Shown here: piece by piece, positions 1 through 45,695 of the stretch | Numbering within the stretch: position 1 is the stretch's first letter | Layout: every line of letters begins with the position of its first letter | Virus record (IMG/VR): IMGVR_UViG_3300045988_144013 | Length of the DNA stretch: 45,695 nucleotides | Strand: one strand, 5' to 3' | Source of the DNA: a virus | The notes under the pieces: generated by a model | What the model saw: the letters and a program-made list of their open reading frames with translations, nothing else | The model's database searches: none | What the model was told of the DNA's origin: nothing | Program-made: the position numbers and the translations under genes

Positions 1-55
1 ATTCTTCTGGAATTGGCTATAATTGTTTCATTAAATAGCACTTTATGATATAATA
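1..55 (+). repeat. Terminal direct repeat, left copy (att core or circular-assembly overlap)
   Basis: Bases 1-55 are identical to 45641-45695. Confidence 0.95.
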
Positions 56-98
56 TTATAATTGCCAAAGAACGACTTGTAAAGCGGGATTTATACAA

Positions 99-122
99 AT
101 TCGTCAAAAATTCGTCAAAAAT
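99..122 (+). promoter_or_regulatory. Tandem 11-mer ATTCGTCAAAA x2; candidate integrase arm-type binding site
   Basis: The 24-mer ATTCGTCAAAAATTCGTCAAAAAT recurs at 45545-45568. It lies 3 bp from the int stop codon. Confidence 0.5.
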
Positions 123-125
123 TTT

Positions 126-1187
126 CTAAAAAAAATTTGAGAGACGCTTCTGTGCATTTTCTCTCATTTCATCAGTGTAGTGTACATATGCCTTTAAAAC
201 TGTTTCAACTGTATCTCCCAACAATGCTGCGACCGTTTTAATATCAAAGCCACTACTAAGTAATGTTGTAGCATAAGTATGCCTGAAGTCATGAATACTT
301 GTGTCATCTTTTGTGTACAGAGAAACTCTTTTTATAGAGTGATATGTCACATTCCAAAATACCATATCGCTGATGTGACGAGGATATTTATTCTTGTATT
401 CAATTAAAACCGTTTGTAATCGCATAGGTATAGGTACAGTTCGATAAGAGTTATTGCTTTTTAATTCTTGTAGGGTCATAATATTTCTATTTGTAGCAAC
501 CATTTGTCGCTCTACTTTTAATGTGCCTGCATTAAAATCAATATCAGACCATTTCAAACCTGTTATCTCGCCAACCCTAAGCCCCGCGAAAGCGGCGATA
601 CAACACGCTGTATATAAAGTATAGTTCTTGGATTTTAAACGTGCTAGAACAGCTTCTAAACGTTCTTTGGAAAGGGCGTTTATTTTTCTTTGGCCTTTTA
701 TTTTTAACGGATGTATCCCTATCGTAGGATCTTTAGTTATAAGTTCGTATGGAGATACCGCTCTTTTAAAAATAGTTTTTAGTTTTACGAGATACAAGTT
801 GGCGGTGTTTGCTTTCACTGGTAAAGAGTTAAATATTGATTGTATGTCGCTATGCGTTATGTCTACCAGACGCATATCTTTTAGTTCTGAAAAGGCTTTG
901 ATAGCGTGCTGGTATCCGAGTAGAGTGTTGTATGCTATGCTCCTTCTTATATCATTAAGATACATTGCGGAAAATTCACCAAAGGTTATTCTTGCAGTGC
1001 TATTGTCCATATATATTGGCGCATTTGCTTTAACTTCTTCTAGTAACTTATCGCCTGCTATTTTTGCTTCTCTTTTGGTTTTAAATCCTTGTTTTGATTT
1101 TTGCTTCCAACAACCACGATTATCTTTATAGGATAATATTACTTGAAATCCTTTATCTTTTTCTCTAAAAGTGAAATTATACTCCAT
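126..1187 (-). CDS. int: Tyrosine recombinase / phage integrase
   Basis: 353 aa. N-terminal SAM-like domain. C-terminal catalytic signature LRVGE...HDFRHTYATTLL...VHYTD (R, HxxR, Y). Located at the genome end next to the repeat. Confidence 0.92.
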   Translation of the reverse strand: MEYNFTFREKDKGFQVILSYKDNRGCWKQKSKQGFKTKREAKIAGDKLLEEVKANAPIYMDNSTARITFGEFSAMYLNDIRRSIAYNTLLGYQHAIKAFSELKDMRLVDITHSDIQSIFNSLPVKANTANLYLVKLKTIFKRAVSPYELITKDPTIGIHPLKIKGQRKINALSKERLEAVLARLKSKNYTLYTACCIAAFAGLRVGEITGLKWSDIDFNAGTLKVERQMVATNRNIMTLQELKSNNSYRTVPIPMRLQTVLIEYKNKYPRHISDMVFWNVTYHSIKRVSLYTKDDTSIHDFRHTYATTLLSSGFDIKTVAALLGDTVETVLKAYVHYTDEMRENAQKRLSNFF

Positions 1188-1307
1188 TTTTTCACCTCCT
1201 ATATTTTAAGTTTTTAAAGTGTTAAGTATTAAAATAAATTTATTGTTTAAGAAATTAGATTATATTATACTAACATTGCCGTTGTAAATATTTTATTTTT
1301 GTTATGG

Positions 1308-1341
1308 CTGCTACCGGGCGTTTGGTAGCGGTCTTTTTTTA
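1308..1341 (+). terminator. Rho-independent terminator, plus-strand orientation
   Basis: Stem CTGCTACC / GGTAGCGG (one G-U pair) followed by T7. Confidence 0.5.
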
Positions 1342-1540
1342 TTTCATTTAGCCTTGGGGAAAGATAAGATCTTTATAGAATTATCTTGTCCGTCCCCTTT
1401 CTTCGGGGACACTGGGCAATAATGTGATGCTCCTTGATTCCTAAAACATAACCAATCACTTGATTTAGCTCACCAGGCGAAAAATCTTTCATGTTGCATT
1501 CGATAAGCTTGATTGTTCTGGATAACAAAGTATCACGCTC

Positions 1541-1927
1541 CTAAACTGCATTTTTATTTTTTGATGTTTCTGCAGTTAGCAGTCCATCAATAAAGCCAAT
1601 AACAATATATCTATCATTATCTTCAATTTTGCGGAACTTATCTATAAGAATTTTTTCCTGATCAGATAATACATAGTTATCTTCCTGATCGATATAAATA
1701 GGAGTGGGGCGTTCCATTTCTACATCGAATCCCATAAGCCAGCCTTCGTTTACATTTAATGCAACGGCTATCTTGTAGAGATTATTCTGTTTTGCCTTAA
1801 ATTTGCCTTTTAAATATTGGCTAATAAGAGGTTGGCTTAATCCAGTTTTTTTGGACAGTTCAACTGGCTTTATGCCTGTGACATCTAACGCTTCTTGTAG
1901 CCTAGTGGCAAAATCAGTTTTTTTCAT
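1541..1927 (-). CDS. cI-like XRE-family repressor
   Basis: HTH GLSQPLISQYLKGK. Divergent from the cro-like gene. Start moved to the second ATG (MKKTDF), which has GGAAGGA 8 nt upstream. Confidence 0.8.
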   Translation of the reverse strand: MKKTDFATRLQEALDVTGIKPVELSKKTGLSQPLISQYLKGKFKAKQNNLYKIAVALNVNEGWLMGFDVEMERPTPIYIDQEDNYVLSDQEKILIDKFRKIEDNDRYIVIGFIDGLLTAETSKNKNAV

Positions 1928-2007
1928 TGCAATCATCCTTCCTTCAACTATAATAACACTGATATTAAGGAAAGTAAAGGATAAAATAAGAAAACTAAAA
2001 TTTAGTA

Positions 2008-2036
2008 TTGACTTAAGAAAGCTTAAGTAGTATAAT
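2008..2036 (+). promoter_or_regulatory. Early rightward promoter TTGACT-N17-TATAAT
   Basis: Near-consensus -35 and -10 with a 17-nt spacer, 34 nt upstream of the cro-like start. Confidence 0.65.
2011..2028. promoter_or_regulatory. Operator-like dyad ACTTAAG-N4-CTTAAGT inside the promoter spacer
   Basis: Perfect 7-bp inverted half-sites overlapping the -35 and spacer. Confidence 0.5.
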
Positions 2037-2069
2037 CGTCTTAGAAACAGAAAAGAAAGGAGGAACGTT

Positions 2070-2300
2070 ATGAATCCGGAATTTGATTATTCAAAACTTA
2101 ATGAAAAAATAATTAGAACATTTCTTACAAGAACTGCATTTTGTGAGGCTTTTGGGGTATCGACATCGAATCTTTCGTTGAAAATGAATAACAAACATTA
2201 CTTTACTCAACCACAAATCGCTAAGGCTTGTTCATTATTGAAAATTCCACAATCTCAAGTTGGTAAATATTTTTTTACCACAAAAATTAAGAAATCTTAA
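2070..2300 (+). CDS. Cro-like small HTH regulator (DUF739-like)
   Basis: 76 aa. HTH-like FCEAFGVSTSNLSLKMN. RBS AAGGAGG. Divergent from the repressor. Confidence 0.65.
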   Translation: MNPEFDYSKLNEKIIRTFLTRTAFCEAFGVSTSNLSLKMNNKHYFTQPQIAKACSLLKIPQSQVGKYFFTTKIKKS

Positions 2301-2319
2301 CAAAAAGGAGCGCTGTTAA

Positions 2320-2676
2320 ATGATTGTAGAATGTCCACACGTTGGAATAAGAGAGCTGTCTGAAGCGTGGGGTGTTAGTGCTAGGACAGTAAAAGAATGG
2401 CTTGCTAGTGCAGGTATTAAAACAGTAGTACGTGGTCGGTATCGTATATCAGATGTTACGAGATATGCCGATCAGTACGGTAAGCCGAAACTTTCTAATC
2501 GAGAGCGATTAGAGGTAATGCAGCTACAAAAAGCCTTAGATAACGCTAACGCTGAAATAGCAGAACTGCAAGAATGTCTGTTGAAAGTGTCAGGAGTAAC
2601 AGCTGACGCTGTTCAAAAGATAGTTAGGCAGATGAAAAAAGAAACTGAAATAGTAGAAATGAGGCAGAGCAGATGA
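2320..2676 (+). CDS. HTH DNA-binding protein (excisionase/regulator-like) with C-terminal coiled coil
   Basis: 118 aa. IRELSEAWGVSARTVKEWL is MerR/Xis-like. Confidence 0.5.
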   Translation: MIVECPHVGIRELSEAWGVSARTVKEWLASAGIKTVVRGRYRISDVTRYADQYGKPKLSNRERLEVMQLQKALDNANAEIAELQECLLKVSGVTADAVQKIVRQMKKETEIVEMRQSR

Positions 2677-2831
2677 AAGCATTAATCAAAGTAGCAGGAA
2701 CAGCAGTAGTAATGAAAGAGAGTATTAAGCAACAGCCTTGTGTATGGTCTTTAACTGCTTTGGCTATAGCAACAGTAGTTAGGCTGATATATGACATAGG
2801 CTACGCTATGGGGCAGGTGGCAGGCTTATGA
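2673..2831 (+). CDS. Small membrane protein (52 aa)
   Basis: ATGA overlap with the upstream stop. Hydrophobic segment WSLTALAIATVVRLIY. Not in the ORF track (under 60 aa). Confidence 0.4.
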   Translation: MKALIKVAGTAVVMKESIKQQPCVWSLTALAIATVVRLIYDIGYAMGQVAGL

Positions 2832-2923
2832 TTAGAGATTTTACCGTAGCGACTACTGCAATATTTATTGGAACATACGTAGCTATTATGGCTGCTGTAG
2901 TGACAGTAGGGGTGTTGAGATGA
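2828..2923 (+). CDS. Small membrane peptide (31 aa)
   Basis: ATGA overlaps at both ends. Single TM segment TAIFIGTYVAIMAAVVTVGVL. Confidence 0.35.
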   Translation: MIRDFTVATTAIFIGTYVAIMAAVVTVGVLR

Positions 2924-3114
2924 GCGAAGATAGGAGAAAAAACATGAACGAAAATATCAAGCAAGAAGCTAAAACATTAGAAGAAGCTGCAAGACCATTA
3001 GTAGAATACATCAGAAAACACCATACGCCCATGACTACGGCAATAGTCACAGGCGCAAGTGTTGAGATTTTGAGCACAGATATTCAAGTTCCTTTTGATG
3101 ATGAGTGGGATTAA
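2920..3114 (+). CDS. Hypothetical protein
   Basis: 64-aa ORF, translationally coupled to the upstream micro-ORFs. Confidence 0.5.
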   Translation: MSEDRRKNMNENIKQEAKTLEEAARPLVEYIRKHHTPMTTAIVTGASVEILSTDIQVPFDDEWD

Positions 3115-3314
3115 CGAATGCGAGTTTCACCGCGTCCTTTTAAAACATTGTGGACAAACTGCCCTTTAGATGGGGAAGCAAGAAACTTGTTGAACAAATC
3201 TTCGGTACAGTTTGGATAGCGATAAGCATATCCGTTGTGAAAATGAACTTCAATTACTCCATTCTCATAACCAATACATTCAACGTTTGATGAATCTACA
3301 GCAATCATTTTCAT
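3111..3314 (-). CDS. KTSC domain protein
   Basis: Motif VDSSNVECIGYENGVIEVHFHNGYAYRYPNCTEDLFNKFLASPSKGQF. Start set at MKMIAV, with GGAGGTG upstream. Confidence 0.65.
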   Translation of the reverse strand: MKMIAVDSSNVECIGYENGVIEVHFHNGYAYRYPNCTEDLFNKFLASPSKGQFVHNVLKGRGETRIR

Positions 3315-3365
3315 AATATCACCTCCATATATAGTAATTGTACCACAGCAAGGAGAGTATTCAAG

Positions 3366-3542
3366 ATGAACAAAATTAAACAAATTCGTGAACAGAAAGG
3401 CTTGTCAAGAAGTCAAGTTTCTAAAGCCAGTGGTGTTTGGTATAAAAATCTAATTGATATTGAAAACGGTAAAGATGTGACATTATCCACGCTCAGGAAA
3501 ATTGCAGCAGCAATGAACTGTGAAGTATCTGATTTAGTTTAG
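3366..3542 (+). CDS. Small XRE-family HTH protein (58 aa)
   Basis: IREQKGLSRSQVSKASGVWYKNLIDIENGK. RBS AAGGAGAG. Below the ORF-track cutoff. Confidence 0.6.
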   Translation: MNKIKQIREQKGLSRSQVSKASGVWYKNLIDIENGKDVTLSTLRKIAAAMNCEVSDLV

Positions 3543-3553
3543 GAGGAGCGTTT

Positions 3554-3697
3554 ATGACAAAACAAAAGAAAAAGAGCTACCGAAGTTGCAGCTTCGATAG
3601 CTCAGGGTGGACTGTAAATTTTACGAAGTTTAGCGTCCACCTTCATTTTAGCAAAAGAATTGGAGGATTGCAAGCATGGATAATTTTGATGATTTAG
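3554..3697 (+). CDS. Possible 47-aa basic protein; the region is also hairpin-dense
   Basis: Strong RBS AGGAGG 7 nt before the ATG. The ORF is covered by 12-bp and 7-bp stems and overlaps the next gene. Confidence 0.3.
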   Translation: MTKQKKKSYRSCSFDSSGWTVNFTKFSVHLHFSKRIGGLQAWIILMI

Positions 3698-3852
3698 TAT
3701 ATTCGATTAGATATGAATTAGATGCAATGCAGGAAAATCTGAATAACACAGATGATTTGGACGGAAGCGAAGCTAAAGTAAATGTTTTGCTGAAATGGAT
3801 TAAAAACAGTGCAAATACGATTGAAAATAAAATTGAAGATTGGGGCGTGTAA
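3676..3852 (+). CDS. Hypothetical acidic protein (58 aa)
   Basis: RBS GGAGGA 8 nt upstream. Ends 2 nt before the Gp157-like start. Confidence 0.5.
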   Translation: MDNFDDLVYSIRYELDAMQENLNNTDDLDGSEAKVNVLLKWIKNSANTIENKIEDWGV

Positions 3853-3854
3853 AT

Positions 3855-4343
3855 ATGAAACTTTATGAAATTAATCAACAATTAGAGCGGTTGCTAGAAC
3901 TTGATACTGAAAGAATGGTAGATACTGAAACAGGTGAAATATTGACTGCCGAGGATATAGATCAGTTGAAGATTGATAGAGTAGAAAAGATTGAAGGCTG
4001 CCTTGTGGTTTACAAAAACAAAATGGCAGAAACAGCAGCCATTGAAGAAGAAATTAAAAGGCTGACGGAAAGAAAAGCTACCTTAAAAAATAAGGCGGAG
4101 TGGTTAAAAGGTTATGTAGCCTACGCTTTAAAGGGTGAAAAATTTGAGACTCCCAAAGGCGCAGTCAGCTACAAAAAAAGTGAGACAGTGGAAATTACCG
4201 ATAAGGAGAAGCTGCCGACAGAATTTTTGAGAGTTGTTACATCAACATCACCTGACAAAGCGGCTATCAAGGCTGCGATCAAAGCTGGCAGTAAGATTGA
4301 TGGGGCACAGGTAGTAGAGCATCAGAATGTGCAGATAAAGTGA
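3855..4343 (+). CDS. Siphovirus Gp157-like protein
   Basis: Start reset to MKLYEINQQLE. Coiled-coil N-terminus and conserved C-terminus. Sits directly upstream of the annealing protein, as is typical for the family. Confidence 0.6.
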   Translation: MKLYEINQQLERLLELDTERMVDTETGEILTAEDIDQLKIDRVEKIEGCLVVYKNKMAETAAIEEEIKRLTERKATLKNKAEWLKGYVAYALKGEKFETPKGAVSYKKSETVEITDKEKLPTEFLRVVTSTSPDKAAIKAAIKAGSKIDGAQVVEHQNVQIK

Positions 4344-4353
4344 GGTGGAGGAC

Positions 4354-5010
4354 ATGATTGATATATATACAAACTTAGCAACCCCGCCTACAGATGCTTT
4401 GAAAACAATCCAAGCAGGTAATCTAAGGGGAAAAAGTGATATAAACCCACAATGGAAGATTGAAGCTATTACTGCTCAGTTTGGATTGTGTGGTATTGGA
4501 TGGAAATTTGAAATTTTAGATAAGACTATATATCCATTAGAGGATAAGCAAATATTACTGTATATGACGGTAGCTTTGTTTATCAAAAACGGTGATAGTT
4601 GGAGCGAGCCTATCATTGGTTGTGGAGGCGACTTCATTGTTCAAAAATATAAAACTGGACTTACAGCAAATGATGAAGCCTTTAAGATGTGTCTTACTGA
4701 CGCACTTGGTAACGCTATGAAAAATATTGGCGTTGCAGCAGATGTGTACAGGGGGTTTTGCGATGGTAAATATAGCGTTCGAGAAGAACGGCAATCTGTT
4801 GAACCATCAACCACTAAAACATCAAATAAAGCAGAACTGCCTACACCTATAAACCAAACTAAGCCTGCGTTTCCTGACGAAAATACTGGACCACAATTTT
4901 TGATGTGTCAAGAATGTACAGTTGAAATCAGTCAAAGAGTTCACGATTACAGCGTGCAGAAATTTGGCAGGCCTCTTTGTATGAACTGTCAAAAGGCAGT
5001 AGCAAAATGA
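4354..5010 (+). CDS. Rad52/Sak-type single-strand annealing protein with a C-terminal CxxC...CxxC zinc ribbon
   Basis: INPQWKIEAITAQFGLCGIGW and CLTDALGNAMKNIGVAADVY are Rad52-like signatures. The tail is CQEC...CMNC. Confidence 0.65.
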   Translation: MIDIYTNLATPPTDALKTIQAGNLRGKSDINPQWKIEAITAQFGLCGIGWKFEILDKTIYPLEDKQILLYMTVALFIKNGDSWSEPIIGCGGDFIVQKYKTGLTANDEAFKMCLTDALGNAMKNIGVAADVYRGFCDGKYSVREERQSVEPSTTKTSNKAELPTPINQTKPAFPDENTGPQFLMCQECTVEISQRVHDYSVQKFGRPLCMNCQKAVAK

Positions 5011-5066
5011 AGTTGGAAGGTTTAGGGATTCATCAGTTAAATAAATTTTGAAAAGAGGAATTAAAA

Positions 5067-5324
5067 ATGGAACAAGTATATGGGAAAAAAGTTGAAAGTT
5101 ATCATGACAGTACTGATAATTATATCGCTGAAAATGAAGTCACTGTAACAATTACATTAAGCGAATATCGAAAATTGGTGCAGGAAGTGGCTACAAAAAA
5201 ATATGATATCGACAGGGCGAACTCGGCAACGTACGAGGCAAAGCGCCAGCTGGAAAAATTTAAAAATCAATATTTCGAGGAATTAAAAAAAGAATATGGC
5301 GAAAATGCCGAAGATGAAGATTAA
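5067..5324 (+). CDS. Hypothetical coiled-coil protein
   Basis: 85-aa ORF with RBS AGAGGA. Confidence 0.5.
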   Translation: MEQVYGKKVESYHDSTDNYIAENEVTVTITLSEYRKLVQEVATKKYDIDRANSATYEAKRQLEKFKNQYFEELKKEYGENAEDED

Positions 5325-5345
5325 CGCAAAGTAAGTGGGCGCAAA

Positions 5346-5921
5346 ATGAAGCTAACAGTTAAAGGTTTACAGACGTTAAAAGGGATGGGATACATAAATT
5401 TAGTAGTACCTGTCCCTTTATCAGAGGAAGAAGAAATCAATAAAATCGATCCTGAAAAGCAGTATGTTGTAGAGGTCAAGCAATGGCGCAAAGGGCGTTC
5501 TAACGACGCTAATAAATACGCTTGGGTATTATGCCAAAGGATAGCAGAAAAGCTGTCAGAAGAGAGCTTTCACAGCAAGGAAGATGTTTACAGGAAGGCA
5601 ATCCGGGAATGTGGTTACGGCAGAATATGGCCAGTGCCAACTGACGCTGTAAACAGAACTATTGAAATTTGGCAAAGCAATGGTGTTGGCTGGATAGCTG
5701 AATTGCTTGGTGAATGTCAGAACATTAAAGGCTATAGCAATGTAAGGGTATATTACGGTAGCAGTGCTTATGACACGAAAGAGATGAGCCGTTTTATAGA
5801 TTGTTTGGTATCTATGGCAAAAGATATTGGTGTAGAAACAAGGCCGCAGGAAGAATTAGATGAGCTGATCAAGGAGTGGGGCGTTAAAGATGATTCCAAA
5901 AATAAAGAGGATAAGACTTAA
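5346..5921 (+). CDS. NinB/Orf-like recombination mediator
   Basis: KGRSNDANKYAWVLCQRIAEKL aligns by eye with lambda Orf RNRSLDQNRKLWACLGDV. The C-terminal SSAYDTKEMSRFIDCLVSMAKDIGV aligns with STSRMRVGEFAELLELIQAFG. Confidence 0.55.
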   Translation: MKLTVKGLQTLKGMGYINLVVPVPLSEEEEINKIDPEKQYVVEVKQWRKGRSNDANKYAWVLCQRIAEKLSEESFHSKEDVYRKAIRECGYGRIWPVPTDAVNRTIEIWQSNGVGWIAELLGECQNIKGYSNVRVYYGSSAYDTKEMSRFIDCLVSMAKDIGVETRPQEELDELIKEWGVKDDSKNKEDKT

Positions 5922-6180
5922 GGGTAAAGCGCTAAAAAAACTCTGCGAGGAAGTATATCGGCGTGATGATTGTTTGTGTGTAAACTGCAATAGCTTTGTT
6001 GAGCCTGGAGTTAAGCCACACCACGAGCCGCTAAAGTCACAAGGTGGACAGGATAGGCTTGAAGATATGGCAATGCTTTGTAATGACTGTCATTACCTGC
6101 GCCACAATGCCGCCGAGGGCGTTGTAATTGGGCAAAAGGTAAAAGCGTATTTGTCTACAAAATATGACCATCAGGAGTAA
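5890..6180 (+). CDS. HNH endonuclease
   Basis: CxxC...HHEP...CNDCHYLRHN HNH motif. Confidence 0.75.
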   Translation: MIPKIKRIRLKGKALKKLCEEVYRRDDCLCVNCNSFVEPGVKPHHEPLKSQGGQDRLEDMAMLCNDCHYLRHNAAEGVVIGQKVKAYLSTKYDHQE

Positions 6181-6186
6181 AGTGCT

Positions 6187-7110
6187 ATGAATACTGGGTT
6201 TATTGCTTTACATCGAAAATTGTTAGATAGTCCGATTTGGCAGGTTACGACAGTTGAGCAAAAGGTAATTTTAATCACTCTGCTTTTAATGGCAAATCAC
6301 AGTGAAAAAAAGTGGTATTGGCAGGGAGAAGAATTTATTTGCCAACCGGGACAATTTATAACCAGCTTGCCTAATATCGTAAAAGCTTGCGGAAATGGAC
6401 TAACAGTCCAAAATGTAAGGACTGCGTTAAAAAAGTTTGAAAATATGAATTTTTTAACAGACCAATCAACAAAGACTGGAAGGCTGATAACTATAGTAAA
6501 CTGGCAGGTTTATCAAGGAAAAAGGGAAGTCGATAACAGACAACCTAACAGTCAGCTAATAGACGGTCAACAGACACCTAACAGACAACCTAACAGTCAG
6601 CTAACATCTAACAATAATGATAATAATATAACAATGATAAACAATGATAATAATAATAACGCGCGCGCATGCGAGCAAACCAAAAATAGATTAGAGGTTA
6701 ACGAAAAAGAAAAAGGTTTTGAATTATTTTGGGAATTATATCCGTCGAAAAGGAAAAAGCCTGTTGCAAGAATAGCATGGATGAATATGCGTGTACACTC
6801 TGAAGAACAGTATGCATTGATTAATGCTGCTGTTGAGCGATACAAAAAAACTAATCAGTGGCAGGAGGAGAACGGAAGGTACATACCTGATCCTGATACT
6901 TTTTTGCAGGATGAACGTTGGACGGATGAAATCAAATTGTCTGAAGCAGTGCAAGCTGCTGACAGGGAAGCACAAGAGAAAGACGAATGGATTGCAAAAA
7001 ATAAGGAGCGCTGGGCAGCGATACCTCCAGAGAAAAGAAAATACAGACTGGCTTGTTTTATGGGGCTGGACTGGGAGGAAGTGAGGGATATGCCGTATGT
7101 TGGAACTTAG
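6187..7110 (+). CDS. Replication initiator / replisome organizer (winged-helix N-terminus, DnaD-like C-terminus)
   Basis: N-terminus FIALHRKLLDSPIWQ...GQFITSLPNI...VQNVRTALKKFENMNFL. Low-complexity linker that contains DNA iterons. Confidence 0.7.
   Translation: MNTGFIALHRKLLDSPIWQVTTVEQKVILITLLLMANHSEKKWYWQGEEFICQPGQFITSLPNIVKACGNGLTVQNVRTALKKFENMNFLTDQSTKTGRLITIVNWQVYQGKREVDNRQPNSQLIDGQQTPNRQPNSQLTSNNNDNNITMINNDNNNNARACEQTKNRLEVNEKEKGFELFWELYPSKRKKPVARIAWMNMRVHSEEQYALINAAVERYKKTNQWQEENGRYIPDPDTFLQDERWTDEIKLSEAVQAADREAQEKDEWIAKNKERWAAIPPEKRKYRLACFMGLDWEEVRDMPYVGT
6534..6604 (+). repeat. Two perfect 26-bp direct repeats, 45 bp apart, inside the initiator gene; candidate origin iterons
   Basis: TAACAGACAACCTAACAGTCAGCTAA at 6534-6559 and 6579-6604, with a partial copy between them. 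Followed by a 55-bp A/T-rich run and then GCGCGCGC. Confidence 0.55.
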
Positions 7111-7747
7111 AGAGATAACGGCAGCGTATGAAGTGTGGCAGGCGGCGGGATTAAAGCCAAACTGGGGAAGCGAAGATGCAAAAAAAACTATCGAAAGGCA
7201 AACCCTGGAGCGTTATAAATACACAGACATTGAGATGTGGGGCGATACTGTTGATTATATCGCTGATAATAATAAATATTGGCCAACATGGGCAGATATT
7301 AATAATACTTTATCAATCCTACGACAAAATAAAATTGGTGCAGAGAAGAAGGCTATTGAGCGTAATTCTAAAGCGGCAAATGAGTTTGTGAAGAAGCTAT
7401 TTGCTGATCTTGCTGCCGGTAAAACATTTGGCGAACTACGGCAGCCAGTGAGCGATAAAGTTAGAGCTGCAGCAAAGAGGATTTTTCCTGATGCCGACGA
7501 TAGCTTTATAAAGCGTAATTACAACGATATCAGCTTTATCGCAGACGTCGAACGAAAATGTGCTGAATGTATTAACACTGTTGATTGCCCATACAGCGGA
7601 CATCAACCGTTTTTGAGAGTAGACGAAGAAAGCGGATTTACTTATGTGGTAGCTGATCGTGAACGGTGTTATAAATATCATCCGTTAGTGCCTGATGTAG
7701 TACCAAAACGGTCAGCATGTCGTCAAGGTGATTTAGCTAAAGTTTAA
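7097..7747 (+). CDS. Hypothetical replication-module protein (possible helicase-loader-like)
   Basis: 216 aa. Overlaps the initiator stop. No Walker motif. Cys cluster CAECINTVDCPYSGH. Confidence 0.4.
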   Translation: MLELREITAAYEVWQAAGLKPNWGSEDAKKTIERQTLERYKYTDIEMWGDTVDYIADNNKYWPTWADINNTLSILRQNKIGAEKKAIERNSKAANEFVKKLFADLAAGKTFGELRQPVSDKVRAAAKRIFPDADDSFIKRNYNDISFIADVERKCAECINTVDCPYSGHQPFLRVDEESGFTYVVADRERCYKYHPLVPDVVPKRSACRQGDLAKV

Positions 7748-7760
7748 AGGAGCGGTAACT

Positions 7761-8285
7761 ATGAAAATAAGTGCAGAAAAATTACAGGAGATTATAGAAA
7801 GTCACGGCAGATGGTTGCGAAACGAAGAAGGAGGGGAACGTGCAAACCTCCGCAGTGCAGACCTCAGCAGTGCAGACCTCAGCGGTGCAGACCTCAGCGG
7901 TGCAGATCTCAGCGGTGCAGACCTCCGCAGTGCAGACCTCAGCAGTGCAGACCTCTACTGTGCAGACCTCAGCAGTGCAGATCTCAGCGGTGCAGACCTC
8001 CGCAGTGCAGACCTCCGCAGTGCAGACCTCCGCAGTGCAGACCTCGACAAAACATATTATCAAGTTGTTAGAGTTGGTAGTCGCCGAGGAATAACTACTT
8101 ATTGCGTAGATGACGACAATGTTCTATGCGGATGTTGGAATGGCTTCAAAGGTGGTACGCTAGACGAATTTAAAACTCGTGTAGAGAGTGTATACGGACG
8201 TGAAGGTAATAATCCTAACGAGCAATATTACGATGAGTATATGGCGGCAATCACATTCTTTGCGGCAATGAAGGAGATGAAATAA
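7761..8285 (+). CDS. Pentapeptide-repeat protein
   Basis: About 14 consecutive A(D/N)LxS/G pentapeptides (ADLSS/ADLSG/ADLRS), then an 85-aa Cys-containing C-terminal domain. Confidence 0.85.
   Translation: MKISAEKLQEIIESHGRWLRNEEGGERANLRSADLSSADLSGADLSGADLSGADLRSADLSSADLYCADLSSADLSGADLRSADLRSADLRSADLDKTYYQVVRVGSRRGITTYCVDDDNVLCGCWNGFKGGTLDEFKTRVESVYGREGNNPNEQYYDEYMAAITFFAAMKEMK
7841..8046 (+). repeat. 15-bp tandem repeat, about 13.7 copies (TGCAGACCTCMGCRG)
   Basis: Read directly. Units differ at only 1-3 positions. In frame, 3 pentapeptides per 45 bp. Confidence 0.95.
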
Positions 8286-8626
8286 TGAAAATTAAAGCAA
8301 CAACACCATGTTATAAATTCAGGGACGCAACACCGGAAGAGCAGATTGCAAAAATCAAAGAAGAACTGGCTGAGGTAGAAGCTGCTTACACAGAGTTTAA
8401 AAAAGTGTTGGCAGAAGATAAGCTGCTGGCGTTGATGATGGAGATTATCGACGTTAAGGCTTGCTGTAACACGTTTGTTTACCAGCTGCGGAAGAATCAT
8501 GCTTTGGCGTTTTTGGCTTATGCCAAAGCTAAGCGAGAAGTCATAAATAAAAATCTTGCAAGAGGGTACTACTTTACACCAGAAGATATTGACAAGCTGA
8601 ACACTAATAAGTCAGAACCGTTTTGA
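8285..8626 (+). CDS. MazG-like nucleotide pyrophosphohydrolase (tentative)
   Basis: KEELAEVEAA and MEIIDV resemble the MazG EExxE / ExxD metal-binding motifs. Confidence 0.4.
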   Translation: MKIKATTPCYKFRDATPEEQIAKIKEELAEVEAAYTEFKKVLAEDKLLALMMEIIDVKACCNTFVYQLRKNHALAFLAYAKAKREVINKNLARGYYFTPEDIDKLNTNKSEPF

Positions 8627-8653
8627 TATACAGTCAACTTTAGGAGGCAAGCA

Positions 8654-9421
8654 ATGAAAATAAAGACAGAATTTTATTGTGATAATTTTCAAAATTTTAA
8701 ACGGTATGGGATTCCCAAGGCACAGTTAGTAATTGCGGATATACCGTACAACCTTGGAGCAAATGCTTACGGATCTAATCCAATGTGGTATGTAGATGGC
8801 GATAATAAAAAAGGTGAAAGCAAATTTGCAGGTAAAGCTTTTTTCAATACAGATCATAATTTTAACATTGCAGAATACTTTCATTTTTGTAATCGCTTAT
8901 TAAAAAAAGAGCCTAAAGAAAAAGGGAAAGCTCCGTGCATGATAGTTTTTTGCTCATTTGAACAAATGCCGATGGTAATTCAGTATGCAGAAAAACATGG
9001 GTTTAAAAAACACATTCCTTTAATTTTCATCAAAAACTTTTCAGCACAGGTATTAAAAGCAAATATGCGTGTTGTTGGTGCTACTGAATACGCTTTGGTG
9101 TTATACAGGGAAAAACTACCGAAATTTAATAATAATGGAAAAATGATTTTTAATTGGTTTAACTGGGTAAAGGATACAAAAACATATCCTAAAATACATC
9201 CGACACAAAAGCCAGTTAATTTGTTGAAGCAGTTAATAACAATCTTTACAGACCCAAGTGACGTGGTTATAGATCCAGTAGCAGGGAGTGGGACAACATT
9301 AAGAGCGGCTATGGAATTAGGTAGAAACAGTTATGGATTTGAGTTATCTAAGGAGTTTTACAATAAAGCTAAAACCGAAATGCTCAAGCCGCAGAAATTT
9401 GAACAATTAGTTTGTTTTTAG
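8654..9421 (+). CDS. Orphan DNA methyltransferase (N6-adenine or N4-cytosine, beta class)
   Basis: Motif IV ADIPYN lies before motif I VIDPVAGSGTT. HPTQKP motif present. No adjacent restriction endonuclease. Confidence 0.85.
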   Translation: MKIKTEFYCDNFQNFKRYGIPKAQLVIADIPYNLGANAYGSNPMWYVDGDNKKGESKFAGKAFFNTDHNFNIAEYFHFCNRLLKKEPKEKGKAPCMIVFCSFEQMPMVIQYAEKHGFKKHIPLIFIKNFSAQVLKANMRVVGATEYALVLYREKLPKFNNNGKMIFNWFNWVKDTKTYPKIHPTQKPVNLLKQLITIFTDPSDVVIDPVAGSGTTLRAAMELGRNSYGFELSKEFYNKAKTEMLKPQKFEQLVCF

Positions 9422-9531
9422 TTAAAACGGCCGCGCATACTAACTATATACAAGCATAAAGGGAAGTATACCCCTGCGGAGGTGATTAGCCCGTAGGGGG
9501 GCGGCCTTTTAAATATAAGGAGTTGGAAATA

Positions 9532-9756
9532 GTGAAACCAATAAATATAAAAATTATGATGGCGTTAATCGAAAAAGAACCAGGCGATCAGTATGTACCG
9601 GTATTGAAACCAGTACTTATGCAGATACTGACGGAACTCAAACATCTGCGTCGGAAAAATAGTCAGCTCGGCGGTAAAAATGCCCGGTTAAGGCGAGAGA
9701 AGAAAGCTCTAGAAATTATGTTATCGGCGGTAGTAATAAATGACGACGTGGAATGA
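9532..9756 (+). CDS. Hypothetical protein
   Basis: GTG start 9 nt after AAGGAG. The ORF-track TTG at 9523 is too close to the RBS. Confidence 0.45.
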   Translation: MKPINIKIMMALIEKEPGDQYVPVLKPVLMQILTELKHLRRKNSQLGGKNARLRREKKALEIMLSAVVINDDVE

Positions 9757-10162
9757 ACTGCCGGCACACCTTGTAAGTAAAATTCGTTCTGATAGCGTAA
9801 CGGCGTCGGCGAATTTACCAGGGGCTGTACCTGTGCTGAAATATGGCAATGCAATAACTGAGGTTGACGGGATTCGCTTTGATAGTAGGAAAGAAGCAAA
9901 ATACTATGAGGACCTACTTTGGCAGCAACGTACTGGTGCAGTAAAAAGCATTGAATTACAGCCTGAATTTGTTTTACAGCCTGCTTATGAGGTCGCAGGT
10001 AAAAAGATAAGGCCGATTATTTACAAGGCTGATTTCAAAGTTACGGAAGCCAGCGGCCACGTTTATTATGTTGACACCAAGGGCATGAGGACACAGGTGT
10101 ATATGATCAAAAAGAAAATGCTGCTTTATAAGTACCCAGACATTGATTTCAGGGAAGAATAG
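9740..10162 (+). CDS. DUF1064 (endonuclease-like) protein
   Basis: VDGIRFDSRKEAKYYEDL...YKADFKV...YVDTKG is the typical DUF1064 pattern. Confidence 0.7.
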   Translation: MTTWNELPAHLVSKIRSDSVTASANLPGAVPVLKYGNAITEVDGIRFDSRKEAKYYEDLLWQQRTGAVKSIELQPEFVLQPAYEVAGKKIRPIIYKADFKVTEASGHVYYVDTKGMRTQVYMIKKKMLLYKYPDIDFREE

Positions 10163-10175
10163 GAGATGATACTGA

Positions 10176-10640
10176 TTGACTGAAGCTGAACTGCAAAAGC
10201 GTATTGCCTATCAATTTGGTTTGATCAATGGCAACATAGTCTTGCCTAATATACTGTTGACCGTTGGTAGGGTTGGTCACTATGAAGCAGATTTGCTTTA
10301 TATAACGCCTAAAAGATATTGCACAGAAGTAGAAATTAAAATCAGTATGGCCGATTTTAAGGCCGATTTTAAAAAGAAAATCTACCACAATAGCGACATA
10401 GTAAGAAATTTTTACTACGCTTTCCCGCATGAGCTGTACCAAGAAAACAGCACAGAGATTAACCAAATATTATTGGATTCTGATGCTGGAATAATGGCCG
10501 TCAGGGATTTTCAAGGGAGATGTGCAAGAATACTGCGCGACCCAAAAACCAGGCAGAATATAAAGCCGATAACAGAACAAAAACTATACGAACTGCTGCG
10601 GATAGGATGTATGAAGTGGTATACGGCAAATAGAATGTAA
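10176..10640 (+). CDS. PD-(D/E)XK nuclease, MmcB-like
   Basis: HYEADLLYI...TEVEIKIS matches the D...ExK signature. TTG start 10 nt after AGGAG. Confidence 0.55.
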   Translation: MTEAELQKRIAYQFGLINGNIVLPNILLTVGRVGHYEADLLYITPKRYCTEVEIKISMADFKADFKKKIYHNSDIVRNFYYAFPHELYQENSTEINQILLDSDAGIMAVRDFQGRCARILRDPKTRQNIKPITEQKLYELLRIGCMKWYTANRM

Positions 10641-10654
10641 AGGTGGTGGAGTAG

Positions 10655-10816
10655 ATGAAAAAAACTGAAATAAAGTACGTAGGTTGGTGCCATGAGTGCA
10701 AATGCCTAGGAAGTTTTATTTGTGGTAACTGTAAGCCTAATGAGAAATACAGTTTTGCTAGACCTTCTGAATTTATGCCTAAGGACAAAAAACGTTGGGT
10801 AAGAATGGAGGAGTAA
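10655..10816 (+). CDS. Small zinc-ribbon protein (53 aa)
   Basis: CHEC...CGNC. Not in the ORF track. Confidence 0.45.
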   Translation: MKKTEIKYVGWCHECKCLGSFICGNCKPNEKYSFARPSEFMPKDKKRWVRMEE

Positions 10817-10819
10817 AAA

Positions 10820-10999
10820 ATGAAATACTTAGACTATTGTTATTTATGCATTAATAATAGAAAGGCCAGTGAGTTGAGCGAAAACCCAGAATGTAGTAAC
10901 TGTATTCAGCTTACTGTTATATCTATGCCAACTAAGTTTAAATCGCGTAGGATTACTTGGGCTGACAGAACGGAGCTAGAAATACATGAAAACAATTAA
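10820..10999 (+). CDS. Small zinc-ribbon protein (59 aa)
   Basis: CYLC...CSNC. RBS GGAGGAG upstream. Confidence 0.45.
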   Translation: MKYLDYCYLCINNRKASELSENPECSNCIQLTVISMPTKFKSRRITWADRTELEIHENN

Positions 11000-11210
11000 A
11001 TTGGCTAACGTAGTAGTACAGATACACGTTAGAGATGAATATTCAGGGCAGAGAGTACTATATTGTCCGTGGGTTAATTGCAAGCATTATAGTAATGGTG
11101 AATGCACTTATAAAGATAGTTATGGCTGTAATTGCTGTCGCTTTGTATTAATGAATGGACAAACTTATTGCCAAGGCTATGAGAGGGATGAAGATCATGA
11201 TAGCAATTAA
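10986..11210 (+). CDS. Small Cys-rich protein
   Basis: 74 aa with 9 Cys. Confidence 0.5.
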   Translation: MKTIKLANVVVQIHVRDEYSGQRVLYCPWVNCKHYSNGECTYKDSYGCNCCRFVLMNGQTYCQGYERDEDHDSN

Positions 11211-11397
11211 AGGAATGGATATGCCTGCAAACTGCGGTGAATGCCCATTGACATATCCAGTTGGCTTTTATAGGAATCTACCATTTTCTGTTGATAAGAG
11301 CAAAGGCTGCTGTATTCTTGTCTGTGAAATTGAAGATCCAAACATTAGGCTGATAGATTGTCCATTAATTGAGATAAAGGATGGTGAAGAAAAATGA
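11197..11397 (+). CDS. Small Cys-rich protein (MPANCGECPL type)
   Basis: Start reset to MIAIKG, which overlaps the upstream stop. CGEC...CC...C...DCPL. Confidence 0.5.
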   Translation: MIAIKGMDMPANCGECPLTYPVGFYRNLPFSVDKSKGCCILVCEIEDPNIRLIDCPLIEIKDGEEK

Positions 11398-11482
11398 ATC
11401 AATTGTTTATAAGTGTTACGGTGCTTTGGATGATAGCTTGCATTGTAATGAGCACAATATCTAAATAGGAGCGTGAATAACA

Positions 11483-11707
11483 ATGCCATATACTATAACG
11501 ATTTATTTGAAATCTGACAACGATATTTACATGAAATTTGGTGCAGAATTCAGTAAATTCATTTCTGAGACAGACTTAAACCATTGGGAAGAAACAGCTA
11601 TAAACGCTTTAATAAGCATGAGCGGTGGCACAAAAGCTATGATAATTAGCAAAAGTGAATATGAAGAAAATATAGACGAAACCGAGAGCATTCCAGAAGA
11701 TGATTAG
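11483..11707 (+). CDS. Hypothetical acidic protein
   Basis: 74-aa ORF with RBS AGGAG. Confidence 0.5.
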   Translation: MPYTITIYLKSDNDIYMKFGAEFSKFISETDLNHWEETAINALISMSGGTKAMIISKSEYEENIDETESIPEDD

Positions 11708-11735
11708 TGCTAAAGGAAGAGGGAGAATAAATAGC

Positions 11736-11936
11736 ATGGATTTTATTTATTTACTAATGAATTGTGTCGTTACAGCATCTATTATTGTGGCTATAGCGTC
11801 AGCTTTTTGGTTTATATTGGTACTTCTGACTGACAGCAGTGACAGACATAGTAATTTATATGTCATTACTTGCACTATAGGGGCTGTAACACTTATGTTA
11901 TTTGGAATAGCATTGCTCACAGATAAAGGAGTGTAA
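11736..11936 (+). CDS. Small two-TM membrane protein
   Basis: Start reset to MDFIYLL. Two hydrophobic helices. Confidence 0.45.
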   Translation: MDFIYLLMNCVVTASIIVAIASAFWFILVLLTDSSDRHSNLYVITCTIGAVTLMLFGIALLTDKGV

Positions 11937-11944
11937 AGAAAATA

Positions 11945-12313
11945 ATGCGTGAAATATTATTTAGAGGTAAAGGAATAAATGATAAAGAATGGCGCTACGG
12001 CTTTTATACAGAACAGCAGGGATACCCTTACATAACACCGGATGGAGTGGCGATGTATGAAATTGACGCTAATACCGCAGGGCAGTATACAGGCTTTGTC
12101 GATAAAAATGGCAAGAAAATATTTGAGGGCGATATCGTCTGTATGGACGACTGGATACCCCCATGTATGCAGGTAGCTTATGCACAGGGAACTTTCTACT
12201 TAGCGGAAATTGAAAAACCAGTTAAATATTATGGTGACATTTATTATTTAAACCATGGTGGGAACCCTTGTGCAAAAGTTATCGGCAATATCTATGATGA
12301 TTTGAGCTACTAA
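11945..12313 (+). CDS. YopX family protein
   Basis: MREILFRGKG...EWRYGFY...QYTGFVDKNGKKIFEGDIV is the classic YopX N-terminus. Confidence 0.8.
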   Translation: MREILFRGKGINDKEWRYGFYTEQQGYPYITPDGVAMYEIDANTAGQYTGFVDKNGKKIFEGDIVCMDDWIPPCMQVAYAQGTFYLAEIEKPVKYYGDIYYLNHGGNPCAKVIGNIYDDLSY

Positions 12314-12330
12314 AGGAGCGGTGAATAAAA

Positions 12331-12471
12331 ATGGAAGAAGAACAATGCCCTTGTGATGATTGTGACGCTACCTGTGATTACTGGGACAGTAAATACTGCT
12401 GTATATATTGTCGTTGGCAGTATGGAGACATTGAACCTGACTGTGAGAATTGTGACCCGATGGATATTTGA
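12331..12471 (+). CDS. Small Cys-rich protein (46 aa, 11 Cys)
   Basis: RBS AAGGAG. Not in the ORF track. Confidence 0.45.
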   Translation: MEEEQCPCDDCDATCDYWDSKYCCIYCRWQYGDIEPDCENCDPMDI

Positions 12472-12489
12472 GAGGACGGTGAATAGATA

Positions 12490-12744
12490 ATGAGATTAAT
12501 AGATGCCGACGCCCTGCGTCGGCGGAAAGAGTTGCGATTCGGCTTAATGGCAGCAATCACTACTATTCAATTTTTAATAGACGAAGCCCCTACAGTAGAA
12601 GAACGTAAGCATGGGCATTGGGTAAGACATAATAATATCATTGCTTGCAGCGAGTGTATTTGGGATATGTATTGGGAGGAAGGAAATACAGAATTAAATT
12701 ACTGCCCAAATTGCGGGGCTATTATGAACGGTGAACCAGAATGA
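12490..12744 (+). CDS. Hypothetical protein with C-terminal zinc ribbon
   Basis: MRLIDADAL N-terminus. CSEC...CPNC. Confidence 0.55.
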   Translation: MRLIDADALRRRKELRFGLMAAITTIQFLIDEAPTVEERKHGHWVRHNNIIACSECIWDMYWEEGNTELNYCPNCGAIMNGEPE

Positions 12745-12986
12745 ACATACTAAAGTTAGAAAGATCAATAGCTTTATTAAAACCAATCATCTGGAAAATG
12801 CACATGAATGAAAAAAGGGATGCTTATATAACTTTATTGACAGCTGCTCAAAAACAGATACCACAGGAATTAAGTCCCTTGTTATCAGATGATGGTTTAC
12901 GTTGGAAATGCCCTGTGTGTGAGAAATTAGTAGATGACGCTGCTCATTATTGTAAATACTGCGGCCAAGCTATATGTAATGATTAA
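12741..12986 (+). CDS. Hypothetical zinc-ribbon protein
   Basis: CPVC...CKYC. ATGA overlap with the upstream gene. Confidence 0.5.
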   Translation: MNILKLERSIALLKPIIWKMHMNEKRDAYITLLTAAQKQIPQELSPLLSDDGLRWKCPVCEKLVDDAAHYCKYCGQAICND

Positions 12987-12997
12987 GGAGTGAAGAC

Positions 12998-13162
12998 ATG
13001 AATTATCCTGATCTAATAAAATGGATATTTGAATTTGTATATGAACATTGGATATTAACGTTTTTGTTTATATTAGCTTTAAGAAGGTTTAGTATTTTTA
13101 CAATAAATCTATCAGAGAAGAAGGGCGATACAAATGTTATTAACAATAGAAAGCAAGTTTAA
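12998..13162 (+). CDS. Possible small membrane protein (54 aa)
   Basis: RBS AAGGAG. One TM segment. Overlaps the next ORF by 29 nt. Confidence 0.25.
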   Translation: MNYPDLIKWIFEFVYEHWILTFLFILALRRFSIFTINLSEKKGDTNVINNRKQV

Positions 13163-13412
13163 TATAGGTGATAATGTACATTTGCCTAAGGGAGAACGTA
13201 AAGTACTTGGTGTTAAATTAGATTCTAAAGGTATCTTATATTTGCTTGAAAGTGCAGACGGTACGAGAGAATGGGTGCAAGAATATTGGGTTGTTATGGG
13301 CGAAGAAGAGCATAAACACGGAGAGTTTGAGGAGGCTATTTTGAACCAACTCATAGAAGACAACATAAATCCTTTTGGAGCATTATTTAGGCGATTAAAA
13401 AAGAAAAGCTAG
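13134..13412 (+). CDS. Hypothetical protein
   Basis: 92-aa ORF. Confidence 0.5.
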   Translation: MLLTIESKFNIGDNVHLPKGERKVLGVKLDSKGILYLLESADGTREWVQEYWVVMGEEEHKHGEFEEAILNQLIEDNINPFGALFRRLKKKS

Positions 13413-13424
13413 AAGGAGACTGAT

Positions 13425-13868
13425 ATGCTAATAGAACAGTATATTAAGCATGTAGAGCGGTACTTTTGGGATCGTAAGCAAATACAAAAAGTTGTTGATG
13501 AAGAAAAAGAGCAACGTACTGCAAGGAAAGGGCATACGGGCGGTGGGGGTCATGCTTTTATTAGTAATCCAACAGAAACAGCAGCATTAAAAAACATTGA
13601 GCCAGTACGTATGATATCGTTTGGATATGGACCATATCAGTCGATAATAATGAACCCGGAGCTATGGCTTGAAGTTGTCGCAGAAACCTATAAGATACAT
13701 GAGAATCAGCTTACTGGTAAAGTTATGTATCAAAAATATGAAAAAAGGAAGCCGATGAAAATAATTGCAGAATTAACCGGCGTAAATAGAGATACCTGTT
13801 ATGAATTTCGTAAGGAGTTTCTCCGAGATGCTGTTGGTTTGGCATTGAAAAAAGGTTTGATAAAATAA
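13425..13868 (+). CDS. Late-gene transcriptional regulator (RinA/ArpU-like, sigma-region-4-like C-terminus)
   Basis: Last gene before the packaging module. C-terminal HTH IIAELTGVNRDTCYEFRKEF. The late-promoter motif begins 6 bp after its stop. Confidence 0.6.
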   Translation: MLIEQYIKHVERYFWDRKQIQKVVDEEKEQRTARKGHTGGGGHAFISNPTETAALKNIEPVRMISFGYGPYQSIIMNPELWLEVVAETYKIHENQLTGKVMYQKYEKRKPMKIIAELTGVNRDTCYEFRKEFLRDAVGLALKKGLIK

Positions 13869-13873
13869 AAAAG

Positions 13874-13912
13874 TTTCCGACATATTACCTGTTTTGATGA
13901 GTTAAAATAGTA
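13874..13912 (+). promoter_or_regulatory. Late-promoter motif, copy A: TTTCCGACA-N16-GAGTTAAAATAGTA
   Basis: Same bipartite motif with identical 16-nt spacing at 37021 and 37112. Confidence 0.6.
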
Positions 13913-14151
13913 TTGTAAGTAAGTGGGCTTACAACAAAGCCCGTGTAGCTCAGACCACGGGTACGGCATAGATGGGGAACACCTATCCACGCTTAAAGGT
14001 GCGTGTGTTGTTTGGGTAATCCGGCAACTGCTCGACCCTGCCGTTGGGGTGATACAGCGGCATATTTAATCTACATAAATAATTTAGCCTTAAAAAGCCG
14101 ATAAAACACGGTAATATATATCAGAATTTAGCATATAGAATAAGAGGTGTG

Positions 14152-14451
14152 ATGATGAACGATATCTGTATGGCAACTCCAACTTGTGATAAAGAAAAAG
14201 GCTCGTTAGAAAAACAAATAGAAACCATTGAACGTCTTACTAGGACATTAAATTTAAGTATTGAGAATACGCAGATGTTTATATTTAGTGATCCTAATAG
14301 TGGTAGTGTTGTCTGTAAGGAAGAACATCTTGCTTCAAACAGCCTAGAGGGAAGGTTAGACGATCTTGCTTCTGAATTAGAAAAAATCGTATCAAAGAGC
14401 AATCTAATTAATGACATTTTAAGAGACAAGTTAGGAACAATGACTCTCTAA
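14152..14451 (+). CDS. Hypothetical protein between the late promoter and terS
   Basis: About 99-aa ORF with RBS AAGAGG. Confidence 0.45.
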   Translation: MMNDICMATPTCDKEKGSLEKQIETIERLTRTLNLSIENTQMFIFSDPNSGSVVCKEEHLASNSLEGRLDDLASELEKIVSKSNLINDILRDKLGTMTL

Positions 14452-14464
14452 TAACTTAATACAC

Positions 14465-14498
14465 AGCACTTAACTTCGGTTAGGTGCTTTTTTATTTG
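14465..14498 (+). terminator. Terminator with UUCG tetraloop, family member 1
   Basis: AGCACTTAAC-TTCG-GTTAGGTGCT followed by TTTTTTATTTG, 19 nt before the terS ATG. Confidence 0.7.
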
Positions 14499-14516
14499 CA
14501 AAGGTGGTGATAACAG

Positions 14517-14900
14517 ATGGCTGCATTAAAAGATCCAAGACAGGAGAAATTTTGTCAGCTTATGGCTGCAGGTGGTAAAACACAGGAGCAGGCAGCCATA
14601 GAAGCAGGATATTCAGAGAGAAGCGCCAGGCAACAGGCAGCAAGACTGTTGACAAATGATAACATTTGCGACAGGATGAACGAACTTCGTGGAATCCAAG
14701 AAGAAGAGGTTGCAGATGAACTTCGCAGACTAAAAGACTTCTGGTTAGATGTTATGGAAGACGAAGAAGAGCGTATGAATGATAGGCTTAAAGCATCTGA
14801 GCTATATGGTAAATCGATAGCAGCATTTGTAGAGAAGCGCGAGGTTAGCGGTAAAGATGGTGAACCAATTACTTTTCGTTGGGCTGGTGATGATGGTTGA
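14517..14900 (+). CDS. terS: Terminase small subunit
   Basis: KDPRQEKFCQLMAAGGKTQEQAAIEAGYSERSARQQAARLL is a Terminase_2-type N-terminus. Confidence 0.9.
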   Translation: MAALKDPRQEKFCQLMAAGGKTQEQAAIEAGYSERSARQQAARLLTNDNICDRMNELRGIQEEEVADELRRLKDFWLDVMEDEEERMNDRLKASELYGKSIAAFVEKREVSGKDGEPITFRWAGDDG

Positions 14901-16228
14901 AAGTAATAACTATACCATACAAGCCAAGGCCTCTTTGGAAAGACATAATTCATCCTGCACTTGATAAATATCGCTTCGCCGTTATAGTAGCTCACAGACG
15001 TTATGGTAAGACTGTAGGAATGATAAATGAGCTGACTAAGAGTGCTATCAAAAATACGCTTATAAGCCCTCAGTTCGCATATGTAGCGCCGTTTAGGAAT
15101 CAGGCTAAGATGATTGCATGGAACTATTTGAAGTATTACACAAGCGCGATTCCTGGCAGAAAGGTAAATGAAAGCGATCTGTTTATAGAACTGCCATCAA
15201 AGCATAAAAATGCTGTTGGGGCAAGGATATATATTATAGGTGCGGATAAGCCTGATGCGTTGCGCGGTACTTACTGGGACGGTGTTGTGCTTGACGAATA
15301 TGCTCAAATAAAGCCTGAACTATGGGGCGAAGTAATACGGCCGGCGTTAGCTGACCGCAAGGGCTTCGCTTATTTTATCGGAACACCTAAAGGGCAGAAT
15401 CAGTTCTATGAGATATACCAAAGAGCGCAACGCAGCGAAGACTGGTTTACCTGCCTTTATAGAGCTGATGAAAGCGGTGTGTTGGATGAAGCAGAGCTTA
15501 AGTCGATGATGGAAGATATGACGGATATAGAAATACGTCAGGAACTTTATTGTGATTTTACTGCATCGGCTAGTAATGTCGTCATCCCTATTGATTTAGT
15601 TACAGAGGCAGCACACAGATTGCTTCAAGAAAAAGACGTGCAGGGAGCTCCAGTTATTCTTGGCGTTGATATAGCCAGATATGGTGATGACAGATCTACT
15701 ATTTTTAAGAGACAGGGACTATGGGTAGATGAACCTTTAGTTTACAAAGGTCTGGACACTATGGATATGGCGGCAAGAGTTATTGATGCGATAATAAGAT
15801 ATAAGGCCGATATGACTTTTATTGACGCCGGAGTCATGGGTGCTGGAGTTATAGATCGCATTAGGCAGTTGGGGTACAACAATATCAGTGAAGTCTACTT
15901 TCAGGGCAATGCACTGCATGAACAGCGTTTTGAAAATATACGTGCTGAGATGTATTTTAAGATGCTTGAATGGCTCAAGTCTGGCGGCGCTATACCTGAT
16001 ATGCCGGAATTAAAAAGCGAACTTAGTATCGTAGAGTACAAGTTTAGTAAACGTGGCAAAATCATCTTACAGCCTAAAGAAGAAATTAAGGAAAAGATTG
16101 GTAAAAGCCCCGATCTTGCAGATGGTCTTGCTCTGACTTTTGCAAGGCCTGTTTATCCAAGGTTAAAACCGGGTGATCCTGGGTATGGCCGGAAGATGAT
16201 GTGTAATACAGAATATTCGATATTTTAA
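14897..16228 (+). CDS. terL: Terminase large subunit
   Basis: 443 aa. Walker A-like HRRYGKT, Walker B VVLDEYA, C-terminal nuclease domain. ATGA overlap with terS. Confidence 0.9.
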   Translation: MKVITIPYKPRPLWKDIIHPALDKYRFAVIVAHRRYGKTVGMINELTKSAIKNTLISPQFAYVAPFRNQAKMIAWNYLKYYTSAIPGRKVNESDLFIELPSKHKNAVGARIYIIGADKPDALRGTYWDGVVLDEYAQIKPELWGEVIRPALADRKGFAYFIGTPKGQNQFYEIYQRAQRSEDWFTCLYRADESGVLDEAELKSMMEDMTDIEIRQELYCDFTASASNVVIPIDLVTEAAHRLLQEKDVQGAPVILGVDIARYGDDRSTIFKRQGLWVDEPLVYKGLDTMDMAARVIDAIIRYKADMTFIDAGVMGAGVIDRIRQLGYNNISEVYFQGNALHEQRFENIRAEMYFKMLEWLKSGGAIPDMPELKSELSIVEYKFSKRGKIILQPKEEIKEKIGKSPDLADGLALTFARPVYPRLKPGDPGYGRKMMCNTEYSIF

Positions 16229-16240
16229 GGAGTGATAGCA

Positions 16241-16456
16241 ATGGGAATTTTCAAGAAAGTATTTGGTGGTGGGAGTATTAGAATGCCTGAGGTTGTTGAA
16301 ACGCCTCCGGCTCCTACGACAGTGACCAGTACGGAGACTGGAACAGAAACAGATCCGGCAAAGAAAAATAAAAGGCGTGGTTTTGCTTCTACGCAAGTGT
16401 CGTCTGATCGCAATACTATTGCAGGCAACGCTACTGGCAGAAAGACTTTAGGTTAG
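16241..16456 (+). CDS. Hypothetical small protein
   Basis: Start reset to MGIFKK, 8 nt after AAGGAG. Confidence 0.45.
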   Translation: MGIFKKVFGGGSIRMPEVVETPPAPTTVTSTETGTETDPAKKNKRRGFASTQVSSDRNTIAGNATGRKTLG

Positions 16457-16466
16457 GGGTATTGAA

Positions 16467-18269
16467 ATGGCTAAAGCTAAATTAAAGCAAAAAGAAATTG
16501 AAACTATAGCAGCACGAGCGCCGGCAGAAACACACCCAGCAGATGGGCCGTCTTTAAAAAGCCACTGGCCAGAGAAAAGAAAACTGATTAGAAAGATGAG
16601 AGATCTTTATGAAAAAAGACTTGATTATGAAATTCGTTGGAAAGCGATTAGAGATTATCAGTTGCCGTTTATAGGCGAATTCGATAATACGGCAGATAAA
16701 ACTAATCCTGCCCGCAGACGTGATCTGGAAATTGCTCAGGGCGTTGCATGGTTGGCCGCACAAGTATTTGCTGCAGGAGTAATGAGCGGTTTAACCCCTC
16801 CTAGTCGTCAGTGGTTCAAATTAGGGTTTAGCAATAGTGCGATGAGTGGTGATATTGAAGCCACGAGAGTGTTGGATATCAGGCAAGAAATAGTATCTGC
16901 GGTGCTTTCAAAGAGTAATTTTTACAATAGCATACATTCGGTGTATCTTGAGTTGCCATTTGGACAATGCCCAATGGCAATTTTTTATGACCCGAGTACG
17001 GGTATTAGATGTGTACCTATGACTATTGGGACTTATGCTCTTGGTGTAGACGGCTTTGGCAAGGTGCAGACATTCGCTCGAAAATATGAAATGTCATTAG
17101 CACAGATAGTTGATTGTTTTGGACAGGAAAGCCTGCCTCAACATTTGCAGCAGCAAGCGACTAATGGTACTGGACTTGATAAAAAGCATACTGTCAATTG
17201 GCTTGTTGAACCAAATGACAAACGCCTGCCAGGATATATGGATAGGTTGAATATGCCTTATAGGTCTGTGTATTGGCTTGATAAATCGCAGGATAATGAA
17301 TTCTTATACGTTGGGGGGTTTGAAGAATGGGCCATACCAGTTGCAAGGTATCTTGTAAACGGGCTTGAACCGTACGCTAAAGGGCCAGGTTGGTTCGCTG
17401 AAGGCGATAGTAAAGCACTTCAGACTATGAAAAAAGATTTGCTTACAGCTATTGAGATTGGGGTTAAACCTCCAATGAAAGGACCGGCTTCGCTGCTGAA
17501 CAACGGTGGTATTAATCTTATTCCTGGCGGGATGACAGCTGTGGATGACCAGTCGCAGCAGTTCGTTCAACCGCTGTTCCAGGTCAATTTAGATATTGAC
17601 CATGCTTCTCAGGAGATCATTCGCACGGAGGACGCAATCAAAAGGCACTATAGTGCAGATTTATTTTTGATGCTTGATAGTGTTGATAACGGGCAAATGA
17701 CGGCACGCGAGGTCATGGAACGCACACAGGAAAAGTTGCAGCAGCTAGGGCCTGTAGTCGAACGGTTACAGGATGAGTTCCTAACGCCGATTATTGTTAG
17801 GATATACAACATCCTCGAAAGGTCTGGAGCATTCCCGCCGATACCACCTGAGATCCAGGAACGTATAAGCGATGAGGATATTAAAATTGAGTATATTTCC
17901 CCGTTGGCGCAAGCGCAGAAAATGAGTGGACTTGTTAATATCGAACAGGCTCTTGCTACTACGCTGCAGATGGCGCAGGCTTGGCCGGAAGTGCTCAAGA
18001 AGGTTGATCCTATAGGAACACTGTCCAAATACTTTGAAATGCTTGGTGCTCCCGCTGCTATGCAACGTAGCGACGATGATGTTAAGAAGCTTATTGAGCA
18101 AGAACAGCAGGCATTACAAGAGCAGCAACAGACGCAGGAAGCAATGGCTCTTATGCAGGCAGCAGCACCGGCAGCACAGGCGGCAAAGAACATGACTGAG
18201 GCTGCAAATGATGGTAACCCAGCTATGGCAGCTTGGTTAGGCATGGGAGGCGGCGCAGGTGAGGTATAA
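16467..18269 (+). CDS. Portal protein (podovirus head-to-tail connector type)
   Basis: 600 aa, directly after terL. Q/A-rich C-terminus. Confidence 0.85.
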   Translation: MAKAKLKQKEIETIAARAPAETHPADGPSLKSHWPEKRKLIRKMRDLYEKRLDYEIRWKAIRDYQLPFIGEFDNTADKTNPARRRDLEIAQGVAWLAAQVFAAGVMSGLTPPSRQWFKLGFSNSAMSGDIEATRVLDIRQEIVSAVLSKSNFYNSIHSVYLELPFGQCPMAIFYDPSTGIRCVPMTIGTYALGVDGFGKVQTFARKYEMSLAQIVDCFGQESLPQHLQQQATNGTGLDKKHTVNWLVEPNDKRLPGYMDRLNMPYRSVYWLDKSQDNEFLYVGGFEEWAIPVARYLVNGLEPYAKGPGWFAEGDSKALQTMKKDLLTAIEIGVKPPMKGPASLLNNGGINLIPGGMTAVDDQSQQFVQPLFQVNLDIDHASQEIIRTEDAIKRHYSADLFLMLDSVDNGQMTAREVMERTQEKLQQLGPVVERLQDEFLTPIIVRIYNILERSGAFPPIPPEIQERISDEDIKIEYISPLAQAQKMSGLVNIEQALATTLQMAQAWPEVLKKVDPIGTLSKYFEMLGAPAAMQRSDDDVKKLIEQEQQALQEQQQTQEAMALMQAAAPAAQAAKNMTEAANDGNPAMAAWLGMGGGAGEV

Positions 18270-18621
18270 GAGTATTACAGATGCGGATAGCCGGCAAGCT
18301 AAATTGCAGGCGTTCTTTCAAAGAGAGCTTCGCAAACGCGATCAGGATGCACTATCAACTATCTTAAATAGCGAAAGCGGACGCTGGTTTTTAATGCGAT
18401 TGCTTGATAAAACAAAAATCAATATAGATAGTTTTACCGGCAATTCACAGACCTTTTATAACGAGGGTATGAGAAAAGTCGGTTTATTAATTCTCGATGA
18501 TATTAAGAGTCTTGGTATTTCTGGAGTAGAGCTCAAACAAAAGGCTGAGCTTGAATATATAAAAACTCAAATCAAAGCGCAGGAAATTGCTGCCGAACAA
18601 TTGGAAGGAGACGATGACTAA
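18259..18621 (+). CDS. Bbp19-like head-module protein (tentative)
   Basis: GRWFLMRLLD...SFTGNSQTFYNEGMRKVGLLIL matches the remembered Bbp19-like pattern. GTG start. Confidence 0.4.
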   Translation: MRYKSITDADSRQAKLQAFFQRELRKRDQDALSTILNSESGRWFLMRLLDKTKINIDSFTGNSQTFYNEGMRKVGLLILDDIKSLGISGVELKQKAELEYIKTQIKAQEIAAEQLEGDDD

Positions 18622-19259
18622 TGGAAGATGTAACTAACACGAGTGCCAACGATAACACGCAGGGCACTGAAGTAGTTGAACAGCAGAAAGAGGTTCAACA
18701 GGAGACACAGTCTGCTGATACCCTTCTTGGTGGTAAAGCAGAAACTCAACCACAGGAAGAAGCTGAACCAATTGCTTATGACTTTAAAGAAACTATTTCC
18801 GCTATGGATGACTTTGAGTTCAGCCAGGAAGAGAGCGATAAGTTCGTAGAGGTCATTAAGGATATGGGGCTTAACAATGAGCAGGCTAACGCTATTGTTA
18901 AGTATGGCGGCGAATGGGGTAAAGGCATCGCAGAAGCTGCTATGAATGCTGTTATAGAGCAGCGAAATACAGAAGTTCAAAATTGGGGTGAGACTGCAAA
19001 GAAAGAACTTGGGACAGAGTTTGACAGTATCATTAGTCTTTGCGGTCTTGCGGTGGAACATGTAGAGAAAGCGGTTCCTGGTATCAGGCAGGCGTTAAAC
19101 GAAACAGGCGCAGGTAACAGAATTGAAGTTATCCGCGCTTTTTCTATGCTCGGAAAGTTTTTGGAGAGTGACCCGGGTAAAGGCGCTGGCGCTCCTGCCG
19201 CACAGGGAAGCAGCCTTGAAAAATTCTATGACAAAACAGATTTTAGTAAATTAAAATAA
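18621..19259 (+). CDS. Scaffolding protein
   Basis: Acidic 212-aa protein between the portal and capsid genes. Confidence 0.65.
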   Translation: MEDVTNTSANDNTQGTEVVEQQKEVQQETQSADTLLGGKAETQPQEEAEPIAYDFKETISAMDDFEFSQEESDKFVEVIKDMGLNNEQANAIVKYGGEWGKGIAEAAMNAVIEQRNTEVQNWGETAKKELGTEFDSIISLCGLAVEHVEKAVPGIRQALNETGAGNRIEVIRAFSMLGKFLESDPGKGAGAPAAQGSSLEKFYDKTDFSKLK

Positions 19260-19276
19260 GAGAGGATGAATGAATA

Positions 19277-20281
19277 ATGGCAGTTTTAAATCAATTGGCA
19301 TATACCTTAGCTGATTGGAGGGGAAGACTTGACCCTTCCGGAAATGTAGATGATATTATTGAGGTATTGTCTCAATCTAATCCAATTTTAGAAGAAATGA
19401 CTTTTATGGAGGGCAATCTTCCTACTGGGATCGTGACTACTCAACGTACAAAAGTTCCTGAACCTTCTATCCGTCGTATCAATACTGGTGTTCCTTATAA
19501 AAAGAGCGGAGTAAAACAGATTAATGATACGACTACTTTATACGAAAATCGTAATAAGATGGATGTAGAGCTTTTGCGTTTGCAGAATGATCCTGCAGCT
19601 TTCCGTTATAGCGAGGATCTAGCATTTGTAGCCGGCTTTGGTGATCGTATTGCTAAAGATGTTATTTATGGCGGACTTAGCGAGGTTCCGGATGAATTTA
19701 ACGGGTTCGATATCAGACATCGTTATTTTGGCAATGGTGATGATCCGACGGCTGAAGGCTATACTACTCTTAATGCTGGCGGCGGTACCAAAAATACATC
19801 TATTTATTTTGTAAATTGGGGAGAACGTACATGCTCAGGCGTGTTCCCTAAAAATGGTAGTGCTGGTTTGAAGAAAGAAGATCTTGGACAACAAACTACA
19901 ATAGCGGATGACGGAACTGAATTTGAAGCTATGATTACGAAATGGACTTGGAATGTAGGCCTGACTATTCGTGATTATAGAGCTGTAGGAGCTATTCGCA
20001 ATATTGATGCAGCACAGTTTGCATCTGCAACTTCTGCTCAAAAGCAGAAGATTATTGAGAATGTTATTCGCGTTCATGACCGGTTGAGAAATCCTGACAG
20101 TGTTATGATGTACTGTTCTCGCAGCATGTATACTCTGTTCAAACTGTGCTTGATCGATAAAAATAACGTTCATGTTGAAATGGAAACGCTGGCCAATGGC
20201 ATTAAAGTATTAAATGTAGATGGTATGCGTGTACGTAAACTTGACTGCATTCGTGAAGACGAAGCTAAAATTGAAGCGTGA
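19277..20281 (+). CDS. Major capsid protein
   Basis: 334 aa, positioned after the scaffold. Strong RBS GAGAGGATGAATGAATAATG. Confidence 0.8.
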   Translation: MAVLNQLAYTLADWRGRLDPSGNVDDIIEVLSQSNPILEEMTFMEGNLPTGIVTTQRTKVPEPSIRRINTGVPYKKSGVKQINDTTTLYENRNKMDVELLRLQNDPAAFRYSEDLAFVAGFGDRIAKDVIYGGLSEVPDEFNGFDIRHRYFGNGDDPTAEGYTTLNAGGGTKNTSIYFVNWGERTCSGVFPKNGSAGLKKEDLGQQTTIADDGTEFEAMITKWTWNVGLTIRDYRAVGAIRNIDAAQFASATSAQKQKIIENVIRVHDRLRNPDSVMMYCSRSMYTLFKLCLIDKNNVHVEMETLANGIKVLNVDGMRVRKLDCIREDEAKIEA

Positions 20282-20294
20282 GGAGTGAAAAATA

Positions 20295-20657
20295 ATGAGA
20301 TTAGATAAGGAAAATATTTTCTTTGAGAAACCTGCTGCAGAATTAGTTGACGGTGTTCTTGGCGATATTATCGCTATGGGCGGCGGAGACAGCATAAATC
20401 CAATGTGGCTTTATGTAGGACCGAAGCTTGAAAGCGGCAGTGTTGTTTTAACCTTGGAAACTGCTGATGATGAAGCGTTCAGCGAGGCTGTAGCGCTGGG
20501 AAGCTTTACTCTGGACGACAATGCTCCTGTACGAGCTAAGGTGCCTTTGGGAGTAAAAGAATACCTGCGCATCAAAGCTAGTGATTCCAGCACTCCAACT
20601 AATGCAACTGCCGATAAAATTGTTGCGGCGCTCGCTGTAGATGTGGATTTTAAATGA
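20295..20657 (+). CDS. Capsid decoration / cement protein (Bbp16-like, tentative)
   Basis: 120 aa, immediately after the capsid gene. Predicted beta-rich. Confidence 0.45.
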   Translation: MRLDKENIFFEKPAAELVDGVLGDIIAMGGGDSINPMWLYVGPKLESGSVVLTLETADDEAFSEAVALGSFTLDDNAPVRAKVPLGVKEYLRIKASDSSTPTNATADKIVAALAVDVDFK

Positions 20658-20815
20658 TTTTAGATAGTAATGGTAATACTGTAATGCCGGGTAGAAAGCT
20701 TGAAGATATGTCGGCCAATGAATTAAGAGCTAAGCTCTATAATGCCGATGTTAAATATCCGGCAAATGCCAGTAGACAAGATTTGATTAGGCTTATTAGA
20801 GAAAATATTAAATAA
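20654..20815 (+). CDS. Small HeH/SAP (Rho-N-like) domain protein (53 aa)
   Basis: MSANELRAKLYNADVKYPANASRQDLIRLIREN. ATGA overlap. Not in the ORF track. Confidence 0.5.
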   Translation: MILDSNGNTVMPGRKLEDMSANELRAKLYNADVKYPANASRQDLIRLIRENIK

Positions 20816-20852
20816 CACCTATGTAGTCATGTGACGGCTATGTACAAGCACT

Positions 20853-20881
20853 TAGGGACGTCTTTAAGGCGTCCCTATTTT
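20853..20881 (+). terminator. Rho-independent terminator after the head module
   Basis: TAGGGACG-N9-CGTCCCTA followed by TTTT. Confidence 0.7.
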
Positions 20882-20913
20882 AATAAAGAGGAAAATAACA
20901 TGGAGGTGTTTCC

Positions 20914-21507
20914 GTGATGAATAATACAGATATTTGCAATATGGCCTTGGCTTATTTAGCTAAAGGCCGCATTTCTTCTATTGATGAGAATAACGAACTT
21001 GCAAGGCAGTGCAAGCTGTTTTATGACCATAGCCGAAAAGGTCTATTGCGTGAATATAGCTGGGGCTTTGCCAAGAGGATTATTAGGCTTGCAGAACTGG
21101 ATGCTTCAAATCCTGATTGGAAGTATGTATATGCATATCCAGAAAAATGTGTGTGTGCAAGACGTATTTTTAATGAGAAAGAGACTGTAAACAGCTTGGA
21201 TAAAGATAAGTATGATTTGTTTTTGATTAGTGATAATACGCAGGCTATAGGATGTGATGTGTACCAAGCATATTTGGAGTACACATATGACGCAGAGGAT
21301 GCAGAGCTTTTCAGTTCTGATTTTGTTGAGGCGTTGGCGAGGATGTTAGCTTTTAATATTTGCTTACAGTTAAATGGCAATGGGACTATCCAGCAGACAC
21401 AATATCAACTGGCACAGGCAGCTCTTAGCAGGGCAAAATATACTACGGCCGCTGAACGTCAGGATAAGTTGGACTACCCTGATAAATACTTTACTGCGAG
21501 GATGTGA
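20914..21507 (+). CDS. Head-tail adaptor / tail tubular A-like protein
   Basis: 197 aa. First gene of the tail block, preceding the nozzle-like gene. Confidence 0.4.
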   Translation: MMNNTDICNMALAYLAKGRISSIDENNELARQCKLFYDHSRKGLLREYSWGFAKRIIRLAELDASNPDWKYVYAYPEKCVCARRIFNEKETVNSLDKDKYDLFLISDNTQAIGCDVYQAYLEYTYDAEDAELFSSDFVEALARMLAFNICLQLNGNGTIQQTQYQLAQAALSRAKYTTAAERQDKLDYPDKYFTARM

Positions 21508-21511
21508 ACTT

Positions 21512-24280
21512 ATGGCTAGAGGAAGTGGACCAAATCCTTTTTATGTACTGCAGCCGGCATTTACTGCAGGAGAGATATCTAATGCGGTAGCTAACCGCGT
21601 TGATCTGGATAAATATCAGTATGCGCTTTTGACTGCTGAGAATTGTTATATTCGCCCTTATGGGCCCGTGTATCGTCGCAGCGGAACTGTTTACTGTATT
21701 GCTACAAAATATGCTGATAAGAGATGTATTCTGGCGGGGTTTAATTTTACTGACGATATTAATTATTTGCTTGAAATAGGGGATCAGTACATCAGAATAC
21801 ATAGAAACGGGGAATATCTTGGTATAGAGATAGTAACTCCTTTTACAGAATCTGATTTGGAAAAATTAAGATTTGCTCAGTCTGCGGATGTTATATACAT
21901 TACGAGCGGTAGTTATCCGGTGAAACAATTAGCAAGATACAGCGAAACGGACTGGAAGTTTGGCGATTTTGAAATTACTCATGCTTATTTTGAAGATGAG
22001 GCTATGATGGATTTAGTTGAGAGCGCTGTTTATACGTCTCCTGGTGATTATACGTATACAGTGCCAAAAGATGGCCGCTACACAATAGAAGTTGCAGGTG
22101 CTGGTGGCGGTGGCAGCGGTGTGGCAAGGAAAGCAAGTGATAAACAAAGCTCTGGCGGGACTGGCGGCCGTGGTGGATTTTACAGTTTTGATATGGATTT
22201 GACCGAAGGTGATAGTTTTCCTGTAACCGTAGGAGCCGGAGGAAAAGGCGGAGCCGTACATTATGGAGCCGGTTATGGTAATGCTGGCGGCAACGGTGGA
22301 AGCAGTAGTGCTTTTGGCTGGGTAGCGCAAGGCGGTGGAGGAGCTACTGCGGCTTATTCAGAAGAGCATGGAGCAAAAAACGGAAGTGATGGAATCAATT
22401 ATGGCAATGGTGGCATTGGCGGTAAGAAAGGCGTTGCTTATGATGATAACAATCTTTCAGGGACAGATGGGGCAAATGGCTGGGTTACTATAGCGTTTCA
22501 GGATAATCCGAAGGTTACACCGTCCAGTACAACAGGCACTGTGACCATTACAAGCAATAGGCCTATTTTTAACGAGGGATTGATTGATGGTAATATTAGG
22601 CTGACACATGAGGTAGAATCGTCCTCGGTAGAATTAAATTTGAAAGACAATGCTACAGGAACGACTGGAGCGGTTGTCGTTGGAGAAAGCTGGAAGGTTA
22701 TTTCCGGTGGAACGTGGACTGGAAGTTTTCAAGTGCAAAAAAGTGAGGATGGTACAACGTGGAAAGAATATCGTAAATATTCTGCTACAAATAATTTTAA
22801 TGCTACTGAAAGCGGTACAGTAACAGATACAACTTATTTGAGAATAGAAGCTTCTATAACAAGCGGTGATCTGACTGTTACGCTTACTGCACTGCCGTAT
22901 ACTAAAGACGGCACAGCTAAAATAGTTAGTTATATCGACGAATATAATATTAAAGCTATGGTAAACGAACCGTTTGGTTCTACAGAAAGTACTACTACTT
23001 ATGCTTTTGGGGCTTGGAATAGCAATTTCGGTTATCCAAAAACGGTATGTTTTTTTCAAGACAGACTTTGCTTTGGTGGAAATAATAAAAGACCGTATAT
23101 GGTTTGGATGTCTAGAAGCGGTGATTATCCTAATTTTGGCGTAGAAAAGGTCAGTGGTACAGTAACAGATGATAGTGCTATTGCCGCTTCGTTTATCAGC
23201 AGGAAACAATTTGATATTTTACATTTAATTCCGTCTGTGGATTTGCTTGTTTTAACGCAGGGCAATGAATGGATCGTTTCAGGGAGCGAGGTCGTGACAC
23301 CGACGAATATCACACCGAAGATGCAAACTACCAGGGGCTGCAGCAATTGTGAGCCGCTTACAATTGGCAATAGAATTGTATTCGTACAGGGACGTGGTTC
23401 GACAGTGCGGGATATGGGCTACAGTTTTGAAACCGACAGCTATGGCGGTATGGAATTGACGATACTGGCGGGACAAATTATAAAGGGACTTTCGATTACT
23501 GATTCTGCTTATAAGCAGGAGCCGGACAGCATAATTTACTTTGTGCGCAGTGATGGTACGATAGCGTGTCTGTCTTACATAAGAGAACAGGAAGTATATG
23601 CATGGTCAAGAATTATTACTGACGGTGAATTTGAAGCTGTAGTGAATATTCCTGAAGGTGATGAGGATAGTGTATATGTTGTTGTTAAACGTGTGGTAAA
23701 TGGAGAAACTGTCCGTTATATTGAGCGGTTTGACAATAACTATGACGGTGATGCTCCGAATGATTATGTAATGCTAGATTGTGCTAAAAAGTATGATATG
23801 GATGAGGCGACTAATATTGTAACAGGGCTTGGTCACCTTGCTGGCAATAATATTACTGTTTTAGGTGATGGGCGTGTATTGAGAAATTATAAAGTGCTTG
23901 ATGACGGTACTGTTGAATTACCTATACAAATTAAACGTGCGGTTGCAGGTCTACCGTATATTATGAATATTGAGCTTCCTAATGTTGAAATTCAATTACA
24001 GGACGGAACTATGCAGGGCAGGTTTAAGCAGGTGTCAGAGGCGATTTTACGCATTGAAAATACTCTCGGCGGTGAAGTTGGTACTGAATTTGGAAATCAG
24101 GATGCTATTGCTTATGATGAATTTAGCGTTACTGAGAATATGAAATTGTATAGTGGAGATAAAACGGCAACTCCACCGGCAGGTGGGTTTGATCGTGATG
24201 GAAGACTTTGTATTACAAGTACTGAACCTTATCCGTTTAATTTGCTCAGCGTAACGAGGAAGGTGACTTTTGGTGGCTAA
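21512..24280 (+). CDS. Tail nozzle / tubular B-like protein with an inserted glycine-rich domain
   Basis: Start reset to MARGSGPNPFY. N-terminus AGEISNAVANRVDLDKYQYAL...IRPYGPVYRRSGT. 922 aa. Confidence 0.55.
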   Translation: MARGSGPNPFYVLQPAFTAGEISNAVANRVDLDKYQYALLTAENCYIRPYGPVYRRSGTVYCIATKYADKRCILAGFNFTDDINYLLEIGDQYIRIHRNGEYLGIEIVTPFTESDLEKLRFAQSADVIYITSGSYPVKQLARYSETDWKFGDFEITHAYFEDEAMMDLVESAVYTSPGDYTYTVPKDGRYTIEVAGAGGGGSGVARKASDKQSSGGTGGRGGFYSFDMDLTEGDSFPVTVGAGGKGGAVHYGAGYGNAGGNGGSSSAFGWVAQGGGGATAAYSEEHGAKNGSDGINYGNGGIGGKKGVAYDDNNLSGTDGANGWVTIAFQDNPKVTPSSTTGTVTITSNRPIFNEGLIDGNIRLTHEVESSSVELNLKDNATGTTGAVVVGESWKVISGGTWTGSFQVQKSEDGTTWKEYRKYSATNNFNATESGTVTDTTYLRIEASITSGDLTVTLTALPYTKDGTAKIVSYIDEYNIKAMVNEPFGSTESTTTYAFGAWNSNFGYPKTVCFFQDRLCFGGNNKRPYMVWMSRSGDYPNFGVEKVSGTVTDDSAIAASFISRKQFDILHLIPSVDLLVLTQGNEWIVSGSEVVTPTNITPKMQTTRGCSNCEPLTIGNRIVFVQGRGSTVRDMGYSFETDSYGGMELTILAGQIIKGLSITDSAYKQEPDSIIYFVRSDGTIACLSYIREQEVYAWSRIITDGEFEAVVNIPEGDEDSVYVVVKRVVNGETVRYIERFDNNYDGDAPNDYVMLDCAKKYDMDEATNIVTGLGHLAGNNITVLGDGRVLRNYKVLDDGTVELPIQIKRAVAGLPYIMNIELPNVEIQLQDGTMQGRFKQVSEAILRIENTLGGEVGTEFGNQDAIAYDEFSVTENMKLYSGDKTATPPAGGFDRDGRLCITSTEPYPFNLLSVTRKVTFGG

Positions 24281-24758
24281 AAAGTATAAGGTCGAATTGG
24301 CTGACGTTGATAACGCTATTGGAATTGCTGTAGCGCTGCTGAAAGATTTGAGAGATAGTGATAGGCAGGAGCTGGAAGCATATGAGGAAGACGAAATAAT
24401 GCTTGTTGCCGGTAGTATTGAAAATGCAGATCATTGTTACATTTATAAAGATATGGAAGATAACATTCTTTGTATTGTAGGATTAACTGAAATTCCAGGC
24501 GTTCAGGGTAAAGAGATTTGGATGTTGGCGACAAAAAGGATAAGCAGTTTCAAAAAAGAGCTGCTTATTTGCGTTGCCAGGCTTTTAATTTCAAAATGGG
24601 TAAAAGAATATGGACGGCTTTATAATTATGTTTACAGCGGCAATTCTGCTTCTATACGGTGGCTTGATAGGCTGGGAGCAATGTTCTTAGCTCCTATAAA
24701 AATAAAAAAGAACGGAAAAGAGTTTCTTCCGTTCGTGATTGAGGAGGGGGGTATATAA
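24270..24758 (+). CDS. Internal virion protein A-like (T7 gp13/DUF2833-like, tentative)
   Basis: GKEIWMLAT...YNYVYSGNSASIRWLDRLGAMF. Position after the nozzle gene. Non-ATG start. Confidence 0.35.
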   Translation: MVAKKYKVELADVDNAIGIAVALLKDLRDSDRQELEAYEEDEIMLVAGSIENADHCYIYKDMEDNILCIVGLTEIPGVQGKEIWMLATKRISSFKKELLICVARLLISKWVKEYGRLYNYVYSGNSASIRWLDRLGAMFLAPIKIKKNGKEFLPFVIEEGGI

Positions 24759-25394
24759 ATGTGTTTATCTGTAGGTATGATGATGGGATTGACTGCTTTG
24801 CAGGGAGTATCGCAAATAGCTGCGACGAACCAACAGGCTAAAGCGCAGCAGGCTTATTACGATGCGCAGGCACAGGCTGCAGAACAAAACGCTGATATAC
24901 AGGCAAAGAAGGGGGAGCAGATAGCGGAGCAGTACGCTTATGAGCAGCAAAAACTCAATGATCGTCGTCGCCTTGTAGCAGGTCAGCAGGCCGCCGCATT
25001 TGGCGCAGCAGGCATCAGTGGCGATATGGGGACAGCTCTTGACCTTAGTGATTCCAGCTTTAGGGCTTATAGAAAAGACAGTAACCAGCTTTTGAGTAAT
25101 CAGCGCAACGACCAATGGAGTAACTATCTTGGCGTAGTGAATTACAAGAACCAGGCTAACGCTGCAAGAGCTTCTGCTTATAACGTGAAACAACAGGCCA
25201 AGCAGCAGAATATAGGCACTATCTTGGGTACTGCTGCTGGTATTTTTGGCGCATATAAAAATTACGGCGGCAGCGGGAAAACAGGCGGTTCATCCAACGG
25301 AGGCTTTGTTTATCAGTCGCCTTATCAAAATAATTACACAAGTCCATATTCGGGCATCGCGCCACTTGGTAAATCAAAATATCCTTACTTCTAA
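24759..25394 (+). CDS. Internal virion / ejection protein (Q/A-rich)
   Basis: N-terminal TM segment and a QAxxQA-rich coiled region. Lies in the core-protein block. Confidence 0.45.
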   Translation: MCLSVGMMMGLTALQGVSQIAATNQQAKAQQAYYDAQAQAAEQNADIQAKKGEQIAEQYAYEQQKLNDRRRLVAGQQAAAFGAAGISGDMGTALDLSDSSFRAYRKDSNQLLSNQRNDQWSNYLGVVNYKNQANAARASAYNVKQQAKQQNIGTILGTAAGIFGAYKNYGGSGKTGGSSNGGFVYQSPYQNNYTSPYSGIAPLGKSKYPYF

Positions 25395-25396
25395 AC

Positions 25397-25425
25397 TTGC
25401 ATTGGTACGAAATGTATTATATAAT
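25397..25425 (+). promoter_or_regulatory. Sigma70-type promoter TTGCAT-N17-TATAAT
   Basis: Perfect -10 and 4/6 match at -35, with a 17-nt spacer, 3 bp after the preceding stop. Confidence 0.55.
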
Positions 25426-25544
25426 AAACGAAAAGAGATAGTCAGTGGTCGCACGCTGGCTCTCCCTCATAATCATAAAACGTGAAAGGAAGCCGCGCGC
25501 CACTGGTGTTAGCGGCTTATTTCATGGCTATTTACAGCCTAAAA

Positions 25545-25611
25545 TGACAATAGCTATTAATGTACTAAAAGCAATCATCAAAGACAACGCTTCATAAGTT
25601 GACAATAGCTA
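25545..25611 (+). repeat. Direct repeat TGACAATAGCTAT x2, each containing the palindrome ATAGCTAT
   Basis: Copies at 25545-25557 and 25599-25611. Confidence 0.8.
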
Positions 25612-25656
25612 TCACCCCCCGTAAGGGAAGCCAACACACTGACTATCTCGGACAAC

Positions 25657-25685
25657 ATTATAACATACCTTTAAGCGCTTAACAA
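25657..25685 (-). promoter_or_regulatory. Minus-strand promoter TTGTTA-N17-TATAAT with TG extension
   Basis: Read on the reverse complement. It would start transcription at the right arm of the 13-bp inverted repeat, convergent with the plus-strand promoter. Confidence 0.45.
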
Positions 25686-25704
25686 TTTGTTAAAGCGCTT
25701 TTTC
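25673..25704 (+). terminator. Terminator, family member 2
   Basis: AAGCGCTTAACAA / TTGTTAAAGCGCTT (one bulge) followed by TTTT. The 5' arm AGCGCTTAAC is shared with members 1 and 3. 27 nt before the next ATG. Confidence 0.65.
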
Positions 25705-25730
25705 TATACCTAAAAAGGAGGTCTAAACCT

Positions 25731-27812
25731 ATGAAATTCAGTCAATATCCTTCACAGGTCAATCCTAATACAATACAGGGACAAGTACAGCGCCCAGGCG
25801 ATTTAAACAGTTACGGTGGCAATGGCGCTGGATACGAGGCTATTGGTAGAGGATTGGGTGCGGTGAATGAAGTAACAATGAAAATGATAGAAGATGATGA
25901 TAAGCGTAGTTTATTGGAAGCTGTTGATAAATATAATAAAGCAAGATATAACATCCTTTATAACAATGAAACAGGCCTTATGAATACACGCCTTGAAGGT
26001 GCTGTCGGTGCGCAGGATAGGTATTTGGAAGAAGAACGAAAAATCAGAAGTGAAATTTTAGGACAGACTAAGTTTGTTACAAGCCAGTATAGATCTGCAT
26101 TTGAAGAGATGGCTAATAGGTCAGCAAATCAAGGCTGGGCACTTGTTGGGCAGCATCAACATCAACAAGGAGAAAAAGTTAAAGATGTCAGTTATGAAAA
26201 CAACATAAATGATCAGATCGAATTCGGGCAGAAAAATTATGATAATAATGATATTGTTGTGGGCAATGAGGCATCAATCAGACTTTTAACTTCTGCCAGA
26301 TATCAAGGATATGGAGAAGCATTTATAAAAAATAAAACAAGTCAGGCGCTGGGCAAATATGGAAGCACCTTGATCACTGCGGCGATAGTTAATCAGAATT
26401 ACGCCAAAGCGGACGAACTGTTAGGATATTTTTACGATGATTTAACTCCTGAGCAGCGTAATGGCTTTAACAATACAATATTTCAAAAAGAAAAGGTTGA
26501 AACCATAGATAGTTTTGCGCGGCAGATTTTCCAGCAGTTTGGTAATGATGAAGAAGGTGCCAGGGCTTTTATTGATAATATGGGTAATACCTCTATTGAC
26601 GAACAGCAACCAGGGAATGGTATTACGTGGGTCAAGAAAGAGGGCGCTTCGTTAGAGGGAACACAGTATGTAACTCGTAGTGGCCTTGCTGATTTGGGGC
26701 AATATTACCAAAAGATGACTGGTGAACCTTTATTGGTTACCAGTGGTACTGACAGCGGAAATTTGCACGCTGAAGGTGAGCGTAGCCATGGTGGCGGCTG
26801 GAAAGTAGATGTTGCAAGTGATTGGTTGGAGAATCCCGAAAATCGAGCTAAATTTATACAGTATGCTGAAAGTAAAGGGATTCTCGTACTTGATGAATAT
26901 AGTGAGCCGTCTACAAATTCTACGGCAGGACATTTAGATTTAGATTTTACTGACTACAAAGGCAGTGGTGGCGGTAGAAGGTTGATAGATTATGGCGATA
27001 AAGAAACTGTTTTTAAAATGTATAAAAACATGGTAAAGGATCAAGAGAACCGTCAGAAAGAACAGCAAAATGCTTTTTATGCTCAAACAATTGAAAATAT
27101 TTATAACCTTTATAAGCAGGGTGTTCCATATCAATCAGTAGTAGACCAAATCAAAGCAGTTGCCGGTGCAAATGTTGAAGCTGGCAAGAAAATGTTATCA
27201 GCTGCTGATTATTTTTATGATTCTGATGGTAAAATAAAAGGTCTAAGTTCTACACAGTTAGATGTTGCACAAGATATGCTTGGCGGTGGAATGTTCACTT
27301 CTCTTGAAGAGTATACAGGATTTTTAGCAAATCATGGCGCCAAACCTGAGCAGTTGTATAAAGCTAAAGAGACATGGGATCAATTTGAAAACTCCGAAGG
27401 ACGGTTTAGTTATAACTGGAGCGATCTGCAGCAAGATGTTGTTGGCGATATTAAAGATAAAAACGGTGCGAAAGCTCAGGCATGGCGAGAAGCACAAGCC
27501 TACGGAAAAGTATTTATCAGCAAATTTATTTTAGAAAACAAGCGCGAACCTATGTATCATGAAGTTGTTGAAGCGTGTAGAAATTCTCTTAAAAAAAATC
27601 ATTTTGGAACAATGACAGTAAGGGGCTCATATCTGAATAGCGAAGAAGAAGTAAATATTAGTGATGCGCGTTTAGCGCTGGTTGGGATACGTAATGTAGA
27701 AAGGGCTAGAAATACTGATGGCAGTCTGACAGAAGATTTGTTTATTGTAAGATATACAGATGGACGCGTAGAGCAAATGAATGCCGCGAAATTATATATT
27801 ATAGCTGGATGA
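25731..27812 (+). CDS. Internal virion protein with an M15-type (VanY/DD-peptidase-like) peptidoglycan hydrolase domain
   Basis: ERSHGGGWKVDV and AGHLDLDF resemble the SxHxxGxAxD / H zinc ligands of peptidase M15. 693 aa in the core-protein block. Confidence 0.55.
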   Translation: MKFSQYPSQVNPNTIQGQVQRPGDLNSYGGNGAGYEAIGRGLGAVNEVTMKMIEDDDKRSLLEAVDKYNKARYNILYNNETGLMNTRLEGAVGAQDRYLEEERKIRSEILGQTKFVTSQYRSAFEEMANRSANQGWALVGQHQHQQGEKVKDVSYENNINDQIEFGQKNYDNNDIVVGNEASIRLLTSARYQGYGEAFIKNKTSQALGKYGSTLITAAIVNQNYAKADELLGYFYDDLTPEQRNGFNNTIFQKEKVETIDSFARQIFQQFGNDEEGARAFIDNMGNTSIDEQQPGNGITWVKKEGASLEGTQYVTRSGLADLGQYYQKMTGEPLLVTSGTDSGNLHAEGERSHGGGWKVDVASDWLENPENRAKFIQYAESKGILVLDEYSEPSTNSTAGHLDLDFTDYKGSGGGRRLIDYGDKETVFKMYKNMVKDQENRQKEQQNAFYAQTIENIYNLYKQGVPYQSVVDQIKAVAGANVEAGKKMLSAADYFYDSDGKIKGLSSTQLDVAQDMLGGGMFTSLEEYTGFLANHGAKPEQLYKAKETWDQFENSEGRFSYNWSDLQQDVVGDIKDKNGAKAQAWREAQAYGKVFISKFILENKREPMYHEVVEACRNSLKKNHFGTMTVRGSYLNSEEEVNISDARLALVGIRNVERARNTDGSLTEDLFIVRYTDGRVEQMNAAKLYIIAG

Positions 27813-27839
27813 ACCAATAAATAAATTAGGAGTGGTATT

Positions 27840-30800
27840 ATGGACGCAGCAAGAAAACAGGAATTAGATAACATCTTTAATAACGCATTAAAAGCCAGCA
27901 CTAATTATTCTATTCAAAATGCCTATTATGGCACTGACAGCGGAGTGGACCCTTTGTCTACACTTGGTTTTATTGATAAGCAAACCGGTTATGATGTGGA
28001 ATCTAAAATTACTACAGCACTTCTTAATGGTGCAAAATCCGGGATAAAAGGGTTATTGGCAAATGCAGGCGCAATGGTAGAAGAAAATATTGCAATACAT
28101 AAAAGGCAAGATCCCAATTATATACCGTATGGCGGCTATGCTCCGAAAATTGCAGAACAATTCAACAGTTTGGCAAACAGTGAGATTTTACAAAGGACTG
28201 ATGTGCGTAGCAGTAGCAAGCTGGGGCAGTTTGGGCTTGATTTTTTAGAGGGTGCAGGTCAATTTGTTCCGCAAATTGCAGTAACAGGATTAACTGGCGG
28301 TATAGGTGGCGGCATTTTTATGGGTATGTCTATTGCCGGCAACCAATATTCGGACTTGAGAGCGCAGGGCGTTGATGTAGAAACCGCTGCTAAAGCAAGT
28401 CGTTATAACGCTATTATACAGGCACCGCTGGAGCAGCTGGCGCTTGGTAAGGTTTTGGCGAGTCTGCCAGCAGGAAGTCCGTTAAAGAAGAGACTTGTTC
28501 GGTTATTAGAAAGTGCAATAACAGAAGGTGGGACAGAATTCATTCAAGAATTCCCTGAGCAGCTGACGAATATCTATGCCCAAAATCCAAATGCTGATGC
28601 TAAGCAAATTGCTACAGAATGGGACAAAAACTGGCAAGAAAATATTAAAAACGCAGGTTATAGTGGGTTGATCGGTGCCTTATTAGGCGTTGGAGCTAGT
28701 GGTGCTAAAATAGCGATTGACAGTATTGGTGAAAATGTTGATGCTGAAATACACAAAGAAAAACTAACTCAATTAGAAAATAATATCGAAAATGTTAAAA
28801 AAAGTGGAGTTAATCCGGAATATGCAGCGGGTGTTATTAATACGAATCGACCTTCTGATTTTATATCAATAGATGGGCAAAAGCTTCAGCAATATATGCA
28901 GGAGCAGGGAGCGGAAAAGATCACTCAAGCTTTGAATATTACAGAAGATGAAGTAAATGCTGCCGCCACTGATGGGTTGGACGTAGAAGTGCCTATAGGA
29001 GATTTTACGGCTGCCGCTTGTAAGTATGGCGATTTTTATAAAACTATGCAGGATCATATTTCTTTTGGAGATGGTGACTATAGTGTTAACGATAGAAAAT
29101 TAAAAAAGGATCTACGTAAAGCATATCAAATTTCAGAAAATGCCAGAGAAGAGCTGGATATAGAAGTTGATAAAATTGTGGAAAACTCTACAAATGCAAA
29201 AATGAACCAGGAAGAACGAGGAGCGTTGCGCGAATTTTTGGTCAGTCAGGCTATGATTGTTAATCCTGAAAATCCAGCGCAGTATTTCAGAGATCATCCA
29301 GTAGAAATAAAGCGTGTTGTCAGTACTCCTAAGGGCCGATATATGCAAACTAAAAGCGCTAACGAAAAATTGATTGAGGATGAAAGAAACTTTGCTGGCA
29401 TCGTAGATGAATATACTGCAGGGAAAATAAACGATACTAAAACTTATAATGTTATGACGACACCGCTTGCATTGGGTCTTGCAGGCGGTAAAATTTTGCC
29501 TGTAACTATCGACGGAAGCAAGATCAAACATATTTTTGACGGCCATTCCGATGGCATGACGCCGGAGCTGCTAAAACAAGTTCCACGTGCTATGGCTGAC
29601 CCGATGATGGTTTTAGATTCGTATGCTGGGCGTAAGGTTGTTGTATTAGACTTAAAGGATGCACAAGGGTCTACTATTATTCTTCCTTTAGAACTTGATG
29701 TTGAACGCAATCGTTATCAGGTGAATGCTGTCAGCAGTGCTTATGGGAAAGGTGGAGAAAATGGCACAGATTATGATTGGTTTATAGAGCACAATCTAAA
29801 AAAAGGTAGAGTGTCATATATAAATAAAGAAAAGACTGCCAAGTGGTTACAGTCTCCAGGCAGCGATTCCGCCAGCAGAGGTAACGACCTTGACAGTCTT
29901 CTTAATAATAGTATACCAGATGAAAATGCACTTCGCAAGAGACGAGAAGAAATGCAGGGATACTACCAGGCCGAAGGGAAAACTAAAGGTGCTATCACCT
30001 GGGACGAAGAAGGCAAAGCAATTATCAGCCTGTTTGAAGGTTCGGATGTGACAACAGTCTTCCATGAAACAGGACATTATTTTGTAGAGAATCTTGCGAA
30101 CGATGTAAATAGCGGGAAAGCAACCGAACAGCGACAAAAAGACTGGGAAACATTGCTGGACTATGCCGGAATAACTAATGAACAATGGCTTAATATGAGT
30201 ATAGATGAACGCCGGCCTGCTCATGAAAAATGGGCAGAGGGGTTTGAAACATATGTAATGGAAGGTAAGGCTCCGTCTCTTGCTCTGCGCCATGTTTTTG
30301 CAAAAATGGCGAAATGGATGAAGCGTGTTTATGAAAGTATTAGGCGTAATGAAAATGCTGCTCCGCTGACTGATGAAGTTCGGCAGGTCTTTGATCGTAT
30401 GCTTGCCAGTGAAGAGGAAATAAATACAATGTCCAGAGTAGATGGTTATTTTAATAAGCTTCCTTCTGTTATAACAGATAATCTTTCTGAGAGCTCTAAA
30501 ATCAGGCTTGAAAATTATATTGCTAAAGCAAGGGACGAAGCTGTAGATATTTTGACCAGGGAAAGTTTAAGGAATTTTACAAAAGAACGTCGTGTAGCGA
30601 TTGAGGACTTCAAAGATAAACTTCGTCCTGAAATCAGAACAGAAGTAGAGAAACAGCCTTTGTATGCTGCTGGACGAATGCTTGTTGATGATTTGCAGAA
30701 AAAACAAACAGCGAAAGGCGTTGCAGATTATTATCTTGGCTTAATTGCCAGAACTTTGGATATTGAAAGTAAACCTTTGAGCGAAGTAGAAGAGCTTGAT

Positions 30801-33800
30801 GTTATGAAGTTTGATATGATTGCTGAAGCTCAGGGCTTTAGCGGTGATGAGCTGGCAAAAAGGCTTATTGCCGAGCCTACGCTTGAACAGGCGATAGAGA
30901 GAGCCCTTGATAATGCGGTACAAGTAAAATTTCCTGATATTTATAAAGAACGCCAATTAGCGGAAGATGCGGCACGAGAAGCCATTTATAATGATGATAG
31001 CGGTCTGTTGATTGGTGTAGAACAACAGCTAATTGAAGATATGGCAGCGAATATCAATAATAAACAGCGTAGTACAGAACAGGCTCTTGCGCTTGCCCGA
31101 GCACGTAAGCAACAGGCTAAATTAGCAGCTAAAGCAGAAATCAGTAAAATGAGTATGAGTAATGCTTTGAAAACGGGCAGGTTTGTTATGGCAGAACGTC
31201 GTGCTGCAGCACAGGCGGCGAAAGCTATAAAAGCTAAGAGTTTTGAAGAAGCGGCAGATTATAAAAGACAGCAGGCTTTTAACCATGCTTTGGTATTGGA
31301 AAGTTTAAAAATGAAGCAGGAAAAAAGCAGAGCTGAAAAATTTTTAAAACGCCAGTTTAAGGCAAAAAAAGAAACGTGGGAAGATGAAAAGCACTTTACA
31401 CAAGCAGCTGCCATTATGGAAAGGATGGGATTAAAACGCAAGGATTATGATCCTGCACTCAGAAAACAATCTTTAATAGAGTATGCAGAAGAAATGCAGG
31501 AACAATATGATAATGTTGCTATTGCCGACTGGCTTATGGATGAAGGGACGTCTTTAGACAATCCTGCCGCAATGACTTTTGAACAACATCAGGATGTTAT
31601 CAATGCTTTGAAAAATATTAAAGCAATCGTTAAACAGGAAAAATATGTAACCTGGTACGGTAAGGAATTGAATTATAAGGAATTCAAGGACGAGGCTATT
31701 AGGAATCTTTTGAAACTAAAAACAAAATGGCAATCTGGTATCAATTCCAAAGAAAAGGCTAAGCCAAGTCAGAGATTTTTTAGAAACCTTACAAATACTG
31801 ATAATTTCTTTGAGCGGATGGATGGCTGGAAATATGGATTTTTCAGTAAACATTTTGGCGAAAGCGGACAAATTGCAGCTAATAAAAAAGCTGCATATAC
31901 AATGGAGTTTGAAGAACGTATTGCTGACGCTACTAAAAAATGGCTGCCGGATAAAAAGGCTGCGGAAGCAGCAGATAAAGAAATTTATTACGAACCATTT
32001 AAGGCCTCATTAACAAAACATAATATTATAAAGATGCTATTGTATTTAGGCTCGGAAAGCAGTTCGTATAAATTGTGTTCAGTTGGGCCTAACAGTACTT
32101 ATGCAACATTTTTCCGAGGCTCTGAGTTGTGGGTTGAAGGTGATCTTGAACAGACGAGAAGCAATTTGCTTGAGGCTTTAGGCAACGTTTTAACAGAAGC
32201 TGATATTCGTTACGCGGAGGAAATTTCCGCTGCTTGTAGCGCTCACTGGAATGAACTTTCGGATATGGTAAAAAGAACGACTGGTTTCTCGCCTGAGAGA
32301 GTTGATGCTATGCCAGCAGAACTTACTTTGCGTAATGGAGCTAAAGTTGTTTTCCGTGGTGGGTACATTCCGTTAGTAAGATATACTGACGGTGGCAGTC
32401 ATCCTGCTACGTCGGATGCCGTTCCGGCAACAAGCGATAAGCGTGCTGTAAACAGTATTAGAACACTGCATACAAATACCGGTGGAACCAAAGCACGTGA
32501 TAGAAGTGTATATCCGTTGGATTTAAGAAAAGGCGCTGAGTACTCTGCAGTTATGGATAATATACATGATCTATGCTATAGAGAACTAGCTACAAGCTAT
32601 CGTAAAATGTTGAATGATCCTGAAATGTATTCTTTGCTGAAAGAAAAATTAGGTATTGCGAATTTTGAAGCGTTTACAGAATACTTAAAGAAAACGGCAC
32701 AGCCTTATGACGGTGGTTACGCTTCAATCAGTGAAAGAGATGCAGGGACTTGTTTGAGCTGGATACGCCAAAAGGCAGTCAATGTAGCAATAATGCTTAA
32801 CTTCAAAACTGCTGTCCAAAACTTGGGAAATCCGTTGTTATATGGTAATGTTGTTGAAGGCTTTGGTTATAAGGACGTAATGGCCGCTTATGGAAATTTG
32901 TTTTTGAATATGCAAAAAGGGCAAGGATGGAAAGCTTCCAAAGAACTTGTTTATTCTAAATCATCTTATATGAAAGAGCGTTCTGTATTGCCGGATATTT
33001 CATTGCGGGATATGAAAGACGAGAGTAGAAAACTGAATCCAGTTGAGCAGGTTACAGTTGAATTTGGTACAAAAGCATTGGTGTTTACCGATAATTTATC
33101 AGCTATTCCTGTTTGGATACAGGCGTATCAAAAGAAAATCAATGTCGGAGTCAGCGAACAGGAAGCCGTGCTATTTGCGGATACTGTTATTAGGCGTACA
33201 CTTGGCAGCAGCCGTATTACAGATGTTGCACCTATTCAGCGTGGCAGCGCACTCATGAAATTATTTACAACATTCCAGGGCTTTTTCAATACGCAGTTCA
33301 ATCAATGGCAAAGAGAAGCTGGAATTTTTGGCCGTGAGTGGAGTGCCGGAAGGAAAGTTGAAGCATCTAAGCGAATAGTTGCTTTTGCAGCGGCTAAGTA
33401 TTTTATGTTTTGCCTGCTGAATTTGGCTTTTGCATTAGAACCGCCTTTTGAAGAAGACGATGATGAATGGACAAAATATGGTAAAGAGCTTTTGCAGTAT
33501 CCTATGAGTTTGCTAGGACCTGTTGGGCAGGTTGCCAATACTCTTGTTAGCAATATGGTCGGAATGCGAACCTATGGCTATAGGATGACTGCAGTACAAG
33601 GTTCTATCGAACAAGCGGAGCGTACAGTAAAGAAAATAAGCAGTGTACAAAAAGGCAATGCTGAACCAGAAGAACTGATTGAGCCTTTAGCTAATCTCGG
33701 TGGTCTTATCGCTGGTGTGCCGGCGCAGTTCAATAAATTGTTTTTTAACGCTTATGATATTGTTGTAAATGATATGGAGCCTCAGTGGGGCGATATCTAC

Positions 33801-33827
33801 AGACGCAGACCAAAAAAAGAACGGTAA
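27840..33827 (+). CDS. Giant polyvalent internal virion / DNA-ejection protein (1995 aa)
   Basis: N-terminal glycine-zipper TM region. Central KHIFDGHSDGMTPELL module (phage MuF/PBECR-like). HETGH zinc-peptidase motif at 30063-30077. Long coiled coils. C-terminal TM segments. Confidence 0.7.
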   Translation: MDAARKQELDNIFNNALKASTNYSIQNAYYGTDSGVDPLSTLGFIDKQTGYDVESKITTALLNGAKSGIKGLLANAGAMVEENIAIHKRQDPNYIPYGGYAPKIAEQFNSLANSEILQRTDVRSSSKLGQFGLDFLEGAGQFVPQIAVTGLTGGIGGGIFMGMSIAGNQYSDLRAQGVDVETAAKASRYNAIIQAPLEQLALGKVLASLPAGSPLKKRLVRLLESAITEGGTEFIQEFPEQLTNIYAQNPNADAKQIATEWDKNWQENIKNAGYSGLIGALLGVGASGAKIAIDSIGENVDAEIHKEKLTQLENNIENVKKSGVNPEYAAGVINTNRPSDFISIDGQKLQQYMQEQGAEKITQALNITEDEVNAAATDGLDVEVPIGDFTAAACKYGDFYKTMQDHISFGDGDYSVNDRKLKKDLRKAYQISENAREELDIEVDKIVENSTNAKMNQEERGALREFLVSQAMIVNPENPAQYFRDHPVEIKRVVSTPKGRYMQTKSANEKLIEDERNFAGIVDEYTAGKINDTKTYNVMTTPLALGLAGGKILPVTIDGSKIKHIFDGHSDGMTPELLKQVPRAMADPMMVLDSYAGRKVVVLDLKDAQGSTIILPLELDVERNRYQVNAVSSAYGKGGENGTDYDWFIEHNLKKGRVSYINKEKTAKWLQSPGSDSASRGNDLDSLLNNSIPDENALRKRREEMQGYYQAEGKTKGAITWDEEGKAIISLFEGSDVTTVFHETGHYFVENLANDVNSGKATEQRQKDWETLLDYAGITNEQWLNMSIDERRPAHEKWAEGFETYVMEGKAPSLALRHVFAKMAKWMKRVYESIRRNENAAPLTDEVRQVFDRMLASEEEINTMSRVDGYFNKLPSVITDNLSESSKIRLENYIAKARDEAVDILTRESLRNFTKERRVAIEDFKDKLRPEIRTEVEKQPLYAAGRMLVDDLQKKQTAKGVADYYLGLIARTLDIESKPLSEVEELDVMKFDMIAEAQGFSGDELAKRLIAEPTLEQAIERALDNAVQVKFPDIYKERQLAEDAAREAIYNDDSGLLIGVEQQLIEDMAANINNKQRSTEQALALARARKQQAKLAAKAEISKMSMSNALKTGRFVMAERRAAAQAAKAIKAKSFEEAADYKRQQAFNHALVLESLKMKQEKSRAEKFLKRQFKAKKETWEDEKHFTQAAAIMERMGLKRKDYDPALRKQSLIEYAEEMQEQYDNVAIADWLMDEGTSLDNPAAMTFEQHQDVINALKNIKAIVKQEKYVTWYGKELNYKEFKDEAIRNLLKLKTKWQSGINSKEKAKPSQRFFRNLTNTDNFFERMDGWKYGFFSKHFGESGQIAANKKAAYTMEFEERIADATKKWLPDKKAAEAADKEIYYEPFKASLTKHNIIKMLLYLGSESSSYKLCSVGPNSTYATFFRGSELWVEGDLEQTRSNLLEALGNVLTEADIRYAEEISAACSAHWNELSDMVKRTTGFSPERVDAMPAELTLRNGAKVVFRGGYIPLVRYTDGGSHPATSDAVPATSDKRAVNSIRTLHTNTGGTKARDRSVYPLDLRKGAEYSAVMDNIHDLCYRELATSYRKMLNDPEMYSLLKEKLGIANFEAFTEYLKKTAQPYDGGYASISERDAGTCLSWIRQKAVNVAIMLNFKTAVQNLGNPLLYGNVVEGFGYKDVMAAYGNLFLNMQKGQGWKASKELVYSKSSYMKERSVLPDISLRDMKDESRKLNPVEQVTVEFGTKALVFTDNLSAIPVWIQAYQKKINVGVSEQEAVLFADTVIRRTLGSSRITDVAPIQRGSALMKLFTTFQGFFNTQFNQWQREAGIFGREWSAGRKVEASKRIVAFAAAKYFMFCLLNLAFALEPPFEEDDDEWTKYGKELLQYPMSLLGPVGQVANTLVSNMVGMRTYGYRMTAVQGSIEQAERTVKKISSVQKGNAEPEELIEPLANLGGLIAGVPAQFNKLFFNAYDIVVNDMEPQWGDIYRRRPKKER

Positions 33828-33836
33828 GAATAAAAA

Positions 33837-33897
33837 AACTGGCAACGATTTCTCAAGGGACGAAATCCCAATGTTGAAAAAGTTGCCAGTTTTTTAT
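33837..33897. terminator. Bidirectional terminator between convergent genes
   Basis: AACTGGCAAC / GTTGCCAGTT, with an A-run before and T6 after. Inner hairpin GATTTC/GAAATC. Confidence 0.65.
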
Positions 33898-33920
33898 TTA
33901 TCATTACAATTTATTTGACA

Positions 33921-34301
33921 TTAGAAGAAAAATTTATGGGAATGACATTGTTCATATATTTTTCTTATTTCCCAATTAGAAATATTATAGCCATGTAGTC
34001 GTTTATTGTGGAAAACCAACATAAATAAAAACCAAAAAAATGGCAAAATGAATCCTAGATAGGCATTATAAGAATAAATACCAGTTATGTATGGTATAAA
34101 ATATATTGTCGCGATAATTAGTCCGAGAGCAACAAATACATTTTCAATTAATTTTATAATTAGCAAATATAAAGTAAAAGCAATTAAAGTAATAATTCCG
34201 CATTGAAGTTTAAGTATTATTGAACCTTCACGACCCATTCCGATTGCAAATATAGAAAGCCATACACATAATCTTCCCATATCGTCATTAAATTTATCCA
34301 T
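33921..34301 (-). CDS. Four-TM membrane protein; candidate superinfection-exclusion protein (SieA position)
   Basis: 126 aa, very hydrophobic, low-GC codons. Own TG-extended -10 (TGATATAAT) and RBS AGGAG. Confidence 0.6.
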   Translation of the reverse strand: MDKFNDDMGRLCVWLSIFAIGMGREGSIILKLQCGIITLIAFTLYLLIIKLIENVFVALGLIIATIYFIPYITGIYSYNAYLGFILPFFWFLFMLVFHNKRLHGYNISNWEIRKIYEQCHSHKFFF

Positions 34302-34370
34302 ACCAATACTCCTAAAATAAGCATATTATTGACTGTTTTTCATAATTATATCACATTTATAAATGAAAAT

Positions 34371-34392
34371 AAAACAGCCCGTAGGCTGTTTT
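34371..34392 (-). terminator. Terminator after the XRE gene
   Basis: AAAACAGCC-CGTA-GGCTGTTTT, symmetric hairpin. Confidence 0.6.
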
Positions 34393-34396
34393 AAAG

Positions 34397-35101
34397 TTAA
34401 GATTTATTAAGGTATTCTTCTATGAATTTATTCAAGTCATTATCTTGATTGTCTACTATTATATATAAATCATCAATAATAGAATGTTTTTTTGAATCTG
34501 TAATGAATTTAAACTGACCTGAAATAAAAGCAAAAAGTCCGATTACGACTTCACTGTCTCTGAAAAATTTGAAAAGCAAATAACCATTCTGTGAAATAGG
34601 ATCAATTGCGGTGAAATATGATTCCTGTTCTAAAAAATCATAATCATTAAATTGAGGGAAAAAGCTCAAAATAAAATCATTTATGATTGGATGTGTTGAA
34701 TTAAAATGTTTGTTTTTATCCAAAGAAACCGGATTTCCATTGTCATCCAAAACCATTATTTCTTCTTTTAAGTCTTCTGGTATCTTTTTTATGAATGGAA
34801 CACTTTCAACTTTAGGGAAGATATCCCAGTGAACCAAAGAATTCTGTGTATCGTATATTAGTTTTTCTACTAATTTATAGACTTTAGAGTCAGACTTTGA
34901 TTGAGTATCTAAAAGCAGATAATCTAAAGTTACATTAAATAATTCTACAAGTTTTTTTAATAATTCTGGATCGCTAGGAATACTTTTTCCCGTTTCGTAG
35001 TAACTAACAATTCTCGAGGATACTCCTAACTTTGTGGCTAAATCTTTTTGGGTCATACCCTTGGCTTCACGGAGTTTCTTTAGATTTTCACTGAAAGACA
35101 T
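34397..35101 (-). CDS. XRE-family HTH regulator with an unknown 165-aa C-terminal domain (Mnt-position repressor)
   Basis: LREAKGMTQKDLATKLGVSSRIVSYYETGK. Start reset to MSFSEN. Divergent from the RHH/antirepressor operon. Low GC. Confidence 0.75.
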   Translation of the reverse strand: MSFSENLKKLREAKGMTQKDLATKLGVSSRIVSYYETGKSIPSDPELLKKLVELFNVTLDYLLLDTQSKSDSKVYKLVEKLIYDTQNSLVHWDIFPKVESVPFIKKIPEDLKEEIMVLDDNGNPVSLDKNKHFNSTHPIINDFILSFFPQFNDYDFLEQESYFTAIDPISQNGYLLFKFFRDSEVVIGLFAFISGQFKFITDSKKHSIIDDLYIIVDNQDNDLNKFIEEYLNKS

Positions 35102-35180
35102 ATTAATCACCACCTAAAGCAATTATAACAATAAGAACCATAAGACACAATATTTTTCTCGAAAAACATCAAGACGTATA

Positions 35181-35209
35181 TTGACATAACTAACGTATTA
35201 CGTTAAAAT
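35181..35209 (+). promoter_or_regulatory. Promoter TTGACA-N17-TAAAAT with an embedded 15-bp perfect palindrome TAACGTATTACGTTA
   Basis: Consensus -35. The palindrome 35191-35205 spans the spacer and -10. 33 nt before the RHH gene. Confidence 0.65.
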
Positions 35210-35241
35210 TAAAAGTAACAAACGAGAAAGGAGTATTAAAG

Positions 35242-35412
35242 ATGAGGCCAACAATTGATTTTAAAGGTGATCTTGGAGCAGTACTTAGATACCACTGTAC
35301 AAAAGTGGGCATTAGTATTGCTGGCTATGTCAAGGGGTTAGTGTATGATGATTTGTTAAAGAAGTATCCTAACTTACTTGATGAAACAAAAAAAGAAACT
35401 ACCATCAAATAG
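35242..35412 (+). CDS. Arc/Mnt-like ribbon-helix-helix protein (56 aa, tentative)
   Basis: N-terminal beta-strand-like TIDFKGDL followed by two helices. RBS AAAGGAG. Not in the ORF track. Confidence 0.45.
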   Translation: MRPTIDFKGDLGAVLRYHCTKVGISIAGYVKGLVYDDLLKKYPNLLDETKKETTIK

Positions 35413-35471
35413 TTCTTGGCGGAACAATGGTAGTTTCATAATGAAAGAATGTTCAAGATAAACATCATTCT
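35388..35471 (-). ncRNA. Candidate antisense small RNA, about 84 nt (sar-like position)
   Basis: Minus-strand promoter TTGAAA-N17-TAAACT (complement of 35478-35506). 11-bp perfect hairpin 35395-35405 / 35427-35437, followed on the minus strand by T7. Confidence 0.4.
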
Positions 35472-35531
35472 TTTAACAGTTTATCATATATTGAACATTC
35501 TTTCAAATTAAAATTGAAAGGATGTATTTTT

Positions 35532-36263
35532 ATGAAAAACGAACTGAAGATTTTTGAAAACGAAGCTTTTGGTAAAGTTAGAATAATTGAAAAAAATAAT
35601 GAGCCGTGGTTTGTAGGCAAAGATGTTGCTGATATTTTGGGGTATAAAAATGGCAGCCGTGATATTAACGTCCATGTTGATGAAGAAGATAGGCTAAAGT
35701 ACCAAATCCGTACCGCAGGTCAAGCGAGAGAGCAGACACTTATTAACGAAAGCGGATTATACTCATTGATTCTATATAGTAAGCTACCTGCCGCAAAGAA
35801 ATTCAAACGCTGGGTAACAAGCGAAATACTTCCTGCGATTCGCAAAACTGGGTCGTATTCTGTAAATCAGGATATAAAAGCTAGAGAAGTAGAAGCTCGC
35901 TTAAATAACAGCCGGGCAAGAGTTGCATCGACATTCCTTAAAGTTGCTCAAATGACTGATCTGCTAGAATATAAGCATATATGTCAGCAGAAAGCAGCAG
36001 AGGTTTTAAGTGGTTTACCGTTACTACCAATGGAAGAAGCTAAAGAAATTACTTATTCAGCAACAGATATAGGGAAAATGCTTGGAGTATCGGCAAATAA
36101 AATAGGTAAGATAGCCAATCAGCATAATCTTAAAACGCCGCAGTATGGAAAGTTATTTTACAGCAAATCGGAACATAGTTGCAAAGAAGTAGAAACATTC
36201 CGTTACTACGAATGCGCCATTCTAAAATTCAGAGAAATTCTGAAAGGTGGTGTGGTGGCATGA
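35532..36263 (+). CDS. BRO-N domain antirepressor
   Basis: LKIFENEAFGKVRII...EPWFVGKDVADILGY...INESGLYSLILYSKLPAAKKFKRWVTSEILPAIRKTGSY. Start reset to MKNELK. Confidence 0.85.
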   Translation: MKNELKIFENEAFGKVRIIEKNNEPWFVGKDVADILGYKNGSRDINVHVDEEDRLKYQIRTAGQAREQTLINESGLYSLILYSKLPAAKKFKRWVTSEILPAIRKTGSYSVNQDIKAREVEARLNNSRARVASTFLKVAQMTDLLEYKHICQQKAAEVLSGLPLLPMEEAKEITYSATDIGKMLGVSANKIGKIANQHNLKTPQYGKLFYSKSEHSCKEVETFRYYECAILKFREILKGGVVA

Positions 36264-36472
36264 ACTTGACAGATGCTATTAAATTAGCTGGATATCAGGA
36301 AGTGCCATTCTACAATCAAGAAGTTATAAAAGGGTTAAATGATATAGTGGAGTGTGAAAAACGGAAAAGCAGCTATAACGATTTACCTTTTGCGGCGTGT
36401 TTGAGTGGTTACTTGTATGGAGTTACGCAAGGCGTTCGTAAAGAACGGCAAAGAAGAAAAAATGCCCGGTAA
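36260..36472 (+). CDS. Hypothetical protein (70 aa)
   Basis: ATGA overlap with the antirepressor stop. Start reset to MNLTDAIK. Confidence 0.5.
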   Translation: MNLTDAIKLAGYQEVPFYNQEVIKGLNDIVECEKRKSSYNDLPFAACLSGYLYGVTQGVRKERQRRKNAR

Positions 36473-36499
36473 AGGGATTGAAATAGTTTTTGAATAATG

Positions 36500-36566
36500 A
36501 AAAAAAGAAACACCCGCTTTCCGTGGAAAGATGCGCGAGTGTTTCTTGTGACCAGCCGAAGCTGAT
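36500..36566 (-). ncRNA. Candidate antisense small RNA, about 67 nt
   Basis: Minus-strand promoter TTGATA-N17-TATACT (complement of 36573-36601). Hairpin AGAAACAC / GTGTTTCT (36506-36546), followed on the minus strand by T6-7. Confidence 0.35.
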
Positions 36567-36613
36567 AACAATAGTATAGCAGTTTTCGGCTGGTATATCA
36601 AGGAGGATATACC

Positions 36614-36823
36614 ATGAACGGAAACAGGTCGTCGTGTCCTGACGAAGAAAAAAGGGCATTGGAGAAATTTGTCGAAGTTGTAAGAAGCACATCTCAAGAA
36701 GAATTTGCAAGAAAATATATAAATGAAGATAGTGATAAAATGACAGAGACAAAAAGCGAGATCTCCACCGCTGATAGAAAAGAAGTAAAAGAACAAATCA
36801 AAGGCGGTGTAAATAATGAATAA
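36614..36823 (+). CDS. Hypothetical protein
   Basis: 69-aa ORF. The RBS AAGGAG sits in the loop of an 8-bp hairpin. Confidence 0.45.
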   Translation: MNGNRSSCPDEEKRALEKFVEVVRSTSQEEFARKYINEDSDKMTETKSEISTADRKEVKEQIKGGVNNE

Positions 36824-37016
36824 AGTGCGGAAATCATTTAGGGAGCTGTTGAACAAATTGTCTCCGGCGCAGCTTGAAGAAGTAGCAGCCATAGCATATG
36901 AGATAAAGAAAGAACGTGAATCGTCGTCGAAGGTAGTTCGGTTTATGGATAAGTCCAGCCAGCGTTGTTATGATCAGGGGTATAAGCTTGGTCTGATGTT
37001 AGGAAATAAATTTTAA
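36816..37016 (+). CDS. Hypothetical protein
   Basis: 66-aa ORF overlapping the upstream stop. Confidence 0.45.
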   Translation: MNKVRKSFRELLNKLSPAQLEEVAAIAYEIKKERESSSKVVRFMDKSSQRCYDQGYKLGLMLGNKF

Positions 37017-37020
37017 AAAG

Positions 37021-37059
37021 TTTCCGACAAAATGCCATTTAACAAGAGTTAAAATAGTA
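37021..37059 (+). promoter_or_regulatory. Late-promoter motif, copy B
   Basis: TTTCCGACA-N16-GAGTTAAAATAGTA, both boxes identical to copy A. Confidence 0.6.
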
Positions 37060-37111
37060 ATGTAAGGTTATTGGATATGAGAGCAGAGGCGGTGTTAAAA
37101 AATTAAAAATG

Positions 37112-37150
37112 TATCCGACAAAACCACTATAAAAATGAGTTAAAATAGTA
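37112..37150 (+). promoter_or_regulatory. Late-promoter motif, copy C
   Basis: TATCCGACA-N16-GAGTTAAAATAGTA, 91 bp downstream of copy B. Confidence 0.6.
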
Positions 37151-37178
37151 TCATAAAGTTAGTTAGAACTTAATAGAA

Positions 37179-37210
37179 AGCGCTTACTTCGGTAGGCGCT
37201 TTTTTATTTG
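37179..37210 (+). terminator. Terminator with UUCG tetraloop, family member 3
   Basis: AGCGCTTAC-TTCG-GTAGGCGCT followed by TTTTTATTTG, which runs straight into the tail-fibre RBS GGAAGGAGGG. Confidence 0.7.
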
Positions 37211-37225
37211 GAAGGAGGGAAAACT

Positions 37226-38374
37226 TTGATAGGCAGTAGTGAAAATAGGATTACATACAATGGGAATGGAGTTGCTACAGAGTTTGGATATTCTTTTAAG
37301 ATATTGGAAAAGACCGATATTAATGTAGTACTTGTTGATCCTGATTTAAAAGAAACTGTTTTAACCAAAGATTATTTCGTTGATATGGAGAAGTCAGTAG
37401 TGTTTTATCCTGGCTATTCTCCGGGAGCAGAACCACCAGAGGCAGAACGACCACCAATATTACCTGAAGGGTGGCAGCTTGTTTTATATCGTGAGGTTCC
37501 TATAACACAGGAATCTCAGTTGGATACTCATTGGCCATTTAATGTTATCGAAGCGGCATTGGATAAACTAACGATAATTTGCCAACAGCTGTGGGACGGT
37601 GTAACGAGAGCAATTCGTTTATCAGATTCAGCGCCTAAAGATATTTCTACAGTTCTGCCACAACCAATGCCAAACGAGAGTTTTTATTGGGATGAAACCG
37701 GTAAAAAACTTATTGCTGGGCCTAATCCTAAATTTGCTATGGAGCAGGCACAGGCGAGTGCAGAATCTGCAAAGAAGTCTGAAACGTCAGCAGCAGAAAG
37801 TGCAGAATCTGCAAAAAAAGATGCAGAGAAAGCAGAAGATGCTGCTGACCGTGCAGAAGATATTTTACTACGGTTCGAGAGCGGAACTATAACAAAAGAG
37901 TTTACTGCGACAGATGACAGATGGACTGAAAACAACGGCATGTGGCGTCTTACAATGGCAATGGGTAACAGCAGGCTTATAGGCGTATACAAGGAAGTCA
38001 AGAAGCCTCAGTATGAAATGGTACTGACCGGCGTTTATATGGACGCTGAAAATGTGATTATCGAAGTGCCTGAAAAGTTTGCGGGTATCGTTATACTGGC
38101 GTCGCTGACTAAAAAAACCGGTGACAAAGTATATATCAAAAATTTTACTGAGGAAGATTTTACAAAGGTTGGCAGCGATTCTGTACTGACCATATCTGCC
38201 GAGGAACACCAGGCAGGGAGCAGTCCTATCATCGTCAGCTTAACAAAAATCATTGATGGTGTTAGCTATCCTTATTATGCTAATACCGGCGTAGATAATA
38301 ACGGTAACGTTGTTATAAATGCGAGCGAAGCGTTCGCAGGGAAAATAATTTTGGATGGAGGTTATTTACAATGA
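37226..38374 (+). CDS. Tail fibre protein, proximal
   Basis: N-terminus NRITYNGNGVATEFGYSFKI...INVVLVD is typical of tail-fibre anchors. AESAKKSETSAAESAESAKK repeat. TTG start 6 nt after the strong RBS. Confidence 0.7.
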   Translation: MIGSSENRITYNGNGVATEFGYSFKILEKTDINVVLVDPDLKETVLTKDYFVDMEKSVVFYPGYSPGAEPPEAERPPILPEGWQLVLYREVPITQESQLDTHWPFNVIEAALDKLTIICQQLWDGVTRAIRLSDSAPKDISTVLPQPMPNESFYWDETGKKLIAGPNPKFAMEQAQASAESAKKSETSAAESAESAKKDAEKAEDAADRAEDILLRFESGTITKEFTATDDRWTENNGMWRLTMAMGNSRLIGVYKEVKKPQYEMVLTGVYMDAENVIIEVPEKFAGIVILASLTKKTGDKVYIKNFTEEDFTKVGSDSVLTISAEEHQAGSSPIIVSLTKIIDGVSYPYYANTGVDNNGNVVINASEAFAGKIILDGGYLQ

Positions 38375-39342
38375 ATGTAGAAAAAATTGGAACTGGAACG
38401 CAGCGTGAAAGAGATGCTGCGATAAACGCTAATTTTGAAGCGTTAGATACTGGCAAGCTTGATAAAACATCGGCAGATTCTGACTATGCTAAGAAGTCTA
38501 CAACTTTAAGTGGTTATGGTATTACTGATGCATATACAAAGACTGAAACTGATAATAAAATTTCTGCTGTTGTATCTTCATTACAATGGAAGCCTTCTGT
38601 TGAAACATATGCAGATATTGCAACAACTTATCCTAATCCGGCAGACGGCTGGACTGTAAACGTAAATGATACGGATATAACATATCGTTATACTGGTTCA
38701 AGTTGGATTGCTATTTCTGCAAACTCCATTCCTATTGCTACTTCTGACACAGACGGCAAAATGTCCGCTGCAATGGCAGCTAAACTGAATGGTATTTCTG
38801 AGGGGGCTAATAATTACACGCTTCCTGCTGCTACGGCAAGCGTATTAGGCGGTGTAAAAATCGGTTCTAACATTAATATCAATAGTGATGTTATTTCAGT
38901 AAATAATGCGTCTACGACCCAAAAAGGTGTCGTGCAATTAATAGATAGCTTAGTTACAGAAGATTACACCAAAGCTCCAACTGCCGCAGCTATGAAAAGA
39001 ACATGGGAGTTAGCTTCCGGTAAACAAAACCCTGAGACGACATTATCCGGCTATGGAATTACTGATGCTTATACGAAAACCGAAGTTGATAATAAAATAA
39101 CAGAAGCTGTTGCCGGTGCTGCAGTACTCAAAACTGAATTTACAGCAAGCAGTGCTAACTGGGGAACATTATCAGACGGCTATTATCCATTTACTTTAGC
39201 GGCGTCAGGAAAACACTTCCTCGGCATGTATAGAACTAACGGCAGTACATATGAGAGTGTTATGGTTGACGCCGTTGAAAGTGGCAGTAATATTATAATT
39301 CAAAGTACGGAAAAGTTTGCCGGCTTTATTCTGACGATTTGA
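38371..39342 (+). CDS. Tail fibre protein with two LSGYGITDAYTKTE fibre-repeat motifs
   Basis: The motif occurs at about 38503-38562 and again at about 39040-39099. ATGA overlap with the upstream gene. Confidence 0.75.
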   Translation: MNVEKIGTGTQRERDAAINANFEALDTGKLDKTSADSDYAKKSTTLSGYGITDAYTKTETDNKISAVVSSLQWKPSVETYADIATTYPNPADGWTVNVNDTDITYRYTGSSWIAISANSIPIATSDTDGKMSAAMAAKLNGISEGANNYTLPAATASVLGGVKIGSNININSDVISVNNASTTQKGVVQLIDSLVTEDYTKAPTAAAMKRTWELASGKQNPETTLSGYGITDAYTKTEVDNKITEAVAGAAVLKTEFTASSANWGTLSDGYYPFTLAASGKHFLGMYRTNGSTYESVMVDAVESGSNIIIQSTEKFAGFILTI

Positions 39343-39353
39343 GGTGAGGAAAA

Positions 39354-39953
39354 ATGGGACTTGAGGGATTAGTAACAGTTGAAAAAATAAGAGCTGCAAT
39401 CAATGCATCACTATCAGGTCTGAGTAACTCTAATGCAACGATTACTATAACAAAGAATGATGGTACAACTAGTACTATTACCATTAACAATGTAGCTAAT
39501 GCGACTACTGCAACAAAACTCGGAAGCAGCACTGTAGGCAGTGGCGTAAAGGCAATTTATCTTAATGCAGGTACGGCAACTGCGAGTAATAGTACTGTGG
39601 GGAACAGCAACACGCCGGTGTACTTAAACGCTGGCACTATAACAGCTTGTGATGCAAGTATTGGTTCCGGTTGGACTGTTTCAGAAGGGGCGGCAGGTTG
39701 GGCGCGAGAAAATACCACTGGCTTCACCATCCAGTGGTGGGTAGGGAATACTGATGCTACATATAGAAGCATTACTTATCCTAGAAGTTTTTCAACTTTG
39801 TATTATGCAAATGTTATAGCGTCCAGCAACTGCGAAACATTTGTTACAGGTGTTAGTAATACCAGTATTAGTTTTTGCCTATGTAGTGGTTACAATGATG
39901 ATCGCTGGAGCGGTTCACAGCCTTGTAGGCTTTATGCTTGTGGCTTGACTTAA
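39354..39953 (+). CDS. Tail fibre tip / receptor-binding protein (expressed orientation, tip V1)
   Basis: Ser/Thr/Asn-rich shaft, then a C-terminal tip domain after TGFTIQW. The left inverted repeat lies inside the gene. Confidence 0.75.
   Translation: MGLEGLVTVEKIRAAINASLSGLSNSNATITITKNDGTTSTITINNVANATTATKLGSSTVGSGVKAIYLNAGTATASNSTVGNSNTPVYLNAGTITACDASIGSGWTVSEGAAGWARENTTGFTIQWWVGNTDATYRSITYPRSFSTLYYANVIASSNCETFVTGVSNTSISFCLCSGYNDDRWSGSQPCRLYACGLT
39707..39737 (+). repeat. Left 31-bp inverted repeat (IR-L) of the putative invertible segment
   Basis: AGAAAATACCACTGGCTTCACCATCCAGTGG is the exact reverse complement of 40133-40163. Confidence 0.95.
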
Positions 39954-40162
39954 CTTATGCCAAACGCTACATACCTTTGTCCTTGTCCTGGTGACCCAAT
40001 GGTGAAACCATTGTTAGAGATAGATGTTACAGTTACTTGGTTCTTATATAATTGTTCACCTTTATTGTTATTAGTTTGCATTACAACCTGAAACGCTGTT
40101 GTAAAAGTGCGAGGAAAGGTAGTTGTATCGCCCCACTGGATGGTGAAGCCAGTGGTATTTTC
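39950..40162 (-). other. Silent alternative tail-fibre tip cassette (V2), 70 codons plus stop, no start codon of its own
   Basis: The minus strand reads ENTTGFTIQWGDTTTFPRTFTTAFQVVMQTNNNKGEQLYKNQVTVTSISNNGFTIGSPGQGQRYVAFGIS*. A stop lies 13 codons upstream with no ATG/GTG/TTG between. Its stop overlaps the V1 stop. Confidence 0.8.
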
Positions 40163-40163
40163 T
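40133..40163 (-). repeat. Right 31-bp inverted repeat (IR-R)
   Basis: Exact reverse complement of 39707-39737. Confidence 0.95.
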
Positions 40164-40180
40164 ATGAAAAGGAGAACTAT

Positions 40181-40780
40181 ATGACTTACTTAATTAAATT
40201 CGATGAAACCGGTAGACGTGGGGAAACCTATGTCGCCGAAGAAAAAACACAGGAAGAAATTACAGAACTGCTTGAAAAAGGTTTTGTACAAATTCCAGAA
40301 GAAGATTATCAGCTTATTGTCGGTAATATTGATGGTCATGAGTATATACGTAAATCTGATGGAAGTTATAGTATATATGAACCTCCTACGCCTGACTTAG
40401 AAGAACTGAAGGCAAATAAACTGGCAGAGGTAGACGCTTGGACAGAAGGAAAAATCACCGGCGGGTTTACATCTGAATGTAGCGGAGAGCTGGTCAGATA
40501 TGACAGCGATAAAGATACACAACTTACAATGCAGGGTATAGCCTTGAACGTAAATACAGATCGCTTTGCTGTAGAATATCCTACAGGCTGCCCTGTGCGT
40601 GGTTACGCAGATAGAAGTGCTGTCAAAACGATCTTCTATCTTACGCCGGAACAGGTGTTCGAGTGGTGCGCTGATTTATCTACCCATATAGGTACGTGTA
40701 AGCAGGCAGGTTGGAATAAACAGGCTGAAGTAAATGCAGCTCAAAGCAAAGAGGAATTGGATGCGATTATTTTAGATTAG
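40181..40780 (+). CDS. DUF4376 domain protein (tail-fibre-associated)
   Basis: Start reset to MTYLIKFDETG, with RBS AAAGGAG. ELKANKLAEVDAWTEGKITGGF...YDSDKDTQLTMQG is the DUF4376 pattern. Confidence 0.6.
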   Translation: MTYLIKFDETGRRGETYVAEEKTQEEITELLEKGFVQIPEEDYQLIVGNIDGHEYIRKSDGSYSIYEPPTPDLEELKANKLAEVDAWTEGKITGGFTSECSGELVRYDSDKDTQLTMQGIALNVNTDRFAVEYPTGCPVRGYADRSAVKTIFYLTPEQVFEWCADLSTHIGTCKQAGWNKQAEVNAAQSKEELDAIILD

Positions 40781-40791
40781 GCGGTGCAAAG

Positions 40792-41091
40792 ATGGTAGAA
40801 ACAGTAATGGCCGCAATAACAATTTTTAGTTTTTTATTTGGTATCGCTGGCTTTGTGTTTAAGATATGGATAATTTCTCCGTTGTCAACGGCAATAGAAA
40901 ATTTGCAGAAAACTGTTGATGCTTTGTTAAATACAATAAAAGAAGAACAGACCAAAGCTACAAATATGCAGATTGAGATTGCAAAAGTAGATCAGAGGGC
41001 AAGATCTGCACATAACAGGATTGATGAAGTTGGTGAACGGTTACTGTTGGTCGAAAACAAATGTAATAACTGTGCATGTAAGGATAAGTGA
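40792..41091 (+). CDS. Membrane-anchored coiled-coil protein (holin/lysis-associated candidate)
   Basis: N-terminal TM segment AAITIFSFLFGIAGFVFKIWII followed by a coiled coil. Confidence 0.4.
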   Translation: MVETVMAAITIFSFLFGIAGFVFKIWIISPLSTAIENLQKTVDALLNTIKEEQTKATNMQIEIAKVDQRARSAHNRIDEVGERLLLVENKCNNCACKDK

Positions 41092-41429
41092 TATTCATGT
41101 TTGAGAAAATAAAAAACTTAATAGTCAGTGCTAGAAATAAAGTAGCCTCAATGTCGCCAAAAATAATGGCGGTCATTGTAGGCTATTTTATTGCAGTCAT
41201 TTTGCTGGTCTTTACTTATTATGCAGCTTGGCTTTACATGTGGCTGTGGTTAAACAAGATTGTTATGTCCGACTTGCTGGCGCTGATACGTGAGATTACA
41301 GGCCCCGCTATGGTCGCATTTGTGACCTTTATCGTTACGAGTTTGGTCGATAAAGACGGTGATGGAGTGCCTGACAATTTAGAAAAGGAGATTGAGAGCA
41401 ATGGTGACAAAAAGAATCACTTTAGATGA
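41088..41429 (+). CDS. Holin candidate
   Basis: 113 aa with 2-3 TM segments and a charged C-terminus, immediately upstream of and overlapping the endolysin gene. Confidence 0.6.
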   Translation: MIFMFEKIKNLIVSARNKVASMSPKIMAVIVGYFIAVILLVFTYYAAWLYMWLWLNKIVMSDLLALIREITGPAMVAFVTFIVTSLVDKDGDGVPDNLEKEIESNGDKKNHFR

Positions 41430-41940
41430 GCTGCGACAGTTAGCTAAAAGAGCTAGAGGTAATATTGATAAGATCTATCTACACTGGTCAGCTGGTAATT
41501 ATCACCAGTTTTTTAGTGACTATCACCTAAACATTGACAGCGACGGCGCCATTATGGCGACCACAGATGATTTGACAGAATATAAAGCTCATACATGGCG
41601 GCGCAATTCTAGAGCTATTGGGATTGCTTTAGCTTGCTGTGTAGATGCTGTAGCTTATGCTGATGGTCGTGTCGATTTTGGAAATGTACCACCGACAGAG
41701 TTGCAGATAGATAGTATGGCGAAAGTTGTAGCTGTATTGTGTGAGGAGCTTGGATTGGACATTAATGCCGATACCGTAATGACGCATGCAGAAGCAGCAG
41801 ACTTAGACGACTATGGACCAGCGACAACCTTTGAGCGTTGGGATTTATGGAAATTACCAGATATACCAGGCGACGGCGTGCTAAAGCTAGGCGGTGATGT
41901 TATTCGTGGCAAGGCTATCTGGTGGCAGCAAAACTGGTAA
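41401..41940 (+). CDS. Endolysin, N-acetylmuramoyl-L-alanine amidase (Amidase_2/PGRP type)
   Basis: IYLHWSAG...AHTWRRNSRAIGIAL...VMTHAEAA. Start reset to the ATG 10 nt after AAGGAG. Confidence 0.8.
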   Translation: MVTKRITLDELRQLAKRARGNIDKIYLHWSAGNYHQFFSDYHLNIDSDGAIMATTDDLTEYKAHTWRRNSRAIGIALACCVDAVAYADGRVDFGNVPPTELQIDSMAKVVAVLCEELGLDINADTVMTHAEAADLDDYGPATTFERWDLWKLPDIPGDGVLKLGGDVIRGKAIWWQQNW

Positions 41941-42111
41941 AAGTAGTTGTTGTAGAAAATGCAATACCTTTAATTTGAAGGTAGTTTTAAAGGTATATAG
42001 GCAATATGTTTACTGAATAAAGGTGTTAAATAGAAATGCGCTATTTTGAGTATTTTATTCGATAAAATATTCGCGAAAAACGTACAAAAATATTCGATTG
42101 AAAGGAGGCGA

Positions 42112-42243
42112 ATGGTAATGAGAAAAGTAATGACTTTTTTGAAAGAGGCGGCAATTGTAGTAAAAGAGCAGCCGGGGGTATGCTTTGCGATCCTGGTGCT
42201 GGGCTTTGCTTTGGGAGCTATGCATAGCTGGTTCGGTCTGTGA
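42112..42243 (+). CDS. Small membrane protein (43 aa)
   Basis: RBS AAAGGAGG. TM segment VCFAILVLGFALGAMHSWF. Confidence 0.4.
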   Translation: MVMRKVMTFLKEAAIVVKEQPGVCFAILVLGFALGAMHSWFGL

Positions 42244-42390
42244 TCTCGAAATAACTTTGCTCATATTCAGCTTGTGCGCCGAGAAAGAACTGTTGCAAAA
42301 GAAAATAGTAAGGCAACGGTCTAAAACGGCGCACGTGGCTAATATGACTGTAAAAACAGGAAAATAATATACATGGAGTGAAAATCGTGT

Positions 42391-42843
42391 ATGAAAAAAT
42401 ATATAATCATCGGTATTGGATTATTGTGGTCATTATTATTGCTTGTATCGCTGCCTGCTGTATGTTCTGCGGAGGAACTTCCGGAGACAATAACGATGTC
42501 TCGGGAACAGTTCAACGAATTACAGACGATAATAAACAGACAGGAGAATCTATTGACCGAGCTGTCGAACATGTCGGCAGTGCAGGAGATGAACTCGAGC
42601 GAGCTGAAGAAGCTAATCGAAGAGCAGCGTTTATCCTATCAGAAAATCAAAAGCGAGCTAACGAGTGCGCAGGAATCATTATTGAACTCCAAAAAAACAA
42701 TAGCAGAGCAAAACAAATCCTTGCAGACGTTGAGCGAGCAAATAAAGAAAGAACAATCCAAAAGTGAGCTTAAGCAAAAACAAAAGGCTTTATGGGGATT
42801 TATCGGAGGGGCATTAGTTGGAGCGATAGCAGCGAGCAGGTGA
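42391..42843 (+). CDS. Unimolecular-spanin candidate (N-terminal signal/lipobox-like Cys, coiled coil, C-terminal TM)
   Basis: MKKYIIIGIGLLWSLLLLVSLPAVCSA... long coiled coil ...ALWGFIGGALVGAIAASR. Confidence 0.45.
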   Translation: MKKYIIIGIGLLWSLLLLVSLPAVCSAEELPETITMSREQFNELQTIINRQENLLTELSNMSAVQEMNSSELKKLIEEQRLSYQKIKSELTSAQESLLNSKKTIAEQNKSLQTLSEQIKKEQSKSELKQKQKALWGFIGGALVGAIAASR

Positions 42844-42847
42844 TTAT

Positions 42848-43090
42848 ATGGATAATTGCCGATTGCAGGCAAGAGATTGGCTTTCTCGATCTACCCGTAA
42901 GGAATTTGAAGCAATAATCCAGGAAGCCAAGTTAACGCCACGGCAGATGGAAATTATTGAACTGAAGTTTATTCACGATCTCAAAAATTATCAAATAGCA
43001 ATGCGAATAGATACGTCAGTGCAAACGGTCGAAAGAGATTTGCGGCAGGCGTATAATTCGGTTAAGAGAGTATTAAAGGCGGTCACATGA
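42848..43090 (+). CDS. Sigma-70 region-4-like small HTH regulator
   Basis: LTPRQMEIIELKFIHDLKNYQIAMRIDTSVQTVERDLRQA. Confidence 0.6.
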   Translation: MDNCRLQARDWLSRSTRKEFEAIIQEAKLTPRQMEIIELKFIHDLKNYQIAMRIDTSVQTVERDLRQAYNSVKRVLKAVT

Positions 43091-43114
43091 TAAGTGTGAC
43101 TGCCTTATTTTTTA
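43078..43114 (+). terminator. Rho-independent terminator
   Basis: GGCGGTCACA / TGTGACTGCC (one mismatch) followed by TTATTTTTT. Confidence 0.65.
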
Positions 43115-43203
43115 TGTCTTGGTGAGGGAAATATGAAGGAATGTTGACGGATTATAAAGGCTGATTTAAGCGATAATTTAAGTAAGAAACGGAGGCGATA
43201 ACA

Positions 43204-43653
43204 ATGTATGGAATAAATCCCTACGCTCCTGTAAATCCTGCAATGGCGGGAGTGACACAGCAGCGTTTAGCCAATTACCAATCACAAATGCCGCAGATGT
43301 CTACATATCAGCCACAGCAGTTTGTACCGCAGCCACCTATGCCTTTGATGATGAAAGGACGTACAGTAGCCAGCTTAGACGAAGTAAAGGCTGCTCAAAT
43401 TGATTTGGATGGAAGCCTTACATATTTTCCTTGCCCGGCAGACAGCTGCATATATGCAAAGTATATTGATATGAATGGGATGCCGGTAATACAAAATTAT
43501 AAATTGTCGCTTGAAAAAGAGCCGGTTCCGAAGAGATACGCTGATGCGGAATTAGTTGAAGCTCTGCAGCAAAAAGTAAATTCTTTAGAACGATATGTGA
43601 AGGGGGAGACAGTAAGTGCAAATGAATCCGTTGACAATGATGCAAATGTTTAA
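43204..43653 (+). CDS. Accessory protein with a P/Q/M-rich N-terminus
   Basis: 149-aa ORF with RBS ACGGAGG. Conserved-looking core TVASLDEVKAAQIDLDGSLTYFPC. Confidence 0.55.
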   Translation: MYGINPYAPVNPAMAGVTQQRLANYQSQMPQMSTYQPQQFVPQPPMPLMMKGRTVASLDEVKAAQIDLDGSLTYFPCPADSCIYAKYIDMNGMPVIQNYKLSLEKEPVPKRYADAELVEALQQKVNSLERYVKGETVSANESVDNDANV

Positions 43654-43855
43654 CCAAATCAAGGGCAGCAATAACCCTATGGGTATGATGCAGCAAATGT
43701 TTGGTAATAACCCTATGTTCGGGCGTGCTATGGAAATGGCACAAGGTAAGTCGCCTGAGCAGCTAAAAGAAACTGTTATGAATCTTGCAAAACAACGTGG
43801 TATTGATCCGCAGCAAGCTCAGCAAATGCTTTCTCAATTTGGTATTAAAATCTGA
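43616..43855 (+). CDS. Accessory M/Q/N-rich small protein
   Basis: 79 aa. GTG start 8 nt after GGGGGA. Overlaps the upstream gene. Confidence 0.45.
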   Translation: MQMNPLTMMQMFNQIKGSNNPMGMMQQMFGNNPMFGRAMEMAQGKSPEQLKETVMNLAKQRGIDPQQAQQMLSQFGIKI

Positions 43856-43906
43856 TCGGTGGCCACCAGATGATTTTAAACAATAAATTTAAAGGAGATG
43901 TTCTAT

Positions 43907-44542
43907 ATGACTATGGAAGGTAGTGGCGTAATGCCTGTATATGATCTGAATAACCGTACCGCAGCAGCAGACGGCGCCGGGTTTGGCGGCGGCTGGATGT
44001 GGGTAGTAATGTTATTCTTCCTGCTTGCCTGGGGCGGCGGTGGATTCGGTGGTTTCGGAGGCGGCGCTAATGGTGCTGTAAATACTTTGACTAATGAATT
44101 TCTTTATACCAATCTGAATAGTACTTTAGATCGTGGTTTTAATCAACTCGCAAATCAAAACTTCGGTATTCAAAAAGACTTATGTCAAGGCTTCGGCGGT
44201 GTTCAGGCTGCTATTGCTCAGTCCACCTTCGCTGCTCAACAGTGCTGCTGCGAAACCAATCGTAACATTGACGCGGTTCGTTACGAGAATGCTAAAAACA
44301 CTTGTGACATTACCTCTGCTATTCATGCGGAAGGTGAAGCAACTCGCGCATTAATGACTGCGAATGTTATGCAGGAACTGCGTGACCAACTGCAAGCTGC
44401 TCAGCTGCAACTTGGAACTTTGGCTCAGACTTCTAACATCATTAATGCGGTACGTCCGTTCCCGCAGCCGGCTTACATCACTTGCAGCCCGTATCAATCT
44501 GCAACCGGTGTTTATGGCTGTGGCGGTTGTGGCACCGTGTAA
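43907..44542 (+). CDS. Accessory membrane protein: Gly-rich TM N-terminus, CCC-containing core, Cys-rich tail
   Basis: GFGGGWMWVVMLFFLLAWGGGGFGGFGGG ... AQQCCCETNRNIDAVRYENAKNTCDI ... GCGGCGTV. Start reset to MTMEGS. Confidence 0.55.
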   Translation: MTMEGSGVMPVYDLNNRTAAADGAGFGGGWMWVVMLFFLLAWGGGGFGGFGGGANGAVNTLTNEFLYTNLNSTLDRGFNQLANQNFGIQKDLCQGFGGVQAAIAQSTFAAQQCCCETNRNIDAVRYENAKNTCDITSAIHAEGEATRALMTANVMQELRDQLQAAQLQLGTLAQTSNIINAVRPFPQPAYITCSPYQSATGVYGCGGCGTV

Positions 44543-44552
44543 TTCCGCTTAA

Positions 44553-44597
44553 AGCGTGACTATTAACAGGGGAGCTGTCACGCTTCCCTGTTTTAAT
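44553..44597 (+). terminator. Terminator with two overlapping alternative hairpins
   Basis: AGCGTGAC/GTCACGCT and AACAGGGGA/TCCCTGTT, followed by TTTT. Confidence 0.55.
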
Positions 44598-44616
44598 TTA
44601 AGGAGATGAATTATAA

Positions 44617-45045
44617 ATGGCAACTTGTAATTGCAGAACTATATTGACCACGGCTGTAGCAGTAAGCGGTAGTAACTTGGTGGTGACCATTCCTGCCGGC
44701 ACTTATGAAAACTGCGTTAGATATTGTATTAGGATAGCGCAGGATATTCCTTCTACTGCTACAAATCTTATGCCAGTAGTTATTAAAATCGGTACTGGTG
44801 CTACTTTGTATAATGTAAATCGTAAATGCGGACATCATTTATATGCCAATCAGGTAAGAACGCGACGTAATTATTCTTTGCTGGTAGCTGCTGACAGTGC
44901 AACCTTTGTTCTTGAATGCGGCTATATTGCTGCCTGCAACTGTGGTACTGTACCCGGACTGCCTGTAGCAACAGCAGAACCTGCAGAAGATAATACTGAA
45001 GTTCAGACCGTAAAAAATACTAAGGCGGTGAGCAAGGATGCATAA
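44617..45045 (+). CDS. Accessory Cys-containing protein
   Basis: 142-aa ORF with RBS AAGGAG. MATCNCRT... N-terminus. Confidence 0.55.
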   Translation: MATCNCRTILTTAVAVSGSNLVVTIPAGTYENCVRYCIRIAQDIPSTATNLMPVVIKIGTGATLYNVNRKCGHHLYANQVRTRRNYSLLVAADSATFVLECGYIAACNCGTVPGLPVATAEPAEDNTEVQTVKNTKAVSKDA

Positions 45046-45499
45046 GTACGAAGATTATATTGATATCGTGGACGGCGATGAAATGAAAGAAGATGAAATA
45101 GATTGTATCGTCTGTGGAGCTTTGGAAAAACTTAAAGCACACGATGAAGATGATTATGAAGCTGTAATGATGAAAATTCATTGCGTAGCTCATGGACCAC
45201 ACTTCGATGAGCATCTTGCTAAAAAAGCCGTTTCGGAAATGAAAAATGTTGACGGCACTGCTGGCGAGCATTGGACGTTAGAAGAAACAACCCGTGTCAT
45301 GGATCAAAATGGTATTAAAGCCAATAAGTATGATTGGTATTACTTATTGAATATGTTACATAGCGATTATTCTCACCTATGGGGAGAAGATGTTGCTCAG
45401 TATGTTAAATTTGCTAAAGCGTACATCAATGATCCTGATGCTGGTACAGGTAAGGTATTTTATCTGTGGAGAGCTGGGAAGCATCATCATCATAAATAA
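45038..45499 (+). CDS. Accessory protein, conserved hypothetical (HWTLEETT...YDWYYLLNMLHSDY type)
   Basis: 153-aa ORF overlapping the upstream stop. Natural C-terminal HHHH run. Confidence 0.55.
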   Translation: MHKYEDYIDIVDGDEMKEDEIDCIVCGALEKLKAHDEDDYEAVMMKIHCVAHGPHFDEHLAKKAVSEMKNVDGTAGEHWTLEETTRVMDQNGIKANKYDWYYLLNMLHSDYSHLWGEDVAQYVKFAKAYINDPDAGTGKVFYLWRAGKHHHHK

Positions 45500-45508
45500 A
45501 GATTGCAT

Positions 45509-45542
45509 AAAATAACCTCCCCAATTATGAGGAGGTTATTTT
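45509..45542. terminator. Strong bidirectional terminator at the end of the accessory cluster
   Basis: 12-bp perfect stem AAAATAACCTCC / GGAGGTTATTTT. Confidence 0.7.
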
Positions 45543-45544
45543 GC

Positions 45545-45568
45545 ATTCGTCAAAAATTCGTCAAAAAT
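45545..45568 (+). promoter_or_regulatory. Second copy of the tandem ATTCGTCAAAA x2 site (opposite arm of the att region)
   Basis: Identical 24-mer to 99-122. In the circular form the two copies flank about 170 bp that contains the 55-bp repeat. Confidence 0.5.
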
Positions 45569-45640
45569 AAGTTGCCGAAAGGGGTTAAAACCTGTATTTT
45601 AATTGTGACGTTAATATGTCATAAATGGCATAATAACTAC

Positions 45641-45695
45641 ATTCTTCTGGAATTGGCTATAATTGTTTCATTAAATAGCACTTTATGATATAATA
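45641..45695 (+). repeat. Terminal direct repeat, right copy
   Basis: Bases 45641-45695 are identical to 1-55. Confidence 0.95.

Follow-up and report, generated by a model that had tools for sequence, protein, structure and literature searches.

Layout of the tail-fibre locus

The window analysed here is a stretch of 45,695 nt of viral DNA, the genome of a T7-like temperate phage whose host is Phascolarctobacterium faecium, class Negativicutes. Its structural genes include a T7-type portal (PF12236), a GP7 capsid and gp13/gp14-like proteins, which, together with the host, bear out an earlier sequence-only reading that had placed it among podovirus-type Bacillota phages. The features discussed below are collected in Table 1.

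Table 1. Features of the window relevant to the invertible fibre tip
Feature	Coordinates	Strand	Remarks
Tyrosine integrase	126..1187	-	Only site-specific recombinase of the genome; unlikely invertase
General-recombination module	3840..5921	+	Sipho_Gp157, exonuclease-like protein, NinB/Orf-like mediator
Two proximal fibre proteins, same gene string	37208..39342	+	388 aa with tail-fibre N-terminal adaptor; 323 aa with fibre repeats
Constant (shaft) part of distal tail-fibre gene	39354..39706	+	
IR-L, left recombination arm	39707..39737	+	Inside ORF 39354-39953
Tip cassette V1	39738..39953	+	71 codons plus stop; expressed in the window
Tip cassette V2	39950..40132	-	60 codons plus stop; silent in the window
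IR-R, right recombination arm	40133..40163	-	Exact reverse complement of IR-L
DUF4376 protein (PHROG 'tail fiber protein')	40181..40780	+	Outside the segment, not duplicated

In the orientation of the window, the distal tail-fibre gene is read as an ORF of 199 aa, with a constant shaft whose repeats are kept in homologues. Its 3' part contains one arm of a perfect 31-bp inverted repeat (AGAAAATACCACTGGCTTCACCATCCAGTGG), and the exact reverse complement follows after 395 nt; the invertible unit thus measures 457 bp including both arms and 395 bp without them. By our own arithmetic (N^2/2 x 4^-31), about 2e-10 perfect 31-nt inverted pairs would be expected by chance in 45.7 kb, and no other long perfect inverted repeat was found in the window, the runner-up being 29 nt long at 86%. 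IR-L encodes the peptide (R)ENTTGFTIQW and contains a 7-9-7 dyad, CCACTGG-N9-CCAGTGG, of which no copy was found outside the arms in 1.3 Mb of phage and host DNA.

On the minus strand, the reading frame that leaves IR-R with the same ten residues runs on into a different 60-aa ending (GDTTTFPRTF...GQRYVAFGIS*), which has no start of its own, there being no ATG, GTG or TTG ahead of an internal ATG at 40081. The stops of V1 (39951-39953) and V2 (39950-39952) overlap tail to tail within TTAA, and beyond the repeat the two cassettes have only 17 identical residues in common, which makes for a sharp boundary. The sequence-only reading had claimed the exact repeat pair and its coordinates, the placement of IR-L inside the fibre gene with its peptide ENTTGFTIQW, the start-less frame running out of IR-R and the overlapping stops, and all of these stood when checked against the sequence and the ORF translations. 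No promoter or terminator above background, and no promoter-like site, was detected within the segment, and 6 nt separate the end of IR-R from the ribosome-binding site of the next gene (AGGAG, 40170-40174; ATG 40181). The segment contains the two tips only, with a single DUF4376 gene outside it, in agreement with the earlier statement that no assembly gene is duplicated; the DUF4376 gene comes after the invertible module in the related loci with examined gene maps. The locus carries the general signature of a gene-altering programmed inversion, with one arm intragenic and the repeats bracketing a shorter, inverted and start-less partial homologue.

For V1, the predicted fold resembles that of the receptor-binding foot in R-type pyocin fibres and in AP22 gp53. 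Its tip model, composed of blocks of pLDDT 77-97 and one block of 61, matched the R-pyocin fibre foot (6CL6/6CXB) and AP22 gp53 (4MTM) in Foldseek with E values of 2e-5 to 1e-4 and rmsd of 2.6-2.9 Å across about 100 columns. Pfam gave no match on V1 and V2 themselves; a sister tip, P0050, scored 30.1 bits against PF21882 (Gp53-like_C; cut-off 24.9). V2 aligned to the V1 family with an hhalign probability of 97%, its sole link to the knob family. Of the two chimeric tips whose modelling had been proposed, that with V2 gave a model too poor for use (pLDDT 52.8).

Inversion among natural relatives

Comparison with related loci revealed the inverted state directly. The public contigs L001 and L002 are collinear with the window (99.8%) up to IR-L, inverted over 457 bp with 2 mismatches, and then collinear again (99.1%), with the inversion breakpoints falling within the repeats; in L001 the shaft is 100% identical and is fused to V2. 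The predicted shaft+V2 protein also exists in public data (P0001, 99% identity, 100% coverage), and members of its cluster are annotated in P. faecium RefSeq. Flipping the 395 bp had been said to swap V1 for V2 on an unchanged shaft, and this is the arrangement that we found. The recommended comparison of related phages likewise recovered either orientation: exactly two cassettes and two arms are present in each of 46 loci, and the expressed tip is V1 in 26, V2 in 19 and a third tip (V3) in 1.

At least 10 state changes are needed to explain this distribution, on the flank tree and on the inner-segment tree alike, and the inner segments group by lineage, not by orientation. The closest pair in opposite states differs by 0.37% in the flanks, one identical 395-bp haplotype was found V2-on 11 times and V1-on 5 times, and the V3/V1 cassette pair was met in both states (L060 vs L170). 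In addition, the SPAdes contig L169 ends exactly at the inner edge of an arm, the branch point expected of a mixed sample; the short contigs L033-L035 are low-coverage fragments, uninformative on within-sample heterogeneity. These results show that the inversion has been repeated and recent in nature, with breakpoints in the arms. The module was found in prophages at three different chromosomal sites (next to a HIGH_NTase1 gene, next to dnaJ and at a tRNA gene), and the fibre proteins are present on hundreds of human-gut contigs. Among GTDB representative genomes, the degenerate repeat pattern gave 0 matches and a protein-profile scan returned only distant shaft-repeat relatives devoid of inverted repeats; no megablast match was obtained among deposited phage genomes (INPHARED).

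Both cassettes and both arms are kept intact. The earlier reading had pointed to decay of the silent cassette in relatives as evidence against a switch; both cassettes are open and the segment measures 395 bp in 45 of 45 loci, and pN/pS values of 0.21 for V1 and 0.10 for V2 indicate purifying selection on both. In a second lineage, the repeat allele differs by 3 substitutions that are present in both arms (positions 8, 16 and 19), and both arms of each locus carry one allele, with the exception of a short hybrid contig, L156. A natural arm variant at position 11 (A>G), of use for mapping the crossover, had no further copies in IMG/VR. In a non-invertible relative, the peptide motif persists as ENSTGLTVQW but is written in different codons, and a partner arm is absent.

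Taken together, we consider it probable that the distal tail-fibre gene of this phage carries a genuine DNA switch with two states, namely a partly intragenic inverton. Recombination between the 31-bp arms would invert the 395-bp segment, so that the 118-residue shaft and the 10 repeat-encoded residues would continue into one of two knobs, V1 (71 aa) or V2 (60 aa), with the unused knob resting on the other strand without promoter or start. Both knobs appear to be small receptor-binding domains of the Gp53-like_C or pyocin-foot type, which makes it possible that a lysogen lineage would release virions of either adsorption specificity, and we infer that the two tips bind different receptors, changing the host range.

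Candidate sources of the inversion activity

In the ~45.6-kb genome, phmmer and tblastn searches with Hin, gamma-delta resolvase, XerD, the integrase and a shufflon recombinase found the integrase and no other recombinase. With Hin and gamma-delta resolvase as phmmer queries against six-frame ORFs of at least 50 aa, the best E value was 0.27, and Pfam or PHROGs on all ORFs of at least 100 aa returned no second recombinase; Pfam on the larger ORFs, which took in every coding-strand ORF above 131 aa, gave no PF00239. Nor was a dedicated tyrosine recombinase flanking the cassettes met in the window. On the circular genome, the integrase gene and the switch are separated by about 6.5 kb. At the position of the general-recombination module, a possible catalyst of exchange between short homologies, relatives carry ERF, Rad52-like or AAA_24 genes.

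A second fibre-switching system was found in the same host species. A P2-like element of P. faecium, with contractile-tail baseplate genes, bears a tip shufflon of 9-14 cassettes beside a dedicated 346-aa tyrosine recombinase (WP_370820696.1 family), to which the integrase of the window is 24% identical. This shufflon switches at the same Gln-Trp(-Gly) codons as the junction of the window, its cassettes are homologous Gp53-like_C knobs, one of them 59% identical to V1, and its hinge is a convergent tail-to-tail cassette pair with a DUF4376 gene downstream. Its activity shows in genomes that are 100% identical yet differ in cassette order, and in L231, where the terminal pair has changed places. 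Co-residence with the prophage type of the window is documented in one P. faecium genome (GCA_041324275.1), where the shufflon recombinase lies at ~456 kb and the prophage at ~531 kb, the distance between the P2-like element and the prophage being 64 kb. The sites of the two systems were also compared. The shufflon site is an invariant 10-mer, ACAGTGGGGA, in 106 of 106 sites, with no upstream identity among sites, unlike the window, where identity reaches 31 nt upstream of the junction. The window junctions read CCAGTGGGGC (V2) and CCAGTGGTGG (V1), and neither matches the invariant flanking A residues of the shufflon site. The V2, V3 and V6 junctions have CAGTGGGG in common, V1 and V4 only CAGTGG; CAGTGG is common to both systems because the Gln-Trp codons dictate these bases.

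Several alternatives have to be weighed against a switch driven by a dedicated enzyme. Under the most sceptical of them, which we regard as highly improbable, the locus would be a relic of duplication and inversion without adaptive role, its two forms being old stable alleles moved by ordinary recombination, or assembly artefacts. Phage mosaicism lends this some credit, as module order differs between lineages, and so does L156, with arms of two alleles. However, identical 395-bp haplotypes occur in both orientations, the inner segments group by lineage, the silent cassette is maintained by selection and decays rarely (L154, and L161, where an arm has also degenerated to 21/31), and isolate genomes as well as hundreds of contigs produced by more than one assembler show both states; as the 31-bp repeat is shorter than the final k-mers given in contig names (k109-k141), misassembly at the repeat is not expected. 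That the integrase of the phage doubles as the invertase is improbable too. It is the sole site-specific recombinase of the genome, and the 7-9-7 dyad of the arm resembles a tyrosine-recombinase core site, but its attP, mapped from prophage junctions, has a core, TTGGCAATTATAATATTATATCATA (44-68), and arm-type repeats, TTCGTCAAAAA, that are unlike the inverted repeat and absent near it. Moreover, the same repeat allele is found in the L025 prophage at a tRNA gene, with different arm repeats, and prophages beside dnaJ have the second allele; among the IMG/VR contigs bearing the module, only one also turned up with a close homologue of this integrase, a weak argument since many of these contigs are partial. 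We therefore rejected the integrase as the invertase.

A serious rival, if on balance an unlikely one, accepts the switch as real and has it flipped by homology-dependent recombination between the arms, through host RecA, RecA-independent template switching or the phage module. No backbone carries an invertase in cis and every backbone carries a recombination module, and for the population data it would be enough that inversion is much more frequent than mutation. Concerted evolution of the arms affects three positions within a 12-nt stretch, one of them outside the dyad, which fits whole-arm gene conversion better than a 6-8-bp strand exchange. Of the 9 synonymous sites in the arm, 2 have changed between lineages, a proportion close to the cassette pS of 0.20-0.22, which argues that what is conserved is the identity of one arm to the other and not a particular sequence. 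Against this, 31 bp lies at the lower limit of the homology on which RecA or annealing proteins work, four cassette types have the same, sharply defined arm boundaries, and the non-coding outer side of IR-R has never been lengthened for more homology. The 7-9-7 dyad has, by our own estimate, a likelihood of ~1% of arising by chance, its 9-bp spacer holds both synonymous changes, as would be expected of the overlap region of a tyrosine recombinase, and the sister system in the same host has a dedicated recombinase at the same codons.

The reading that we prefer, tentatively and as the least certain step of the argument, is that the catalyst is a site-specific tyrosine invertase provided in trans by the host cell, for which the 346-aa recombinase of the co-resident P2-like element is a concrete candidate. 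In its favour are the lack of a second recombinase in the phage, the presence of the module in prophages at three different chromosomal sites, and the activity, related cassette and co-residence of the shufflon. Against it count the two unmatched flanking A residues, the identity upstream of the junction that shufflon sites lack, co-residence in a single genome, and the concerted change of the arms at positions 8, 16 and 19. That the podophage has outsourced its host-range switch in this way, as a two-cassette inverton flipped in trans by the tyrosine invertase of that element, is possible and more doubtful. If true, it would imply prophage cross-talk, with a common pool of receptor-binding cassettes and one recombination junction, and the adsorption specificity of the podophage would depend on the other prophage of the lysogen.

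Significance and relation to known switches

Invertible fibre tips are textbook knowledge for Mu and P1 and barely documented outside Proteobacteria; in the literature searched, none has been described in a T7-like phage or in Negativicutes. Likewise, we found no mention of the two-cassette system of P. faecium in the literature searched, and no description of the multi-cassette shufflon of this species in the literature. Minimal (457 bp), common and switching in the wild, the module is a small natural system in which to study programmed host-range bet-hedging by the phage of a gut commensal. Because an invertase in cis is lacking and a candidate helper is found in a second prophage-like element, it becomes testable whether temperate phages can draw on recombinases resident in the host, or on those of rival phages, for varying their receptor-binding proteins. 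In practical terms, switches of this kind fragment assemblies, mislead the strain typing of gut phages and bear on host prediction, and a two-cassette module of this size is small enough for engineering switchable phage specificity.

The closest classical parallels are the Mu G segment with Gin, P1 C with Cin, e14 Pin and p15B Min, which, like the window, combine a constant N-terminal fibre with alternative C-terminal parts through intragenic inverted repeats. In these systems, the unused part is silent on the other strand and an alternative host range results (PMC6109161, PMC9881135). Their segments are 3-4 kb long and carry a duplicated assembly or chaperone gene (U/U') for each tip, whereas that of the window has 395 bp and tips only; they lie next to a serine invertase and a Fis-dependent enhancer, whereas the window has no serine recombinase and, unlike Mu and P1, the phage has no invertase gene; and they belong to myoviruses of Proteobacteria, in contrast to the T7-like virion genes and Negativicute host found here. 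Of the features behind the earlier likening of the locus to Mu G and P1 C at a far smaller scale, fusion by intragenic inversion is present and a U/U'-type assembly gene within the segment absent. The general signature is also common to gene-altering programmed inversions (Milman et al. 2023) and partly intergenic invertons (Chanin et al., PMC10028968), and the window belongs with the inverton class in that both orientations occur among otherwise near-identical genomes. Tail fibres are an enriched target class of gene-altering programmed inversions, and the long-read-confirmed phage-tail examples involve COG5301-type or Mu-like tail-fibre genes in prophages (PMC9881135).

Shufflons resemble the window in another respect. 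In the Rin shufflon of Bifidobacterium prophages, a tip of ~95-100 aa is exchanged (Mavrich et al. 2018, PMC6109161), and both Rin and R64 Rci/pilV swap, like the window, only a short C-terminal tip at a short intragenic repeat; The gut-prophage setting is a further likeness, as is the tyrosine-recombinase chemistry in the case of the candidate helper. Rin and Rci have several cassettes, asymmetric sites of 11-19 bp and a flanking recombinase gene, in contrast to the two cassettes, perfect 31-bp arms and lack of a flanking recombinase in the window, and the likeness is one of architecture, with no sequence relation claimed. The P. faecium shufflon has the host species, homologous knobs, the Gln-Trp(-Gly) junction and the downstream DUF4376 gene in common with the window, and differs in its 9-14 cassettes, 10-bp invariant site and adjacent recombinase, as opposed to two cassettes, 31-bp arms and none adjacent.

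A precedent for a proposed supply in trans comes from the tRNA-Met bifidophages Bb423phi2 and 689b-1, between which a ~500-bp segment comprising the 3' end of a structural gene and a small opposed coding piece is inverted (PMC6109161). That locus has no flanking recombinase, and an invertase acting in trans was proposed, 'not previously reported in phage genomes' (PMC6109161). The bifidophage case involves an 8-bp repeat, a gene without known function and a comparison of two genomes, whereas the window brings a 31-bp repeat, a fibre whose knob fold can be recognised, recurrent switching across dozens of loci and a concrete candidate helper.

Opposed tip cassettes and their fold

The 31-nt arm AGAAAATACCACTGGCTTCACCATCCAGTGG and its exact reverse complement, 395 nt apart, form the sole long perfect inverted repeat of the 45.7-kb window (the runner-up has 29 nt at 86% identity), against about 2e-10 such perfect pairs expected by chance in our arithmetic. 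As the sequence-only reading had described, the left arm lies inside the ORF of the switchable fibre (199 aa), where it encodes ENTTGFTIQW, and on the minus strand the same ten residues continue from the right arm into a different in-frame ending of 60 residues, whose stop overlaps that of the expressed cassette tail to tail. The frame of this silent cassette (V2) has no start codon before an internal ATG, a search for a promoter-like site in the 395-bp segment found none, and outside the arms its ending shares only 17 identical residues with that of the expressed cassette (V1). Every element of the sequence-only account is borne out.

Gp53-like_C and pyocin-foot domains are receptor-binding knobs in their solved relatives. 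The V1 model, with tip blocks at pLDDT 77-97 and one block at 61, matches the C-terminal foot of the R1/R2 pyocin fibres (6CL6, 6CXB) and AP22 gp53 (4MTM), with E of 2e-5 to 1e-4 and rmsd of 2.6-2.9 Å over ~100 columns, and a sister tip (database protein P0050) lies above the Pfam Gp53-like_C threshold. Modelling of both tips, as had been suggested, was informative for V1 only, the V2 model being too poor to use; hhalign identifies V2 as a shorter homologue of V1 (probability 97%, shared ten residues included). Given the role of these domains in the solved relatives, it is reasonable to expect that V1 and V2 would differ in receptor specificity, and switching may thereby alter host range.

Inversion and maintenance among related phages

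The predicted inversion product, consisting of the constant N-terminal shaft, the repeat and V2 (188 aa), was searched against protein data and found to exist: one database protein (P0001) has 99% identity over 100% of the 188 aa, and many more clusters match. Two 45-kb gut-metagenome contigs encoding this fusion (L001 and L002) are collinear with the window up to the left arm (99.8%) and from the right arm onward (99.1%), while the 457 bp comprising arms and inner segment are inverted with 2 mismatches, a pattern that places the inversion breakpoints inside the arms. Flipping the segment thus swaps V1 for V2 on an unchanged shaft, as proposed.

Relatives gathered from IMG/VR, ENA and other assemblies provided the suggested comparison of orientations: among 46 loci, V1 is expressed in 26, V2 in 19 and a third tip in 1, and both states are present again in a further 22 metagenome contigs. 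At least 10 state changes are required by a neighbour-joining tree of the 3 kb flanks, the same number as by the inner-segment tree, and one identical 395-bp haplotype occurs 11 times with V2 expressed and 5 times with V1 expressed, two more haplotypes each being seen in both states. These results indicate that inversion has happened repeatedly and, measured against point mutation, recently; a single old event is ruled out by the number of changes and by the identical haplotypes in both orientations. Misassembly is not expected, because the k-mers given in the contig names (k109-k141) exceed the 31-bp repeat in length. Both orientations also occur in isolate genomes. One SPAdes contig (L169) breaks off precisely where the inner segment meets the arm, a hint of the graph branch point expected if both states are present in one sample.

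An inner segment of exactly 395 bp with both cassettes open is common to 45/45 V1/V2 loci, and comparison of the two main lineages gives a pN/pS of 0.21 (V1) and 0.10 (V2), irrespective of which is expressed in the assembly. Decay of the silent cassette, named beforehand as the finding that would speak against a switch, is rare: locus L161 carries a truncated V1 remnant with stops, an arm down to 21/31 and a sixth tip type, and the silent V2 of L154 has a 42-nt in-frame deletion, indicating that the silent copy erodes without selection.

The arms occur as two alleles with 3 differing positions, and both arms of a locus share one allele except in L156, a 1.9-kb contig that may be a lineage hybrid or possibly a chimeric assembly; minor differences within a locus affect the outermost base in 10 loci and, as one single-base variant, 2 loci. 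The same arms and boundary are used by the cassette pairs V3/V1 (both states seen) and V4/V1. The peptide motif also persists in L092, a non-invertible relative, in quite different codons, with no partner arm and the next gene 28 nt on, so the nucleotide identity of the arms is not imposed by the protein. Downstream of its fibre genes, L092 also has two nested perfect inverted repeats (69 and 53 bp) bracketing ~700-880 bp, an element unrelated to the switch.

The phage and its host

The window is a complete, circularly permuted phage genome; its two ends share 55 nt, leaving a genome length of 45,640 bp. Its assignment to a podovirus-type phage of Bacillota holds: the virion genes are T7-like (PF12236 portal, GP7 capsid, gp13- and gp14-like proteins, tail tubular protein), with an internal protein of 1995 aa bearing a MuF_C domain among them, and Phascolarctobacterium faecium, a Negativicute of that phylum, has annotated fibre proteins belonging to this family. 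One V2-type fibre protein (P0096) is also deposited as Bacteroides uniformis (RGV36496.1 / WP_117947947.1), the other named copies all being P. faecium; this deposit probably reflects a contaminated assembly and not a second host. Temperate traits are the tyrosine integrase, repressor-type regulators and a Bro-N antirepressor, and in large contigs identical integrase genes lie at the prophage ends, adjoining a HIGH_NTase1 gene.

The mid late region holds a divergent HTH repressor-like gene and the Bro-N gene between the gene of the 1995-aa protein and the fibre genes. In the lineage of contig L016 the fibre module directly follows gp14 and large internal proteins lie beyond the lysis genes, so module order has been rearranged between lineages. 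A direct repeat of 62 nt (79% identity) in the 323-aa fibre gene encodes a repeated TLSGYGITDAYTKTE-DNKI motif and may mark a site prone to changes in fibre length. The pentapeptide-repeat protein and DNA methylase of the early region may have anti-restriction functions.

Coordinates of features in the window and in compared loci (L-numbers)
Feature	Location	Remark
attP region	1-125 and 45500-45695	prophage adjoins HIGH_NTase1 gene
attP core TTGGCAATTATAATATTATATCATA	44-68 (-)	
attP arm-type direct repeats TTCGTCAAAAA, two pairs	100-121 and 45546-45567	flank core
Tyrosine integrase	126-1187	
Pentapeptide-repeat protein	7761-8285	
N6/N4 DNA methylase	8654-9421	
Mid late region with HTH and Bro-N genes	33921-36263	
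HTH repressor-like gene	34397-35113 (-)	
Bro-N antirepressor	35514-36263	
Proximal fibre gene	37208-38374	
Second fibre gene	38371-39342	323 aa
62-nt direct repeat	38500-38561 and 39037-39098	
Switchable fibre gene	39354-39953	
Left arm	39707-39737	
Right arm	40133-40163	
DUF4376 protein gene		directly after switchable fibre gene in gene string
Nested inverted repeats	L092:4815-5836	
Decayed V1 locus	L161:5487-5844	
Silent V2 with deletion	L154:4808-5220	
Locus with two arm alleles	L156:674-1128	
Shufflon	L272:11196-15616	P. faecium GCA_041324275.1, ~531-536 kb
Further shufflon loci	L228-L242, L273-L277, L281-L348	

Candidate catalysts and known systems

Searching with the V1 tip led to viral contigs with a cassette 59% identical to V1, one of 9-14 arrayed Gp53-like_C knob cassettes of 60-85 aa; 68 different cassette peptides were seen. 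Every cassette opens with an invariant 10-mer, ACAGTGGGGA, which encodes Gln-Trp-Gly (106/106 distinct sites); structurally, this junction is the same as that where the window's arm ends on its inner side. The arrays are two oppositely oriented blocks meeting at a fixed tail-to-tail pair. Genomes with 100% identical cassettes differ in cassette order, and in one locus the two members of the hinge pair have changed places, indicating an active inversion shufflon. It adjoins a DUF4376 gene and a 346-aa tyrosine recombinase that carries only the catalytic Pfam domain (24% identity to the window integrase), within an element with P2-like baseplate genes (baseplate J, gp25, PAAR) at a fixed place in P. 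faecium. This recombinase family spans 553 IMG/VR loci with clade-specific core sites (ACAGTGGGGA, GCAGTGGGGA, CTGTCGG(G/A)GA). The window switch has, in the same host, a multi-cassette, recombinase-bearing sister system, and in GCA_041324275.1 one chromosome holds both, the two-cassette switch in a prophage at ~456 kb and the shufflon at ~531 kb.

Neither a serine recombinase nor a second tyrosine recombinase is present across the phage genome. The phage integrase is an unlikely invertase, since neither its attP core nor its arm repeats resemble the inverted repeat and the switch module is shared by prophages at different insertion sites, including a tRNA gene and a place next to dnaJ. A site-specific enzyme acting in trans may invert the segment; in favour of this reading we count a 7-9-7 dyad within the arm (CCACTGG-N9-CCAGTGG; chance ~1% in our estimate) and the location of both synonymous differences between arm alleles in its 9-bp spacer; the shufflon recombinase, residing in the same host, gives this reading a concrete candidate. 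However, the window junctions, CCAGTGGGGC (V2) and CCAGTGGTGG (V1), do not match two invariant flanking bases of the shufflon site, and the sequence identity in the window lies on the upstream side of the junction, a stretch in which shufflon sites have nothing in common, so we advance this step only tentatively, as somewhat short of probable. Short-homology recombination between the arms might also flip the segment: the phage encodes Sipho_Gp157, an exonuclease-like protein and a NinB/Orf-like protein, relatives have ERF, Rad52-like or AAA_24 genes at the position of the window's recombination genes, concerted arm evolution spans 12 nt, and arm change between lineages is near the neutral rate. 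We regard this route as slightly less likely than the trans enzyme. Any rate of inversion that lies well above that of mutation would produce the population pattern seen, and the data therefore fit trans enzyme and short homology alike.

These results support a minimal tip inverton, enzyme-less in cis and naturally switching, in a T7-like phage of a gut Negativicute; our literature search found no paper on Phascolarctobacterium invertons, the window's switch or the P. faecium shufflon. The likeness to Mu G and P1 C drawn in the sequence-only reading extends to the switching logic, while the serine invertase and duplicated assembly genes of that family are both absent, the latter as anticipated. 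The window switch likewise differs from a shufflon, which has a flanking recombinase and at least three cassettes. Its closest published analogue is found in Bifidobacterium prophages, where a second inverted locus of ~500 bp is recombinase-less and a comparison of two genomes led to the proposal of an invertase acting in trans (PMC6109161).

Follow-up and report, generated by a model that had tools for sequence, protein, structure and literature searches.

Inversion within tail-fibre genes is a classic means by which temperate phages hedge their host range, and the textbook cases encode their own invertase. In the G segment of Mu, the C segment of P1, the P segment of e14 and the Min system of p15B, which are served by Gin, Cin, Pin and Min, a constant N-terminal part of the fibre is joined to alternative C-terminal tips by inversion. 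Systems of the Mu G / P1 C type carry short inverted repeats of ~30 bp at the junction, possess a linked serine invertase and change the host range of the phage as an outcome; in the Mu G type the accessory gene is duplicated within the segment. The 26-bp sites of Hin/Gin-type enzymes (hix/gix) follow a 12-2-12 layout with a 2-bp core and the A/T-rich consensus AAACC-NN-GGTTT, and a Fis-dependent enhancer in cis belongs to such systems. Invertases of the Gin/Cin/Pin/Min type cross-complement in trans, and RecV of C. difficile is a trans-acting invertase as well.

A second group of systems, Rci/sfx of R64 and the Rin shufflon of Bifidobacterium prophages, swaps the receptor-binding C-terminus at short sites (PMC6109161 for Rin). 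Here an armless tyrosine recombinase is encoded next to the cassettes, the crossover site has an overlap of 6-8 bp between the arms to which the enzyme binds, and shufflons hold at least three invertible segments per locus. There are also orphan invertible loci, in which a segment flanked by inverted repeats occurs in both orientations in an element without a recombinase. A trans-acting invertase is exemplified by Mpi of B. fragilis (cited in PMC6109161), and in bifidophages integrated at tRNA-Met a ~500-bp inversion at an 8-bp site, with no flanking recombinase, was proposed to depend on an invertase acting in trans (PMC6109161). This orphan inversion is the nearest precedent for the locus described here. 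More generally, the programmed inversions predicted in bacterial genomes at large show an enrichment of tail-fibre genes (PMC9881135).

The locus lies in a virus genome of 45,695 nucleotides (IMG/VR record IMGVR_UViG_3300045988_144013; the whole stretch is referred to as the window), which assembled as a circle whose ends overlap by 55 bp. It shares with the Mu G / P1 C type the constant N-terminal fibre part with alternative C-termini exchanged by inversion and repeats of similar length, and its outcome would be the same, a change of host range. It differs from that type in that the phage lacks a linked serine invertase, the segment between the repeats is just 395 bp, a single accessory gene common to both tips lies outside the segment, and the host is a Gram-negative-type Firmicute (Negativicutes). 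In contrast to the shufflons, there are two cassettes per genome and about six in the population, no armless recombinase accompanies them, and the Rin site rix (TTCCCTAACCC) is unrelated to the repeat. Like the orphan loci, the segment is found in both orientations in an element without a recombinase of its own for it, but the repeat, at 31 bp, is much longer and palindromic, prophages of both podovirus and myovirus type in a single host species carry the module, and a further target locus with this site was not found. An earlier note on this DNA had called such an arrangement unusual for a tail-fibre switch, which is fair, although the bifidobacterial prophage inversion provides a precedent (PMC6109161). 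A literature search on Phascolarctobacterium together with inverton or inversion found nothing relevant.

The invertible segment and its carriers

The window encodes a temperate podovirus-like phage with a head-tail connector, a GP7 capsid, T7 gp13/gp14-like proteins and a 1995-aa MuF_C protein. Its sequence relatives assign it to Phascolarctobacterium faecium as host: close protein relatives carry that label, and integrated copies are found in chromosomal contigs of up to 0.95 Mb. The features of the switch and of the integration system are listed in Table 1. The two 31-bp repeats, 100% complementary and separated by 395 nt, form the sole long perfect inverted repeat of the window.

Table 1 Features of the tail-fibre switch and of the attachment site in the window
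Feature	Position	Strand	Description or basis
att core TATGATATAATA, 12 bp	44-55, again 45684-45695 (circular overlap)	+	Junction and attB comparison
Arm-type repeats TTCGTCAAAAA, two copies	100-121 and 45546-45567		On each side of the core
Tyrosine integrase	126-1187	-	Arm-DNA-bind_4, SAM_3 and Phage_integrase domains
Tail-fibre tip gene, constant N-terminal part	39354-39737	+	aa 1-128, ending ...ENTTGFTIQW; ORF list and homologues
IR-L AGAAAATACCACTGGCTTCACCATCCAGTGG	39707-39737	.	Left 31-bp repeat, coding; natural inversion breakpoint inside
IR-L internal dyad CCACTGG-CTTCACCAT-CCAGTGG	39715-39737	.	With one mismatch (position 8), also fits 8-7-8 or 9-5-9
W cassette	39738-39953	+	C-terminal tip expressed here, WVGNTDATYRS..., 71 aa and stop
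G1 cassette	39950-40132	-	Silent alternative tip, GDTTTFPRTF...AFGIS, 60 aa and stop
IR-R internal dyad	40133-40155	.	Reverse complement of CCACTGGCTTCACCATCCAGTGG
IR-R	40133-40163	.	Right 31-bp repeat; outer 8 nt non-coding yet equal to IR-L
DUF4376 gene	40172-40780	+	PF14301; phrog_1348 'tail fiber protein'; directly outside IR-R

The tip gene, preceded by two fibre-like genes (37208-38374 and 38371-39342), is an open reading frame of 199 codons (39354-39953) in which IR-L encodes residues 118-128, (R)ENTTGFTIQW. Translation of the opposite strand showed that the G1 cassette is in frame with IR-R, which encodes the same ten residues and is followed by an open 60-aa C-terminus; this cassette has a weak match to the tail-fibre family Gp53-like_C (PF21882). 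Since the W and G1 cassettes converge and meet at their stop codons, which overlap, the 395-bp segment has no other content, and it offers no obvious room for a Fis-dependent enhancer. The DUF4376 gene, outside the segment and serving both tips, adjoins the switch in every locus and is the only gene constantly neighbouring it in the loci examined; its product is likely a tail-fibre assembly or accessory protein, judging from its family assignment.

A protein search with the tip protein returned 98 homologues, labelled as hypothetical proteins of P. faecium. The constant part through FTIQW was common to all variant tip proteins, and about six different tips, each joined directly after FTIQW, were present in the population. 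Every locus examined contained exactly two repeats and two cassettes. Beyond podovirus-like genomes, the module was found in a P2-like myovirus prophage (Baseplate_J, Tail_P2_I, GpU). A megablast search of the tail region against cultured-phage records (INPHARED) gave no match, the repeat pattern had 0 hits in 185,579 representative genomes, and a follow-up protein scan of the representative genomes yielded only two distant fibre relatives, both without the repeats.

Inversion in natural phage populations

The window was compared with a metagenome phage of 45,184 bp (L001), whose flanks are 99.5-99.9% identical to those of the window and in which positions 39707-40163 are exactly inverted, with zero bases gained or lost. 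There the G1 tip is expressed as a 188-aa protein (P0060) that consists of residues 1-128 of the window protein followed by 60 residues equal to the silent cassette except at two positions, and the W cassette occupies the silent position, as it does in further loci. The proposal of the earlier note that the repeats bound an invertible tail-fibre segment is thereby borne out. The 873-bp contig of P0062, considered as a possible sign of both states within one sample, ends inside the invertible segment.

Orientation states were read from assembled contigs and compared between loci. Selection by the repeat core alone yielded a set of 31 IMG/VR stretches, for which the state was called after orienting by the flanks; W was on in 15 loci and another tip was on in 13. 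Both orientations were present inside each repeat haplotype, and each was recovered from many independent samples and by different assemblers. When 38 loci were placed on a neighbour-joining tree built from the flanks, a minimum of 11 changes of orientation was required. The myovirus lineage behaves in the same way: L216 has W on and L022 expresses a third tip, G2, and these two members, which share ~99.3% identity, are distinguished by a precise inversion of 541 bp between the same repeats. Inversion is thus precise, conservative, repeated many times, and observed in two phage morphotypes. That the switch is inactive, with the two orientations produced by misassembly or left over from a single ancient inversion, is barely credible, because the 31-bp repeat is shorter than the assembler k-mers (k109-k141, SPAdes) and the spread of both states over samples, assemblers, haplotypes, phage types and the tree is as just described.

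A palindrome within the repeats

The dyad reported in the earlier note was found where it had been placed: CCACTGGCTTCACCATCCAGTGG occupies 39715-39737, with its reverse complement at 40133-40155, so that it forms the inner 23 bp of each 31-bp repeat. The pattern CCACTGG-N9-CCAGTGG has 2 matches in the window against 0.01 expected. The extension of the arms to 8 bp in IR-L holds in part: A39714 and T39738 do pair in this orientation, but the T is part of the W cassette and is carried along when the segment flips. Because a perfect dyad of at least 7 bp occurs in ~1.35% of the 31-mers of the window and in 1.2% of the synonymous recodings of RENTTGFTIQW, the dyad of the window is unusual without being overwhelming. 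The loci examined contain no more than two repeat haplotypes, the second being (A/G)GAAAATTCCACTGGATTTACCATCCAGTGG, with 3 differences. In this sister haplotype, a synonymous GGC to GGA change produces a perfect 9-5-9 palindrome, CCACTGGAT-TTACC-ATCCAGTGG. Palindromes of this size or longer are found in 0.06% of 31-mers and 0.1% of synonymous recodings, and the fold z-score is -4.1. The T-type haplotype also fits an 8-7-8 arrangement, which the window repeat fits with one mismatch.

The dyad might have been a by-product of the conserved peptide, a condition under which the earlier note would have withdrawn its reading. This explanation was rejected. The dyad is rare among synonymous recodings (~1%), and a non-switching homologue (L025), which has the peptide ENSTGLTVQW and no silent cassette, uses other codons and has no such motif, so the dyad is not forced by the protein. 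The two haplotypes share a common origin, however, and the retention of the dyad in both does not count as independent evidence. Moreover, third positions of IR-L differ at 2/10 sites, compared with 16-20% in the upstream gene; since the synonymous rate of IR-L equals that of the upstream gene, no extra DNA-level constraint is visible on the IR-L copy.

The symmetric element is 23 bp long, an odd length that can be divided as 7-9-7, 8-7-8 or 9-5-9. Tyrosine recombinases can use a 7-bp overlap, and the 8-7-8 division therefore suits an enzyme of this kind rather than the 12-2-12 layout of Hin/Gin sites. No match to AAACCNNGGTTT, which has the AAACC-NN-GGTTT core, was present near the switch at up to 1 mismatch. 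The overlap geometry of Rin and Rci is likewise compatible with the repeat, in which a 7-bp centre is possible; the sfx site is asymmetric, and the repeat here is asymmetric too, with a long conserved outer 15 nt and a short inner arm. A Xer/dif-like site was also considered and rejected, as the element bears no evident resemblance to the dif consensus, which is A/T-rich. The earlier description of the dyad as resembling a recombinase core stands in one respect: the palindrome resembles a site bound by a protein dimer. Its role as the crossover core is inferred.

A second locus with the same palindrome, which would mark a shared trans-acting enzyme, was not found in scans of IMG/VR. A 14-base dyad scan retrieved at least 116 stretches, and among the matches listed, paired sites occurred only in this switch family. 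An 18-base palindrome scan added only one stretch from an unrelated phage (L100), where a 10-5-10 hairpin is followed by a T-run; the hairpin is terminator-like and was read as a chance match. A protein-alignment search of IMG/VR for diverged switches recovered the same two repeat haplotypes and no others.

Possible routes of recombination

The absence of a phage serine invertase, as claimed in the earlier note, was confirmed: Pfam scans of essentially all open reading frames gave no PF00239 match, and the only recombinase was the PF00589 integrase at 126-1187. Searches by tblastn with approximate queries for Gin, Hin and gamma-delta resolvase gave nothing significant in any frame of the window, and the same approximate queries had no significant match in 567 kb of mostly related loci. 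A phmmer search with the window integrase against the open reading frames of related loci detected only copies of the integrase, located at the far end of the prophage, and no armless tyrosine recombinase flanked the cassettes in the gene neighbourhoods of the switch loci. Thus no recombinase was seen in or beside the switch in any backbone examined.

The reading we prefer, in which we place about as much belief as doubt, is that the switch is portable and lacks a recombinase of its own, and that a site-specific recombinase encoded at an unlinked place acts on it in trans. The 31-bp repeats are, in this reading, the two recombination sites of a programmed inversion, which swaps the C-terminal receptor-binding tip (W of 71 aa or G1 of 60 aa) on the constant residues 1-128. 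The enzyme would be encoded on the P. faecium chromosome or on a co-resident element; a dimer of it would bind the palindrome CCACTGG(A/C)T-N5-ATCCAGTGG in each repeat, and strand exchange would take place in the asymmetric centre of the palindrome. The precision and frequency of the flips, the lack of a recombinase in cis, the palindrome and the trans-acting precedents speak for this reading. So does the behaviour of the repeats as discrete sites: their edges stay fixed over 45 loci, some six tip types and two morphotypes, and IR-R shows all 3 haplotype differences even though its outer 8 nt do not code and the adjoining intergenic DNA has diverged. We infer that this enzyme is unlinked and of the tyrosine type, since the odd 8-7-8 geometry favours a tyrosine-family enzyme over a Hin/Gin-type serine invertase. 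A host invertase, one of the candidates of the earlier note, is accordingly less likely as a Gin-type enzyme than as a tyrosine-type one: the 23-bp element of odd length, without the AAACC-NN-GGTTT core, does not fit the geometry of Gin/Cin/Hin sites.

The main rival is inversion driven by homology, in which host RecA or a phage module of a Gam-like protein, a putative annealing protein and a NinB/Orf mediator would recombine the 31-bp repeats, the palindrome being incidental or acting to stall replication. We consider this account rather unlikely. Such exchange would depend on nothing but the length and identity of the homology, with crossovers at any point of the repeat. Part of the evolutionary record of the repeats speaks for it. 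The two repeats are perfectly identical to each other in 42/45 loci, the three with unequal repeats (L214, L213 and L009, variant at positions 7, 9 and 11, respectively) each being found in one orientation only. IR-R matches IR-L at all 3 haplotype differences. As one of these positions, just outside the dyad, co-varies in both repeats, gene conversion over the whole repeat is needed, and such conversion is more typical of homology-based exchange. The phage does possess a Gam-like gene (3840-4343) and a NinB/Orf gene (5346-5921), no backbone has a recombinase linked to the switch, and large phage populations could make low rates sufficient.

The identity of the annealing protein counts against this account. 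The earlier note had named a Rad52-type protein, but for the open reading frame in question (4345-5010) neither Pfam nor PDB gave a match and the AlphaFold model (pLDDT 41.7) is too poor to use, which leaves synteny as the basis of a putative label; genes at the syntenic place in relatives are Rad52-like, ERF or AAA_24 (SSAP). Several further points argue against homology as the driver. A length of 31 bp is near the lower homology limit for RecA-dependent exchange, and no repeat exceeds this length, even though the DNA just outside IR-R does not code and could accommodate a longer one. The 9-5-9 palindrome, expected by chance at ~0.1%, is left unexplained, and the many flips counted among the 38 close loci suggest an efficient process.

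A further account, which we regard with considerable doubt, is a self-contained, recombinase-free cassette in which the 31-bp repeat bearing the 9-5-9 palindrome would suffice for efficient, reversible inversion, carried out either by an unsuspected or housekeeping host enzyme or by generic phage or host recombination proteins that the palindrome stimulates. If true, it would explain how one module moves among the podoviruses and myoviruses of P. faecium with about six interchangeable receptor-binding tips, and it would represent a mode of tail-fibre phase variation without earlier description.

The earlier note had also raised the moonlighting of the phage's own integrase, with the dyad as a secondary core site. 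The integrase is the sole recombinase in the window, and an 8-7-8 dyad suits tyrosine recombinases with a 7-bp overlap, but the comparison of the dyad with the att site that the note had suggested makes this quite improbable. The core was defined from a comparison of attP, the left and right junctions of integrated copies (L010 and L060, respectively) and an unoccupied site (L216). In the chromosome it lies between a HIGH_NTase1 gene and ackA, and the empty attB has the same core. The core is AT-rich, of the form 6-7-6 TTATGA-TATAATA-TTATAA, and CCACTGG bears no likeness to it. The arm-type repeats occur at attP only, and neither they nor core-like sites were found near 39.7-40.2 kb. Nor is the integrase present wherever the switch operates: prophages with an identical tip protein (P0001) end at tRNA-Arg and have different flanking repeats (L004), and the myovirus copy flips too, one of its host contigs (L216) carrying the flipping prophage while the attB of the podovirus-like phage stands empty.

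A phage recombinase of an unrecognised family among the unmatched open reading frames has a similarly slim chance of performing the inversion. Several frames, including 7097-7747, 18621-19259, 20914-21507 and 25731-27812, have no Pfam or PHROG match, but the unannotated frames sit in structural or replication modules. Moreover, over the compared stretches just three genes, those for Bro-N, the fibre tip and DUF4376, are common to the podovirus and myovirus carriers. Of these, DUF4376 proteins are fibre-associated, and two loci (L002 and L003) have no Bro-N gene within 10 kb of the switch.

The switch is solidly documented and its palindromic site is new. It is a minimal one, in which a pair of 31-bp repeats with the palindrome, two tips and a single common accessory gene work with no linked enzyme, and it has spread over unrelated prophage backbones of a prevalent human-gut bacterium, its states being approximately equal in metagenomes. 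The sequence CCACTGGAT-N5-ATCCAGTGG provides a defined and testable site with which to hunt for the enzyme. If the switch is driven in trans, annotation pipelines that seek a neighbouring invertase would overlook such loci; and if a recombinase of the host or of a co-resident element drives it, the host range of these gut phages would be partly controlled by genes that are not the phage's own.

Attachment site and ends of the phage sequence

The assembly is circular, with a 55-bp terminal overlap (1-55 = 45641-45695) that stops precisely with the final base of the 12-bp att core. This is the base at which attP and attR part company, and such a stop suggests that both excised and integrated forms of the phage were present in the source sample. 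In attP, the core is flanked by two tandem arm-type repeats on one side and two more on the other. The attB site of P. faecium is located between ackA and a HIGH_NTase1 (PF05636) gene, and was found unoccupied in the locus L216 (20555-20690).

Features of the window outside the switch
Feature	Position	Remark
att core TATGATATAATA	44-55 / 45684-45695	12 bp
Arm-type repeats TTCGTCAAAAA	45546-45567 and 100-121	two in tandem on either side of the core
Pentapeptide-repeat protein	7761-8285	early region; ADLSS/ADLRS repeats
Membrane ORF	33921-34301	low-GC island; opposite strand
HTH regulator	34397-35113	low-GC island
Bro-N gene	35514-36263	low-GC island
Sigma-70 region-4 protein	42848-43090
Signal-peptide coiled-coil protein	within 42391-45499
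Q/M-rich and Gly-rich proteins	within 42391-45499
DUF7841 protein	within 42391-45499

Exchangeable and accessory genes

The prophages L010-L017 carried an identical integrase and an identical repressor region, with differing recombination genes at one position upstream of the integrase, namely Gp157 with a 218-aa ORF, Rad52-like, ERF or AAA_24. Such variation beside one integrase and repressor region is a clear instance of module swapping. The early region also encodes a pentapeptide-repeat protein, a class for which DNA mimicry is possible. An island of 31% GC (33900-36300) separates the fibre genes from the 1995-aa MuF_C gene and resembles an insertion of the moron or immunity type; its Bro-N gene shared 65% identity with that of the myovirus carrier L049. 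Past the lysis module, further genes extend as far as attP, among them the extremely widespread DUF7841 gene, whose product has entries in 2,994 blocks of the collection.

Tips and repeats of the switch

About six unrelated C-terminal tips (W, G1, GNGDAFW..., GNPSASK..., ATWSSGD... and GSGSIAL...) were attached at the FTIQW junction in various phages (proteins P0063, P0068, P0071, P0077 and P0079; loci L022 and L215), and the partner cassette was nearly always the W tip. An intergenic CCCACTGGAT-TTTTT-ATCCAGTGGG on an unrelated gut phage contig (L100, 13463-13489), followed by a T-rich run, was rejected as another copy of the switch palindrome, being a terminator-like hairpin that resembles it by chance. 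Over the same peptide motif (3355-3385), the non-switching homologue L025 carried a dyad that is different and shorter, GTACAG-GTTTAA-CTGTAC. This dyad is probably due to chance, since about 4-10% of recodings yielded one of 6 bp. Three related loci had a mutation in a single repeat, affecting IR-R in L009 (CCGCTGG, 3387-3409) and IR-L in both L213 (TCACTGG, 2871-2893) and L214 (AAG in place of AAT, about 798-804). Each of the three mutations lies in the repeat's outer half, and these natural variants may serve as markers for crossover mapping.
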